From Botryllus schlosseri (taxonomy: Eukaryota): a DNA stretch of 64,000 nucleotides. The position numbers and the translations under genes are program-made. Every line of letters begins with the position of its first letter. Within the stretch, counting starts at the first letter, position 1. This document shows positions 1-64,000 of this stretch, piece by piece. The notes under the pieces were generated by a model, which was not told where the DNA came from, did not search any database, and saw only the letters and a list, made by a program, of their open reading frames with translations. The stretch is taken from NCBI GenBank assembly GCA_051294905.1, contig CM119372.1, positions 4,714,001 through 4,778,000 of the forward strand, in the 5' to 3' direction.

Positions 1-903
1 GGACCAAACTTTTCACTCTAATAGCAATTAGTCAAAATTTCAAAAAAAACTTTTTTCCCCGGATTACGGGGATTCGTTGATTAAATTGTTAGGTAGCCTT
101 AATTGCAACCAGCAGAAACCGCCCTAGAGACAATTGAAATTTTTGAATTTATTAAAAAAGTATTTAGATATTTTTTTCAAATTTCACTGTCAACCCCATG
201 AAATTGTTGATTTATTTACAAAAACGATACAAAAGACATTTGACGCAATTACAACCCGTAGAAGCGAAGTTATTTGAGTTTTTCATCAATAATTCCGGAA
301 TTACCCACTAACAATGCTGTTTTTGCAAATCCAAAACTTCTTGCTGCAATAACTTCGCTTCCACCGGTCGGGAGCGATGAAAAATTGTCGTGGGCCGTGC
401 TTTTAGGTAACTTCACGGGGTTGACAGTAAAATTTGTGAAAAAAAAATTTAATTTATATCTAACGAATTTAGAAATTTCAATTTGTGCTGGTTAGAATTG
501 AGCCAAATTAGGCGTGCAACAGTTTTTTTAGGCAACCGTACAATTTAATCAGTGAACGACCCTACTGTACAGTAAACACTATGACTTGGACTCGGACTCG
601 AGTCTTGACACAGTGACTCGAACTTGAATCGGTGGCGAATTGAAAATGACTCGACTTGAGTCAAAACTATAACAGTGAAATTGACTTATGACTCGGAGCC
701 TTGTGAGTTGGTTACACCCCTGGACCACTCGTAATAAAATGGATATCCCCGTAACTGCGACAATTATTAAAACAGTGCCATGAAGTCGAGTGAGGACTTT
801 CCGATGAAATTTCTGCCGGACATAATTTGAAACAAAAATGGAAATATACCGGTTTTTGATGAGTTGTCCCGTGCGAATTAGTGATGTTTCGTCGTTTCGT
901 CAG

Positions 904-3900
904 AGGACGGAACGGTGCCGTGGTTGAGCAAGGCGCCCAGACCTTCGAAGATGTCCCGGGAGGAACACAGGAGGAGGTTCGAGAAGGACGTGGAGAAGAA
1001 AGAACTGGAGAAACGGAAGATGGAGGAAATGGAGGCGGATATGGCTTGCAACGCGATCATCAATAGGCGAGTATCTGCTTTCTTTGTGATCCTGCTTTTG
1101 AGGTTGATTCTTTGCAATGCTGATATAGCTCGGATTGACTGCTATGATTTTCCATGTATAATGCGCCCAAATGCATAATATGCATCACAAAAATGGCGTG
1201 TCAATGCTGGAAAAGAAGCGGCGTCCATGTTTAATACGCACCCAAATTTTGACTTTACTCAAGTTCGTCATTACATTGTAATTTTCAGGCCAGCGATGAT
1301 ATCTTGCGAACCAGGCCTATTGCAGATGCGATTGTTCAGGCCAACGATGATATCGTGCGCACCAGGCCTGTTGTACCTGCGATTGTTCAGGCCAGCGTAA
1401 CCAGGCCTGCGCAGCGCATTCGCGACCGCATTGACTTGGTGCGAAAGATATCATCGCTGGCCTAACTATCGCGTTTGCAAGCTTATCATACGCGTAAAAT
1501 CGTCAGCATGAGGATATTGTATGATCGTGATTTACGCATGTAGTTAACCCCAATTGAATTAATGCTATATTGGTAAATTTGAAAATAATCCAAACCCCCC
1601 TTTTATTTCGCCCCCCCCCTTATTTTTTGGCTGGCTGCACTCCTGATTACATTATTCAATTGTATACTGAAGTTCTGAATCGCAAGTAATCTTGTTTATT
1701 CCCGTTGCAGTCAAAACCCTTACCCAGTCGAAACAGTTCCGCCCATGATGGACCAGAGCATGATGGACCAGAGTATGATGGACCTGGGCATGTCCATGAT
1801 GGCGCCCAGCACGACGTTTACTCCGGGCGGGGTTTCCGGAAATTTGATCCAAATCAACCCGGCCCAGGTTATGGTCGATCAGTACGGCCAGCCAGTCGAC
1901 ATGCAGCCTGTGATGCAACAGAGTATGTTCGACTCGCAAGTGGCCCTACAGCAGGGGTTCAATTTTCAGCAAGGCGTGCAGGGGGTGTATAGCCAGGTAC
2001 GCATATGGCTGTTTTATTAACATGATTTCAACGGATTGTATGTATCCATTGCTTGGTGTAAGTAGGTATGGGTTTTTGATTGAGTTGGGAATGTATATAT
2101 TTTTGGGGTCCTAGAGTAAAATTTTTGAAAAATACTGAATTTAGGTTGGAGTCCATGTATGCGAATGTTTCGGTCTTGCTTATTGTAGGTTCCCGAATTT
2201 ATCACGAAAACTACCCTTTGCAGTATTTGTAGCGCTGTCAGACGGCCATTGTTGGGATATCCATGTGAAATATTTTAGAAACATGCACGGGAAGCAAACT
2301 AAATTGTTGAAGACACACGATCACTTGTTCACTCCTGGTTTGCCACTTGCGCTAACAGTAATTTGGCCAAAATTTGTGTATAATAAAACAAGTATTGCTT
2401 TCTGCTTTCAAGTCATCTGTTCGCCGTGATTATTTGAATTTTCATGCCCGTGAATCTGTGACGTCGTATTCGGTGATACGACTGTAGATATAAAAAGTTC
2501 TCTCCAATTCTTTACTGGTTGCTGACGATTACCCCTGGCGAGTATCAGCCGAAAATGTTTGGGTTTATTTCAACAGTTGTAGACCTATATTGCAGTTTTG
2601 TGGGCCTACCTCCCAAAAGTATCTTCAAAATTATTTCTTCAGTGGCATAAGTACCCTTGTTTGTCCTTTTACGCTAGTTATAGTTTGATCGCATGGAATT
2701 TATAGATTCTGTGGTCCGCTATGAAGTTTTTCCAAAGTCACAGGCCCTTTAAAACTAGGATAATCCGTTTTTCAGTTAGATAATCTACAATTGTATAATA
2801 TATTATTAGAAATCCGAATATTTGCGGGCAAATCATCAGTAGGGAATTGAAAAAAACTTCATGCCACAACAGCATATTGAAATTCTGTACAATAGAATGC
2901 CAAAATACTTTCATATCACAGGATGTGGTTACTCAACAAGCATACCAGGATGCGTACGGATACAATACTATCGATATGCAAGGCGGCATTTCCATGGCGG
3001 CCATGAATCAACAGGTTGGTTGAAGTTTTGAATTCTGTTTCGCAGTGATTCCACTTTGATTTCCGTCCCATATTCTAGCAGCAAATGGTGAATGCTTCTA
3101 TGGGTGTGGTGAACGCGACTCGCGTGCCGATGGAGCTGCAACCACAGCTGCCGGCTGTACCGCAACCGCAACCCGCCATGAGTAACGTTACCATTCTCGG
3201 AACGCAAAACGGTCAAGCTATCGTTATGCTGTCCGCAGAACAGTTACAGAAGGTAAAGTTTGATATGTTCAAATTCTGTTAAGAATTCAAGTGGGATATT
3301 TAGTGAAATGTTTCTTTGCTCTAATTCTAATCTAATTTGTAAAATGTTCCAATTTTAATGCTTATCTAATTTCTGGTTTTACCGAAAATTCTACAGGAAA
3401 ACTCGGGCTTATCAGAATGAACTCCTATTGGATACGAACGGAACTTTATTAAATTTCCGAGTTTTCGCGAATTCAGTAATTTTAATTCTATTCTAGTCTG
3501 GAAAAAAAACTGAGTAGCTGTAATTTTAATTCTAAATTCTAATCTAATTTGAAACAAATTGAGTAGCCATAATTCTAATTCTAGTCTAATTCGCACCATG
3601 TTTTGAGGATTGAACGGGATCACGAAATGGCGACACCCTGAATTTCTTGCCGCATTGCTACAGTGTAAAATTTTTTGCCCTAATTTAGTTTTTAATTCCC
3701 ACCAGCTCACGCAAGGCGACGCGCCGTCGGCCGCTCCGAGCGACGAGAAAGAGAAAAAATCCACAAAAAATCCAGAGAAACCGAAAGAGAAGAAAAAGGC
3801 CGCGGAAAAGAACAAGTCGCCCGAGCAGTTGCCGCCTAATTGGAAAACGGCCAAAGACCCCGACGGCCGCGTGTATTACTATCACAACATCACAAGGTAC

Positions 3901-6598
3901 CCGAGTTTTCTCGATAAATGTGAAACTGACGTTAAGTTTTACCGTTGGTACCGATCCTTAATTCTATTACGACGCTAGTTATACATTGCAACAAATTTTA
4001 GTTTAGTAGGGCTCGAGTCACCATTATTGCTTGATTCGACTCAACTTGCGTCTATTTGTGTATTGACTCGGCCAAGGGGATCTTCTATGTCTGAGACATA
4101 GGTCAGACTGGGTGTTTATGGTGAAACGCTCTACCATGCTTTGATAGTATCGATCGAATTAGTTGAACAAAAGCGGTCGCTCGTGGCTTGTTTGAAAGAA
4201 GACATCTCTGTCGCGGCGAATAGCACGTTCTTATTGGCACTTGAAAAGTGGAGCAAAATTTTCTGGAAAAATCAGCCGGTGCCACCCGGTTAAAGTCTTG
4301 TTTAAGCCACTTTTTTGGTGATGTCGATTGCCTCGCATTTATAATATACTAATTTTCCTCACTTTTAACAGTTTCTGGTCGCATTTTCAAGTACCAGTAC
4401 TGATAAACCAGATACCAGTAATGTGGTAACTAACTATTTTTCGAAACTACTATGAATTGTCGGTATTTGCCGTCTGAGTCTCGAGTCATATGACTTGGTC
4501 CGAGTCAAGTCGAGTCACCAAAAAATTGTGACTCGTTACAACCCTGCACACAACTATGAAACACCGACCGATCTAACGCCGACTGTGATGGTTTTGTAAT
4601 TTACAGGGAAACGCAATGGGATCCTCCTAAATGGAAAGATGGTGATGTAGGGAAAGATGGACGCACCACCCCCGATGATGGGCAGTCAAAGGTAGGGACG
4701 TCGCTGGTTTTGCTATGATCAACAAAACATTTTGGCGTAACGGCATTGTGACGAGACTCTGACAGCCAGATAATTCTACCTGCTTAATTAAGATTAGTTA
4801 AACCAAATTTCCCTTATTCTAGTTCTAATCTAATATGTGGAATGTTTCGTTTCTCCTAATTTAATCTGGCTGAATGAACTATGAGATGAACTGAACTTGA
4901 TTATGTCATATTTTCTTTCCGATTGAGAATTTCATTCCATACCCAAGAATTCAATAATTCTAATTCTAATCTCATTCGGAAAAGCTGAATATTTTCTAAC
5001 CGTCCAACTGTCATTGTGACAGGACAAGCAGGACGGCATCACGGAAGAAGGCAGAAAGTCGAAAGACCAATTCAGGTTGAAGATGTCGCAATTCGTGGTG
5101 CAGTGCTTGAGCTCGTTTCGTAAACCGGACAGAAAAGTCGGACGCATCACGTCCACGGAAGACTTTAAGCACCTGGCCAGGAAGGTTCGTTATCCGGTGA
5201 ACAATATCAACAGTAAAACTAGGACCAAAATGCGGTTTTTGACTAGATGAATTCAATTCAATTTATTATTAAAGGGGCACTGCACTCTGAAAACGATGTG
5301 GTGTCAAATTGAAGGGCGGAACGAAAAAAAAAATTGGCCGCAGCCGTTTTCTTCAGAACGCCACCGTAATGGAGCCGCAGTTTATTGACATTTCAATAGC
5401 AACTTCACGCTCCAGCAGTCACGCAGAGATCGGACTTTATATAGTTGTCAGCGTCGTACGCGTCAAGGTGGTTTAGATACCCCGTTCAACGGAAGATATT
5501 CAGGAGATTTATGTCAAAATCGGGCCTAGTGTATTCTATTTCTTTAGGGCATAGGGCATGTATGATATTTCCTTCATAACATCGGCTGACAACTATATAA
5601 AGTTCGATCTCTGTGTGACTGCCGGAGCGTGGAGTTGCTATTGAAATGTCAATAAATTGCAGCTCCATTACGGTGGCGTTCTGAAGAAAACGGCTGCGGC
5701 CAATTTTTTTTTTTCGTTTCGCCCTTCAATTTGAGACCACATCATTTTTAGAGTGCAGTGCCCTTTGACAATTCCATCATTTCAATCAACCGCGAGGCTG
5801 CGATACAATGAAAGATAGGAAGGTGTCGAAACGTCTTGGAGTAGTCTTTGAAATCTGAAAGGGATCTGCTCAAGTGATATAGAATGGCTTTCATACATAA
5901 TATAATAATTTTCATCAGTTTTAACTGTTTCTGGCCCTATTTTCCAAGTATCAGGACTGATAGACGAAATACCAATAATGTGATAGCTGTATTATTCTTC
6001 GAAGTTACAACGAAATGTCTGTCTTTGCCGTCTTAGTCTTGAGTCATATGACTTGGTTGGAGCCATGCACAATAACTCATTTCAAAAAAAGACTCGAATC
6101 GAGTCACACAAGAATCACCACTCGAGCCATTACAACCCTGATCAGCACACGGCATGTTGAATCTTATGGTTATCATTCACAGCTGATCACAAAACCTATG
6201 GCCCTTTTACTCCTCGGTTCACTTCAGTTAATTATTGAAAATTCCATCCAATCATTACGCTACAAGATTGCGGTGCAATGAAAAGATTTGTAGATGTAAT
6301 CACGCCAGCTGTCTTGGGCAAGATAATGTTAATCGTTCTGTATGGTGAATGTTTGAATGACACGGGAAAAGCCTTCTCCGTAACGCTAATCCCGTTCGAT
6401 CTGATATCATGGATAAGCAGTCTAACGCTGTCATTTCTCTCACAGCTGACGCATATCATAATGCAGAAGGAGTTGAAACAGGTACAAGTCCTGGAAGACC
6501 TCGATTTTAACGCAAACGTGAAGCACAAGACAAAGGAATATGTCAAGAAATACATGGGTAAAGTGGGGCCCGTGTACCGCATCAAGGACGATACATGA
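904..6598 (+). CDS. SETD2: Histone H3K36 methyltransferase SETD2, 3' portion (8 exons; gene begins upstream of the window)
   Basis: Phase-consistent exons 904-1066, 1711-1996, 2922-3014, 3079-3252, 3706-3896, 4607-4691, 5023-5184, 6446-6598 (TGA). They encode a WW domain LPPNWKTAKDPDGRVYYYHNITR|ETQWDPP and an SRI domain FRLKMSQFVVQCLSSFRKPDRKVGRITSTEDFKHLARK|LTHIIMQKELK...NVKHKTKEYVKKYM, both closely matching the SETD2 C-terminus. Confidence 0.95.
1284..1463. repeat. Small element with 51-bp tandem units and an inverted terminal copy
   Basis: TTCAGGCCA(G/A)CG units start at 1284, 1335 and 1386; an inverted copy GATATCATCGCTGGCCT ends at 1463. Confidence 0.7.
5273..5764. mobile_element. Palindromic MITE, Kolobok-like termini
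   Basis: ~180-bp inverted arms (5273-5452 and 5585-5764) around a 132-bp spacer. Termini AGGGGCACTGCACTC and GAGTGCAGTGCCCT, flanked by TTAA on the left and TTGA on the right. Confidence 0.75.
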
Positions 6599-6859
6599 GG
6601 CGTTTGAGCGGCAGATTTCGGCTGTGAAATCTGTGTTGAAGTCACCCGCTGATGCTCGGTCACGGCATTCCGTGGACGGTGTGAGTGCTGTGGAGTAATC
6701 ACTGGGCCGTTTATTCCATTTACTGTGTTGGCTGGATCGAGAAAATGAACACGTCGGATGCATTCTAGTATCAACAGATGACTTTGCTGTGTTTTTTTTC
6801 TACTCTTACAATAATTTTAGCTTTAAGCTATTGTCTCTTTTTATTGTGACTGCGATTTA

Positions 6860-7339
6860 AATAAACCGATTTTACTTTGCTGATCCTTCTGAATCTGTCG
6901 TTTTCGTAATGTCTTGTAGCTGTGTTTCCTTTGGAGGCTTTTCTTTATTAAATTATGTTTCAATAAACTTTTTGTTAGGATTTTGCTAGCCAAGAGTCTG
7001 TGAATGGGAGCAACGAGAGAGCAAGATTCTATCATCGCGGAAGATTGGATGACTGTGTGTCCTAGGTTGCGAGAGACGAAATTATCGAAGAGTCGAGCTT
7101 CAATCCATTACTGGTGCCCGCGTACGCCAGTGGGGACTCCCAGGCTTACCTCTGAGATGAGGGAAGGCAGAATTTTTCATAAAATGACTGGCTATCATGT
7201 GACGCAATTGGCGGGCTGTTGACCGCGCGTACCCGTCAACAGCGCAACTCTTGATTTTGAAATGAATCTGAGAAGCGGGTTTATTGCTTACCATACTTAT
7301 CACGCGCTTTGAGGTGTACACAATAAATTATACAATAAA
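6860..7339 (+). terminator. Candidate SETD2 polyadenylation signals
   Basis: AATAAA at 6860, 6962, 7322 and 7334, downstream of the stop codon; which is used is unknown. Confidence 0.45.
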
Positions 7340-7453
7340 CTAATGACATGTTGTACCAAGTCCTTTTCTGGAGGTGTCTTACAAAAGTCTAGAAGTGCTA
7401 CAAGTCGGCAGATACGGAATCGTAATAAATAATATTGGCCTAGCGCCCTATGA

Positions 7454-7806
7454 TAGGGTTACCATATTTTGGAAATCTGAAAAGAGGACACTTTTTCAGA
7501 CTTGCAAAACCGGTGGTAAATCCTGAAAAATGGTAAATTTTTCTCACTTCGCGGTCGGTTGACTAAATAAAAAAAATGCCAACTTACTCGCTCGGTGCCC
7601 TGCCCAAAATACGGTTTTTCCCTTCACATTTTCAAGTGGTTGACTAAAAAATAAAGTCATCTCCAGCTCAGCTCCCGAAATACCCGCCTGAGCGTTACGT
7701 CGCTGCTGACGATTTACGGCATCTCAGTCGATTTTGGCCGTAAATTTGACCTGAATTCTCAATAAAGAGGACAAATCCTCTTAAAAGAGGACGTATGGTA
7801 ACCCTA
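7454..7806. mobile_element. hAT-type MITE
   Basis: TIR TAGGGTTACCAT...ATGGTAACCCTA with a perfect 8-bp duplication CCCTATGA (7446-7453 and 7807-7814). Related pieces at ~7818-8396 and 61661-61785. Confidence 0.85.
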
Positions 7807-8167
7807 CCCTATGACAATTACCATAATTTGACATTCGAAAAATAGGACACTCTATACAAGCTACAAAATATAGAAGCGGACGAGAAAACGGGTAATTTAA
7901 AATTGGTTTGACTAAAGAAGAAGAAAAAAAAATCATTTTTCACCTCGATTCCCGACAGACCTGCTCCAACTTAAAGTCGGTTCGCTTATATTTTTAGCCA
8001 ACCTTTGCCGTCACTGCCTTCGAAATCCAGATTTCGCGTCATTTGTGGCATTGTCCGTGTACGATCGCCTGGCTCTCAAAGTAGGACGAATTGCCAAAAA
8101 AAAGAAGTCATTCTCAATTTCATGATAGGTTTATTATGAATTTTATCAGTTAAATACACCGCAAAAA

Positions 8168-8638
8168 TGCGATGCAATGAAAAGATAGGAAGGTGTCGAA
8201 GCGACTTGGAGTAGTCTATGGAATCAGACACCCACCTTGGCCTAGGCGATGTAAAGAGGAGGAATGCACACTGAATGAAAAGTAAAGAAGATAGTATGGA
8301 AAAGAAGCAAGCGACAAATTGGGGTGGCATGTCATGACTTCAATTTCTTGAAAATGGGGGACGTATGGTTTATACAGCTTGGTGATGGTAACCCTACCGT
8401 TGTAGTCGAAAAGCACCATGAATGCCATAAAACGATGACGAGATAGTCAAGAGCTTGGAAATGTGGATTGTTTTGGCTTGCGTCTTATATTCTCTGCATT
8501 ACTTTGCATTCAGTGTGCACTGTGCAATGTGCATGCCTCTTATTTTGTTATTTACTTCACCTAGGCTAGGGTGGGTGCCTGATCTTAAAGGCTACTCCAA
8601 ATTGTTTCGACACCTTCCTATCTTTTCATTGTATCGCA
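8168..8638. repeat. Inverted-repeat element of a dispersed family
   Basis: GATGCAATGAAAAGATAGGAAGGTGTCGAA... at 8170 with an inverted copy ending ~8638. Other fragments at ~5800-5855 and ~61535-61650. Confidence 0.65.
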
Positions 8639-11600
8639 GTCTTGTGATGTTTTTGAAACGATGAAAATATTAATAAACCTGATTGATGATTGATGATGAT
8701 AGCCCATTATGAAGGCTATGGTTTTGGCAGCGCAACTGCTTTGTGTCTTTGCCCAATCATTGCCTACGTTGGGGGTCGATAAAGAGCTGTAAATAGGGCA
8801 ATAGTTCTGAAACAGAATAAGCCAGACGACGACAATGACTGGTTCCCTTCCGATACCATAGCATGTGATGTTTTCAATCAGCTCGGTTAGATTAGGTGTA
8901 TGTAGGTAAGTGCGTGGAAGGGCAAGGTCGTCAGCACTCATCAGGCCATATCTATCACGATGACATGAGTGGTGATGGGTGCGGTTACATGTCCACATCG
9001 CAAAATGACGGCTGTGGATCTTCGTTATGCTACAGATTTGTAACATGGTTTTGATGGAGGACTTATTTTTCGCGGCGTCGACAGTTTACGATCAGAAAGT
9101 CATAAAGTGTGCTCCTATTCCGATGACTGGGAATCGTCAATTTTGTCAGATGATATCGTATAACGTCATGCACTAATGTTCTGGTGTTTCTGTCTATATG
9201 ACTTGTCTTTGGGATAGAATTCATTGTGCACCCAATTTGCACCACTGATTCCGTGAATTGCTCGGTAGCGTCGTGCGTTACTATCAGAATTGGTTAATGT
9301 TCTGGAAATTTCTTGAAAACAGCCCCACAATCAATGCAGTGGAATTCTCCCGCCGTTGTGCATAGCCCGGTATTTGACCAATGTCTCGGAATACTGTTTG
9401 ATAGGCAGGCTGATGAATCTAAGATCTAATAAACTGAATATTACATATCCATGCATATTTGTCTAGGATAAACAAGCATTATATAATTTTATCATTGATC
9501 ATTAAAGTGACAATCGTGATCTGCTGCCTGTTCAAGTTTGATATCAATTCCCATATTTATTTGGATTTACACAGCTACTTTAACCAACACGTTGTTTGAA
9601 TACAAGTAAACTTATCATTTAATATGGACCCATGTGTCTTACACTCGTATTTATTATGTTGAATTAGTGACTTCATTTTTTTTTCTCGCAAATTCAGCAT
9701 TCTTTCGAGAGGTGAAGGGACCAAAGTTCGCGGAGACAATTACTCAAATTCTATTAGATTTCAAGAGTGAACATTGGGCATTCTTATTGTAGTTACCTTG
9801 AAGTGTCAAATATCTGGGATACAGTGTAAAACCAGTCACTTGGCAAAGGCAAAGGTTACTTAATTTCAATTGTATTCCGCTCATTGAGTTCAATTATTGT
9901 AATCACTCTATAGGCTATAGGCTAAGATTTCTGCATATGAATAAAATGTAATTATTTTGTAGCCCCTACTATTACAATGTGTATTACTAGACTTGGACAA
10001 CTACATAATTCTGGTTGTCTGATTGCAGCAAAATGTCGGTAATCTAATTATATTCTAATTTGTGAAATAGCTCTTCTATAATTCTAATTATTTTCTAATT
10101 TATGACATGTTTCTATGTTCTAGATTAATTCTTCTCTAATTTCTGGCTGCAGAGAACTGTATGGTGCGAAAGAAGCCAAGCCTGCTGTGCAGATATTTGT
10201 TGTTCTCTTGCTCATAAAATGAACTCTGCTTGGATATAATCTGAACTTGATCAATTTCCAAGTTTTCGTAAATTCAGTAATTCTAATACTTGGAAAACAA
10301 ACCGTAGTTATAATTCTAATTCTAATCTCATTTGTAAAAATCTGTGCAGCTATTATTCTAAATGTAGTCTAATTTGTAAAAACCTATGTCGCTACAATTA
10401 TAATTCTAATCTAATTCGAAATAGCTGAAAATTTGCTAGTGTATTACATGCCTTCATCGAACGCTATGTCTGAAATACTTGAATCAAATAACCCTTTAGT
10501 GAAACATTCAGAACCAACTTCGCAAGCAAGTTTTGTTTCGTAGATGTCATTTTAGAGCGATTTTATTATAAAACCGTCATCTCGATTCCTATAAATACTT
10601 AACCGCCGCATGTATGTTTGTTAGATGGGGATTATTTGTGTCTCAAATAAGGGGACTTGAAAAAAAGTTGGTTGCCAAGCACTGACGGACTGAAGAATAA
10701 AGAGCTATCGAAGAAGAAAGATATTGAAGGATACATTTCGTGTGACCTTCATCGTTTTTAACATCCGTACCTAAGACGACGCACAGCGCCGATAATCGCC
10801 ACTTCCGAATGCGGTGCCTATATGGTCAAAGTATCTTGCTTACTAACTCAGGTATGGATGTATGGATGTATGGATGTGTCTTTGAAAATCGTCAGTCAAT
10901 TTTTTTGTCAATAGTCAAGCTATATAGTCGATGCAGATATATTATTTATAGTTGATGTCATGCTCATCACTGTTTATCCCATAGAAACATCAACACAGGT
11001 ATTAATAGGTGTTAATTTATGAAATGAGAATCATCATTCCCTAATGGAAGCGGATTATGCTGTTCTTGTAGTCATACAAAGCAACAGGTTTGCAACAAAA
11101 GTGCCATATCAGCATTAAGAACATTGCAAATTGTCAATGTTGTTTGTCAGTATAGAGAATGCAGAAGTATTAGCAAGACAATCTGTTTTCATGACTTTGT
11201 TTAGCAGCGAGAGAAAATGATCCACCATTAGAACAATGGGCAACCAATCTCTCTGTTACTTTTACGATACAGTCATAGGCCAATAAGATTGTGCCGGTTC
11301 ATGAAACTGAATATTTGAATATCTGCGCCATCATTTGAAATTTTCGAATATCACTTTATATTGTACTGTAGTTTTGCATGTTATGGTAAAGTGTCAGGAC
11401 AACTTTCTACGATATATACTGTTGAGAAGCCATCTGAGAAATTAGCTAACGAGGAATTATCAAGGATTTGCATAAGGAAAAATTAGTAGCACAAGTTTGA
11501 AACTGCTGCTATTCTCTTGCGGCTGTTTAGCCGTGAAAAGTAAACCTCAGTTGATCATATATAATTCAAGGAATTCATCGATATCGTTATTGGTGTTTTC

Positions 11601-12928
11601 TCATGGCAAATATACTTAACGCTTCACCATCGGATTTGATGTATTGGATACATGTTCAGAGCGAGAATTGGATGATTGAAATTATACTACCCATGTTACA
11701 CCCTTACAACTTTTTTTTATACCTACAGTCCTGTTCATTGAATTTATTTCCTGGCTGTTCATTGTTTTTCTAAACTTAAAACAGGCCCTAATACACTTTT
11801 TCTTTCATGTGTTACAAGCAAAATCTCAATCTTCATGAATAAATGCTATAAATTATTGAAATGTGTCCTTCACCCATTATGATATATGGGGTACTGATTG
11901 ATATACACGTTAGCTCTAACAAATCTTGGTTGATGTTGAAAAAGTGTCTTTGTGTGTGCACGCTGGTGTTTTCTGGCACGTTTTTGAAATACCTAATCAC
12001 ATAACACTCGCGCCGCGGTGATTTAATACTTATGCAAACAAAACAACGGGATTTTAGGTTTGCTTTTGGTAAATATTTCTGTTTCGATGAATTGAAAAAC
12101 ATTTTCTTTCAGAGAGTCGCCAACCAGATACTTGGGTAGAGATTGTGGCACTGCGGGCACTATTCTTACAGAACTGTAACAATTTGATCTGCTCTGGTCC
12201 ACAGCACCACTTCGAAGACATAGAGAATGGCTAGTGGGATCGACGGTTGGTGGAATATGTTATGTGTTTATATCGTTTGAAGATAATCGTTGAGGTGCAG
12301 CTGTCTTTAGCGTGCAGTGGTGTGAGTTGAGTGAGCACTTTTGTTATGCAGTGTCTGTTATATCTTTTCGCCTCTGTGCCAGCAGATTCGCATATTTGTG
12401 GAGTGTACATTAGAGTTGTCCAAAATAAGCTTTTTTCTTCAGATTTAACTGATGAAGTTGTTAGATCGAGTTTAATAACGCGGCACACCTAATTTGGCTC
12501 GATTCCCACTTGTAGATGCGAAGCTATTGGAGTTGAATTTTTTCAAATCACACTGTACACCCCGTGAAATGGTTGAGTTGTCTTCAAAAACGATGACTAG
12601 CGAATTTGGCTCAGTTTCAACATGTAGAAGCCAAGTTATTGATGTTCAAAATTTTGGATTTCAAATAATCGTATTTACGGTGGGAAGATATCTAATTGAT
12701 AGGCTAATTGAAGAAGTTGCCACCGTAAATACTATTTTATTAAAATCTTGAACTTAGTACTTCAAAAACTCTGCTTCTACTGGTTGCATTTAGTCAGATT
12801 TGATTTGTATTGTTTTGTGACTCAACTTTACAAATTCATGTTGTTGACAGTAAAATTGAAAAAAAATTAAAATACCTAATTTATAATGTATGTGAAATAT
12901 TCCAACACAAATAGCTCTGCTTCTACAC

Positions 12929-13562
12929 TAGGGGTGTTCGAAAATTACTTTTTTTCTCAAATTGTACCGGCTACTTGATAAAATTGTTTGATTACCTAAT
13001 TTAAGCCTACACACCAAATTCGGTTCCATTCCAGCCGGTAGCCACATTGCTACAGGAGAAGAAAGTTTCTATTTTTTATATAAAAATAAACAAAAATTTC
13101 AAAATTTTCTGTTCACCCCACGAAAGTGTTAGGTTGTCTATAGGAACAATGTTCACCAAATTTGACTCAATTCCAACCAGTGGAAGCGGAGTTATTTCCG
13201 TCGAAAAATTAGGATTATCAATAACATAGTATTTACGGTGACCAATTCTTTAATTATTTATTATCGGTGTGCACACCGTAAATACTATTTTATTCAAATC
13301 CAAATCTTTCGACAGCAATAACTCCGCTTCCACTGGTTGGAATTGAGCCAAATTTGGTGAACATCGTTTTTATAGACAACCTAACACTTTCATGGGGTGA
13401 ACAGAAAATTTTGAAATTCTTGTTGATATTTTTGTACCGTATATAGAAACTTTCTTCTCCTGTAGCAATGCGGCTACTGGCTGCAATTGAACCAAAATTG
13501 GTGCGTAGGCTTGAATTAGGTAACCTAACAATTTTATCAAATAACCAGAAGCCTGTACAATA
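12929..13562. mobile_element. hAT-type palindromic MITE (TAGGGGTGTTC family) nested in an older related copy
   Basis: Begins TAGGGGTGTTCGAAAA and is flanked by an exact 8-bp duplication TTCTACAC (12921-12928 and 13563-13570). The right TIR is largely deleted, and flanks 12490-12928 and 13571-13640 are a diverged relative. Confidence 0.75.
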
Positions 13563-13771
13563 TTCTACACGTTACAATTGAGCCAAATTTGGTGTGCAGC
13601 GATCTTTTTTAGCCAACCCCAAAAAATTTTACTGTATAGTTATTTTTGAACAATCATAGTGAATATTTCTGGCAACCTGTCAAGATTGCGAATTTTTTTT
13701 CAACCTCAGAAAAAAATTAGCATTTATTATTCTTCTCTCACGCACTGGTGTGTTGCTTGTGGAAATCTCAG

Positions 13772-13891
13772 GTCCTGGTGTCACCGGCACCAACTCACAT
13801 TTGCACAACCCGGCGTCCGCTGTCGACAGAGGTATGGCCAAGCCTGTGAAGTTTCAGGTGTCTTTCGACGCCGGAATGGTCTACACTCCAG
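13772..13891 (+). CDS. Candidate upstream exon of the SLC4 gene
   Basis: CAG|...CAG|GTAAAT boundaries, open frame GPGVTGTNSHLHNPASAVDRGMAKPVKFQVSFDAGMVYTP with ATG at 13834. Its phase does not join cleanly to exon 15366. Confidence 0.4.
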
Positions 13892-15365
13892 GTAAATTGC
13901 CCGAGCGCGCGCGCGCGATTCAATTGCCGACGTCGTTACTTTTGAAATTACGAGCGCATGACATTGTATTTATGGTTTAGCGTCGGTTTCGAGAAGCATG
14001 CAGGATATTCCCGTCGTCACGGTTACTGAAAGTATGGATAGTCATTTAAGTTTTTCTAACTTGATGCTGCGGCAAAATGCGGAACTGGAACCTCCAAAAG
14101 CCGAAAGGGTAAGTTCTACGTTCTTGTCGGTTGTAGGGCTGTGTCAATCTGGGCCTGTTTACCTGAGCGGTCATTTCATTAGTGTTGCGGTAGCTGATTT
14201 TGCTCACGTTGAAATTTTACTATTAGGTAATTCAAATTCTTGATCAACTTCCTAAATTCTGGGTATTCTTGAGATTGTCCATACTTTATAGCCTTGTTCT
14301 GAACGATTTTTTCTGTTGCCAAAATCTTACATTCATGTTCCCGGTGATCAGGGTAGACTGCGGTAACGGTGCACCCGTTGATTTCCAATTTCTCTCGAAC
14401 GATTGGTCTTGTTTGGTTCTTGGCGGTGGGATGAGCGGAGGCGTGCGTGCGACCTTATCTGCTCCGTGCCAGGGAACAGGAAGCCAGTCACGTTTCCTGA
14501 AATGGCTTGCTGAATATGTGCGCGGCAATCGCGGCAGATGCATATCGTCACGGTTGCTACGGCATTACCTTTGGCCTCTGTTGTCATGTAAATGCGATTT
14601 TCTGCTGTACTTTTCATAATCGTTCATCCATCCCGTAGTTGACAATGTAACGATATGACAGTTTCAAGACTTGAAAAGTTTTTATACACTGCCCATCTAC
14701 ATCATCGTTATTTTTGTAATAAATCAGCAATATCAGCAATTCTTTGGCACTGCATTTTCTCTGCTACCTAACTATATCGTGATTTCTAATGGTTTGAACA
14801 ACACATAATAAAGATTATTGATTATGTTACGTCCGTGAAAATACTGTGCATTCACTCGTTTCTGGTAGCGATTTTCTTGTGTCGCAGTTGCAGGAAACTC
14901 TTCCTTGGAAATGCTTGCTAGATTAATGACTATTGTCCCTAGCAATTTATTGTCTTGCTTTGGTAATGAGACACACTTGCTACTTCTTGGAAAGAATATC
15001 ATGTGTCAGATTGCATTTCGGGAATGGTGCTGGTATTAGATTGTGAATTACGTTTGGACCATATGTGATGGCGCAATTTGGACATTGTGGCCGTGTAGTC
15101 ATACCGTCATAGCGATACACAATCCTGTATTATCCCCTCATGTGTGAAATGAATACTTTGTGATCTTGATTACTATTTACTGTCTTGATAACAATTTTAT
15201 TACTATTCCCTAAATTCTGAATTTTATTCACCTTCGCTGCGTTTCTGACGTTAGCTACTCACGAGAATTGACCGAAAGCTTTTGGTGAATATATCAACAG
15301 TTTCAAGTTGAATTCTGCAGTTCTGCACCCTTAATGACTTATTTTATGCTGTTGATAAATTGCAG

Positions 15366-18300
15366 CGAGGTTCTCTTATACCGGCACCCAGCACGAGAGC
15401 CGCCGACCGTGGCTTCTCTCGAAAAGGCTCTTGCTTATCAGAAGAATTTGACAAAGTATTTGACGACGGCACAGGTAGGCCAGCAAAGCCTGTTGTTCGG
15501 CTGCCAGTAACTGCTTTGTTTTTCAGCTCCCCTTGGTCACATATCAGGATATAAGAGACGTGTACATGTACTCATTTGGCGTCATAAGAAATGAGATGTT
15601 GTGTTTTGTGATCAATGTGTCTTACCGTAATTATTGAGTTGCGTCTATCAATTTGGTCTCATGTTTGATGAAATCGGTAATTTTTGGAGTGTTTGACTAT
15701 TTCTTCCTGTTTTGACTATTTCTTCCTAGATTCAATGAATGATTTAAAGGGATTTTTGTCAAAATCTTGAAAAAAGGATTATTAGCTGTAGCTTACACAA
15801 CTTGGCATCACTATTTTGATCAATCGTGAATATTTCCTTTGAGGGGTAGACTTGCCTGTCTTTCGTACGTAGCTGAATGACATCGAAGAGTATCTATTCG
15901 GATGTGACCTCAGTACCTGCGCATCAGTAGTACTGGTTGTAGGCTACCCATTGAATTATATTACTACTTGTGTCCTCGGTTTTTATATTCTTCAACTTTT
16001 GAACTGGTTCTGCCAATTGAATTAGAATTACATCCAGTAGTTTCCAAATCAGACCGGAATTAGAATTATAGCTGCAGTTTTCACCAAATCAGATTGAAAT
16101 TAGAATTACAGCTTCTCATTTTTCCAAGTAAGATTAGAATTAGAATCACATTCAGGTATTTTCCAATTAGGCTGGAATTAGAATTATAGCTGCACCTTAT
16201 TTTTCCAAATCAGATTGAAATTAGAACTATAGCCGGTTAGCTACTCATTTTTTCAAATCAGATTAGAACTACTGAATTTTGCGAATACTTGAACATTGAC
16301 ATTGGGTAAGTTCAGGTAAAATTGAATCAGAGCTCATTCTCTTTGAGCACGAGAATGCCACTATGCGGCCCTCCTGTAGCATTTCCCGGTAAAAAGATTA
16401 GATTAGAAATAAAATTAGAGCATAAAAACTTCTCACAGATTAAGATTTGAATTGGAATTGGAGCAAAGAAATATTTCACAAATTAGATTAGAATGTCCGA
16501 GTCGCGGGGTGTATCCACGACTTATTTTCTATCGTTTTTATATCCTCGAACTATTGATTCAACCTTAGTAAGGATCGGCAGGAGTGCTTGTCACGACATA
16601 TGTTCTTTCATGTCGTTGTGTGTTTTAGGATCGCCGCCGTACAACGACCCACCGAATCTACAAATAGATTTCGGGGATCCCGATATTACGAGTGAAGTCT
16701 CGACGTATCCCGACCAACGGTTCACAGACTCTGACTATTCGTGTACGGGCACTGGTTTTTACCCGACGGTTAGCACTGGGCGCTAATTTTTTCAACTTTT
16801 CTCCGCCTACAGCCCACCGTAGAACCCAGAGACAACATTCGAAGCCTCTGTCTGCTCATTTGCCTCGGCAAGAGATCAAATCGCTCAAGTCTAGAGCGGC
16901 GGCGGGCTCTCCTGAAAAGGAAAGGTATGTCGAAGTGCGATCCATGTTAATCTTGGCGATTTGAGCCAGGGATATCGTGACTGTAAATAGACAAAGTTGT
17001 TTTGAAATCACTCGAAAGTGCCGGCAGTTACCCCTGACCAAATTTGACAACTAGAAAATACTCAGCTTTCCAATTTAGCTTAGAATTACTATTAGATCTA
17101 CAGTTCTTTCCAAATTAAAATTGAATCAGAATTATTGCTCCACAAATTTTTCCAGATTAGATTGAAATCAGAATTACTGAGTTCATAAAAGGAATACAAC
17201 AAAAATCAAGAATGACAAATGCATCTACACCAAACATGGCTCGTTTCGCACTACACAGTTCCCCTGTGACATTTTCAGAAAAAAACAAATCAGATTGGAA
17301 TTGAATTTTGAGCACACAAGCAAGTCGCCAATTAGATTAGAAATATATTGCCGGCGTGATCAACGTAATTAGGCGAATATAATTGTCTAGTACAAGTATG
17401 CTCTTGACGAATGTCAGCCGAAAATATTCGGTCTTATGTCAATATGAATATCGAATGTATTATGCAATTGTATCTGTTGAAGTTGTGTACCTCCAACAGA
17501 CTGTGCAAAAGATTAAGGAGCTGTATTTATGCAGTCATAAACCGGTAGTAATGTTAATCCCTTGTGTAGTGAGTGAGCTTCTAGGATGAGTTACAGTTAT
17601 CTCTGTGCCTACGTAATGTGTGTAATGATGTCGTATTTGATAGATGCCAGATTATGATATGGTCTCCAGCAGTAAAAGATGCTGACACCTCGTGCGTAGA
17701 CACGCCCCCTATGTTCTGTCAAAGGCTGTTATGTGTATACTGTCGCTTTACAACAAATTTTACTGGCAATAGTTTCGCTGCCACTCGTGAGTCGAGTTGA
17801 TGTGTTTACGATTTGTCTGATTTGCTTAAGCAATGACTGTATTCTTTGACATAGCCTGGATTCTTAAATTAACAGGTAAACACTTCCTTTAAAATCCCCT
17901 TCCTTTATAATCCCTATTGAGCGTGGTATAGTAATAAAGTTTACGGTTAGGATATAAAACTTCCGATATGACCTCGCAAGGAAATACACAAGTCGGTCCA
18001 ACAATTCATGTGTACGACCAAGGTGATAATAATTTGTGTATTTTTTGAAACTTTGGGTTGTCGATTTCCTGATTGGCAAACCAGAGTGACGTAACGGCGC
18101 TTGGGTTTACGTTGAGACGAGAAAATCTTTGTGCGGTCTGCAGCAGGGCTGTATGGAATTTGTCATTTCACGAGTGTTTGTCCTAGTAGCTAATGTGAAT
18201 TTGAAACTTGGTGAATTTTCATAAGTAGGGGGGATTTTTTTACCTAAAAAACGGACGATTGTGACCTAAAAATCATAATTTTGACCAAATTTGAGCTAAA

Positions 18301-21300
18301 GTATGCAAATTAGGTGCTTTCCCACATAATGTTAGAAGTGTACTACTTATATTCATTTCTGGTTGAAACTGTCTGTCCTTACGAAGTAGTTTGGCCTCAA
18401 AATCTGACAAATTTTTACAAGGAAAAACTTTATTTTAACGAAATCTGGCCCTATGATGAATTCCAGTAGTTACATCACATATTATGTTAGAAATAATTCA
18501 AATTTGTTGTAGTACAACAACGAAAGATACTTTCCTGCATTCTCGGGTAGAAAGTGTCAGTCCTTACTAAGTAGCTTGCCAAGAATGGAGAAAGAACGTT
18601 CAACAGCAGCAGTTGTTGGCTTACAACACACAAGTTGTGCGTACACTACTGGTGACACGCCGTGTCGCTTCATTCTGTCAATGGTGTCTACATCACAATT
18701 TTTCATCATGCGCTTCTTGATATAAGAACCATGTAATCGCCACGCAGTCTTGCTTCAGTTGGGATATTGCGGTACGTTGAGCGTGACACCGTGTCAACCT
18801 ATTTGTTTCATTTGAATGTTTAGCACGCTGAATTCACTGATAACCTTGAACATAATTGGTAGCCGCCGCATTTTGCAGAGATGATACTAGGTTATTACAC
18901 AGTTTGTCTAAACGCACCATTATTTTGTCACTAGGACCAGCCGAAGACGTCACAGATCATCGTCGTCCTCCTCGTCATCTCAGGGCGGTAATACAAAATC
19001 GCCGTCAACCAGCGATCTCCTTCCGACCCAAAGGAAAATTCAGAGGAAGGAAAAAAAGAAGAAAAAGGTTTGTTTTGTCGCGAAAACTGGAAATTTATCC
19101 GTGCACCCGCAGTTTGACGACTTGTTTTTTAATCGGAAACGTCTGTTTTATGCGCGTCATCAAAATACCAAACTCTTGATGCATGGTTCTAAAATATGTA
19201 CCCCTGAGTTAACTCATAACAACTAGTCTTTGTGGGTTGACACACACGGAAAATCTCTCGGCGTTTGTCATCTGTATTGTGTTGTCGTGTTGTTTTTGAG
19301 GCTGGGGGCTTTACAAAGTCAAGTCATGGCGTAGGTGACGTTTGTATTGTACGCGGTAAGCATCATACTTTTAAGTAACCCGTTTTCCCTCTCGTTGTGC
19401 TGGCTTGAAAATACAGACAGATAGGGTCTAAGATTTTGTTTTTCGATAGGGGCGAATTTACGTGTCTTGGTGGAGTGCTATAAATACTTGAAATTTATTG
19501 TTTGTTTGAACTGTAAAGAATTCAGAGTTATCACAAGTTCCTCTCTCGGAAGCTGTGTGTGCCGAGGCGTGACTTGTGTTTTTTCGGAACCTTTTTTGTC
19601 GTAACATGTAGGCCTACATAATATTGGGACTGTTGACTGTAGCACGTTTCTTTAATATGATGTTTAGTAAATTGTTTTTTTACCTTGAAATTTCATGCTG
19701 GTGAAGTCACGTTTGGTGATACGATTGTCGTTATACAATGTTCCTTTCAATTCTCTACTATTTGAAGACGATTAGCCCTGGCGAGTGTCAGCCCAAAATA
19801 TCCCGGTTTATTTCAATATGAATATGCCATCAAGTTATTTACCTCTGCCAACGTAGGTCTTGATAATATTAGGAATATAGCACAATATTATTTGCACATT
19901 TCATTGCTAACACGTTCAGTCAGTTGTTTTTTCAACTCTGTACCAAATGTAGGTTAACCGTGGTCTTTGACAAGTTGATAGTCAATAGTTTTTGAGGATA
20001 CTATTGCAAGTCTTTGCTGGCTTTTTCTGTTTACGCTTTGCCTGGTGCAGGCACTCTGCCGTAATTACAAACTTACCCACTTGAAAGCTCTTTGAGATTG
20101 AGGTTATGATTATGACTTCTCTTTTCTTGCTGTCCCGTGCTTTATGCGTTCGAGATTTCTTACGCTTTGCAGACGGTGGGCGCTATTTATAGCGAGCTGC
20201 AATCTGGAGATTATAAGGACTTTGTCCGCGGAGTTCAATTGTGTGTCTGCAATGTCGTGTTTGCGAGTGAACCCGCTTATTTCCATATCTCTCGCATATT
20301 TTATGTCATAATTGATGAACATTTCACAATTCCTGATTTGTACCAATACGTATGCACTGTTTGAAAATAAGTATTTTCAAATTCTACAGGCTACTTGATG
20401 AAATTATTAGGTTGCCTGAAAAAACACTGCAAACAAATCAAATTTGGCTCGATTCCAACCTGTGTAATCATTGCTATTTGGGGATGAAGTTTTGGATTTA
20501 TTGTATAAAAATGAAATTTTTCTAATTTCACTGGCTACCCCTTGAAATTGTTGTCTTGACTAAAAAGACGATGCATATCGAATTTGACTCAATCCTCTAT
20601 TTGATTCAAAGGACGTTATAGGGGAACAATATTTTTGATTTGATAAAATTTTTATCAATTATACTGTAGAATTGAAAAAAGTTATGATTGAACAGCCCTA
20701 ATATACGTATTTTCCATTTGATGCTGTGATGTCACTTGCGAATAATGATTCCAGTTGTTTCTCCTTGTGGTGTGACTGTTCTTCCTCTATTTAAGGATGT
20801 CAAGGGTTATTTGCTCCCTAGAGATAACATTTCGTTGTAATCTAGCGGTAAACATGGATCTGGTCATGTCTTCTGAAGCTATGCGCCGTGAACTGTGACA
20901 TGTGACATCAATTAGTCTCTGTATCTTCATTATGGAGTTCCCTGCAAACTATAAACTGTCTGTTCATCGTATCTATGACCTGGTATGGTAACTTTGGAAA
21001 TCATGACTGTTGCAAGCGCTTGTCATGAATCTTATTTACATATGGTTTCATTTATGCCTGAGCAACCTGTGTGGTGAAGACGGTGCCATGACTCGTTTTG
21101 CAGTGTGCCACTAATTGATTTTTGCATTAAGCTTTTGAATAGTTTCATTCTTATTTACCGGGGATCTGACCTGATAATGCAGCGAGACCATGAATATATT
21201 TTAATTATATTTTCTGTAACTATTGCATTCTTCATGTAACCTTTGTAACGGTTTTGCATCGGCGTTTTCGCTTTCGCAAATAGCTGCTTTTTGGTTTAAT

Positions 21301-24300
21301 ATTCCACAGTGTGAACTTTTTGCCTTCTCGGAATTGGGAATTGGGTGTTAATGTCAGCGACTTGCTATTAATGGTGACCACAGATAATACATGATACGAC
21401 CACAAAGAATATTATGTAGGCTCTGCAACACAAAACAGACGTTTCTGATCATACCTACTTCATGAGACTTTGTGACAATGCTCTGGGTTGATCACGGCTT
21501 CACAGAAATATCATTTTAACCTGCTAAGGAATCTGCGCCCGGTTTCTCCTTAACTGCTCCACCGGTGCCGTCTTTCGTGAGTTTGAAATGACGTTACATT
21601 CTGCACATTCGCTTCGCAGGTTGTTAGAAAATCGCTGACAGGCCCTTTGAGACAACGCACTCTCAGCATTCCAGAGGAAGAAGAGGGCGACGAAGAGTTT
21701 CAGGAGGATCAGGGCAACCTGAACGAGGAGAGCGAGGAGGAGGAGGACGAGGAAGAAGTGAGTTCCCCCTTTAAAAAAAATAATTAGATTCCGAAGATGT
21801 TAAAGCCAATGACTAGGCAAGGAAGATTTTCTGTTGCGATAATAATTTGGACAAACATTTTTCACAACATGTGAAAGTTTTTTTTTCTTGTTCGTAGTAT
21901 TTTTCACGGCACGACCCTTTTTTCGGTGTATATTTTCCTATTATGGCACTATCTTGGGGGTATTCGAAGAGTTTTTGGGTTACAGCACTTTCAATATATC
22001 TTCAGATGGCGTATTCATTACGGCATGTGCAATGGAAGGGATGAATTACAGAAAAAAGTAACTAGAATATGTTTTTAAGGCATAAGGCATGGGAAACGGA
22101 CTGAAAACCATCACTTTTTGAAAGTTGGTCAATTTTGAACAACCCTAATTGACATATCATTCAAATATTTGATGGTCTCGATGATGTGATCTGTCAATGT
22201 ATTTATGATTATTTGAGCGTTGATGCTTGTGCCAAGCGTATCGTTATATTTTGTTCTCAGGAAGACAGCGATCTGAGCAAGGAGCCTAAAGAGGAACGGC
22301 CTGATGACGATGACGATAACGGAGGCGATTCCCCCTCTGGAACGGATGCAAAAGATCAGGTCTGTTCATTCGGAAATATGCTCGCACAACCGCAATTAGT
22401 AGCAACCTCAATAGGCAATATTTGTTACACCAGCACCTTAACGGCAATGCATTCATCCTCATTCTTGACCGCTAATCGTGGTAGGGCCTACTAATGCAAT
22501 CTTGGACAACATGCATGACGTGCTTTGTCATTGGACGATGGTCGCCATGTCCATTAGCGATATTTATTGGTTTTATAAAGTTTTAGCGTTGGAGTGAAAT
22601 TCAATGAGGTAAGAACATTCAACGCCTTTATAGCTTTAATCACATGCCCGTAAGTGATTTGGAAAACGAATGTATTTCAAGTGGCGACATCAAACTTCCT
22701 AAAAAGACATTTGAATTTGTCAGGCGAGTTTTCTTTCGCAAAACTGCATTTATCCTCGTTATTCGAGGTCAATTTATGAGCATGATCACTGATCAGCACT
22801 CTTGGTCCTTCATATGCAGTTTTGTCTGTGGTCACCATTTCTATAAACCATATTGATTTTTATAACATTTTAACATTATAGTGAGGTTCAATGATGCGAG
22901 ATCTTGTAAAGCCGTTCAATATAGCTTCGATCGCGTACCTGTAAGCGATCTGGAAATGACATAATTCATATGCATTTTTGGACAGCGCGATATCGTTGAC
23001 ACTGGAAATTTATCGCCGGTTTTGTGCCCATACAGTAGAATTGTTACTGAATTTTCTTATCTGGGGTTGTGCAATGTGGAAATTCTCATGTCTCCGAATA
23101 TTTCTGTGATATTGTTTGCACTCGGCACTGAGCAGCCTATTGATGAAGACTTGTTAGGTATCGATCAGGATACGATTCGCAGCCTAACAAATGGTCGATG
23201 ATGTACTATTACGGCACAATTTTCTAGTGGCTCGCACATTTACCAGTAGCGATTCCAGGTAACTTGTTGTTATTGATCGTTCGAATGTCTTTAAATCGAT
23301 GAAAACAGGCGACATTTTCTCCATCGCTCGTTAATTTTCACAAGCCCTAGAAGATGCCTTCCACTGAATCTGAATTATATGCGTACGGTGTAGATATCAC
23401 ATAATTTTTAGTTCGTAAAAATATGACAAGCCGCCTTTTTGAGAATACCTTTGAACATAGACTGTTCAGTTTCATTCTTAAACAGCCCTTGAATAATGCA
23501 CTTTGCAGCTGGTGGCTGGTAGGTTCTCAGTGACAGGGTTTGGTGACTGTTTTCTGGCGATCAAATGCAGGAAGAAACCATAGCACCATCCATAGCGGTT
23601 TTTCGACTATAAACTGTGAAATTTTGAATTTTTACCTTAACAGAAATGGTTCTATCAATGAGAACGTTTGAAGTCGGAAGTGCCTTGGGATGCTTAACAA
23701 AATAGAAAGGTTTATTTTTTGTTAAGTAAGGGATCTCTCTCTCTTTTGTTCAAAATTTGCAATTTTTTTCAATTATTTTGAACTAAAAACTTTTTTCCTG
23801 AAAATAATCATTATTATGATGAAAAAAAAACTCGAGTTTGTAATTTGGAGTAATTAGAATCTATAAAAACACAGTGAAAATATCTTTTGCCAAAATATCT
23901 TACAAAAACCGTGGCAACACGGTTAACATCAAAAAATGTCGGCCCTTTCACACCAAATTTTTAGCCATTATTAGAATATCCACTGAATCACATTGTGCGC
24001 AAATTTCAGAAAGATTGCTTTCCCAGTTTCAAAGTTGTAGGGGTATGAGTGATTTTCCAATTCGAGGTGTAGCTTAGCCCGTTGAATTGGTTTCCCAGAG
24101 GCGCAGAACTTCAATATACAATTGGATAATAAGTTGACATTGAAATGAACCCAAACTTTTTTGGCTGACACTCGTCAGGGGTAATCGTCACTCGTCAGGC
24201 ACTAGTACAGAATTGGAAAGAACATTGTATATCAACAATCGTATCACTGCTGTTTGTAGGGTCGCAAAGACTCGCCCAAGGGAGCTGGATTCTCTCAGGG

Positions 24301-27300
24301 TGACGCTACCGACGGCGGTGATGGGAATCAGGTAACGTTAGCATTGTTTGTCTGTTGGGAAAGTATCGATATCTTTACTTTGTGCAGGCTTTGATGAAAG
24401 AGGAGGCCCAACAGAAACCGAGTCATCTGAAAGCCCCGGTTTCCATCCTAAGTGAGATGCGTTAATGACTTTGAATGTGTGACTTTTCTGTTTGTAGCAT
24501 TCTACATCGTATTGAGTTGCTTGCCAGTCGATTTATGGCCTATTTACAATCTGAGAGCTTAATGGCTGCCCAGTGAGGCTGTTCAAAAATAATTATTCAA
24601 ATTTTAACGGCTTCGTGATAAAATTGTTGCACACCAATTTTGGCACAATTCCAACCTATAGAAGCATTGCTATATAAGTGAGTTTAGGTTTCATGTAATA
24701 AAAATAAATTTTTCCAAATTTCACTAGCTACCGTACCCCATGAAATTGTTAGTTTGTGTGATTTGGCTCGATTTCAACCTATTGATGCTAAGTTATTGGA
24801 GTACGAATTTTCGGATTGGGAAAAAATAGTATCAAAAGTGGCGAATTCTTTCATTATTTGAATACTATTACTTGAAAGCTTAAATTTTGAACATTAATAA
24901 TGCCTGTTTACATCAATACTAGAGCCTAACCGCGATGTTGAATTTTCGAGGCGATAACTAGCCCCTTTGGCCTTCACCACCGATAACCGCAATATATCTA
25001 GCCGATATTCGATGTGGCATCCGGAGAATAACCCTTGTTGGAAAAAACGAGTTTCTTCCGGAAATTTGGGGTAATTAGAAGAAATTTCACTCAAAAATTT
25101 CGCTGGAAAAAATTTCACAAAAAATAGTCTAAAAATTATAAAATCTAATGAAAGTAAAAAACAAACGTTGACCATTTTTCACCACATTTTCACCAAAGTT
25201 AGGTTGTCCGACAAAGCACCTTGCGTCCAAATTTCGGAAAGATTGCTTCATTTGTATCAAAGTCATATCTAGTGGCCTCGGATTATAGTTCTCTGACTCT
25301 CTACTGGCATGTTGTGACGTCAGGAGAATAGCCAGCTAATAGTTAACACCAACATTTCTTTTGACGTTTGATGTTGACCTGATCGGCGAACTCATAATCA
25401 GTCAGCCACTTTTTAAACTCTTTGATTTTCCGTCAACATGTACAATTATGAACTAGAATCGATGCTATCAGCTGGTCTCTCTTAATCCGTGATTTGTTAC
25501 GCATGACAGGCGCACGCCATCGCTAACGAGCGTTTGACGGCTAACGTTCTATTTTCGGTTATTTCAGCAAAGTCCTCCCCGGAGGGACGCCGCAAATCGA
25601 AAAATGCGACCTTTCAACTCGGCGGCGACCAATCCGTCGGAAGGTATGTGTCTTGCGCTGTCAGCATTCAGCATTCCAAAATCATTGGTGACTTGGTAAC
25701 TTTGATTCATTTTCCAAGTTTTTGTGAATTCATTAATTCTAATTCTAATCTAATTTTGGAAAAAAACAACGTATAATTTTAATTCTAATCTAATTTGGAA
25801 AAAGCGTTTAGCTATAATTCGAAGCTTTAATTGTAATTCTAGTCTAATTTGGAGTAAACTGCGTAGCTATAATGCTGATTCTAATCTAATTTGAAAAAAC
25901 TGCAGCTATATTTATAGTTCCAATCTAATTTCGTAAGAACTGTAGCTAGGCTATATTTCTAACTCTAGCCTAATTTTAAATAATCTGTGTAGTTATAATT
26001 CTAATTCTAGTCTATTTTGGAATAAACTGTAGCAATAATACTAGTTCTGATCTAATAGGGGTTGACTGTGCAGCTATAATGTTAATTCTAATCTAATTTG
26101 GAAAAATGTAGTGATATATATAATTCTAATCTAATTTGGAAAATAAATGTACCTATAATTCTGATTCCAGGGTAATTTGGAGAGAATGTAGTTATAATTC
26201 CAATTCTAATCTGATTTGTGTAACTATAATTCTATTTGTAATCTAATTTAAAATGGCTGAAAATTTTCCAGTCGCCCTGGTAGTACGTGTATGCATTCGG
26301 CTATATTATGTGCTGTTAACTTTGTGTGTGCTTGACACTTATGGAACCGGCACAGGACTAGCAAATATGTACAGTGTACATTAGGCCGAATGCTTTATGA
26401 ATTTTGCGGTACTTACATAATGAGCGCTCTTAATATGTCATCTTGTAGGTATCTAACGGTAATGCGACTGCACACTTGAAGTCAATGTCGGTTATTTGAC
26501 GATCAACAGGTTCTTTGCCACGGTATATGGTGCTTGTGTCTCCTTCGCTCTGCACGATATCGCTAATTTCTCTGGATTTATTGATCGGACATGGCGTTTA
26601 TGACAAGTGTACATCGTGTGTAGTGAGACCGGGAATAGTGAAATGCTAATATTTAATTTGGTACCGCCGTGAAATCCTGTGTGGCGTGTATATTTGCGTT
26701 GGGAAGCTACGTCGCCGGCGTCTCCCTGTCCGATTTTGAACCTGGATGAACTTGGATGGTTTGTGATTATAGGGTTTGAGTCGCGCTGCTCGATTTGTTA
26801 TAATGCCGTGTTTTCGCACAGCGCACTGTGTGCTGTACTTCTGGCTGTGTATAATCTGATAATTGACTTTGAAAGGGATATACCGCGGGTTTGACATATT
26901 TTACCTTGCGTGCATTGCCGCAAGACTTACTTTGTTGGAAAAAGATGCTGTTATTAATACTATTCATCTACGCTCCTCACCACTGAAAGTTAATTCATCA
27001 ACGACAATTTCAGTTTCGATACAATTTTCCATTGTGGAGGCCCCCTTGAAACCTTGATTGGCAGTACTCAAAGCTACGAACGTTACTGGAAATAACTTAA
27101 TTCCAAAGTCCTGATCATCCCACATCATCGCTACTAAGTGCAATGAAATTGGTGTGGTCGAAAAATAGCAAAGTGTCTTTATTGCGATGGATAAGAAGCA
27201 TTATATTCTTTGAGTTGGCACGAAAAGGTACATATTTGAACTTTGACATATTACATTATCACTCAGCCCAGCTCTAGTCATGGGTGTTGTGGGCCCACCT

Positions 27301-30300
27301 AAATTGAAGGGTTATGGGTTTGTTTACTGTCAACTATGATACATTTTGTTTTATGCACCAGGTATTCTGGCCCACTGAAAATGTCTTGATACTGGTTTGT
27401 TTACTGTTAACAATCGTACATTGTGTGTCCTGCTTTCTCTACAAGTAATTTGTGTCGATACCAATCGAGGACTTGTAATGTTCCACTACGGTTTGGTCAT
27501 GCCTCTGTCATAACATGATTTTGGGAATGACTTAAGGGGGAGATCATGAAGTTAGCTGATCCGGGAGAATGGTGATCTTGTGATTAAAAACTGGCAATCG
27601 TGGTGCATTTTAAGCGGAGATCGTAAAGTTTGAGATAATGCTAATCGTGTGATTGAAAATTGCTAATCCGGACGCATAAAGTTGCATAAGGTTAAGCGCG
27701 ATGGTTGTCCTGAACAACGTTCCCTCTAATTTTTGACGAGTCTGCGCACACTCACCAACTCACTGCGCAGACCCTTGGACAACAGTGCGTAACGACTAAA
27801 AAAAAGGTCATCACTTCGGATTTGCGCACGTGCGCAGCTTAGAGGGAACATTGGTCCCGAAGTGGTACTGTTAATCAAACGGTGTGTGCGATATCTGTGG
27901 CGCCATAATGCGAAGAGGCGTTGTTGACTGTCGTCAATTGTCAGGTTGTTGAATGAAACGGAAAGCTGTTGATGAAAGATACTGCGACTGTAATAGGTAG
28001 AATTACCGTCGCGTAGCTAACGTGTCTGAAGTTGCAGTAAAATTTAAATTATGACATAAATGACGTGTCTACTCGCAGATCTGATGACGAGAAGATGGAG
28101 AAAGAAAGGAAGAAAAAGAAGAAGCGTAAGAAGCATCACCACCACCACCATCACCGTAGCACGATGAGCCAAAGGCGGGCTTCCGGGATCCAACTGAAGG
28201 TATGTTGCGAATATTGTGTAATGGAGCATGTTTTTGCGTTACGAGAGGACTTTTTTTCTCAAATTGTACTGGCTACTTGATAAGATTGTTAGGTCACATG
28301 ATTTAAGCCTACACACCAAATTTGGTTCAATTCCAACCAGTGGAAGCGGAGTTATTGCCATCGAAAAATTTGGATTGTCAATAAAATAGTATTCACGGCG
28401 GCCAATTCTTTAATTATTTATTATAGGTGTGCCCACCATAAATACTATTTTATTCAAATCCAAATTTTTCGACGGCAATAACTCCACTTCCACTGGTTGA
28501 AATCGAGCCAAATTTGGTGAATGTCGTTTCTATAGACGACCTAACACTTTCATGGGGTGAACAGAAAATTTTGAAAAAATTTTATTAATATTTCTATGTC
28601 ATAAATAGAAACTTTCTTCTCCTGTAGCAACGCGGCTACTGGCTGGAATCGAACCAAATTTGGTGTGTAGGCTTAAATTAGGTAACCCAGCAATTTTATC
28701 AAGTAGCCAGTACAATTTGAGAAAAAAAAGTCATTTTCGAACACCCCTATTCCTCATAAATCAAAATTTCCTCGAAATATAGTCACGGCTAAAGAATGCA
28801 AGTCAAAAAAACGATATTTAACAGGAAATGGACGAGCAAATGAAGGAAGAGCGTCGCAGGAAGCATCTGTCTGACGACGGCGACATGGAATCTCAAAGTG
28901 AGATTTTTGGTGTTTTTACTGCAGAAATGATACTGATTACTTCTCTCTCTGCAGGCCACCGTTACGACGTGCACCCCGGTATCAGGAAGCATTTGCTGCA
29001 CCGCCCGGTACAGAAACGCAGGGCCAAACCCGAGACCAGCAAAGTGCCCACCGACAGGAAGCCGCACGAGGTTAGCAAATGACGTCCGTCGGGCTTGCAG
29101 AGTTACGAACGTTCTTACTATAAGACATTGTACGACTCGATAATTCTATTTGTCTAGTTACCTGGTAAAATAATTGTACTCTAATTTGTACAATGTTTGC
29201 ATTCTTTAATTTTGATTTTAATCTAATTTCTGGTTTTTCTGAAAATGCGACAGGAGAACGGTGAAATAGTAAGAAATGCTGCGCGGACATTTTCCATTCC
29301 ATCCCATTCTCATGGTGGGATTTAATTCAATTTCCCTTTTTTTTGCTAATTCGGTCATTGTAATTCTAATCCGTATTTATCAAGCTAACATATTTCTAGT
29401 TGTCCGATCTTGCGTACGTTACCCTAACCCTAAAATCAATTATAAATACACGGACCTGCAATATGTATATTAGGGGTGTTCAAAAATGATTTTTTTTCTC
29501 AAATCATACCGGCTACTTGATAAAATTGTTAGGGTACCTAATTTAAGCCTGCACACCAAATTTGGTTCAATTCCAACCTGTAGCCGCATTGCTACAGGAG
29601 AAGAAAGTTTCTATTTATTATATAAAAAATGATAAAAAAAAATTTTCAGAATTTTCTGTTCACTCCATGAAAGTATTAGGTTGTGTATAGAAACGCTGTT
29701 CACCAAATTTGATTCAATTCCAACCAGCGGAAGCGGAGTTATTGCCGTCGAAAAATTTGGATTTGAATAAAATAGTATTTACGGTGGGCACTATAATAAA
29801 TAATTGAAGAATTGGTCACCGTAAATACTATTTTATTCAAATCCAAATTTTTTCAATGGAAATAACTCTGCTTCCACTGGTTGGTATTGAACCAAATTTG
29901 GTGAACATCGCTTCTGTAGACAACCTAACACTATCATGCGGTGAACAGAAAATTTTTAAATTTTTTTTCATTATATTTTATTAACATAAATAGAAACTTT
30001 CTTCTCCTGTAGCAATGCGGCTACTGGCTGGAATTAAACCGAATTTGGCGTGTAGGCTTGAATTAGGTAACTTAACAATTTTATCAAGTAGCCAGTACAA
30101 TTTGAGGAAAAAGGTCATTTTTGAACACCCCTAATGTGTAATTTGCTTACAACTTCTTTAAACGTTGCCCCGGCGTCCAGGTGTTCGTGGAGCTGGACGA
30201 GCTGGTGTCCGGGGAGTGGAAGGAGACGGCCCGTTGGATCAAGTTTGAGGAGGACGTGGAAGAGTCTCAGAAGTGGAGCAAGCCCAGGGTGGCGTCGCTG

Positions 30301-33300
30301 TCGTTTCACAGCCTGCTCGAGCTCCGTCGTAGTATCGAGAAAGGTACGATCTTGGTTCCTGGCTCGCCAGAATCCTGAGTTTTGTTGTGTGTCAGTCTCA
30401 CTTTCACTCACTTTTCGCCGGTCTCCAGAATACTGTTATCCAGGGTTGTAACCAAGTCGCAAGGTTCCGAGTCGCGAGTCAATCTCACTTTTATAGTTTT
30501 GACTCGAGTCAAGATGAGTCGTGTTCAATTCAACACCGAGTCAAGTCCGAGTCCAAGACAGTACATAGCGGGCCGTTTACGAGTCGTCGTGTCGTGACTC
30601 GAGTCCAAGTCATTGTGTTCACTGCTCAGTTTTGAGTTTGACTCGAGTCGAGCTATTTTACGTATTTGAAAAAATGACTCTCGTCAAGTCGATAATCGCG
30701 AAAATTTTAAACCGATTTTGCAGGAGCGGTGATCTTGGACCTGGACAACGACAATCTGACCGACATCGCCAACACGGTGGTGGAACGTATGGTCGTGTCG
30801 GACCAGATTCGCGAGGAAGACCGCGGAAGCGTGCTGCGAGTCCTACTTTCTAAGCACAAGTGCGTGCCGTCTAACGGGTTTTTATGTTTAGACGAGATGA
30901 AATACCATAAAATGTTTAGCTGGGGTTCCTAACCTTTTTCACGCCGTGGCCCCCTTTGAAAAAAACAATGACCCCCCTATTTTTCGTTATTCTCATTGAA
31001 TGGCATATTCATATTGAAACGAACCCGGATATTTTCGGCTGGCAATCGTCAGCAACTAGTAGAGAATTGGAAACGACATTTTATATCCACAATTGTATCG
31101 CAAAAGATGACGTCCCAGGCGTGATATTTCCAGTGACCTATATTTTGTGATTGTTGATGTACAATGTTCTTGTCAATTCTCTACCTCAAAGGAGCCCTTC
31201 CAAGTTATATTAATTAACCGGTAGTTAGAAGGAAAATGTAATTATCATATAAGATAACACACGATGAACATGATAGGTGATTAAATAGTTATTACAGGGC
31301 AAACATTCGACTTTTTTTTACACTAAAAAACTTTTTGTCAAAATTTTGTCTTTTAAAGAACTCATGTTGTTGAGCCGCGCAATATTGCGTGGCAATTTAA
31401 AATTTCTTTTGTGACTTCTTGGTGATGAGGCTGGGAACCCCTGTTGTACAGAATATTACTCGTTGAGTATGTAATTTGGTGTACAATGGTGGCCTATTTC
31501 CGACAAAATAACACTCTGTTTATTGCTGCTGCTATAAAAAAGCCTGAATTCTATCTATTACACTGTTTTATTACCATTCTTGGCACTTGAAATCTTTATG
31601 GAAAAACTTACTCACTATTTGGACACATTGCATTCAATATCTATGCCTTTCGGTAAATGTGAAAGCGTCACGGTAGCTTGGCTGTTTTCGAAAGGCATCT
31701 TGCTGTAATATATAATTTCCCGTTGCAAAATTGCAGCTTACCACTTGAAGTGTTGGTCTCGCTGACGTTAGCTGAATGCAATGCAGTATTATGCGGATAG
31801 GTCATCGAGTTCACGTAACCTTTCTTGCTATGCGGTGATGCATAATAGCAAAACAATTCCAGCTGGTATAACATGATTTGGTCTTTTTAATCGTGGGCTG
31901 GCATGCCCGTGTGTGATCATCAGATGACTGATGTGCATATGCTTTTTATGAAATGTGTGCCTTACTCAATTGAATATTTCCACGGTGAAATGTCAAATGA
32001 ATCTCGCACCTCTGGCACATCGGTAAGTTTGGATTTATCACATGATTCCCCCGCAAAATGATGCGTTACTATGTTATAAACACGTATATAATATCTATCT
32101 AGTTCCGGTATAATTGAGTAATAAAATTTTGAACTTGATGCAATGTGAAATGAAATTTTTTCCAGGCGTCTGGCGGCCAGATCTGGGTAATTTTCAAAGG
32201 AATATGTTACGTTCATGATTTCCTTTTTTTTCGACTTGATGTTTCATAACGTTTGCTTTTACGTTTGTTAGGAGTAGTCTCGAATTTTGAGAAGTTATTG
32301 TTTGCGTTTAACCATTGCCGTGCTTGTAACAGTTGAATTTAGACGGATCTATTAAATATGTGCCGATTGGCAAATTATAGTGAAATTGTAGGTGTGGTAG
32401 TGTCAAATTCAGCCCCTCTTGTGTCTTCAAATCGGTTGATTAGTATGTGAACAGACATTTATGGTGTCAGACTATAATAGGATTCTGAAAACTGTCTGAA
32501 ATAACGATGTATAACAACCCCTCTATACAGTCTTGATAGGTGCATATGCATCGCTCGAGCTTCTTCACATTCTAAGTTTATGTGATAAATTTTCGAGTGC
32601 ATTTGTAGTATGGTGTTATTGGGATTTGCTAGCACACTGTCATTTGTCGGTTTTATGTTGTCATATTGCTTGTAAATCGTTTCAACAGCAATGAAAAAGC
32701 ATGTAAGCATACCAGTGATTACTGTTATGTTGGTCGAGACATTGTGTTCTGTTATCCGATTTTGATTACTATCGCTTGCTTGATGCCATCACATCATTAT
32801 CCGTAGAGCGCTGTTTGTTTTAACTGCTAGTTTGCATATGCGGTAGGTAGCTGTGTTTTTCACTCGCTTTTCTTGTGTTTGCGTGATATGACTGGGTCGT
32901 TTTGCGCATGTGTGCGCGTGAAATTGACCGTTGGCTCCTTGATGCGTTGAAGTATTCCGATAATGTGCCGTGGTTATGTATATGGTAATGACTTGGTATC
33001 CTAAGAATTTGACTGCGATTCACTCGGAATAGTGTATTCTTGGATTTTATATTTTGCAGTAAATCCTTGTGTTCTTTGTGTAGGCATCTCCCCGGCGAGA
33101 AAGGCCTGTCCTACACTTTATCTCAGGCCAGCTTCTCGAACCTGTTCAGTCCGAGCTCGACTAACCTGAACAAAGAGGACGACGTCGCCGTGCGGTTTAG
33201 CGTGAGCGCCGAGTCCACAGAAACCAGACTACCGCTGCTGGATGGCAATTCTTCTGACGTGGAGGTAATTCAATTTGTTCCACAATCAGCGGTAGGATAT

Positions 33301-36300
33301 GCCCTCCTTGTTTTGAACTGGGCGATATCAAGAGAGGTTTATTCATGCTCTTCTAGACCAGCGCTTCCCAACCTTTTCCAGTAGGCCGACACGACCCACA
33401 ATGACCAAACGAATTAGGTACTAGCGTAATAAAGCAAAGGGGATAGGCACTGATTTTTCAATCAGTAGATTATGCATATGTGTTGTGTATCTGCTGTAGT
33501 TCTGTGTTTTCTTTGTTAAGGCTGGCAGGAGTGTGTCCATGAGCCGAGTCGCCTCGACTGTCGCCGCTAAGGATTTGAAAATAATGAAGAAAATACCTCA
33601 GGACGCAGAGGCCAGCGCCGTGTTAGTGGGTGAGTCATGGCTTCGTTATTTTTTGGAATTCGCTCCGAGTTTCAATCATGTGATCACGCAGCGAACTGAT
33701 TTGTTTTGGCGCGTTGAGTTCATTCGGTGATCAATCTCAGGATATGCAAAATAGACTTTCACGGGCCGCTGCGTATGTGTTGCCTTGAAACGGAAGATCG
33801 AACCGAGCAATATGTAACTGGACTTACATTCATCTCAGCAGACGTTTAACGTCCAGAAATTGGGTTAAATCTGTCAGTGATACATGCTGTATGCTCAATA
33901 TTCGTGTTTGTTCAACTAAGAAATGGTCTCACCTACCCCTGGCATGTTATTATTCAATTTAATTAGCCCAAACAACTAGGTTTTCTCCCTCCGTATCCAT
34001 TACCCATATTTACGCTGCATGAGTTGTATTTAAATGCTCAATCTGCCTTCAGCCCTTCAGTCAAGGTTTGCTGTTTTCAAATTCATATTGGTAAGATATG
34101 AAGCTGAGGGTATAATTAATATATGTGCTGAGCTGAAATACAGGCATCTGTTTTATCACTTTGGTGGCTGATTTCATGCCGAGAAGATTATTCAAATTCC
34201 TTGTGATGGAGTATAGTATATTAATATATGTGCTTACAAACTTGCTCAACATACCTATCCTAATATAGTTCAATGTCGTATCAACTCCAAATTCACATTA
34301 CAATGCGTATAGAGGATTCACACTCTTGATCCTATAATATATCTTGATACTTGTGTAGGTTTTCGTGTGACTTTACTGCACCATAACCAAAAAGTTGAAA
34401 CTCGATTGTGATACAAACTGTATATGACACAAACTATCTAAGTTACGAAATAAAAGTAGACCACATTACATTATGATTCTGTCCACAATTGGAGCCTGAC
34501 CACGCTCTAATATGCCCGTTTTTAACTGACGACTCCCCTGGCCAGATGTGAACAATTGATTAATTCATGGGGTTGACGGTGAAATTTAAAATTTTTCCAA
34601 ATAATTTTTCATAATAAATTCAAAATTTTCAAACTCCTGTGCGTTCACATATACCAGTTAGGATCGAGCCAAATTTGGTGTACATCGTATTTTAGGCAAC
34701 CTAACAATTTAATCAGTGAAAACAGGTTATTTTGGAACAACACTAGTCCTCATAATTTATGCTATTCAGAATCGAATCACTAGGAGATTCGATTTTTCCC
34801 AGCCCTTGTCGCGATGAAGCACACTGTAATTTGTAAAGTAACCACTTTCGATCTGCTATTTTCAAGCATGCGGTGTTCCGACTAAATCCACGTCTTGAAA
34901 CTACTTGAGTTCTTCTCAGATCTCGATTGGCTCATTGCATTGCAGTTGCGTTGACTTCTATCTACTTTCGAGTAGAAGTTTACACCGTTACTGCAACAAC
35001 AAGACTACCTTGACCACTTATTTGCAGGATCGCTCGAGTATCTGGAGCAACCGACGTTGGCGTTTGTCCGTCTGGCTGCCGGCGTCGACTTGGACAATGT
35101 AGTCGCGCTGCCCATTCCCGTCCGGTTTATTTTCGTGTTGCTGGGTCCCACGTGCGACGATTTCGATTATCACGAAATCGGAAGGTCCATTTCCACGCTC
35201 ATGGCCGACGAGGTACGTACGGCTGATGATGGAACGAAAGATTTTGCTTGTTAAACGCTCTGCGTTACTTAACGTGTCGGCCTCTTCGTGTTTTTTGGAA
35301 ATTATGGCTTGCGTACTGGTGGTTCAAGCAAAGGAATTGGAACAGGACGTAGTGTATTTTTGTCCTTTACGTTTTCTGCAGCATATACGCCGACTCATGA
35401 TATACATACACACGATCTGTGCGTATGCATACCACGAGTGCATGATGTGCATATGCTGCTGGACAATAGGGGTCTTCAAAAATGACCTTTTTTCTCAAAT
35501 TGTACTGGCTATTTGATAAGATTGTTAAGTTACCTAATTTAAACCTACGCACCAAATTTGGTTCAATTCCAGCCAGTAGCCGCATTGCTACAGGAGAACA
35601 AAGTTTTCATTTATTATGTATCAAAATTTTCTGTTCGCCCCATGAAAGTGTTAGGCTGTCTATAAAAACGATATTCACCTAATTTGGCTCAATTCCAACC
35701 AGTGGAAGCAGAGTTATTGCAGTCAAAAAATTTGGATTATCAATAAAATAGTATTCACGGTGGCCAATTCTCTAACTATTTATTATAGGTGTGACCACCG
35801 TAAATACTATTTTATTCAAATCCAAAATATTTCGATAGCAATAATTCCGCTTCCACTGGTTGGAATTGAACCAAATTTGGTGAACATCGTTTCTATAGAC
35901 AACCTAACACTTTCACAGGGTGAACAGAAAATTTTGAAATTTTTGTTAATTTTTCGCGAATTCAGTAATTCCAATCCAATTTGGAAACAACTGTATAGAT
36001 GCAATTCTAATTCTAATGTAATTCAAAAAAGCTGAAAATTTTCTAGTTATCCAACTCCACCTTGAAGTAGTTTGGAACATTGCCACTTCTACTTGCAACT
36101 GAGTAGAAATTTACGGCATTACTTCGAATTGAGTAGCGATGCTGATTGCTGTTGTGTTGAAAAGTATGTTGGTATTGAAATCTACCTGAATGGTGACTGA
36201 CACTCGTCAGGGGTAACCGTCGGCAACTAGTAGAGATTTGGAAAGACCATTACGTACACCCTTGACGAATGTGTTTTCCAATTCTCTACTAGTTGCTGAC

Positions 36301-39300
36301 TATAACTATATAACTCAATTGTATATTGAAGTTGTGCACCTCCAAGAAGCCATTCAAACACGGACCGCTTTGACGCATCTGCTTTTTAGGAGTTCCACGT
36401 GGCCGCCTACCAGGCCGACAACAGGGGCGATCTGTTGCGCGCCATCAACGAGTTTCTGGACGACTCCATCGTGCTGCCCCCGGGACAGTTGGAGAACCCG
36501 GAGTTGCTGCGAAACATCAACCTCTACCAGGAGCATCTCGCGCAACGGAAGAAAAGGGCGCAGAAAGCCATCGAAGAGAAGAAAGAAGGTATGAGGACGA
36601 ATTCAGTGTTTCGTTTGAGATTTTTTGTGTGTTTTTCTTTGTATTCTACGGATCTTGTGCTATTTTATTGTGAACATCTTCGCCGGAAACGATCAAATTC
36701 GTCACTGTTGCTGCTCGAGTGGATGTAAATCCGTGAATATCTATTCACCTGCAAGTCAAGTCATTTTCAATGCACCATTGAGTCAAGTCCAAGTCACTGA
36801 GCATTAGGGTCAAGTCCGAGTAATAGTGTTGTGACTCGAGTCCGAGTCCAAGTCATTATGTTCACCGTTCGATCCGGTTCAGCCGCTGCTAGAGTGATAA
36901 AGAATGGCTCACATTCATAATATTGTCATTTTCCTCAGTCCCAACAGTTTCTGGTCCTATTTTCCAAGTATCAGGACTGATAGACGAAATACCGATCATG
37001 TGGTGACTTTACTATTCTTGAAATTACTGTGAAATGTCTGTCTTGGTTGTCCTAGTCTCGAGTCATATGACTTGGTTCGAGTCATGCGCAATGACTCGAG
37101 TACAAGCTGAGTCAATACAAAAATGACTCGAGTCAAGTCGAGTCACCAAAAAATCGTGACTCGAGTCGAGTCATTACAGCCCTGGTGCAAGTGGACCGAG
37201 ATGATATCAAACTGCGAAGTGTTCCATACTCTATTTTGTGCCTTCGGCTGGCCCCCCGCTTCTAATGTAGGTCTATCTTACGAAGTTGCATTATAGTGAG
37301 CAGGTTTGTTGTCTACGTAGACGGTATATACAGCTGCTTTGTTTTACCTTCAGAGCCAGAAGAGCCTCCTGAGAATCCGTTGCAAAGAACCAAAAAATGC
37401 TTCGGCGGCTTGATCCGGGACGTGAAGCGCCGGTATCCGCGGTACCTCAGCGACATCACGGACGCCTTCAACACGCAGTGCCTGGCCGCTTTTATCTTCA
37501 TATATTTCGCCGCCCTCTCGCCAGCCATCACGTTCGGTGGTCTGCTAGGTGCGTGGTTATCAACCTTTTGTCTTTTGTCTTGTTTGGTGATATCGAATGG
37601 TTCGCATTTATAAGATACTAATTTCCTCACTCTTAGCAGTTTCTGGCCGCATTTTCAAGTACCGGTACCTGTAGACGAAATCCCAGTAGTGTGGTGACTC
37701 TACTATTCTTCGAAATTACGATGAAATGTAGGTCTTGGCCGTCTGAATCTCGAGTCATATGACTTGGTTCGAGTCGTGCGCAATGGCTCGAGTCCAAGTC
37801 GAGTCAATATACAGATTGGCTCGAGTCGAGTCATTTCCGTATTTTTGGAAAATGACTCGAGTCAAGTCGAGTCATCAGGAAATCGTGACTCAAATCGAGT
37901 CATGACACGATTCATTTCAACCCTGAACTGTGTAGCTATGAATTTAATTCTAACTCCAAAATCTGATTTGGAAAAATCTGTGTAGCTATAATCCCAATTC
38001 TAATCTAATTTTTCAAAAGCTGAACATTTTCTAGTTGTCCGACTATGCCTCGGTATATTCCGCTTGCACGGCTTTGGGTGTCAACTCTGCATTTTGTGTT
38101 GCAGGAGAAAAGACTGGCGGCCTGATGGGTGTTTCGGAGATGGTTTTGAGCTGCTGCTTTTGCGGCTGTACTATGGCGTTGTTCTCCGGGCAGCCTTTAC
38201 TCATCGTGGGCGCTACGGGACCTTTGTTGGTTTTTGAGGAAGCGGTGTATGCGGTTAGTTAACTTGTCTTTTTAAGAGACGGCTCTGTTTCAAAATAATT
38301 TAGGAAATCGGTCTTTTCCAGAGACTTGATTAAGCTTTTTGCTGATCATATCACGTAATGCTCGCAAACTAGTCAAATGCTTGTGTTGAATGGTGGAAAA
38401 AGTACGGTTTCAGTTATTGTAATAGATAGGCAGTTTGTTTACATATATTTATGATATAATATTATAAGATGGGCATGGTATTCCGATTGCACTACTTTTG
38501 CATATTATGCCGCTGTGAATGATAATAATAATAGCTTGATATATGATCTGTGTGATATCAATTTTTTGAACACCATCGACAGATCATGAGCTGCCTATTA
38601 CTCATAAATGCTGCCCGCATATTCAGTAATGGCAGTTTATTTTTTAGTGTAGCACTATAGGTATGTACGGTATCTGTATTGAATAGTAATGGCTTCAAAT
38701 GTGATCTGTGCCAGCTTGAGCTATGAATACTACAGGAAATGAAACTTCTTGGATTTTTTTGACTTGTTACATAGGCAGCGATTTGCATTCCTCGTGATGC
38801 GACCATGTTAATAAATTCCATGCTGAAATTTTGGTCGCAATTTTCATATTTTGCGCCTTATTTCCAGTTCTGCCTTGCCAACGGCTTGCCATTTCTCGCG
38901 GTGCGGTTTTGGATCGGGATGTGGATCTGCATCATATCGATCGTGACCGTCGCGTTCGAAGGGTCCTTTTTGATCCGATTCGTGAGCCGGTTCACGCAGG
39001 AGATCTTCGCCGTCCTGATAGCGCTCATTTTCATCTTTGAGACTTTCAAAAAGCTTATTAAGGTGAGCGAAAACGGGCTTGGATATGCTATACCGGCGCC
39101 AATATACAAGAAGAGTGGCAGATGTACAATGCGTTGCAGTCTTACGGCGTCACATTTGCACGGAGCCGTAGTTTTTTGTCTTTTTAAATTATGTAAGAAT
39201 CAAAATTATCGCTACACAATTTATTTTGCCGAATTAGACTGGAATTATAATTATTGCTAGTTTTTTCAACGTTGGATTAGAATTGGAAGTACCAAATTCG

Positions 39301-42300
39301 TGAAATCTTTGAAATTTAATTAAGTCAGAGCTCTTCTAATGAGCATGAGTGTGGCAAATGCCTATAGCCAGAAATTAGATTAGAATAAAAATTCTAGCAT
39401 AGTGACATTTCACGAATTAGATTGCAGACATTTTGTTCTAATTACTTTAGTCGAGTGCTTTTCAACGTTTCTGAGCACCGTCCGCATTTTTTCCGCAAAA
39501 ATCTGGTTTTGCAGGTTTTCGAAGTATTTTCACACTGCAACATTTTGTTGGCGGACCCCGGACCCCAGTTTAAGAAATTATTTTGTGCGGTTAATAAACG
39601 GCCACAGATTGTGGTAGCTGACAAGAGTCTTGTGAATAAAGTGTATGTCGTTAGGTCTTCGCTACTGATCCACGGCCGTTACTACCCTGGTTTATATTGG
39701 TGACTTTCATGTCTGTAACGAGTTTTAACGTTTCACGTTACAGACGTATCAGCAGCATCCTCTCATGCTCACCTATTGCTTCGACGAGAATCTAACAGAC
39801 TACGGCAACGTAACCGCCAACCTCACCCAATCATTTGCGAACAGCACCTTGCCAGACAAAGACGGTCAGTATTGTAATGCTTTTTACTCTGGTGTTATAT
39901 TGTTCAATATAATTATATATTCATCGGAACTTGGGCAAACTACTGGAATTTCAAAATACGCAGCTAGAACTTTAACTACTCACTGATCAAAACTCACAAC
40001 GGTAACTGCTCAAAAAACCTGTAATTAGTTGACCGTTAAGCCTGATATTGATGTTGAAATAAATAGATTTCAAAAGAACTTTATATATCAACAATCGTAT
40101 CACCAAATCTGGTATTCATATTGAAATGAGCATAATTCAACGGAACTTTGTACATCAACAGTTGTATCACCAAATAAGGCATAAAAATTTGAATAATAGG
40201 ACGCGCAGATGACTTCAGCTCGATCAGCTGCATGTTATCCAATTGTATATTGAAGTTCTGTACCTCCAAGGGTCTCATAATCGTGACTATCTCATGTTTC
40301 TCCGACAGTGAACATGGACCAACCCAACACTGCGCTGCTTTCGACCATACTGATGTTCGGCACTTACATGATTGCGATGCAGTTGAGATCTTTCAAGTAA
40401 TTCGATGACTTTGGATTTGTGTTTGAGTTTGTAAAAGTATCTTTATTTTATGTCTATCAGGAATAGTAAATTTCTGCGTAGTTCCGTGAGGAGAACGATC
40501 GGAGATTTCGGAGTGCCGATCGCTATCGCAATCATGGTTCTTCTCGATTATTTAGTGAAGGAAACTTATACACAGGTTTGATTTTAAATTTTCTTTTTGC
40601 TACTCCGCGATTTGAATTGTGAGGCGACATTTTTTGTGCCATCCGAATTTTTTAATAATGCAGTCCACTATTGGTGCGAATATGTTGCTACGTGCGATGG
40701 AATATCAAAGATCGATCTATCCTGGTGAATGCTGAATTCTACTTTTAGCTCACGATTTTTTTTTCAATTGACACTTTTGACACACAAACGGAATTTATCG
40801 GCTGATATGATGAGTTGGCGTCCAATAGTAATGAAATTTTGACTGTTCACAGGAAATGTTTCTCGAATTGGTGCCGTGAATGGTGAAATGTTGTTGTGAA
40901 TGCATTTGACTCCTCATAAGAGGGCGTAAGAGTGACAGTGTTGCTAATCAGGTAGAGGTAATGCTATGAATTTCTATTCAATCATGCCATGCTCAAATAC
41001 TTGACATCCGAAAACTACTCGAAGTCCACGACAGGAATTTATGGCTACTTACCAGGGTTGTAACCAAGTCACTAGGTTTCAAGTCACAAGTCAATCTCAC
41101 TTTTATAGTCTTAACAGTTTCTGGGCCTATTTTCCAGGAATCACGACCGATAGACGAAATACCAATAATGAAGTGGTCACTTTACTGTTCTTCGAAGTTA
41201 CAATGAAATATCTGTCTTGGCCGTCCTAGTGTCGAGTCATATGACTTGGTTCGAGTCGTGCACAATGACTGGAGTACAAGCCGAGTCAATACACAGATTG
41301 ACTCGAATCGAGACATTTTACGCGTTTGAAAAAATGACTCAATCCAAGTCGAGTCACCAAAAAATCGCGACTCGAGTCATTACAACCCTGCTCAAAACTG
41401 ACGGATTTTTCATTTTTGCAGAAACTCAATATTCCTGACGGTTTTTCGCCGACCAACGCCTCCGCCCGGGGCTGGCTCATTGACCCGCTCGGCACGGAGA
41501 GCGACCCGATGCCGGTGTGGATGATATTCGCCTCGTGCCTGCCCGCTTTCCTCGTGTTCATTTTGATTTTCATGGAGTCGCACATCACCGAGTATGTTCA
41601 CGTAGATTGTTGCTGGGAAAATTTTCAGACTGTTCTTATTTGATTAGAATTAGAGTTATAGCTACTCAGTTTTTTTTTAAATTTGATCGCAGTTAAAGTT
41701 GCTGAATAGGAAAAAACACGTGTCCGACCGTCTTCTATTTTGCAGGTTAATCATCAGCAACAAAGACAGATGTCTGAAGAAAGGCACCGGCTTTCATCTC
41801 AACACTGTCGTGCTCGGGATCGTCAACGCCGTCGTTTCTGTCTTTGGCCTGCCTTGGGTCTGCGCCGCCACCATCAGATCTGTCACGCATACGAACAGGT
41901 TTCCGTCTTTTTCTTATTGTCGTGAAGTGGGTGTTGCGACTCGTGCTCCGATTACTTCAATACGGTAATTCTTAACCGTTGCCAACCTGGCTGACCCCAA
42001 ATTTCGGCTTGGTCACAAAAACTGCCGTCTACATCCCGTATGAATCTGACCGTACCGTGTAATCTGTAATAGTGGTCAAGCCTATTCAATTTCGTGTGCT
42101 CGCTGGTCTTAAATTCCAAATTCTATGTGTACAACGTCCTGAAAGTATCCCGACTAACTGCTAGAGATGGATGGGTCGTGTTTGTGGAGTTCGGAACAGA
42201 CCTGGATCTTTTTTCCGTCTCCAATGTCAGGATCGATCCAACTAATACTACTAGAACTGATACCACTGCTGATGCGTCTAGAAACACCTACAGCTTAACA

Positions 42301-45300
42301 GGATATGCCGATACTTAAAATTCCATTTGCGGTGTCAATAGATAGCTAGAATCTAGTTGTATCAAGTTGATTTGTCATTTGAAATTAGTGTGTTTGGTCA
42401 CGAAGGCTACCGGCTCTCCATTACCTACTAGTGTTGCAAAAATGTGTCGATTTGTTTCAACAGCCTGACCGTCATGAGTCAAACTCAAGCGCCCGGAGAG
42501 AGGCCAAAAATCGTGGCCACCAGAGAACAGAGGTTGACGTGTTTTGCCGTCAACGCTGTGCTAGGTACCGTCCTCTTGTGTGCTTGATGTAAATGTCTGC
42601 GTGATATGCGTTTGCGTTGAAGGTTTGTCGATCCTGATGGGCCCGCTACTGAGGAACATTCCCATCGCCGTTCTTTTCGGCATCTTTCTGTACATGGGCG
42701 TGGGTTCCTTGAACGGCGTGCAGATGGTGGACAGGATCAAGCTGTTGTTCATGCCTACGAAACACTATCCCGATTATAATTACGTCAGAATCGTGAGTAG
42801 AGGTTTTTGTGATCGGCTGATGTTGTACTGGCGGTGCTTGGGTCAGGTTGGTGACATTAATACAAGTCCTGAACAATTTTTGGTACGTATTCCATGTTGT
42901 GGTAGAGCTTTTACATCTGACTTATCCAGGTTTTTGAATGTCTGTCCAGCCTGTATCTGACCACATCATGGGTGGGAGTCGGTTGGGTTTGACTTAGGCC
43001 AGAGTGAGGCACTCGATGATATAAATTTAAAATGTACATAGAGTATCAATCTCGGGGTTTGGCTTCATGTACTGTACACGCAGTGGTGACCAAAGTTGTC
43101 AGCGTTGCTCCTTAAGTAGAAGAAATGTCACGAATTTCTACTAGGGTATAAGCAGGGGTAGAGATTATCAAGTAGACCTATGTAAAAAAAGTACCAAAGT
43201 CCCTAGAAACCTGAAACCGTTGTCATTAATTTCTACACTATTACAAGCCACGAGCCAAATTTGATATGCATCGTTTTTTAAGTCAAACTAACAATACTAT
43301 GGGGTAGGCTTCTAGCTAACAATTACGGTGATACGATTGTTGATATGCAACGTTCTTTCCAATTCTCTACCAGTTGCTGACGATTACCCCTGACGAGTGT
43401 CAGCCGAAAATATTCGGGTCCATTTCAATATGAATATAATATTCAATATTATGGGCGGCAGTAAAATTTGAACAGCCCTAGCGTGCACACTATACAGTCC
43501 TCTTCCGTAACTGCCTAACGTTACACGTGTCTGATTTTCGGTTTAAAGGTGAGACCAATCAAGATGCACGTCTTCACCATCGTCGAACTGCTCTGTCTGG
43601 CCGTGCTGTGGGTGGTCAAATCCACGGCCGCCTCAATCGCCTTCCCGTTCTTCCTGCTCATGACGGTGCCTGTGAGAACACTGCTGTTGCCCAGGTTTTT
43701 CTCCAAGAAAGAACTGTCGGAGGTAATTATTCGTGCAAGCCGTGCGTTAGGCTTGCGTGTGTGTTGTAGACTGTCGTCGTTGTGAATGGCGTGTTGATGA
43801 GCAAGGGATATTGCCGAGGGACAGACGGCGGTATCCGCGTCGGCGTTGGAGCCATCGACTGTACATGACTCGCCGTTTGCTTTTGTTTTTGTACGTTTTT
43901 TTGTATTTTGACGTTTTTTGGGGCTGCGGAAAGGTCGTTTTGTAACCTATGTCGGGCGTGGCGTGTCGTATGCTCTTATCGTGAGGATAGTCGTGCAAAT
44001 ATGACTTGGTATCTTGAGTGAGTTTTGGATACCGTGATTAAGGTTGGGTGCAATGATATTTTCGAGTGCAAAAAAAGCGCGCCCCTAAAAATTCAATCAA
44101 CAAGAATTATAGTTTTGATACTATCTTACACCGTGGTCGTATCACAGCAACCGAGACCTGTCGCAAAGCTACACACGTTAGCGGAAATGACATTTCTGTT
44201 GAGCTATCAAGCCATAGCATTGTCGCAAAGTGCGATGAAATAGGCGTGGTTGAAAAATGACCGAACAATCTTTCTGGCGGCGGGGAACTGTCTTTTTTTT
44301 TTGAGATCGCGTAAAAGGTACACATCTCAACTTTCCACGTTACAATAATAATTTTCTTTGTGGTTGCATAAAATGTAGCAGTAAAGATGATGCAAAGTAT
44401 TTTTTACCTACGACTGTGCAGAAATGTCGCTTCTAGTAACGCGAGTAGCTTTACGTTACATGTTTTATGTGCTGTAACACGAACTTCAAGTTTCAAGGCT
44501 TTTGCAGTGGAAGAAAGTATTCGAACCATAAGTCTCGCCGATAGTATGATTGAGTAATGTATTCATATTGAAATAAATTGTCAGCAACTAGTAGACAATT
44601 GAGAGGAACATTGCATGTCAATAACCGAATCACCAAAAAAATACAGTTGCTGATGTACAGTGTTCTTAATTCGCTGCCAGTTGCCAAACATATTGGGGCT
44701 TATTTCAGTAGGAATATATTCAATCGTATGCCTAAGTTCTTCGTCTCCAAGAGTCTCTACAGATAATAGAATTCTTATGGCAGGAGTCATGTAATGTGGT
44801 TTCATTACAATTAATTCTCGATTTGGGTCAGAGTCTTGTAGTCTGTGTGCCCAACCCTAATTGTGGATATCCCGAGAGGTTTTTTGCGTGTCCCGATTTC
44901 CTAGAATGCTGCGGCATGCCATATTTCTGACATCTTTTTTATCCGAGGTATTCGGTGGCCTGTGTTTGCTATGATTCCGAAACCAGCACGGTTTGTTTTG
45001 AGTCCCTTTCTCTGCCGTCTCTATGAAATACGTCTCGACGAGAATCGCATGCCGAAAGGTTTATGAAATATTCATAAAATTTCGTTCTCATTTTCTACGT
45101 TGCTGGAATCTAGGAACAGCTTTGACTGGCTGTCGTTCCGTTAGCTTCTATGGTGTCGCTCCACTATAAATGCTGTCCTTACTCGATGTATCATAGAGTT
45201 ATGATACGCTGAATCATGAATGGCTAGTTTCAGCATTGGTGGCATGGGATAACAATTTGTTCGAGACATGTTGAGGGTAAGAGGGTAATGACTAACGAGC

Positions 45301-45676
45301 ACTATTTTTTCAGTTATCTGTAATTATTTTAACACTTGGTGGTTATTGAGGTGTAATTCCCAACTTAACCAGCATGCGTGTTGAACATGATGAAATTCAT
45401 TTCCCGATGGTATAAGATGATAGCCAAATTAGTTTGAATGCTACTAGCAGTATCCAATCTGTAAAATGTAAAGTAGCGCAATGGAACTGGTTTTAGTTCA
45501 TCCCTTAAAAGCTGTCGTGTGTCTCGGAAATGCAGTAGCATTCATGAATAATTTAGTTTTTTCGTTGCAACGTGACCAGCGAAGTATTCTTCCTTCCACT
45601 TTTACAGCTAGACAATGACGGCTCGAGTACGGTTGACAGCGATGATTTTGAAGAAGACCTTAACTCACCCGATTGA
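15366..45676 (+). CDS. SLC4A2: SLC4 family Cl-/HCO3- anion exchanger, AE2/AE3 (band 3-related) type; 5' end unresolved
   Basis: 30 phase-consistent GT-AG exons totalling 3900 nt: 15366-15474, 16629-16742, 16813-16924, 18935-19067, 21620-21757, 22261-22359, 24260-24331, 24388-24451, 25568-25643, 28079-28199, 28825-28897, 28955-29070, 30181-30343, 30724-30859, 33084-33264, 33521-33629, 35028-35212, 36390-36588, 37354-37548, 38105-38253, 38868-39062, 39744-39864, 40309-40396, 40461-40575, 41422-41591, 41746-41898, 42464-42564, 42623-42792, 43549-43722, 45608-45676. Motifs include [73 protein letters not shown] and TIRSVTH. The N-terminal KPLSAHLP and [14 protein letters not shown] resemble AE2/AE3. 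The symbol marks the closest vertebrate type; it is probably a co-ortholog of SLC4A1-3. Confidence 0.93.
25730..26270. repeat. AT-rich ~39-41 bp minisatellite of a dispersed element family
   Basis: About a dozen units like GTAGCTATAATTCTAATTCTAATCTAATTTGGAAAAA. The same motif occurs at ~3310-3600, 4800-5000, 10030-10440, 16010-16500 (reverse), 17050-17345, 39230-39460 and 58240-58360. Confidence 0.8.
27715..27853. mobile_element. Short hAT-type MITE
   Basis: TIR CAACGTTCCCTCTAA / TTAGAGGGAACATTG, flanked by GTCCTGAA and GTCCCGAA (7/8 duplication). Confidence 0.8.
28247..28749. mobile_element. TAGGGGTGTTC-family palindromic MITE, partial
   Basis: Near-identical to 29471-30133 and ends TCATTTTCGAACACCCCTA. 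Confidence 0.8.
29471..30133. mobile_element. TAGGGGTGTTC-family palindromic MITE, full length (hAT-type)
   Basis: TIR TAGGGGTGTTCAAAAATGA / TCATTTTTGAACACCCCTA, long inverted arms, flanks ATGTATAT / ATGTGTAA (6/8). Further copies or fragments at ~60-560, 20370-20700, 24575-24890, 34560-34745 and 35467-35945. Confidence 0.85.
30920..31443. mobile_element. hAT (Charlie-like) MITE, degenerate
   Basis: Ends CTGGGGTTCCTAACC and GGCTGGGAACCCCTG; target duplication is weak (5/8). Confidence 0.5.
35467..35945. mobile_element. TAGGGGTGTTC-family MITE, partial
   Basis: Starts TAGGGGTCTTCAAAAATGA and is colinear with 29471-30133. Confidence 0.75.
41053..41390. mobile_element. GACTCGAGTC-rich MITE (CAGGGTTGTAA TIR family)
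   Basis: TIR CAGGGTTGTAA / TTACAACCCTG with many internal GACTCGAGTC palindromes. Other copies at ~575-722, 4010-4546, 5920-6140, 30441-30690, 36750-37184, 37620-37925 and 55630-55707. Confidence 0.8.
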
Positions 45677-46370
45677 TACGCCCCGTTGTTTGTAAACTTA
45701 ACGCTACTCGACGTAACGCTGTGCATGGATCTAACTTCCTGTGCATCGCGAAGCTATGCTGATCGCAGGCAGACTGATTCCATTAAACTGGCACTGTTGC
45801 CTGTTTTTCTTTAACAAAACTTGGTTCTCAAGACTCCTCATTCTTCATTTGTTCGAATGTACATTACTATGTGCACGACCGCTTTTACCTTGTAGAGGAT
45901 GCCCTTGTTTAAAGTCCCATTGCCTGCATTTACTCTTACTTGAAAATTTATTTGAATCCCCGATGTGTTGCATGTCTCGCGCAGCTAACTTCAAACGCTT
46001 TGTATACTGAAGCTTATTATTTTCTAGTTCATCACTTTCATTCACTGTTTATTTTTTGTTACACGCAGCTTGATGGATAGTGTGAGTTCCCTGACTTGTT
46101 CATGTCGCTCTCCAAGAGTCTACCACAAGTTCAAATTGGAAGTGACGAATGTCCGCTATAAAAAGTGGTATAACATTGTCTTGTGGCATGGGTGTGGTAG
46201 TGTGAAAATCAAGTAACGGTAATTGTTGTAGCGTGACAATCACTTACAGTGGGAGCTTGGTATTTCGAATGCAAGTTGGATTTATCTTACAAATTTGTCT
46301 CAATTGTTATTGACTACTGGTAGTAATTTACATTGTGAAGCGTTTTTGTCATCTGTTTAATGCTTATTTC

Positions 46371-46540
46371 AATAAATATTGGCGTTCTACATAGACGAAT
46401 GTCATTCTTTTCGTCGGTAGCTCATTTTGCAGTAATTTGCAACCATACTAATTTCACGAAATCCGCAATTTTCACACAGTTTACTCAATTCATTGAAATC
46501 ACGTAAAGACATGTCATCACAAGTGAATGCTATCAATAAA
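46371..46540 (+). terminator. Candidate SLC4 polyadenylation signals
   Basis: AATAAA at 46371 and 46535 after the stop at 45676. Confidence 0.4.
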
Positions 46541-46774
46541 AAGTATGAATATATTGTTGATTGCGTTTGAACTATTGATTAGAATTGAAATTACTAGAAT
46601 ATTATAAAGCTGATGTTCTTGAAGCGTCTTATTCATGCTGGAAGTGCTGCAATAATCATTCAAAGCTTAGTTAGCAAGACGAGCAATACAAGTTATACAG
46701 GGACGTGCAAAAAAGTCTGACAGTCAGCAGATCAGGAAGTATAAAATTGTGCATGTTAGCGCCCCACAACAATA

Positions 46775-47866
46775 CTACTCCGCAAAACGACCAGGATCAA
46801 ATTCCGATATGTCTATTGTGGCTTTGCCACTAACTATCAAATCTGCAAGGATTTTACCAGTCATTGGCGCATTCAAAATGCCCCAACATGAATGTCCCGC
46901 TGCCACAAATACCCCATCACAATCGGACACTCTTCCGATGATTGGCATACCATCCTCGGTCAGCGGAAGATAACATGCTTGCTCTACATTGACGGTGCCA
47001 CTTTTCAGAGAAGTAGACATTTCTGAGCAAAGATCTTTCAATGCTTTGCAGCATCCTTCACTGGGGTTTACCATTCCTGGTGGTTCTAGGTTTTCAGATC
47101 TCAAGGGATCTTGCACGATTCCACAAACAAACGCCTCTCCGTCAGGTCTTGGGTAGATATCTGCAGAGGATTCCCCGTATGAAATAAACACTGCGTCTGG
47201 AGTTAATGGCGTCTTTGGTTTCACTGTAATAGAGTGTGCTTTCTGACCATAGATTGATCGGGGTAGAGATGGAAACCACTGTCTTGCTATGCCTGTCCAG
47301 GGGCCCATCGCTAAAACTACGTTTTTTGTGCTAAGTTCTTTTCCTCCATTTATTGTTATTGTCTTCAATTTGCTCTTCGGGGTGTATTTTATATTAACGA
47401 CCTCAGTTTGAGTCATAAATTCGACTCCCATCTCCAAGCATACTTGTTGAAGTTTTCTGCAGAATTGGTAAGGGTGCAGCTGCGCGTTTGTGGTCACATC
47501 GCCGATTTTCGACGGGCGTTGTATGGTACTTCCGTCGAGCCAAGCGGGGAGTTTAGCGTGACAAGACTTGCTGTATGACGAACTTTTTTGCAAGGACACG
47601 GAATGGGTTGTTAGTCGGCGAAACCCATATTGATTTTCTCCGTCCAGCTCCTTCGCTAGGGCACAGTGCAGGTCGTAGCTTAGGATTGCGAGTTCGTTGA
47701 TCGACGTGCCCGAATTCCAATCTCGAGCTAAAAATCCGCCAGCTCTGCCTGAAGCGGCATTAGCTAGTTCGTTTTTTTCAAGGACGGTTGACCTAATGCC
47801 AGCTTTCGCAAGGTAATATGCCGTACAAGTCCCGATAATTCCACCGCCACAGATTATGACTTCCAT
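46775..47866 (-). CDS. Intronless FAD-dependent oxidoreductase, DAO family, TDA3/C1F5.03c-like (363 aa)
   Basis: Single ORF from the first in-frame ATG at 47866 to TAG at 46775. Rossmann motif VIICGGGIIG, plus ASGRAGGFLARDW, AQLHPYQF, VVLAMGPWTG, YPRPDGEAFVCG, QACYLPLTEDGMPIIG and AAGHSCWGILNAPMTG. Confidence 0.88.
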   Translation of the reverse strand: MEVIICGGGIIGTCTAYYLAKAGIRSTVLEKNELANAASGRAGGFLARDWNSGTSINELAILSYDLHCALAKELDGENQYGFRRLTTHSVSLQKSSSYSKSCHAKLPAWLDGSTIQRPSKIGDVTTNAQLHPYQFCRKLQQVCLEMGVEFMTQTEVVNIKYTPKSKLKTITINGGKELSTKNVVLAMGPWTGIARQWFPSLPRSIYGQKAHSITVKPKTPLTPDAVFISYGESSADIYPRPDGEAFVCGIVQDPLRSENLEPPGMVNPSEGCCKALKDLCSEMSTSLKSGTVNVEQACYLPLTEDGMPIIGRVSDCDGVFVAAGHSCWGILNAPMTGKILADLIVSGKATIDISEFDPGRFAE

Positions 47867-49099
47867 ATCGCTTGGTTTGCGTTCAGCTACTTGAAGCAAC
47901 CATATCCTGTCATACCAGCCGCGACGCTATAATATTTGATGTCACCGCAGCCAGCATCTGTTCTGTATTTGCAAAATGTCCATTATCGTATTTGATTTAG
48001 CGGGAAGCACCCAGATGTCAGTGCCGGGGAGAATATATTTGTTATACAAAGTATCGATGTATCACGCGTGTAGTCAATGATAGCCAATAGTTTCTGGTAA
48101 AAAATGCTTTCAATAAAAATCTGTGACTTGACTTAGCCATTAGGACATGGCCTTCATAGAGCCATCCGTTTTTTTTTTAAAGGTCAACTGCATCTCAAAA
48201 ATGACTTTGCCTTATTTCGTACATTATGTGGTTAGAAATATGAATAAAATAATGAAAATTGAAAATACCTTATAGTTTTCAAGTAATTTAAATTATAAAT
48301 CGAAAAGTCAAAAAACGGAAACGAAACCATTCAGCCATGAAATGACGTCATGTAACTGACACAGCAGAAGTCTTGATACCTGGTTTACCACTGTGATTCT
48401 GCCAGAAAATGCTTACGTCATAATTCCGAAATCGCTGAGTCATTGTTGTCGGAATGATTCACTTGAGCTAAGATCAAATATTATAACTGGAAAAACAATT
48501 TCGCGACAAACTTGGAGTGCAAACGAACTGAAACACACGAGTTTTATCAATAAATGACGCAAACGGTATCATCAATACAATATGTCATCGAAACTTGGAA
48601 GGAGTGCTTCATTTTACAACCGCCAGGTAGTACTTATGGCATCTAAATTTTCAGCCGTTACGTAATCTACGCAGGCGGACCTACTACGATTCTCGCCTGT
48701 AGCCGAAGCATCAGAGGTTAATTTGTGTTCCTTCCCCCATGTTTGACTGTTTCTTACGGCGTCAAGACGCCCGAAGAAAGACTCCACAAAAGATTATATG
48801 TGATATCGAGCAGAAAAAAAAAACAAATAATAACGTTTAACGAAGACAGCCTATCCCACACTGTTACATCGGCCAATTGGCTTTAGTCGTTGTTTGATTA
48901 AAATACCATAATAGGTAAATGCAACACCTTCTTGCCGGTTACCTACATCGCATTACACACTATGTGTCTTGAGCACATCAGAATATAAATGATTACGATT
49001 ATTGCGATTAACGTCATGTTCGTGTTTGGTATAGGTCGACTGTAATGCCGCAATTTATGAGTTATTCAATAAACAATAAAAACAAAAAAATGCAATAGC

Positions 49100-51952
49100 G
49101 TTGCTTCTGCTTCGGACATTTTATATATTCGCAAAACTATTTCATCGTATGGTTTTACGTAGCCTACTTTTTGAAGATCAAAACGCACGATTTTATAGTT
49201 TCAATCGACAATTAGGACACCCGAATTGTAACGGCGTGCCCTCTGCTTCGGATGTGTTACATATTGGGATAAGTATTAAATCATGATGTTAATGACAATA
49301 TCAAAAAGTTGGGAAATTGCGTACTTTTTTATGATCAAAATGCATGATTTTGCGTTAAATGCGACTTTTCGTCCAATTCGATTTTTGGGCAGTTTCAATC
49401 GACAATTAGAACGCCCAAAATGTAACGGCGTGCCCTCTGTTTCGGATATGTTATATATTTCGATAAGTATTACATCATGATATTAACGATAATATCAAAA
49501 AGTTGAGAAATTGTGTACTTTTTCAAGATCAAAATGCACGATTTTGCGTCAAATACGACTTTTCGTCCAATTCGATTTTCGGTCTATTTCAATCAACTAT
49601 CAGGACACCCTAAATGTAACGGCGTGCCCTCTGCTTCGGATATGGTATATATTTCGATAAGTATTAAATCATGGTATTAACGATAATATCAAAAAGTTGA
49701 GAAATTGTGTACTTTTTCAAGATCAAAATGCACGATTTTGCGTCAAATACGACTTTTCGTCCAATTCGATTTTCGGTCTATTTCAATCAACTATCAGGAC
49801 ACCCTAAATGTAACGGCGTGCCCTCTGCTTCGGATATGGTATATATTTCGATAAGTATTACATCATGGTATTAACGATAATATCAAAAAGTTGAGAAATT
49901 GCGTAATTTTTCAAGATCAAAATGCACGATTTTGCGTCAATTACTACTTTTCGTACAATTCGATTTTCGGTCTATTTCAATCAACGATTAGGACACCCTA
50001 AATGTAACGGCGTGCCCTCTGCTTCGGATATCGTATATATTTCGATAAGTATTACATCATAGTATTAACGATAATATCAAAAAGTTGGGAAATTGTGTAC
50101 TTTTTGAGGATCAAAATGCACAATTTTGCGTCAAATACGACTTTTCGTCCAATTCGATTTTTGGGCAGTTTCAATCGACAATTAGAACGCCCAAAATGTA
50201 ACAGCGTGCCCTCTGCTTCGGATATGGTATATATTTCGATAAGTATTACATCATGATATTAACGATAATATCAAAAAGTTGAGAAATTGCGTACTTTTTC
50301 AAGATCAAAATGCACGATTTTTCGTCAAATACGACTTTTCGTCCAATTCGATTTTCGGTCTATTTCAATCAACGATTAGGACACCCTAAATGTAACGGCG
50401 TGCCCTCTGCTTCGGATATGTTATATATTTCGATAAGTATTACATCATGATATTAACGATAATATCAAAAAGTTGAGAAATTGTGTACTTTTTCAAGATC
50501 AAAATGCACGATTTTGCGTCAAATACGACTTTTCGTCCAATTCGATTTTCGGTCTATTTCAATCAACTATCAGGACACCCTAAATGTAACGGCGTGCCCT
50601 CTGCTTCGGATATGGTATATATTTCGATAAGTATTAAATCATGGTATTAACGATAATATCAAAAAGTTGAGAAATTGTGTACTTTTTCAAGATCAAAATG
50701 CACGATTTTGCGTCAAATACGACTTTTCGTCCAATTCGATTTTCGGTCTATTTCAATCAACTATCAGGACACCCTAAATGTAACGGCGTGCCCTCTGCTT
50801 CGGATATGGTATATATTTCGATAAGTATTACATCATGGTATTAACGATAATATCAAAAAGTTGAGAAATTGCGTAATTTTTCAAGATCAAAATGCACGAT
50901 TTTGCGTCAATTACGACTTTTCGTACAATTCGATTTTCGGTCTATTTCAATCAACGATTAGGACACCCTAAATGTAACGGCGTGCCCTCTGCTTCGGATA
51001 TCGTATATATTTCGATAAGTATTACATCATAGTATTAACGATAATATCAAAAAGTTGAGAAATTGCGTACTTTTTCAAGATCAAAATGCACGATTTTGCG
51101 TCAAATACGACTTTTCGTCCAATTCGATTTTCGGTCTATTTCAATCAACGATTAGGACACCCTAAATGTAACGGCGTGCCCTCTGCTTCGGATATGGTAT
51201 ATATCTGGATAGGTATTACATCATGATATTAACGATAATATCAAAAAGTTGAGAAATTGCGTACTTTTTCAAGATCAAAATGCACGATTTTGCGTCAAAT
51301 ACGACTTTTCGTCCAATTCGATTTTCGGTCTATTTCAATCAACGATTAGGACACCCTAAATGTAACGGCGTGCCCTCTGCTTCGGATATGGTATATATCT
51401 GGATAGGTATTACATCATGATATTAACGATAATATCAAAGAGTTGAGAAATTGTGTACTTTTTCAAGATCAAAATGCACGATTTTGCGTCAATTACGACT
51501 TTTCGTCCAATTCGATTTTCGGTCTATTTCAATCAACGATTAGGACACCCTAAATGTAACGGCGTGCCGTCTGCTTCGGATATGGTATATATCTGGATAG
51601 GTATTACATCATGATTTTAACGATAATATCAAAAAGTTGAGAAATTGTGTAATTTTTCAAGATCAAAATGCACGATTTTGCGTCAATTACGACTTTTCGT
51701 ACAATTCGATTTTCGGTCTATTTCAATCAACGATTAGGACACCCTAAATGTAACGGCGTGCCCTCTGCTTCGGATATGGTATATATATTTCGATAAGTAT
51801 TACATCATAGTATTAACGATAATATCAAAAAGTTGAGAAATTGTGTACTTTTTGAGGATCAAAATGCACGATTTTGCGTCAAATACGACTTTTCGTCCAA
51901 TTCGATTTTCGGTCAGTTTCAATCGACAATTAGGACACTCAAAATGAAACGC
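49100..51952 (+). repeat. Tandem array of a 194-bp unit (~14.5 copies)
   Basis: Marker GGCGTGCC (one copy AGCGTGCC) recurs every 194 bp from 49233 to 51755 (14 copies). Confidence 0.95.
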
Positions 51953-52236
51953 AAAGCTTTGAGATATTAGACATTTTTGGTGTTGGTAATTGGTTGATCT
52001 TCAATATGTTCAGTCTTTGTTTGCTTGAGGTGTTCATGGTGTTTGTCAGCCACTATGGTCATTTACACAAGGCCATTTTTTCATATTTATTTCATATATA
52101 TTAACTGCCGATTTGTAGCACGGCTAGTATAGAATTTTTATAGAGCACCGCTTACACTGATGAGATGGCGAGGAGGGGCCTTCATAAACCTTCAACACTA
52201 AGGTAGGAATTCTTGAGTCAACCTCGGTAGCTAACG

Positions 52237-52516
52237 ACTATATTGGCTGTCACTTGAATTCACGATCAATGATTGGTATTTTGCGGCGTAGACACGAAGA
52301 TTATTAGGGGCCCTTGCGCCACAATTACGTTAGTTGATGAACCAGCTCGTGGTGTCATTTGAACTTGTGAACTATATGAAGAAGAAGCTGCAAAAATTAA
52401 CCAAGTGCGAGGTCGTTTCTTTTTCACGAAAATGTCCGATTAAGCAGCCAGATCTTGAGAGCTGCGGCGTTTGCGTTGTCGCGGATCGGGTTTGTTTCGG
52501 ACATTTTGCATTTTGA
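52237..52516 (+). pseudogene. Degraded Ulp1/C48-like cysteine protease fragment
   Basis: Reads IHDQ*LVFCGVDTK...ATITLVD (HW..VD..D-like, CAA TGA one change each from His-Trp), then after a frameshift CPIKQPDLESCGVCVV (Q-x5-C catalytic motif). Confidence 0.5.
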
Positions 52517-52836
52517 AGGAATGATATTTTTCGCAATGGCACTGAAAAATCAGGACTACAATTCAATATCAAAAGACTTTGGGTTTTCATTGGATTAATT
52601 GGACTGATATGAATGAATTCAAATAATTCGTTTTTTCTCTAAATACGTCCATCTCTAGAATCCTATATCTACATCGAGTATGCTTTACAAAATACACGTT
52701 TCGAAATTACATTTTCAATTTGCATATTAATCCGTCTGAAACTCATTGATTCGAGGGGAGCTGCTGACAAAACTTAGCGACGAAGAAAGCAGGACAGGAC
52801 ATAGCATGGTAAAACAGAAATTGACCAGGAATCGAA

Positions 52837-53975
52837 TTATCGTTAATATCATGATGTAATACTTATCGAAATATATAATATATCAGCAGCAGAGGGCACG
52901 CCGTTACATTTTGGGAGTCCTAATAGTTGATTGAAATAGACCGAAAATCGAATTGTACGAAAAGTCGTAATTGACGCAAAATCGTGCATTTTGATCTTGA
53001 AAAAGTACGCAATTTCTCAACTTTTTGATATTATCGTTAATATCATGATGTAATACTTATCGAAATATATAATATATCAGCAGCAGAGGGCACGCTGTTA
53101 CATTTTGGGAGTCCTAATAGTTGATTGAAATAGACCGAAAATCGAATTGGACGAAAAGTCGTAATTGACGCAAAATCGTGCATTTTGATCTTGAAAAAGT
53201 ACGCAATTTCTCAACTTTTTGATATTATCGTTAATATCTTGATGTAATACCTATCCAGATATATACCATATCCGAAGCAAAGGGCACGCCGTTACATTTA
53301 GGGTGTCCTAATCGTTGATTGAAATAGACCGAAAATCGAATTGGACGAAAAGTCGTATTTGACTCAAAATCGTGCATTTTGATCTTGAAAAAGTACACAA
53401 TTTCTCATATTTTTGATATTATCGTTAATATCATGATGTAATACCTATCCAGATATATACCATATCCGAAGCAGAGGGCACGCCGTTACATTTAGGGTGT
53501 CCTAATCGTTGATTGAAATAGACCGAAAATCGAATTGGACGAAAAGTCGTAATTGACGCAAAATCGTGCATTTTGATCTTAAAAAAGTACGCAATTTCTC
53601 AACTTTTTGATATTATCGTTAATATCTTGATGTAATACCTATCCAGATATATACCATATCCGAAGCAGAGGGCACGCCGTTACATTTTGGGTGTTTTAAT
53701 CGTTGATTGAAATAGACCGAAAATCGAATTGGACGAAAAGTCGTATTTGACGCAAAATTGTGCATTTTGATCCTCAAAAAGTACACAATTTCTCAACTTT
53801 TTTGATATTATCGATAATACCATAATGTAATACTATCCAGATATATAACATATTCAAAGCAGAGGGCACGCCGTTATATTTTAGGTGTCCTAATTGTCGA
53901 TCGAAACTGACCGAAAATCCAATTGGACGAAAAGTCGTAGTTGACGCAAAATCATGCGTTTTGATCTTAAAAAAG
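52837..53975 (-). repeat. Inverted tandem array of the same 194-bp unit (~6 copies)
   Basis: Marker GGGCACGC at 52894, 53088, 53282, 53476, 53670 and 53864. Confidence 0.95.
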
Positions 53976-54845
53976 TAGGCGTCGTAAAACCACGATGAAA
54001 TAGTTTTCCGAATATATAAAATGTTCGAAGCAGAACAAACGCCGTTGCTTTTTTGTTCTAACTGTTTATTGAATAATTCATAAAATACTGTATAACTGTC
54101 GACCTATACTAAACAAGAACATGACGTGAATCGCAATAATCGTAAGCATGTGTTTTCTGATGTGCTCACGACATAGTGTGCAATGCGATGCAGGTGATCG
54201 GCAGGAAGATGTTGCATTTACCTATTATGGCATTTTAATCAAAAACGACTTGAGCCAATTGGCCGATATAGCCTAACAGTGTTGGATAGGCTGTCTTCCT
54301 TAAATATTATTATTTTTACTTGTTTTCTCCTCGATATCACGTATAATCATTTGTAGAATCTGTTTCCGGGCCTCTCGCCGCCTCGAGAAATAGTCACACA
54401 TGGGGGAAGGAACACAAATTAACCTCTGAGTCTTCGGCTACAGGCGAGAATCGAAATAGGTCCGCCTGCGTAGATTACGTAACGACTGAGAATTTAGATG
54501 CCATAAGTACTACCTGGCGGTTGTAAAATGAAGCACTCCTTCAAGTTTCGATTATATATTGTATTGATCATACCGTTTGCGCCATTTATTGATAAAACTC
54601 GTGTGTTTCAGTTCGTTTGCACCCCAAATTTGTCGCGAAATTGTTTTTCCGGTTCTAATATTTGATTATAGCACAGGTGAATCATTTCGACAACAATGAC
54701 TCAGCGATATCTGAAATATGACGTAAGCATTTTCTGGCAGAATCACAGTGGTCCTGGTTTGCATAAGGTTATCCCTGTTGCTGTGGATTTGAGTATTTCA
54801 ATGTGATCATGAAAGCTGTTAAGAAGATGAGGAATGGAGGTAGAC

Positions 54846-55199
54846 ATGAGGAATGGAGGTAGACGTTATGTCGCGTATGACTGCTACAATACGCAATATG
54901 CGGTACTCAAAGTGTCCTTACATCGCTTTCACAAGCCATATGCCGTCAGCCGACCGGACGCCTATAGCTGATTAGCTGAACAGTGCGGAACACCGTGAAG
55001 ACCAAAATTGCGCACAGAATCATATTCATGCGCGGATCACTTCCAACCATCTTGCTTCAATGAAGTATCCGAGATACACAAGCTAGTTGACTACCGAACA
55101 CAGGCAACTATCGCATGCACTCCCACTCCCGTCCACACTTTATTTTCACGGAGGAATACCGGTACTCCTCTAAAGCTACGTACTGTCCGAAATCGGTAA
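54846..55199 (+). pseudogene. THAP zinc-finger remnant (N-terminus of Kolobok transposase)
   Basis: MRNGGRRYVAYDC...VSLHRF...S*LAEQCGTP*RPK...SCADHFQPSCF...PVHTLF, with two TGA where THAP has Trp and a GTAAGT donor at 55196. Confidence 0.75.
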
Positions 55200-56286
55200 G
55201 TGAAAATGTATTGAGTCAGCTAGTACTATAAAACTGTAACTAACCGTTTCTATTAGTATTGACTGTGGTAGTGACGAAAGTAGTTATTGTTTGCACTCAA
55301 GTATACATGTAGAATTAAGTACGGTACCGTATGTGCCTTAAAAAACTTTTGAAGTGGAAGTATTCTAAAATTAAGCCACTTCACTCATTGAATGAAGTAG
55401 TGGCATTAGTTACTGAAAAGGGAGTATGTAACCAGCTGACTGCATGACCTGATGGTTACATCGCTGACCTCATTTTATGCCAATATGGAATAGTTGTCTC
55501 GTGCACACCAAAGATTCCACTGACTGCACACAGGTGTGACGCCGAAAACCGCCTTGGCACACCAAAGATATTGCGCTAAACGTACCGGGATTCCAACCTG
55601 GCAGTTTTATGGACTCCGTGGATAATTGAAAAGGACGCGACTCGAGCCAAAACTATAGAAGTGAGATGACTTGTGACTCGGAAATTTGCCACTTGGCTAC
55701 AACCCTGATAAAATCATAGACTGATGAAGCTGTAGCCTATGAGTCAGGAAGCCTACTTATCATGTAAGCAGCAAAAGCAACACGATAATACCGATGATCC
55801 ATTACTATATCGTAATCTATGTCCCTCTCAAGATGTTGGCAGCTCAGCGGAGATGAGAAAGTACCAGTATCACCATAACTGTCGTAAAGTACTCTGTTAA
55901 CTGTTCAGAACAACCCTTATAAGATTTCACCATATTCACAAGCCATACGCATCATTGTAGGATGCAGTTTGCAATCCTTTATTTGATGATACTTGAGAAG
56001 GAATACTGCCTTCAATCTGACTGTGTTATAACACCTTGTGATATTTTTTTGCCTTCTCTAGATTACTGCAATGAAGAAGTCAATGCACTCGTCAAAACAC
56101 GACCAGGAACGGCAGAGTTCATCAATTTTATTTGAGTAGCGGCATCGTCAAAATTAGCTCAGATGATGATATTGCTGGACACAAAACCCGATATGTTTCT
56201 CTTCCTGATACAGTAGCAGTGTTGATGGATTAGTTTGTTGCATGTACTATTTTCAATAAAACTATTTTCATGCGCAATGAAGCATT

Positions 56287-56691
56287 TCAAAATTGAAATC
56301 CTTTGAAACTACTGGATGTGACTTTTGATCGGATGGCAGTAACGACATGCGCAGGCAGGATTTTCCGTGTTGTTTTCTGCAGAATCCCCATAGCAATCGG
56401 ACGAAATTCCTGTGCAGTGTTTCTCAGCTTCCTGAAAAGTGTAGTGTTAGGAAATTACTTGGCAACGGACTCGCCGTTTCATCTTAATGAGGCTCATTCA
56501 CTCATGCATCAAACTAGATGTTATAATTCTGTGGCCATAATCCTGTTCTTATCTATAGTAAGACATCTTCAATGCATCACCATCCCAACAAGCTGATTGA
56601 AATCATGGTAATGCTGTGATTCACTCTTATTCTGTCAGCACAAACTCTCCCTGATAGTTGGCATTTAAGCTGGCAACCTCCATATTAACAC
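56287..56691 (-). pseudogene. KolX-like (P2X7 C-terminal ballast-like Cys domain) remnant
   Basis: Minus strand with stops and frameshifts: C*YGGCQL/MPTIRESLC*Q, ITALP*FQSACW, then KLRNTA/RNFVRLLWG/ILQKTTRKILPAHVVTAIRSKVTSSSFKGFQF*. Confidence 0.7.
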
Positions 56692-57429
56692 CTGTGATTG
56701 ATTGTAGCAAGATTCCTAATTGAAACGAAGTAATCCACCAAATTATACATAGGCCGCTACCATACTGCATTTCATTTAGCTTTTACGCTGATCACACTAC
56801 AGATTACCAACCGACCCATCATACGAAGCTGATAGGGGTTCCACTGATGTGGGATCGAGCGAATCACCACCTGAAGCGCGTCCGCATTTCATACTTACAT
56901 TCAAGTACTCAGATTCAGTTTTAACACCATACAAGCGAGTCCTTCGCCATAACTAACTCAAATATTCGCCCAGCGTCTTGGCGAACACACAATCACACAT
57001 ATCCCCTGTGGTGAGAATAGAGATGTCATGTACTTGACGTCACAATGCACATTCTGTTTTCTCTGTAAACATGCCAATATTGGGACTTTCAGTCAAAATT
57101 ACGGCAATTTCCGATTGAGTAGAAACACGGAAAGTCGGTAATTTAGGTATAAAATAAAGTTCTGAACATGATTCCGCAAAGTTGTCTGTAGAGATGCAGT
57201 TGACCTTTAAATCTGGATGTACTTCAGAGGCCAATGGTTTGGTGACTCCTTGTATTCAGCAAAGCCACTCAACTATGACTGTGGTTTTGAGTATTGAGTA
57301 AACAAGGTATGTTTGCGAATGGACAAGAAAGAACCATAAGTAATAGATCAAGCGGGCGGTGGCCTAATTCGAGGTACATTTAGCAATTACTTGAAACTTA
57401 GTCGTCGAGGTCGTCATTCTTTCCATATC

Positions 57430-60400
57430 ATGGAGTCCAATCGACATGATGAGCTACACAATCAAAACGTGATTACCACGGGTATGCCAAAAACAACAGC
57501 TGCTTCTGAGCCGAAGAAAACTAGTAATGACCAAGTTGATGGCCGTCCAAAGCCAAAGCCTAGAAGTCATAGCAAATGTAAGCTTATCCTCCGTTTCGAA
57601 AGATATCTTGTCGTAACCAAGTTACATATTTCTCAGCACAGCGGAAAAGGAAAGATGAAGGGTGCTTTGGAAGCTTCATGGGTATGCTGGCCGATATGAT
57701 GCTGACAACAGACGAGGACAAAATTGAATATTTAAAAAGTTACAATTGTATGCCTCCGCCTATATTTATCTTGGTGGTCTCTATCACAGAGGTTGGTGGT
57801 AATTCTCACCACTGATGTGACAAAATCATAATGAATGAATCCTCTTCTGTAAGTTGGTGGTTTTCATCTACTTCAGTGCCATTGTGGAAACAAAACAATG
57901 GATCACAATGAACGAAGCTTTACTGGACAACGTTCTGGTGTATGACCCATATTTGAGAGAGCAAGTGTGGAGATTTATATCTTACATGCTCCTACATGCA
58001 GGGTAAGTTTGCATGTTTGTTTTATTAAAATAATGATAACAAATAGAGTTTGTGTCACAGAATAGAACATATCATGGGAAATGTATTGCTGCAGTTACTT
58101 GTCGGTGTTCCGCTTGAAATGGTGCATAAAGGATACCGAGTTTGTATTGTGTATATGTCCGGGGTTCTTGCAGGTGGGTTCTTATTTTGTGCCAAAGTCT
58201 TATTTTCAGGATATTGCAGGCAGAGTAGGACGAATAGCAAATTTTCAGCTTTTCCAAAGTAGAATTGTTCTAATTCTAATTATTGTAGTTAGTTTTTACC
58301 AAATTACATTGGAATTGATGAATTGTAAAAGACTTGGAAATTGAATTAGATTCCAAATTAGAAAGAAATGCAACTAAGAGCCGAATGGAATTAACAGTTT
58401 CGTAGAATGGCCTGCTACATGCAAAGAAATACGCAATGATATTAAATTCTACATTGATGTGCGTAGGCTACATTTGTATTACTGAAATTTTTGAATGAGC
58501 TACAACGTGAATTACGAAGGCTACTCGCACAGGACGTATTCTCGTCACTTCGGTTGATATGACGCAAAATACTCCGTGAGTCGACTTCGTTGTGATTCTC
58601 TATGGTGTCACAATCAGTACGAGACGTGAATTGGCCATTGTCTACCGGCGCTCCCATTGTTAGCAACAATGCCGATTTCGAACTTTGAAGGCGATTTTCG
58701 GGGGGTTCCAGTGCTCAGACCAGATTTTGAGTTATATTTTCGAAATCACTCTGAAAGTAGCGTTCGATTGATGCCGGTTGAATTCAAATTTGCGCTTTTG
58801 TCGCCAGCGCTAAGATTACCAACTAAAGTTCAGTTCATATCAAATCAGCCAGTTAGTAGCCATGATTTTGAGAATGTCTGCACACCGAGCTTCGCTGGTA
58901 TCGTACTATACAGGTTCTCCTGTTGCATTTTCAGAAAAATTAGATTTCAATGAAAATTATATCATAGGAAAACTTTAAAAATATAATCAGACTTAGATTG
59001 CCGGCATTTCGCTATTATTAGATGACTACAATTGTCTAGTTGTCCAAGTTACCTCTAAAACTCCATCCTTGATTTCCAACATCCTGTGCTGGGCTTGAGA
59101 GCGAATTTTGGAAAATTCTGATTGAAATTGTGTGTTCCACTCCACGCCGGGAGTAATTCAATGGATTAGGCTACAATGTTGTACGTTTTACAGTTGTAAT
59201 GACTTATCATTCTGTATTAGCTGTAATTCAAATTTATTTCAGGATCGTTGGCAAGCTCCATTTTTGATCCGTTCATGTACCTTGTCGGCGCCTCTGGCGG
59301 GGTTTATGCATTGCTGGGTGGATATCTCTCTAACATTTTGATGGTGAGGGGCACTTAAAAGTTAGCGTATTAGATTGTACATAAACATGACAAATTCTAA
59401 AGAAATGTGCTTTTGTTTCAATGGTCTGACTCTCACACAATCAGTGTGTGCACACTGTCTGAAACGTCCGATCCGTTTTGTGTACTTGGTAGTGTTGGGA
59501 TTACTCAAATTGACTCTTTCTTGACTTGACATAGTGTTTCAGAAATGTGGATTGACTCGTAACCTAATAGCGACATTTTCCAGTAATTCGACTTGACTTA
59601 GACTTATCTTGACTCGAATCAAATGTGCAGTGACTTGTTCCCAACACTAGTACTTTTTGTGTGCTATTTAAAATGTGCCTTGTATTGCAGAACTGGTCAC
59701 GAATGGCAATGAACGGGCTCCATCTATTTCTCCTCCTTTTTTTAGGTATGGTACGCATTAGCTTTTCGTGCTTGCTTTTATGTTAATGTGTGTATAATAT
59801 TCACTGCAGTCCTTGGCGATTTTGCCTTCTCTCTGTATCGACGATTCGTTATTTACCCGGACGGCGGTGGCCAGCAAGTATCATTTGTTGCCCATATAGC
59901 GGGCGGACTCGCAGGTAACTGAGGCTTGAATGCTTCTAGCTTTTGTGGAATATATCAGAAGTGGTGCCGTGCCGATCAGTTCTGTTATTTCGAGGCGGAG
60001 ATGTTTTCAATAATAAAATGAGGCCTCGGCGCCTTTGTTATGTCAGAAATTCGATACTATTGACGGGTGAAAAATCAGAACTCTGGGGTTTTCTCCATTG
60101 ATTTTGGCGAAAATAAGAAAAATAGTAGATGAGAGGTAATAAATAGACTGAAAATAAGGTCACGTCTTGAAATGTGAAAGAAAACTAGCTTAAATTCAAT
60201 TCAAAAGTATGTACACGATGTCCATAAGGTGAATTAGTCTTGAAGTCTAGATTACAATGTTAACATATTCAGTGTTCTGGATTTTACTACTATGAAATGT
60301 CGTCATCATTGTCGTTAAGAAATATGAGCTCTTGTAAAAGGCACCATAATAACCGCCTGTAATGGGTCATGCCATTTCCATAATCCAATTAGTCATTAGT

Positions 60401-61033
60401 TTGCGAGCCTACATTTATGTTATGAAGAGCTTCTTGGAGGTACAGAACTTCAATAGGCCTATACAATTGAATAGTATATTCATACTGAAATGAACCCGAA
60501 TATTTTCGGCTGACACTCGTCAGGGGTAATCCGTCAGCAACTGAGAAATGGAAAGAACATTGTATATCAACAATCGTCTCTACTAGTTGCTGACGATTAC
60601 CCCTGACGAGTGTCAGCCGAAAATATTCGGGTTCATTTCAATATGAATATACTATTCAATTTATGTTATGGTACACTGTAAACATCTTCATATACGGAGA
60701 AATGCCAGTTGCTTTGCAGAGATAGAGAGAGAAAATTTATTATATCATCACAAATAAATGATTGTCGGTCAATGCAATGTTGGGTAGCCGGACAAATATC
60801 AGTCACAAAGTCGTGTTATTTCTCGATTCTGACTACGGGCAGACATCGACCTAAACCACGGTCATCTCAATTGTCTTCATTTTCCAGGAATATCGATCGG
60901 TTACGTGGTCTTTAGTAATTTCAATAAGAAGCTCGTTGAAGATCCCAAGTTTTGGGTTTGCCTGCTGTCGTACGGCGTGTGCTGCTGTATCGCGGTGTTT
61001 TGGAATATCTTCCTGACTCCCGTCAACGATTGA
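57430..61033 (+). CDS. RHBDL2: Rhomboid intramembrane serine protease RHBDL2-like (323 aa, 8 exons)
   Basis: Exons 57430-57577, 57637-57791, 57854-58002, 58061-58173, 59243-59343, 59691-59745, 59810-59914, 60888-61033 (972 nt). Motifs NCMPPPIFI, KQWIT, VWRFISYMLLHAG, PLEMVHKG, catalytic LVGASGG and VSFVAHIAGG, and C-terminal EDPKFW...FWNIFLTPVND. Confidence 0.92.
59490..59649. mobile_element. Short hAT-type MITE
   Basis: TIR TAGTGTTGGGA / TCCCAACACTA with flanks GTACTTGG / GTACTTTT (6/8). Confidence 0.65.
60465..60661. repeat. Hairpin copy of a dispersed ~100-bp repeat family
   Basis: ~78-bp inverted arms containing GCTGACGATTACCCCTGACGAGTGTCAGCCGAAAATATTCGGG. Single arms at ~2520, 19770, 24160, 31020, 36200 and 43375. 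Confidence 0.8.
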
Positions 61034-62016
61034 TTATATTGTTACTTTTTCTACTCGTTCAGTACCCTTATTCTTCAATCGTTACTACATTCATATAAGC
61101 CGAGTTGTGCTCTTTTGATAACTTTTTCATCGAATTTTTTCTCGATTTATATCAAGTTCCTACATATTGGTGCATAATATACATTTGTTGAATACCAGAC
61201 GTTGTACCTTGTATGACAGACGAGAGGGGCGTGGGCGAAAATGATGATAGTTTTGCGGATCCACCAAATGCAAAATGAATTTTTTTTAGCAAAAGCTCTC
61301 ATATGATCCCTTTCCGTAGATTGCATTTGTATGGTTTTCAGTTGTTCACACACAAATGTCGTTTTGGCCGATAATATTACAGAGGAACTTATTCAAAGCA
61401 AGTATTCATTCAAAGCAGCGGTAAGTTCACAACTTCTTGCCATCGAAGAGGTGCTTGCTTGGTCTTGCGTCGAAATTGTAACCATACCTACTAAATATTA
61501 ATGACGAATTTATCAGATCAACGTACCACAAGAATGCGATACGACTTGGAGTAGTCTTTGAAATCAGACACCCGCCTGGGCCAAAGCGACGTTGAGAAGT
61601 GGCATGTACACTTAATGAAAAGTAATATAAGATAGCGTAAAAGGACAAGTGGCCATATGATAGGGTTACCGTATTTTGGAAATTTGAATAGAGGACACTT
61701 AATCAAAATTTTTCAACTTGAAATACCGGAGGAAAATCCTGAAAATATGGTAAATTTTTTGCACTTCGTGGTCGGTTGACTAAAAGCGCAGACTAGTATT
61801 TATTCAGTAGAGTCTGCTGCATTTTGACTTGAATGTGGGCACTGGACACGCTCGTCGACATCCGGATGACCGTGGAAATATTGTTCCACAGTAGTGGCCC
61901 GGTATACTTGTTAGAACGATGTGCATATATGATAGTTGCAAGACGAGGACGTTAGCCTGCCTATAGCTTGCAATGGTAAACAGCGAATCCGTGGACTACG
62001 GATAGCGACTTACAAT

Positions 62017-62532
62017 TAGGGCTGGGCACAATGATTCGAGTACTCGAATCTGAATCGAGCATTAATTTTAATGATTCGAGTCGAGTAATAAAATACCATT
62101 TTTTCGAGTACTGAAATTTTACGCTTCTCGCCACGGAAAGTTAATTTATCAACGAGAATTACAATTTCGATACTAATTTTCACTGCTGAAGCCTTGAAAC
62201 CTTGATTGGCTGTATTGTAGCATACGAAACATATGGTACGGAGCTACGAAGGCTACTGGACGTAGCACATTTCCGAAGTCATGATTCTTCCACAACATTG
62301 CCACCAAGTGGAATGAAATCGGTATGGTCGAAAAATACCAAAGTATCATTTATGAGATGGATAAAATGCATTATATTCTTTGTGGGGGCATAAACGGTAC
62401 ATATTTGAACTTTGACGTATTGCATTCTTTTATGACGTCATAACGAGTGATACTCGATGACTCGACTCGACTCGAAGCATATTACGTGATTCAGAATCGA
62501 ATCACTCAGGTACTCGATTTTGCCCAGCCCTA
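62017..62532. mobile_element. hAT-type MITE
   Basis: TIR TAGGGCTGGGCA / TGCCCAGCCCTA with a perfect 8-bp duplication CTTACAAT (62009-62016 and 62533-62540). Its interior matches ~27040-27260 and ~44150-44345. Confidence 0.88.
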
Positions 62533-63385
62533 CTTACAATACACGTAAATGGAAGTAACTGATACGAACGTCCCGCGTAATTTTTGAATACAATTTTGAT
62601 GCATAGCTTAGTAAATACAGTTCTAATGCCGAATTTACTAGTAGCCATTTCATTTATCATCTGAAGTCCGAAAAGATAGCGTACTATCAGTGGAGCGTTC
62701 AGCTTCTCGATCGCTAACGCCGGAAGGGAAAATGACAACAGACTTGACAACCAAACAGTTACTCCCAATCTCCATCGTTAAAGCACCTCGATTATGCAGA
62801 CGAAAATAAACTGCCTTCCTTTCTCCTGCAGCGGATGACACAGAATTTAATAATAAAAAATTGACACTCTGTTCACCGTTCATATCCACTCGTTCACCGC
62901 AATTCGAGGCTATCTTACACCCGTGTTACCAAGTAACTAACCAAAACGTCTGCTCGGCTAGTAGCGACATCCTCGTCTCAACTGTCCTTACGACCTTCAC
63001 AGAAGACATTATTATAATAGGTTCTACAAGCATAAACAGTAAACACTCTTGACTGCAGACCAGAAAAGGAAAGTGCGACTAATTGAAGCAAATGGATTTA
63101 TTCCACAAGAATAAATAGTTTGCATAAAACAATCGAAGGGAATAAACAGACAAAGTAGTTATTGCACATTTCACTTATCAGCTACGCGAAACCACGGATA
63201 TATATCTTTGTCGTGAGCGTAGACAATATACCAACGAAATGAAGGCACTGAACTTGTGAATCGATAGATGTAATCACTGATCTGAAAGAATGATCTTATA
63301 GTTGTATGATTTATTCGCGCAGAAGCAGCGTTTTGCGTTCATGTGCACTGAGCAAGAGAGTACAAGACACTTCAGGTCGATAGTT

Positions 63386-63488
63386 TCATTTCGCGATCTC
63401 GGGCGGTACGAACAGGAAGTCTGTAGGTAAGTACGTCTTGAGTTCGGCCATGTTCTTCACGTATTTCATCTTCCTCTGCACCTTTCGG
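63386..63488 (-). CDS. Last coding exon of a BCH/CRAL-TRIO domain gene (BNIP2/ATCAY/PRUNE2-like); rest of gene not identified in this window
   Basis: AAG acceptor, then RKVQRKMKYVKNMAELKTYLPTDFLFVPPEIAK*, resembling the BCH C-terminal K-x3-KIxYVxxLxELxxxxPxxxxxIP pattern; minus-strand AATAAA at 63310-63315. Confidence 0.65.
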
Positions 63489-64000
63489 CTTGAATGAGAC
63501 GCACGTGCATTAGTAAAATATACAGTTATACACTGTGCGGAAGAATCCACAATACAGAAAGTAATGGGGGCAGTGGAAGTGTCATTTTATAGAACTGTTA
63601 GGTGGAAGTAGTAAATGAAGGGTTGGAAGTAGTTTCAGAAAGTATATTTAGCCGAGGTGTTAAATACTTTACTCAGTTACTTAGTGGCAATGTCAAACTA
63701 CCTTAGGTGTAAGTGGAAAATGAAATTTTGAAAAGTAAGAAATTTCAAAAAGCAGAGGTGACTAACTTCCAAAATCGCAAATTAACGCAAAATGGGTAAT
63801 AACGCCACTACAAATAGGATCGATTCTCGAAAAAAAATCAGTTTCCGGGATACGGGGGTTATTTCGCCACTCATAATGGTGATGAAAACGTAACCCAAAA
63901 CTACTTTCTACTTTAAAAATTGAAATTGTGAAAAGTTGAGAAGTGAAATTTGTCTAAATCAGTGGGAGTAATCAAAATTTACTTGGGTATTCTGAAAAAG

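Follow-up and report, generated by a model that had tools for sequence, protein, structure and literature searches.

We conclude, with a probability of roughly 0.77, that the 9-kb unit inserted between two host genes in the window (the whole stretch of 64,000 nucleotides of Botryllus schlosseri DNA analysed here) derives from a two-gene (Kol0-type) Kolobok transposon by internal deletion, is non-autonomous, was copied in trans and gained a foldback element later. Taken as found, the copy is a nested transposon of the ordinary sort and a record of recent activity in a non-autonomous Kolobok family. Its features and those of the neighbouring genes are the following.

46775..47866, minus strand: intact single-exon gene for a DAO-family oxidoreductase, 363 aa (PF01266, E=2e-49)
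48177..48180, no strand: left TTAA target-site duplication, with a T run directly 5' of it
48181..48196, plus strand: left 16-bp TIR of the Kolobok-type host, starting with AG
48343..48362, plus strand: subterminal motif with the core TGACGTCA, mirrored at 57023-57042
48379..48386, no strand: left 8-bp duplication, CCTGGTTT
48387..54752, no strand: non-coding foldback element, 6366 bp
49199..51951, plus strand: 194-bp tandem array of the left arm, 14.2 copies
51952..52835, no strand: unique middle of the foldback element
52836..53977, minus strand: inverted 194-bp tandem array of the right arm, 5.9 copies
54753..54760, no strand: right 8-bp duplication, CCTGGTTT
54810..55195, plus strand: decayed THAP exon
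54827..54864, plus strand: 19-bp tandem duplication; the X12 contig across it shows 19 gaps
55196..56061, plus strand: 866-bp GT..AG intron, spliced out in one X16 contig (depth 98.6)
55473..55604, no strand: 132-bp insert of a high-depth repeat (125 bp and a single 7-bp TTTTATG repeat unit)
55612..55707, no strand: terminal piece of a small CAGGG-ended element, common to sibling contigs
56062..56290, plus strand: remnant of the second exon, with 228 bp of space up to the convergent gene and without a Pfam match
about 56287..56700, minus strand: KolX / P2X7-ballast-like remnant, its motifs split over two frames with many stops
57191..57206, minus strand: right 16-bp TIR
57207..57210, no strand: right TTAA
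57430..58190, plus strand: 5' part of a rhomboid protease gene (PF01694, E=1.1e-05)

Kolobok transposons are defined by a TTAA duplication and by 5'-RR...YY-3' termini with TIRs (PMC9587614, PMC6004289). The outer element has the 4-bp TTAA target-site duplication on both sides, and its 16-bp TIR, AGGTCAACTGCATCTC, is exact at both ends and gives the termini 5'-AG..CT-3'. From TIR to TIR the element measures 9026 bp, and subtraction of the nested element together with one 8-bp duplication leaves 2652 bp; the coordinates and arithmetic of the sequence-only reading, which had described exact 16-bp TIRs with TTAA on both sides, 9026 bp apart, and a remainder of about 2.65 kb, were thus borne out. 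The only exact copies of TTAA joined to the TIR in the window are these two, and in a chance control an exact 20-nt inverted pair appeared anywhere in one of 20 shuffled windows. The two subterminal motifs are identical at 16 of 20 positions and lie at near-symmetric distances from the ends; none of 300 shuffles reached 16. A scan of metagenomes with the 20-nt TTAA+TIR pattern gave one match, inside a bacterial ORF, which shared no other similarity with the window and was rejected as a chance hit.

Counted along the 2652-bp remainder from its left end, the THAP-like frame begins at 256-292 bp (ATGs 54810 and 54846), in agreement with the distance of about 300 bp proposed earlier. It matches the Pfam THAP profile with E=0.0013 and 19.9 bits, below the cut-off of 23.9, and THAP1 in the PDB with E=0.19; 0 of 14 candidates proved to be relatives of this remnant. 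THAP domains are recognised by C2CH, P-W-F and an AVPTIF box (PMC6004289). Three of the four C2CH residues are present, the first Cys being now Tyr (the family-majority contigs read YGC at 54880, in this region), and the exon retains CADHF and a C-terminal PT..LF box, while two in-frame stops lie within 54849-55195. In the rows of Table 1 of PMC6004289 used for comparison, the Kolobok coding sequences are about 2.1-2.4 kb long. Only 228 bp separate the splice acceptor from the convergent gene, so that a DDE core cannot fit, and in six frames neither a DDE catalytic domain nor an H2CH motif was found, THAP being the only Pfam match. Thus, the outer element is not an autonomous member of its group.

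Judging from its motifs (CxYGGC, MPT..ESLC*, RNFVRLLWGF and RKILPAHVVTAIRS..FKGF, in the published order), the second gene was likely of the KolX type. This remnant gave no significant match in Pfam, in the PDB or with phmmer over representatives of 1.84 billion proteins, and word searches returned 0 of 42 and 0 of 1 candidates. A Pfam match to Fam20C (E=0.02) among the 13 frames of the KolX search was considered spurious. Three published vertebrate P2X7 ballast motifs, chained with tolerance of frameshifts, scored 40, a chance level reached by 103 of 178 window blocks. The sequence-only reading had assigned the element to Kolobok by TTAA, purine ends, a THAP-DDE transposase and KolX; its ends and duplication hold, the DDE part does not (THAP alone is seen, below the cut-off), and KolX is likely, from its motifs. 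The convergent KolX-like gene that it placed near the right end is likewise seen as minus-strand motifs in two frames, without support from databases. It is very improbable that the unit is another TTAA-targeting element, e.g., a piggyBac-related one, or that its THAP and KolX likeness arose by chance: KolX-like genes do occur in some piggyBac families (PMC9587614) and the KolX remnant has no significant match, but the termini, 5'-AG..CT-3', follow the RR..YY pattern by which Kolobok is told apart from piggyBac (PMC9587614), the THAP exon is spliced and lies in the expected place, and a C-terminal motif from PMC9587614 Data S6, although picked after the sequence was seen, matches the window once, here, and none of 60 shuffles.

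The Kolobok derivative shares with the Kol0 lineage (type Kolobok-1_XT; PMC9587614) the TTAA duplication, RR..YY termini, short TIRs, a 5' THAP-like domain and, probably, a KolX / P2X7-ballast second gene. It differs in that the DDE and H2CH regions are absent, both genes are decayed, and a basic unit of 2.5 kb carries a 6.4-kb foldback passenger. The Xenopus T2-MITEs and XKol elements, presumed to be moved by Kolobok transposases (PMC6004289), are also non-autonomous and TTAA-flanked, with AG termini and 16-bp terminal sequences; however, the terminus reads AGGTC here and AGGRR in T2, and the outer element exceeds MITE size and retains gene remnants and a spliced intron. The composite-like KolobokP elements (PMC9587614) resemble it in having Kolobok ends around a composite interior, but their long terminal direct repeats had no counterpart among the 20 listed of at least 60 repeat families, and their His-Me nuclease was not seen in this element either, which argues for nesting and not for the KolobokP architecture.

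The nested element has long TIRs and an 8-bp duplication, as expected from the Mutator/Foldback criteria of long TIRs and a TSD of 8-11 bp (PMC6446971), and on its duplication and long arms it is probably Mutator-like. A 9-bp duplication was rejected, as the ninth base differs; Rehavkus is listed with a 9-bp TSD, in contrast to the 8 bp found here. None of the six frames of the foldback middle matched Pfam, and no MULE-type transposase was found there. The arms are 1.9 and 3.6 kb long, and their outer parts differ in 83 of 792 aligned columns (10.5%). CpG hypermutation was rejected as the source of this divergence, since 9 of 42 transitions lie in CpG context, which is not dominant. In architecture, the element can be likened to Tetris of Drosophila virilis (PMC4079207), with which it shares long TIRs made up of a unique outer domain (~0.8 kb) and internal tandem repeats (~200 bp), a middle without coding sequence and a duplication of 8 bp; the differences are that the superfamily of the nested foldback follows from TSD length only and that its arms are unequal (14.2 vs 5.9 units).

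Evidence on the family and on alleles was taken from contigs of four public sequencing runs (X1, X12, X15 and X16), runs X7-X11 having been left out for their small word shares. Contigs 98-99.8% identical to the body of the outer element were deeper than the flank contigs by factors of 23-34 in X1 and 8-10 in X12, contig depth not being equal to copy number. Across the right end, from bin 57090-57241 to bin 57242-57393, the depth fell from 3810 to 9.7 in X1 and from 73530 to 85.6 in X12. Flank letters at 57207 were present at none of the 24 listed of 834 loose contig ends. The outer element belongs to a multi-copy family whose members are about 99% alike, and this copy is set apart from most of its siblings by the 132-bp insert and the 19-bp duplication.

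The ATG of the DAO-family gene lies 311 bp from the left TTAA, and the predicted ATG of the rhomboid gene, at 57430, lies 220 bp from the right one; the genes are divergent, and without the insertion their start codons would be about 530 bp apart. In a single-copy X1 contig of 4583 nt, the match is confined to 57206-57990 and is preceded by 3798 other letters. By the position of its breakpoint, this contig appears to be the empty TTAA site, with the left T run preceding. Breaking at 57206 as an empty haplotype would, it is a candidate for the empty TTAA allele that the sequence-only reading had proposed to look for elsewhere, and the presence or absence of the element at this TTAA is probably polymorphic. 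Coverage of the flank was almost nil in X15 (zero in six bins), and the X12 flank contig begins at 57249; the allele state is read from X1.

In the history that we propose, a Kol0-type parent would have lost its catalytic core; its ends, the THAP exon and the adjoining intron would have been retained, as would a KolX gene, now decayed. A presumed helper would have provided the transposase in trans, and the basic unit of about 2.5 kb would have spread to some 10-30 sites. This copy, whose TTAA lies between the two divergent host genes, would later have acquired the foldback element, probably a Mutator-like one. The foldback may have boarded after the last jump, at about even odds, or before it, at odds somewhat short of even. 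Compared with the X1 family majority, the host copy shows no fewer than 14 differences in 2099 sites (0.67%); between the flank and the X1 contigs there is 1 in 1328 (0.08%; Fisher p=0.014), and in the X12 flank 11 of 1089 sites are different. The order of ages is thus inverted: divergence is 10.5% between the foldback arms, 0.7% or more between the host copy and its family, and 0.08% between the flank and the apparently empty haplotype.

It could equally well be true as not that a foldback-free copy landed at this site and that a diverged foldback, remobilised in trans, then jumped into it, the composite itself never having moved. A foldback-free form appears to exist: an X15 contig follows the host exactly to 54753, continues with 114 letters unlike the foldback arm and, by its breakpoint position, reads as such a copy. 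The terminal 36 bp are identical between the arms (p ~0.02 given the 10.5% divergence elsewhere), which fits an old foldback that was remobilised. This nesting in place is also favoured by 11 of the 12 listed sites, at which the left arm, but not the right, matches the contig letter. However, if the insertion at this locus is as young as 0.08% suggests, there would have been little time for a second one.

A reading to which we give somewhat less credence is that the foldback entered a donor Kolobok elsewhere and that the entire 9-kb unit later reached this TTAA by cut-and-paste, or was cleanly excised in the other haplotype. The age order is the opposite of that expected from nesting in place: besides the 10.5% between the arms, the right arm is 5-6% different from its closest relatives among the contigs listed. 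The divergence of the host relative to that of the flank suggests that this copy aged elsewhere, and the inverted ages might, tentatively, mean that the copy already bore its load when it last moved, not long ago. Moreover, 9 kb is within the 6.8-13.9 kb spanned by the full-length Xenopus Kolobok copies of Table 5 in PMC6004289. Against joint movement, no contig spans the right foldback-Kolobok junction among the 32 pieces listed (another 3697 lay outside the listing), the X15 contig crosses it unbroken without the foldback, and a late move by the host says nothing about when the foldback arrived. In addition, X1 may be the sample behind the assembly of the window, contig simplification may mask both alleles and rare subfamilies, one flank difference at most has a chance of 0.01-0.10 under 1% heterozygosity, and a genic flank may be constrained. 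Of the earlier suggestion that the composite moved in trans as a unit, movement in trans is supported by a gene-dead, multi-copy family about 99% alike and an apparently empty site; movement as a unit is opposed by the apparently foldback-free copy and by the lack of a listed bridging contig, yet the inverted ages are compatible with it. The accompanying statement that unique nest junctions would refute co-mobilisation seems flawed, since a cut-and-paste jump leaves the junctions single-copy.

The fullest version of these events is somewhat less likely than not: a gene-dead Kolobok carrier would have taken on an old 6.4-kb foldback, and the resulting 9-kb hairpin package would very recently have entered a compact two-way promoter by pasting, or left it by clean excision, and would now segregate there as presence or absence, each layer looking younger than the one that it encloses. 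Co-mobilised nested DNA transposons are exemplified by the double-Ds of maize and the FB-flanked TE elements of Drosophila. Should the composite indeed have moved in one piece, the machinery of one superfamily would in nature have carried an element of another, Kolobok would be seen to tolerate a multi-kilobase hairpin cargo, and the two alleles would form a natural pair for testing the effect of a 9-kb insert on divergently transcribed neighbours. Whether Kolobok leaves a clean TTAA could also be read from the empty allele.

The 866-bp intron of the outer element holds two further inserts; the sequence-only reading had noted neither this intron, nor the 19-bp tandem duplication, nor the lack of room for a DDE core. 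The 132-bp insert is missing from contigs in X1, X12 and X16, and the joint 55472>55605 is found in three of the four runs. A B-box-like stretch was noticed in it by eye; a tRNA-derived SINE was considered and rejected, ARAGORN and Rfam giving no match, and the insert was left unclassified. The CAGGG-ended fragment is 78-81% like three other stretches of the window.

The locus is a real nested transposon with clear bounds, built from known kinds of element; it adds a member to a family and no new system. A Kolobok-type host element (48181-57206) encloses a mirror-armed foldback element.

Features of the nested element and its neighbours
46775-47866, minus strand: DAO-family gene, left neighbour, intact, single-exon, 363 aa (E=2e-49)
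48177-48180: left TTAA, adjoining an exact 16-bp inverted repeat starting AG
48387-54752: foldback, 6366 bp, with the duplication CCTGGTTT on both sides
54810-55195, plus strand: THAP-like frame (Pfam E=0.0013, missing the curated threshold)
56287-56700, minus strand: KolX-like remnant, motif remnants broken by frameshifts and stops
57207-57210: right TTAA, adjoining an exact 16-bp inverted repeat starting AG
From 57430, plus strand: rhomboid protease gene, right neighbour (E=1.1e-05; putative ATG)

The sequence-only reading had described a nested, TTAA-flanked unit spanning 9026 bp with its inverted repeats; this was accurate, as the TTAA pair, the 16-bp repeats and the 2652 bp remaining without the nested element were all re-derived. 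TTAA plus the 16-bp repeat had no further exact copies within the window, and an exact 20-nt inverted pair occurred anywhere in 1 of 20 shuffled windows. Both ends also share, at nearly the same distance from each terminus, a mirrored subterminal motif of 20 bp (16/20 identical, 0/300 shuffles), and the 180 bp beyond the repeats show a weak mutual likeness (7/500 shuffles scored as high). In contigs of the public runs X12 and X1, depth at the right subterminal 150-270 bp (56938-57206) was 21,000-135,000 and 1,600-7,200, compared with about 670 and about 330 on the body, which suggests a far commoner short element with the same ends.

The target duplication and termini of the host agree with the definition of Kolobok in PMC9587614, but the features of autonomous elements are lacking. 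The proposed THAP start corresponds to the THAP-like frame, which matched THAP1 weakly (E=0.19). The catalytic core of the transposase is deleted: only 228 bp lie between the acceptor at 56061 and the end of the convergent gene, far below the 2.1-2.4 kb of coding sequences among the available Table 1 rows of PMC6004289. Segment 55196-56061, with canonical donor and acceptor, was skipped at GT..AG in one contig (depth 98.6) of X16, a run of unrecorded kind, which makes transcription and splicing of family members probable; the spliced frame of the window copy ends at a stop four codons past the joint. A more diverged relative in X1 (about 89% alike) spans the interval 55218-56060 with just 97 letters, which implies that the intron of the window copy grew via insertions.

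For the convergent gene, said to resemble KolX (the second, P2X7-ballast-like Kol0-type gene), position and motif order point to KolX: the remnants follow the order of three ballast motifs in PMC7016195, and a C-terminal pattern, picked post hoc from Data S6 of PMC9587614, had its sole window match here (0/60 shuffles). However, an unbiased chain of published ballast motifs did no better than chance (103 of 178 window blocks scored as high), and none of five kinds of database search returned a match. By position and motif, 56287-56700 is likely KolX. In its mode of action the host would resemble a non-autonomous derivative of Kol0, with Xenopus T2 elements as a parallel in principle.

Both foldback arms repeat a 194-bp unit, 14.2 times in the left arm and 5.9 times in the right; the middle region between them had Pfam matches in none of six frames. 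A stretch (49088-49149) of the unique outer arm is 69-74% like this unit, suggesting that the array derived from the arm itself. The layout resembles Tetris as described in PMC4079207; the duplication fits the 8-11 bp of MULE target duplications in PMC6446971, but the foldback has no transposase for classification.

We compared contigs of 4 of the 20 listed runs with 54050-58600, a span that takes in the right junctions, with 32 of 3729 pieces, 24 of 834 loose ends, 40 of 429 variant rows and 15 of 51 joints listed. Contigs 98-99.8% like the host body had a depth of 327 in X1 (flank 9.7-14) and 523-668 in X12 (flank 64.7), giving roughly 10-30 family copies by contig depth, which differs from true copy number. 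One X15 contig aligned to 54753-55478 and then ran on for 114 letters that do not resemble the foldback arm; its breakpoint is exactly the one expected of a putative foldback-free copy. The joint 55472>55605, present in X1, X12 and X16, shows that 132 bp bounded by TTTTATG form a third insert missing from many copies; X15 contigs break at both its edges, a hint that this run carries copies with and without it. One X12 contig (record 6) had 19 gaps over a 19-bp duplication. The unclassified 125-bp repeat at 55473-55604 reaches high depth, with 48-73 contigs at each listed X1 site; it contains a 13-bp direct repeat and, on the minus strand, a stretch resembling a B box.

The sequence-only reading had proposed looking for an empty TTAA allele in other haplotypes or species, and breakpoint position yielded a candidate: an X1 contig (4583 nt, depth 9.7) aligned to 57206-57990 with one difference, preceded by 3798 other letters. 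Its one-base overlap into the host is predicted from the left-flank T run, so this contig is most simply an empty site. The neighbouring genes are head-to-head, and their start codons (the rhomboid ATG being putative) would lie about 534 bp apart without the host; the insertion thus appears to divide a compact divergent promoter region. A rhomboid intron holds a further high-depth repeat (58250-58400), with several replaced variants among contigs.

By sequence divergence, age appears to decrease outwards, from foldback to host to insertion site. The outer foldback arms are mismatched at 83 of 792 columns; among the listed sites, the left arm alone has the contig letter at 11 of 12, and the right arm is 5-6% different from its closest listed pieces. 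Divergence between the host and sibling contigs is 0.2-1.2%. Of the 18 X1 variant rows listed for 54761-57010 with the insert excluded, 14 (all except 55273, 55970, 55995 and 56729) disagreed with the window copy in 95% or more of the depth, and differences affected at least 0.67% of 2099 host sites versus 1 of 1328 in the flank (p=0.014). A foldback older than its host must have arrived already diverged, which fits the identity of its terminal 36 bases between arms (p about 0.02).

We give insertion of the foldback into the host at the present locus a probability of about 0.5. Movement of the composite as a unit, raised by the sequence-only reading, is a somewhat less probable alternative: a host older than its site suggests that it aged elsewhere and jumped here lately, and the foldback could have travelled along. 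However, none of the 32 listed pieces bridges the foldback-host junction, the assembly may itself derive from the X1 sample, rare variants are lost from contigs, and the flank lies in genic sequence. By our reasoning junction uniqueness cannot discriminate between insertion in place and unit movement, because cut-and-paste leaves single-copy junctions. The inverted ages, together with a probable presence/absence polymorphism within a divergent promoter, take the locus slightly beyond routine.

Across the window, small elements that bear CAGGG at their termini and contain GACTCGAGTC repeats (488-724, 30436-30692, 41049-41389, 55612-55707) are putatively hAT-like by terminus pattern. An abundant dispersed palindromic family (130-300 bp units, 60-92% alike) occupies 12411-13548, 28248-28751, 29460-30137 and 35463-36056. 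Window sequence was present in runs under five organism labels and in seawater metagenomes.

Follow-up and report, generated by a model that had tools for sequence, protein, structure and literature searches.

A 6,366-bp element occupies 48387..54752 of the 64,000-nucleotide stretch of Botryllus schlosseri DNA analysed here (the window), where it is nested in an older Kolobok-like element. The element is probably a genuine foldback DNA transposon, gene-less and multi-copy, and likely arose by internal deletion from a Mutator-type (Rehavkus-like) element that had an Ulp1 protease domain at the end of its transposase. Its long inverted arms are modular, with an outer non-repeat domain and internal tandem repeats. 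The features, in window coordinates, are as follows.

48177..48378, + strand: host element, left end (TTAA at 48177-48180 followed by a 16-bp terminal repeat that opens with AGG)
48379..48386, no strand: left target-site duplication copy, 8 bp, CCTGGTTT
48387..48422, + strand: left tip of the terminal inverted repeat, 36 bp, perfect; different flanks before 48387 in X5 contigs
48387..49099, + strand: left non-repetitive arm domain, about 710 bp
49100..51951, + strand: left 194-bp array, a degenerate 136-bp outer unit followed by 14.2 copies (TRF) from 49199
51952..52835, no strand: non-repeated core, 884 bp, without an intact gene
52235..52612, + strand: likely decayed Ulp1/C48 protease-like coding relic (ESM Atlas features and a motif seen by eye)
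52836..54040, - strand: right 194-bp array, inverted, 5.9 copies (TRF, 52836-53977) and a degenerate 171-bp outer unit
54041..54752, - strand: right non-repetitive arm domain, including the 36-bp tip
54717..54752, - strand: right tip of the terminal inverted repeat, 36 bp, identical to the left tip
54753..54760, no strand: right target-site duplication copy, 8 bp, CCTGGTTT
54761..57210, + strand: host element, remainder (inverted 16-bp repeat at 57206, TTAA at 57207-57210)

The two tips match at 36 of 36 positions. When 11 symmetric boundary offsets were tried, offset 0 gave the longest target-site duplication (8 bp, complete in n = 1 element copy), offsets -1 to -3 gave nested 6, 4 and 2 bp of the same duplication, and the remaining seven gave none; a 5-bp-duplicating Transib/RAG-type end at CACTGTG was ruled out, as offset +2 yields no duplication. 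Allowing up to 3 mismatches, the window holds two occurrences of the terminal 19-mer, where chance predicts 0.01; a search of metagenome contigs with the terminal 26-mer gave 0 matches. With their arrays, the full arms measure 3.6 and 1.9 kb. Left and right arms are 92.3% identical over 48387-48606 and 89.5% identical over 48387-49199 (694 of 775 aligned pairs, with 43 gap columns); by zone, identity is 92% over 48423-48700 and 86% over 48701-48950. These measurements bear out the layout given in the original prediction, which had described 36-bp perfect termini, an exact duplication, inverted arms of ~700 bp that are ~90% alike over the outer 220 bp, ~14.5 left and ~6 inverted right units, and a unique core of ~880 bp. 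Its description of the whole as a non-autonomous foldback-type DNA transposon likewise agrees with a core lacking an intact gene and with the other copies in public contigs.

The core shows no likeness to the outer arm. Its relic contains an open stretch at 52334-52516, with in-frame stops both upstream and downstream; a Gln codon at 52445 and a Cys codon at 52463 lie six codons apart, and N-D-W-Y-F stands 64 codons ahead of the Cys, at the position where C48-type proteases carry His-Trp. The Gln-Cys and (His)-Cys spacings both fit a C48 active site. A search with ESM Atlas features gave the relic a score of 0.95, which by the tool's own figures one in 100 shuffled proteins attains, with 27 of 30 matches in the Peptidase_C48 set, 178-190 shared features and a recognition value of 2961; an upstream 39-residue frame reached only 0.79, with no family. 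Pfam accepted no family for eight core ORFs (a single match at E 0.38 was discarded) and found no match for seven read-through core frames. With the core frame as query, a word-indexed homolog search returned 42 candidates, none at E ≤ 10, phmmer found 0 matches at E ≤ 0.001 among 1.84 billion proteins, a comparison with PDB sequences yielded none accepted (one match at E 0.78 was discarded), and viral contigs held no relative. A fold search gave no match at E ≤ 0.001, which is no evidence either way because the single-sequence model was poor (pLDDT 51). A MULE-type DDE transposase is absent from the six core frames of this copy, and no parent element was found. We read the piece as a likely decayed Ulp1/C48 protease fragment of about 60-120 codons; the grounds are a single search by language model and the by-eye motif, the alignment-based searches of the core being negative.

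Between a Mutator-type and a P/Galileo parent, the former is favoured, given the duplication of 8 bp and the likely Ulp1 relic; both superfamilies are named in the original prediction as home to foldbacks of this build. Galileo, a foldback of the P superfamily, was ruled out on its 7-bp duplication and internal THAP transposase (PMC3573991); a weak THAP relic does occur here, outside the foldback element, in the host. MULE target-site duplications are given as 8-11 bp (PMC6446971), and the MULE/MuDR features seen here are the 8-bp duplication (one copy) and inverted repeats hundreds of bases long. Mutator elements reported to carry Ulp1 come from hydra, lancelet and plants (PMC2836005). As a C-terminal domain it is an optional accessory of MULE/MuDR, also present in Ginger1 and others. 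The Ulp1-bearing Ginger1 was itself ruled out, as it needs a 4-bp CCGG/CCGT duplication, TGTNR termini and TIRs of 40-270 bp (PMC2836005).

One alternative, which we judge unlikely, is that the likeness of the piece to C48 arose by chance, or that the piece was captured from a host gene; the element would then be an unclassified foldback moved by some different transposase that makes 8-bp duplications (hAT, P, Merlin, or a Mutator lacking Ulp1). The negative outcome of every alignment-based search of the core speaks for this, as does the usual 8-bp length of hAT duplications; against it, score, family agreement and number of shared features in the Atlas search each fall within the tool's range for true family members, and the relic's two spacings suit the C48 active site. 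Host fragments are described as common in non-autonomous MULE derivatives (PMC5225508), which also suits a captured fragment, while the 7-bp duplications of Galileo (PMC3573991) differ from the 8 bp found here and argue against a P source.

More doubtful still is the derivation of this foldback from a Zisupton (KDZ) parent in place of a Mutator-type one. Tunicates are among the hosts of Zisupton, whose proteins include a C48 SUMO-protease domain; its terminal inverted repeats, however, are short, against arms of 1.9 and 3.6 kb here. The 8-bp duplications of Zisupton (PMC12730594) match this copy, and homologs are listed from lancelets, sea stars and mussels (PMC9297572), but it is for Mutator-type elements that arms of hundreds of bases and subterminal arrays have been described (PMC6446971, PMC5225508), and no Zisupton core motif was found in the six frames of the core. 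Were a Zisupton parent true, the foldback build with satellite-bearing arms would have arisen in one more transposase superfamily; the arms would then record the mechanism, with tips and arrays kept alike via inter-arm exchange and a fixed, left/right-diverged zone between them.

The 194-bp unit has 34.5% GC and no likeness to the outer arm (score 24 versus a shuffled mean of 23.8). In the left array, a 504-bp exact match occurs at a five-unit offset (49441 versus 50411), and a 670-bp stretch carries at most 2 mismatches at a five-unit offset. Mean unit distance is 4.7% within the left array (66 pairs), 7.0% within the right (10 pairs) and 6.2% between the two (60 pairs, minimum 1.5%). On the unit tree, where one of 17 inner branches has strong support, left and right labels do not cluster (5 changes versus a shuffled mean of 5.4); the units of both arms are intermixed and are mutually closer than the adjoining non-repeat arm domains. 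The expansion seen is local, inside this element copy, and falls short of the satellite-DNA generation put forward in the original prediction; the longest array observed has 14.2 units.

The original prediction had made its case depend on other copies with these termini, and such copies were found in public sequencing runs: in X5 at least seven contigs come loose before 48387, their flanks unlike one another (consensus agreement 0.45), and among the contigs listed X1 too shows another flank at the element terminus. One X7 contig begins exactly at 48387, and one passes from 48386 into the right flank with a single CCTGGTTT. With differing flanks at its terminus and a target copy that bears a single CCTGGTTT, the insertion is real and multi-copy. 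This "empty" X7 contig differs from the window at 21 of 208 letters; a further copy of the multi-copy host element is a likelier source for it than the present locus lacking the insert, and the contig was rejected as proof of insertion polymorphism at this locus. Contig depth was also rejected as a measure of copy number. Over 48713-48922, X7 and X9 each have two contigs, of which one departs from the left arm at 0-1 positions and the other at 25-26 positions plus 6 gaps; over the same interval, the right arm in the window shows 27 substitutions against the left. Among the variants listed, 19 of 25 positions inside the arm carry the right-arm letter. Two distinct arm types exist family-wide and are present in other samples. 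Mis-assembly as the origin of the inverted structure or of the arrays is very improbable: it could likewise give the 504-bp match and the 670-bp stretch, and none of the contigs compared spans the whole element, but the arms differ at 81 positions and 43 gap columns, both arm types are separate contigs in independent runs, and an exact 8-bp duplication frames the element within a host whose own ends and TTAA sites are intact.

The host element is decayed and measures 2,652 bp once the insert is subtracted; its left end is very abundant among contigs in all four public runs compared. It has the TTAA duplication and RR (AG) termini of Kolobok, and a weak THAP-domain relic lies at ~54870-55064 (Pfam THAP E 0.01, 17 bits, below the cut-off of 23.9). 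The Kolobok superfamily is characterised by TTAA duplications, AG/AGG termini and short terminal repeats (PMC6004289), all of which the host shares, and by a transposase with THAP, H2CH and DDE, to which the weak THAP-like relic may correspond; the host differs in its decay, in its length without the insert and in that no DDE domain was found, a family search of the six frames of 55400-57206 returning no family. Both this host and the putative protease relic in the core had been overlooked in the original prediction.

We propose that a transposase from an intact relative would bind both tips, excise the element and insert it via an 8-base staggered cut. A large deletion would have taken the catalytic part of the transposase gene, while its decayed 3′ end stayed in the core. 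The 194-bp subterminal unit may have grown by unequal exchange or slippage to 14 units on the left and 6 on the right, with one duplication of several units in the left array; exchange between the arrays would keep left and right units alike while the adjoining non-repeat arm drifted apart. The repeats may also act as additional predicted transposase-binding sites, as has been proposed in print for other elements.

Among chordates, the element is a clean case of a foldback transposon in which a repeat of satellite length is carried and expanded, a known route to new satellite DNA; current views are not overturned. The mixing of left and right units, set against the diverged non-repeat arm, is usable to test the homogenisation of inverted arrays, and the likely protease relic provides a handle on the superfamily that Tetris lacks. 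A search of the literature on foldback DNA transposons in tunicates, ascidians or Ciona found no report, which is not proof that none was published; older literature includes a foldback element of Ciona and the TU elements of sea urchin. The suggestion of a possibly undescribed family holds for the family, which is probably new, but not for its architecture: the build is a known one, matching Tetris and Rehavkus, and the foldback design is already known from beetles and flies.

Tetris of Drosophila virilis has an outer non-repeat domain of up to 866 bp (about 710 bp here) and variable arrays of AT-rich units of about 220 bp (194 bp and 34.5% GC here); it also shares a middle domain without an intact gene, 8-9-bp duplications and unit numbers altered by duplication (PMC4079207). 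The Tetris-type features found here are modular arms, a duplication within 8-10 bp, a middle without an intact transposase, and other copies. Tetris differs in its inner TIR domain, and it has neither a reported coding relic nor a known transposase; it has been shown to seed arrays of up to 66 copies, whereas the 14.2-unit array here lies within one element copy (PMC4079207). Rehavkus (MuDR/MULE) likewise has subterminal tandem repeats within long inverted termini, although its listed hosts are arthropods or annelids rather than an ascidian (PMC6446971, PMC4455052, bioRxiv 10.1101/2024.12.02.626372). For placement in a Repbase family, the rule used there asks that terminal positions 1-11 align. 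Its duplication is listed as 9 bp (PMC6446971, Table 1) against 8 bp in this copy, and it has a PHD finger (PMC6446971), for which no core frame here gave a Pfam match, the transposase gene being mostly deleted in this copy. With the animal Mutator transposases that bear a C-terminal Ulp1 (hydra, lancelet; PMC2836005), the element shares a putative Ulp1/C48-like piece where the gene end is expected, though what survives here is a likely decayed stretch of about 60-120 codons, with one search behind it and no DDE domain alongside. Muta1 of Aedes aegypti, an active type-2 foldback MULE, differs in its 145-bp TIRs with 12-bp repeats and its intact transposase, but resembles the present element in its 8- or 9-bp duplications, subterminal tandem repeats and numerous non-autonomous derivatives (PMC5225508).

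The foldback element is a real and well-formed transposon of a kind already described, and it is nested inside an older Kolobok-like transposon, hereafter the host element:

48181-57206: host element; 16-bp perfect terminal repeats starting AGG, TTAA on both sides; 2,652 bp without the insert
48379-48386 and 54753-54760: target-site duplication CCTGGTTT, directly flanking both ends of the foldback element
48387-54752: foldback element, 6,366 bp
49199-51951: left 194-bp array, 14.2 copies (TRF)
51952-52835: core, 884 bp, no intact gene
52836-53977: right 194-bp array, 5.9 copies, inverted relative to the left (TRF)

The anatomy agrees closely with the original prediction. The outermost 36 bases of the two ends form the perfect inverted repeat that had been claimed, and the exact target duplication is present as well, the chosen boundary giving the longest duplication among 11 symmetric offsets tried. 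The window contains the terminal 19-mer twice, versus 0.01 expected. For the claimed ~700-bp arms of ~90% identity we found ~710 bp of non-repetitive arm outside the arrays, 92.4% identical over 48423-48700 and 86.0% over 48701-48950; the unit counts (~14.5 left and ~6 inverted right) and the ~880-bp unique core had likewise been estimated well. Left and right arrays are 90-96% complementary in long pairings, and each has at its outer edge one degenerate unit, these two being mutual closest matches. Given a complementary arm of 1.9 kb, the sequence makes single-strand fold-back plausible; with an 884-bp spacer, duplex DNA is unlikely to extrude a cruciform.

The boundaries of the host element follow from TTAA-AGGTCAACTGCATC at 48177, which recurs inverted at 57193-57210 (two matches arose in 1 of 100 shuffles). 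With Kolobok, whose hallmarks in the available extract of PMC6004289 are TTAA sites, AG termini and THAP, it has in common the TTAA sites, the AG termini and a THAP match that is weak (E 0.01, below cut-off) and lies 110 bp to the right of the inserted foldback element; six frames of 55400-57206 yielded no DDE domain. Where the THAP relic starts there is an exact 19-bp tandem duplication (54827-54864). The host-element family is very abundant, as its left 200 bp had far greater depth than the foldback arm in all four public sequencing runs compared (X1, X5, X7 and X9).

For this comparison, contigs rather than reads were aligned to 47300-49190, and the results rest on 24 of 148 loose-end rows, 40 of 171 variant rows and 32 of 2,302 pieces; X1 was left out of the independent evidence because it may be the source sample. 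Among the matches listed, at least seven X5 contigs extend outward past 48387 into dissimilar sequence (agreement 0.45), and one X7 contig begins right at 48387, showing a fixed terminus and other insertion sites. Copies sharing this terminus therefore exist, and the foldback element is a real multi-copy insertion. In X5 the left-type arm contig had a depth of 1,269 versus 90 for a neighbouring-gene contig (~14x), a rough hint given that depth is not copy number. One X7 contig crosses 48386 directly into the right flank (30 letters listed), matching a target with a single CCTGGTTT; since 21 of 208 letters do not match the window and the flank too is repetitive, we read it as another host-element copy and rejected it as proof of an empty allele at the locus.

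The arms are of two fixed types. Over 48713-48922, X7 and X9 each have, among the matches listed, two contigs: the first departs from the left arm by 0-1 differences, the second by 25-26 differences and 6 gaps, in line with the 27 substitutions that separate the two arms in the window itself. As the depths of the two sum to that of the outer-arm contig (24.2 + 16.4 vs 39.3 in X7; 9.9 + 9.5 vs 19.1 in X9), other copies appear to have an outer part that is the same in both arms and an inner non-repeat part ~13% different. The window's right-arm letter was found at 19 of 25 listed arm variant positions and, in the outer part, at 12 of 15, where X5 has it nearly fixed; some changes in the left outer arm of the window are therefore private to it. 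X7 and X9 are labelled organisms B and C; their arm contigs are near-identical, and the neighbouring gene is without cover in the listed matches. We do not take this as evidence of horizontal transfer, the simplest reading being host DNA at a coverage so low that nothing but repeats assembles.

Within the left array, a five-unit offset gives a 504-bp exact and a 670-bp near-exact match, the mark of either a recent multi-unit duplication or an assembly error. Mean unit divergence is 4.7% for left-left pairs, 7.0% for right-right pairs and 6.2% for left-right pairs, and left unit L12 is the closest to right units R03 (1.5%) and R04 (2.1%). On the unit tree, side labels change 5 times versus 5.4 when shuffled, clustering no more than by chance; strong support is limited to 1 of its 17 inner branches. 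Units are thus closer across arms than the adjoining non-repeat arm, which is 14% apart (48701-48950). For the one copy examined, the simplest reading is exchange between arrays, be it inside a single element or from copy to copy.

In the core, a 60-codon frame (52334-52513) has Gln (52445) and Cys (52463) six codons apart, and N-D-W-Y-F stands 64 codons before the Cys with two stops in between, a layout that we take to fit Ulp1/C48 active-site spacing with the His changed. ESM Atlas grouped this frame with Peptidase_C48 clusters (score 0.95, 27 of 30 matches, 178-190 features in common); the best family matches agreed in 10 of 10 cases, and the three top clusters carried Peptidase_C48 in 65%, 15% and 25% of their members. 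No alignment-based search (Pfam, homolog search, phmmer, PDB sequences, viral contigs) found a relative of the core frames, a fold search with the poor predicted model of the relic gave no significant match, which tells nothing either way, and ESM Atlas assigned no family to the frame upstream. On balance the core likely, though not certainly, holds an Ulp1/C48 protease relic. We propose that an internal deletion would have removed most of the transposase gene, that a relative's transposase would move the element in trans via an 8-base staggered cut, and that the subterminal unit would grow and mix by unequal exchange or conversion.

Genes and repeats elsewhere in the window are:

46775-47866, -: intronless FAD-dependent oxidoreductase (Pfam DAO, E 2e-49; TDA3-like names among relatives)
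about 33000-43000, +: SLC4 bicarbonate/anion-exchanger exons (Pfam HCO3_cotransp, 2 of 2 exons tested)
3607-3978, +: WW-domain exon (Pfam, E 3e-08)
12925-13548, 28248-28751, 29471-30137, 35463-35954: MITE-like family, 4 copies of 450-650 bp, 82-89% identical, internal inverted repeats (self-BLAST)
3297-3591, 10047-10440, 16015-16494, 25698-26272, 35922-36056, 37926-38044: dispersed family of degenerate 39-43-bp tandem units, both orientations

The anion-exchanger exons and the oxidoreductase frame both lie upstream of the foldback element, and the nested pair is just upstream of the oxidoreductase, which starts ~315 bp away from the left end of the host element. These genes mark the window as animal DNA. 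The named proteins closest to the oxidoreductase all come from ascidians (Styela clava 57%, Phallusia 46%, Clavelina 47%, Ciona 44-48%), which makes an ascidian the likely host organism; algal, bacterial and fungal proteins follow at ~40% identity.

We class the foldback element as non-autonomous and foldback-structured. The Mutator superfamily is its likely home, since it combines an 8-bp duplication with long TIRs; extracts of the sources report 8-11-bp duplications and long TIRs for Mutator (PMC6446971), Ulp1 in animal Mutators (PMC2836005), 8/9-bp duplications in Muta1 (PMC5225508) and similar composite TIRs in Tm1 (PMC3169594). Zisupton parentage remains a rival, with an 8-bp duplication in common according to the available part of PMC12730594; the part of PMC13359780 consulted makes no mention of Ulp1 or C48. 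We do not place the foldback element in Rehavkus, for which a 9-bp duplication is listed, and the duplications and termini excerpted for Ginger1 and Galileo rule these out. Of the Mutator and P types named in the original prediction, the former is favoured over P-type Galileo. Further comparison literature, in extract, comprises PMC12628747, PMC4455052 (Rehavkus) and PMC9297572 (Zisupton homologs).

The suggestion of a possibly undescribed family does not hold for the kind, already represented by Tetris and Rehavkus; the sequence family may be unnamed, as judged from the literature rather than Repbase or Dfam, and a literature search that found no ascidian, Ciona or tunicate foldback elements does not establish this. 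As far as the excerpted sources go, Tetris, with an outer domain of up to 866 bp, ~220-bp units and 8-9-bp duplications (PMC4079207), has the same working plan as the foldback element, with its ~710-bp outer domain, 194-bp units and 8-bp duplication, and Rehavkus of Tribolium, in which one element's unit expanded into an 80.5-kb array (bioRxiv 10.1101/2024.12.02.626372), works in the same way.
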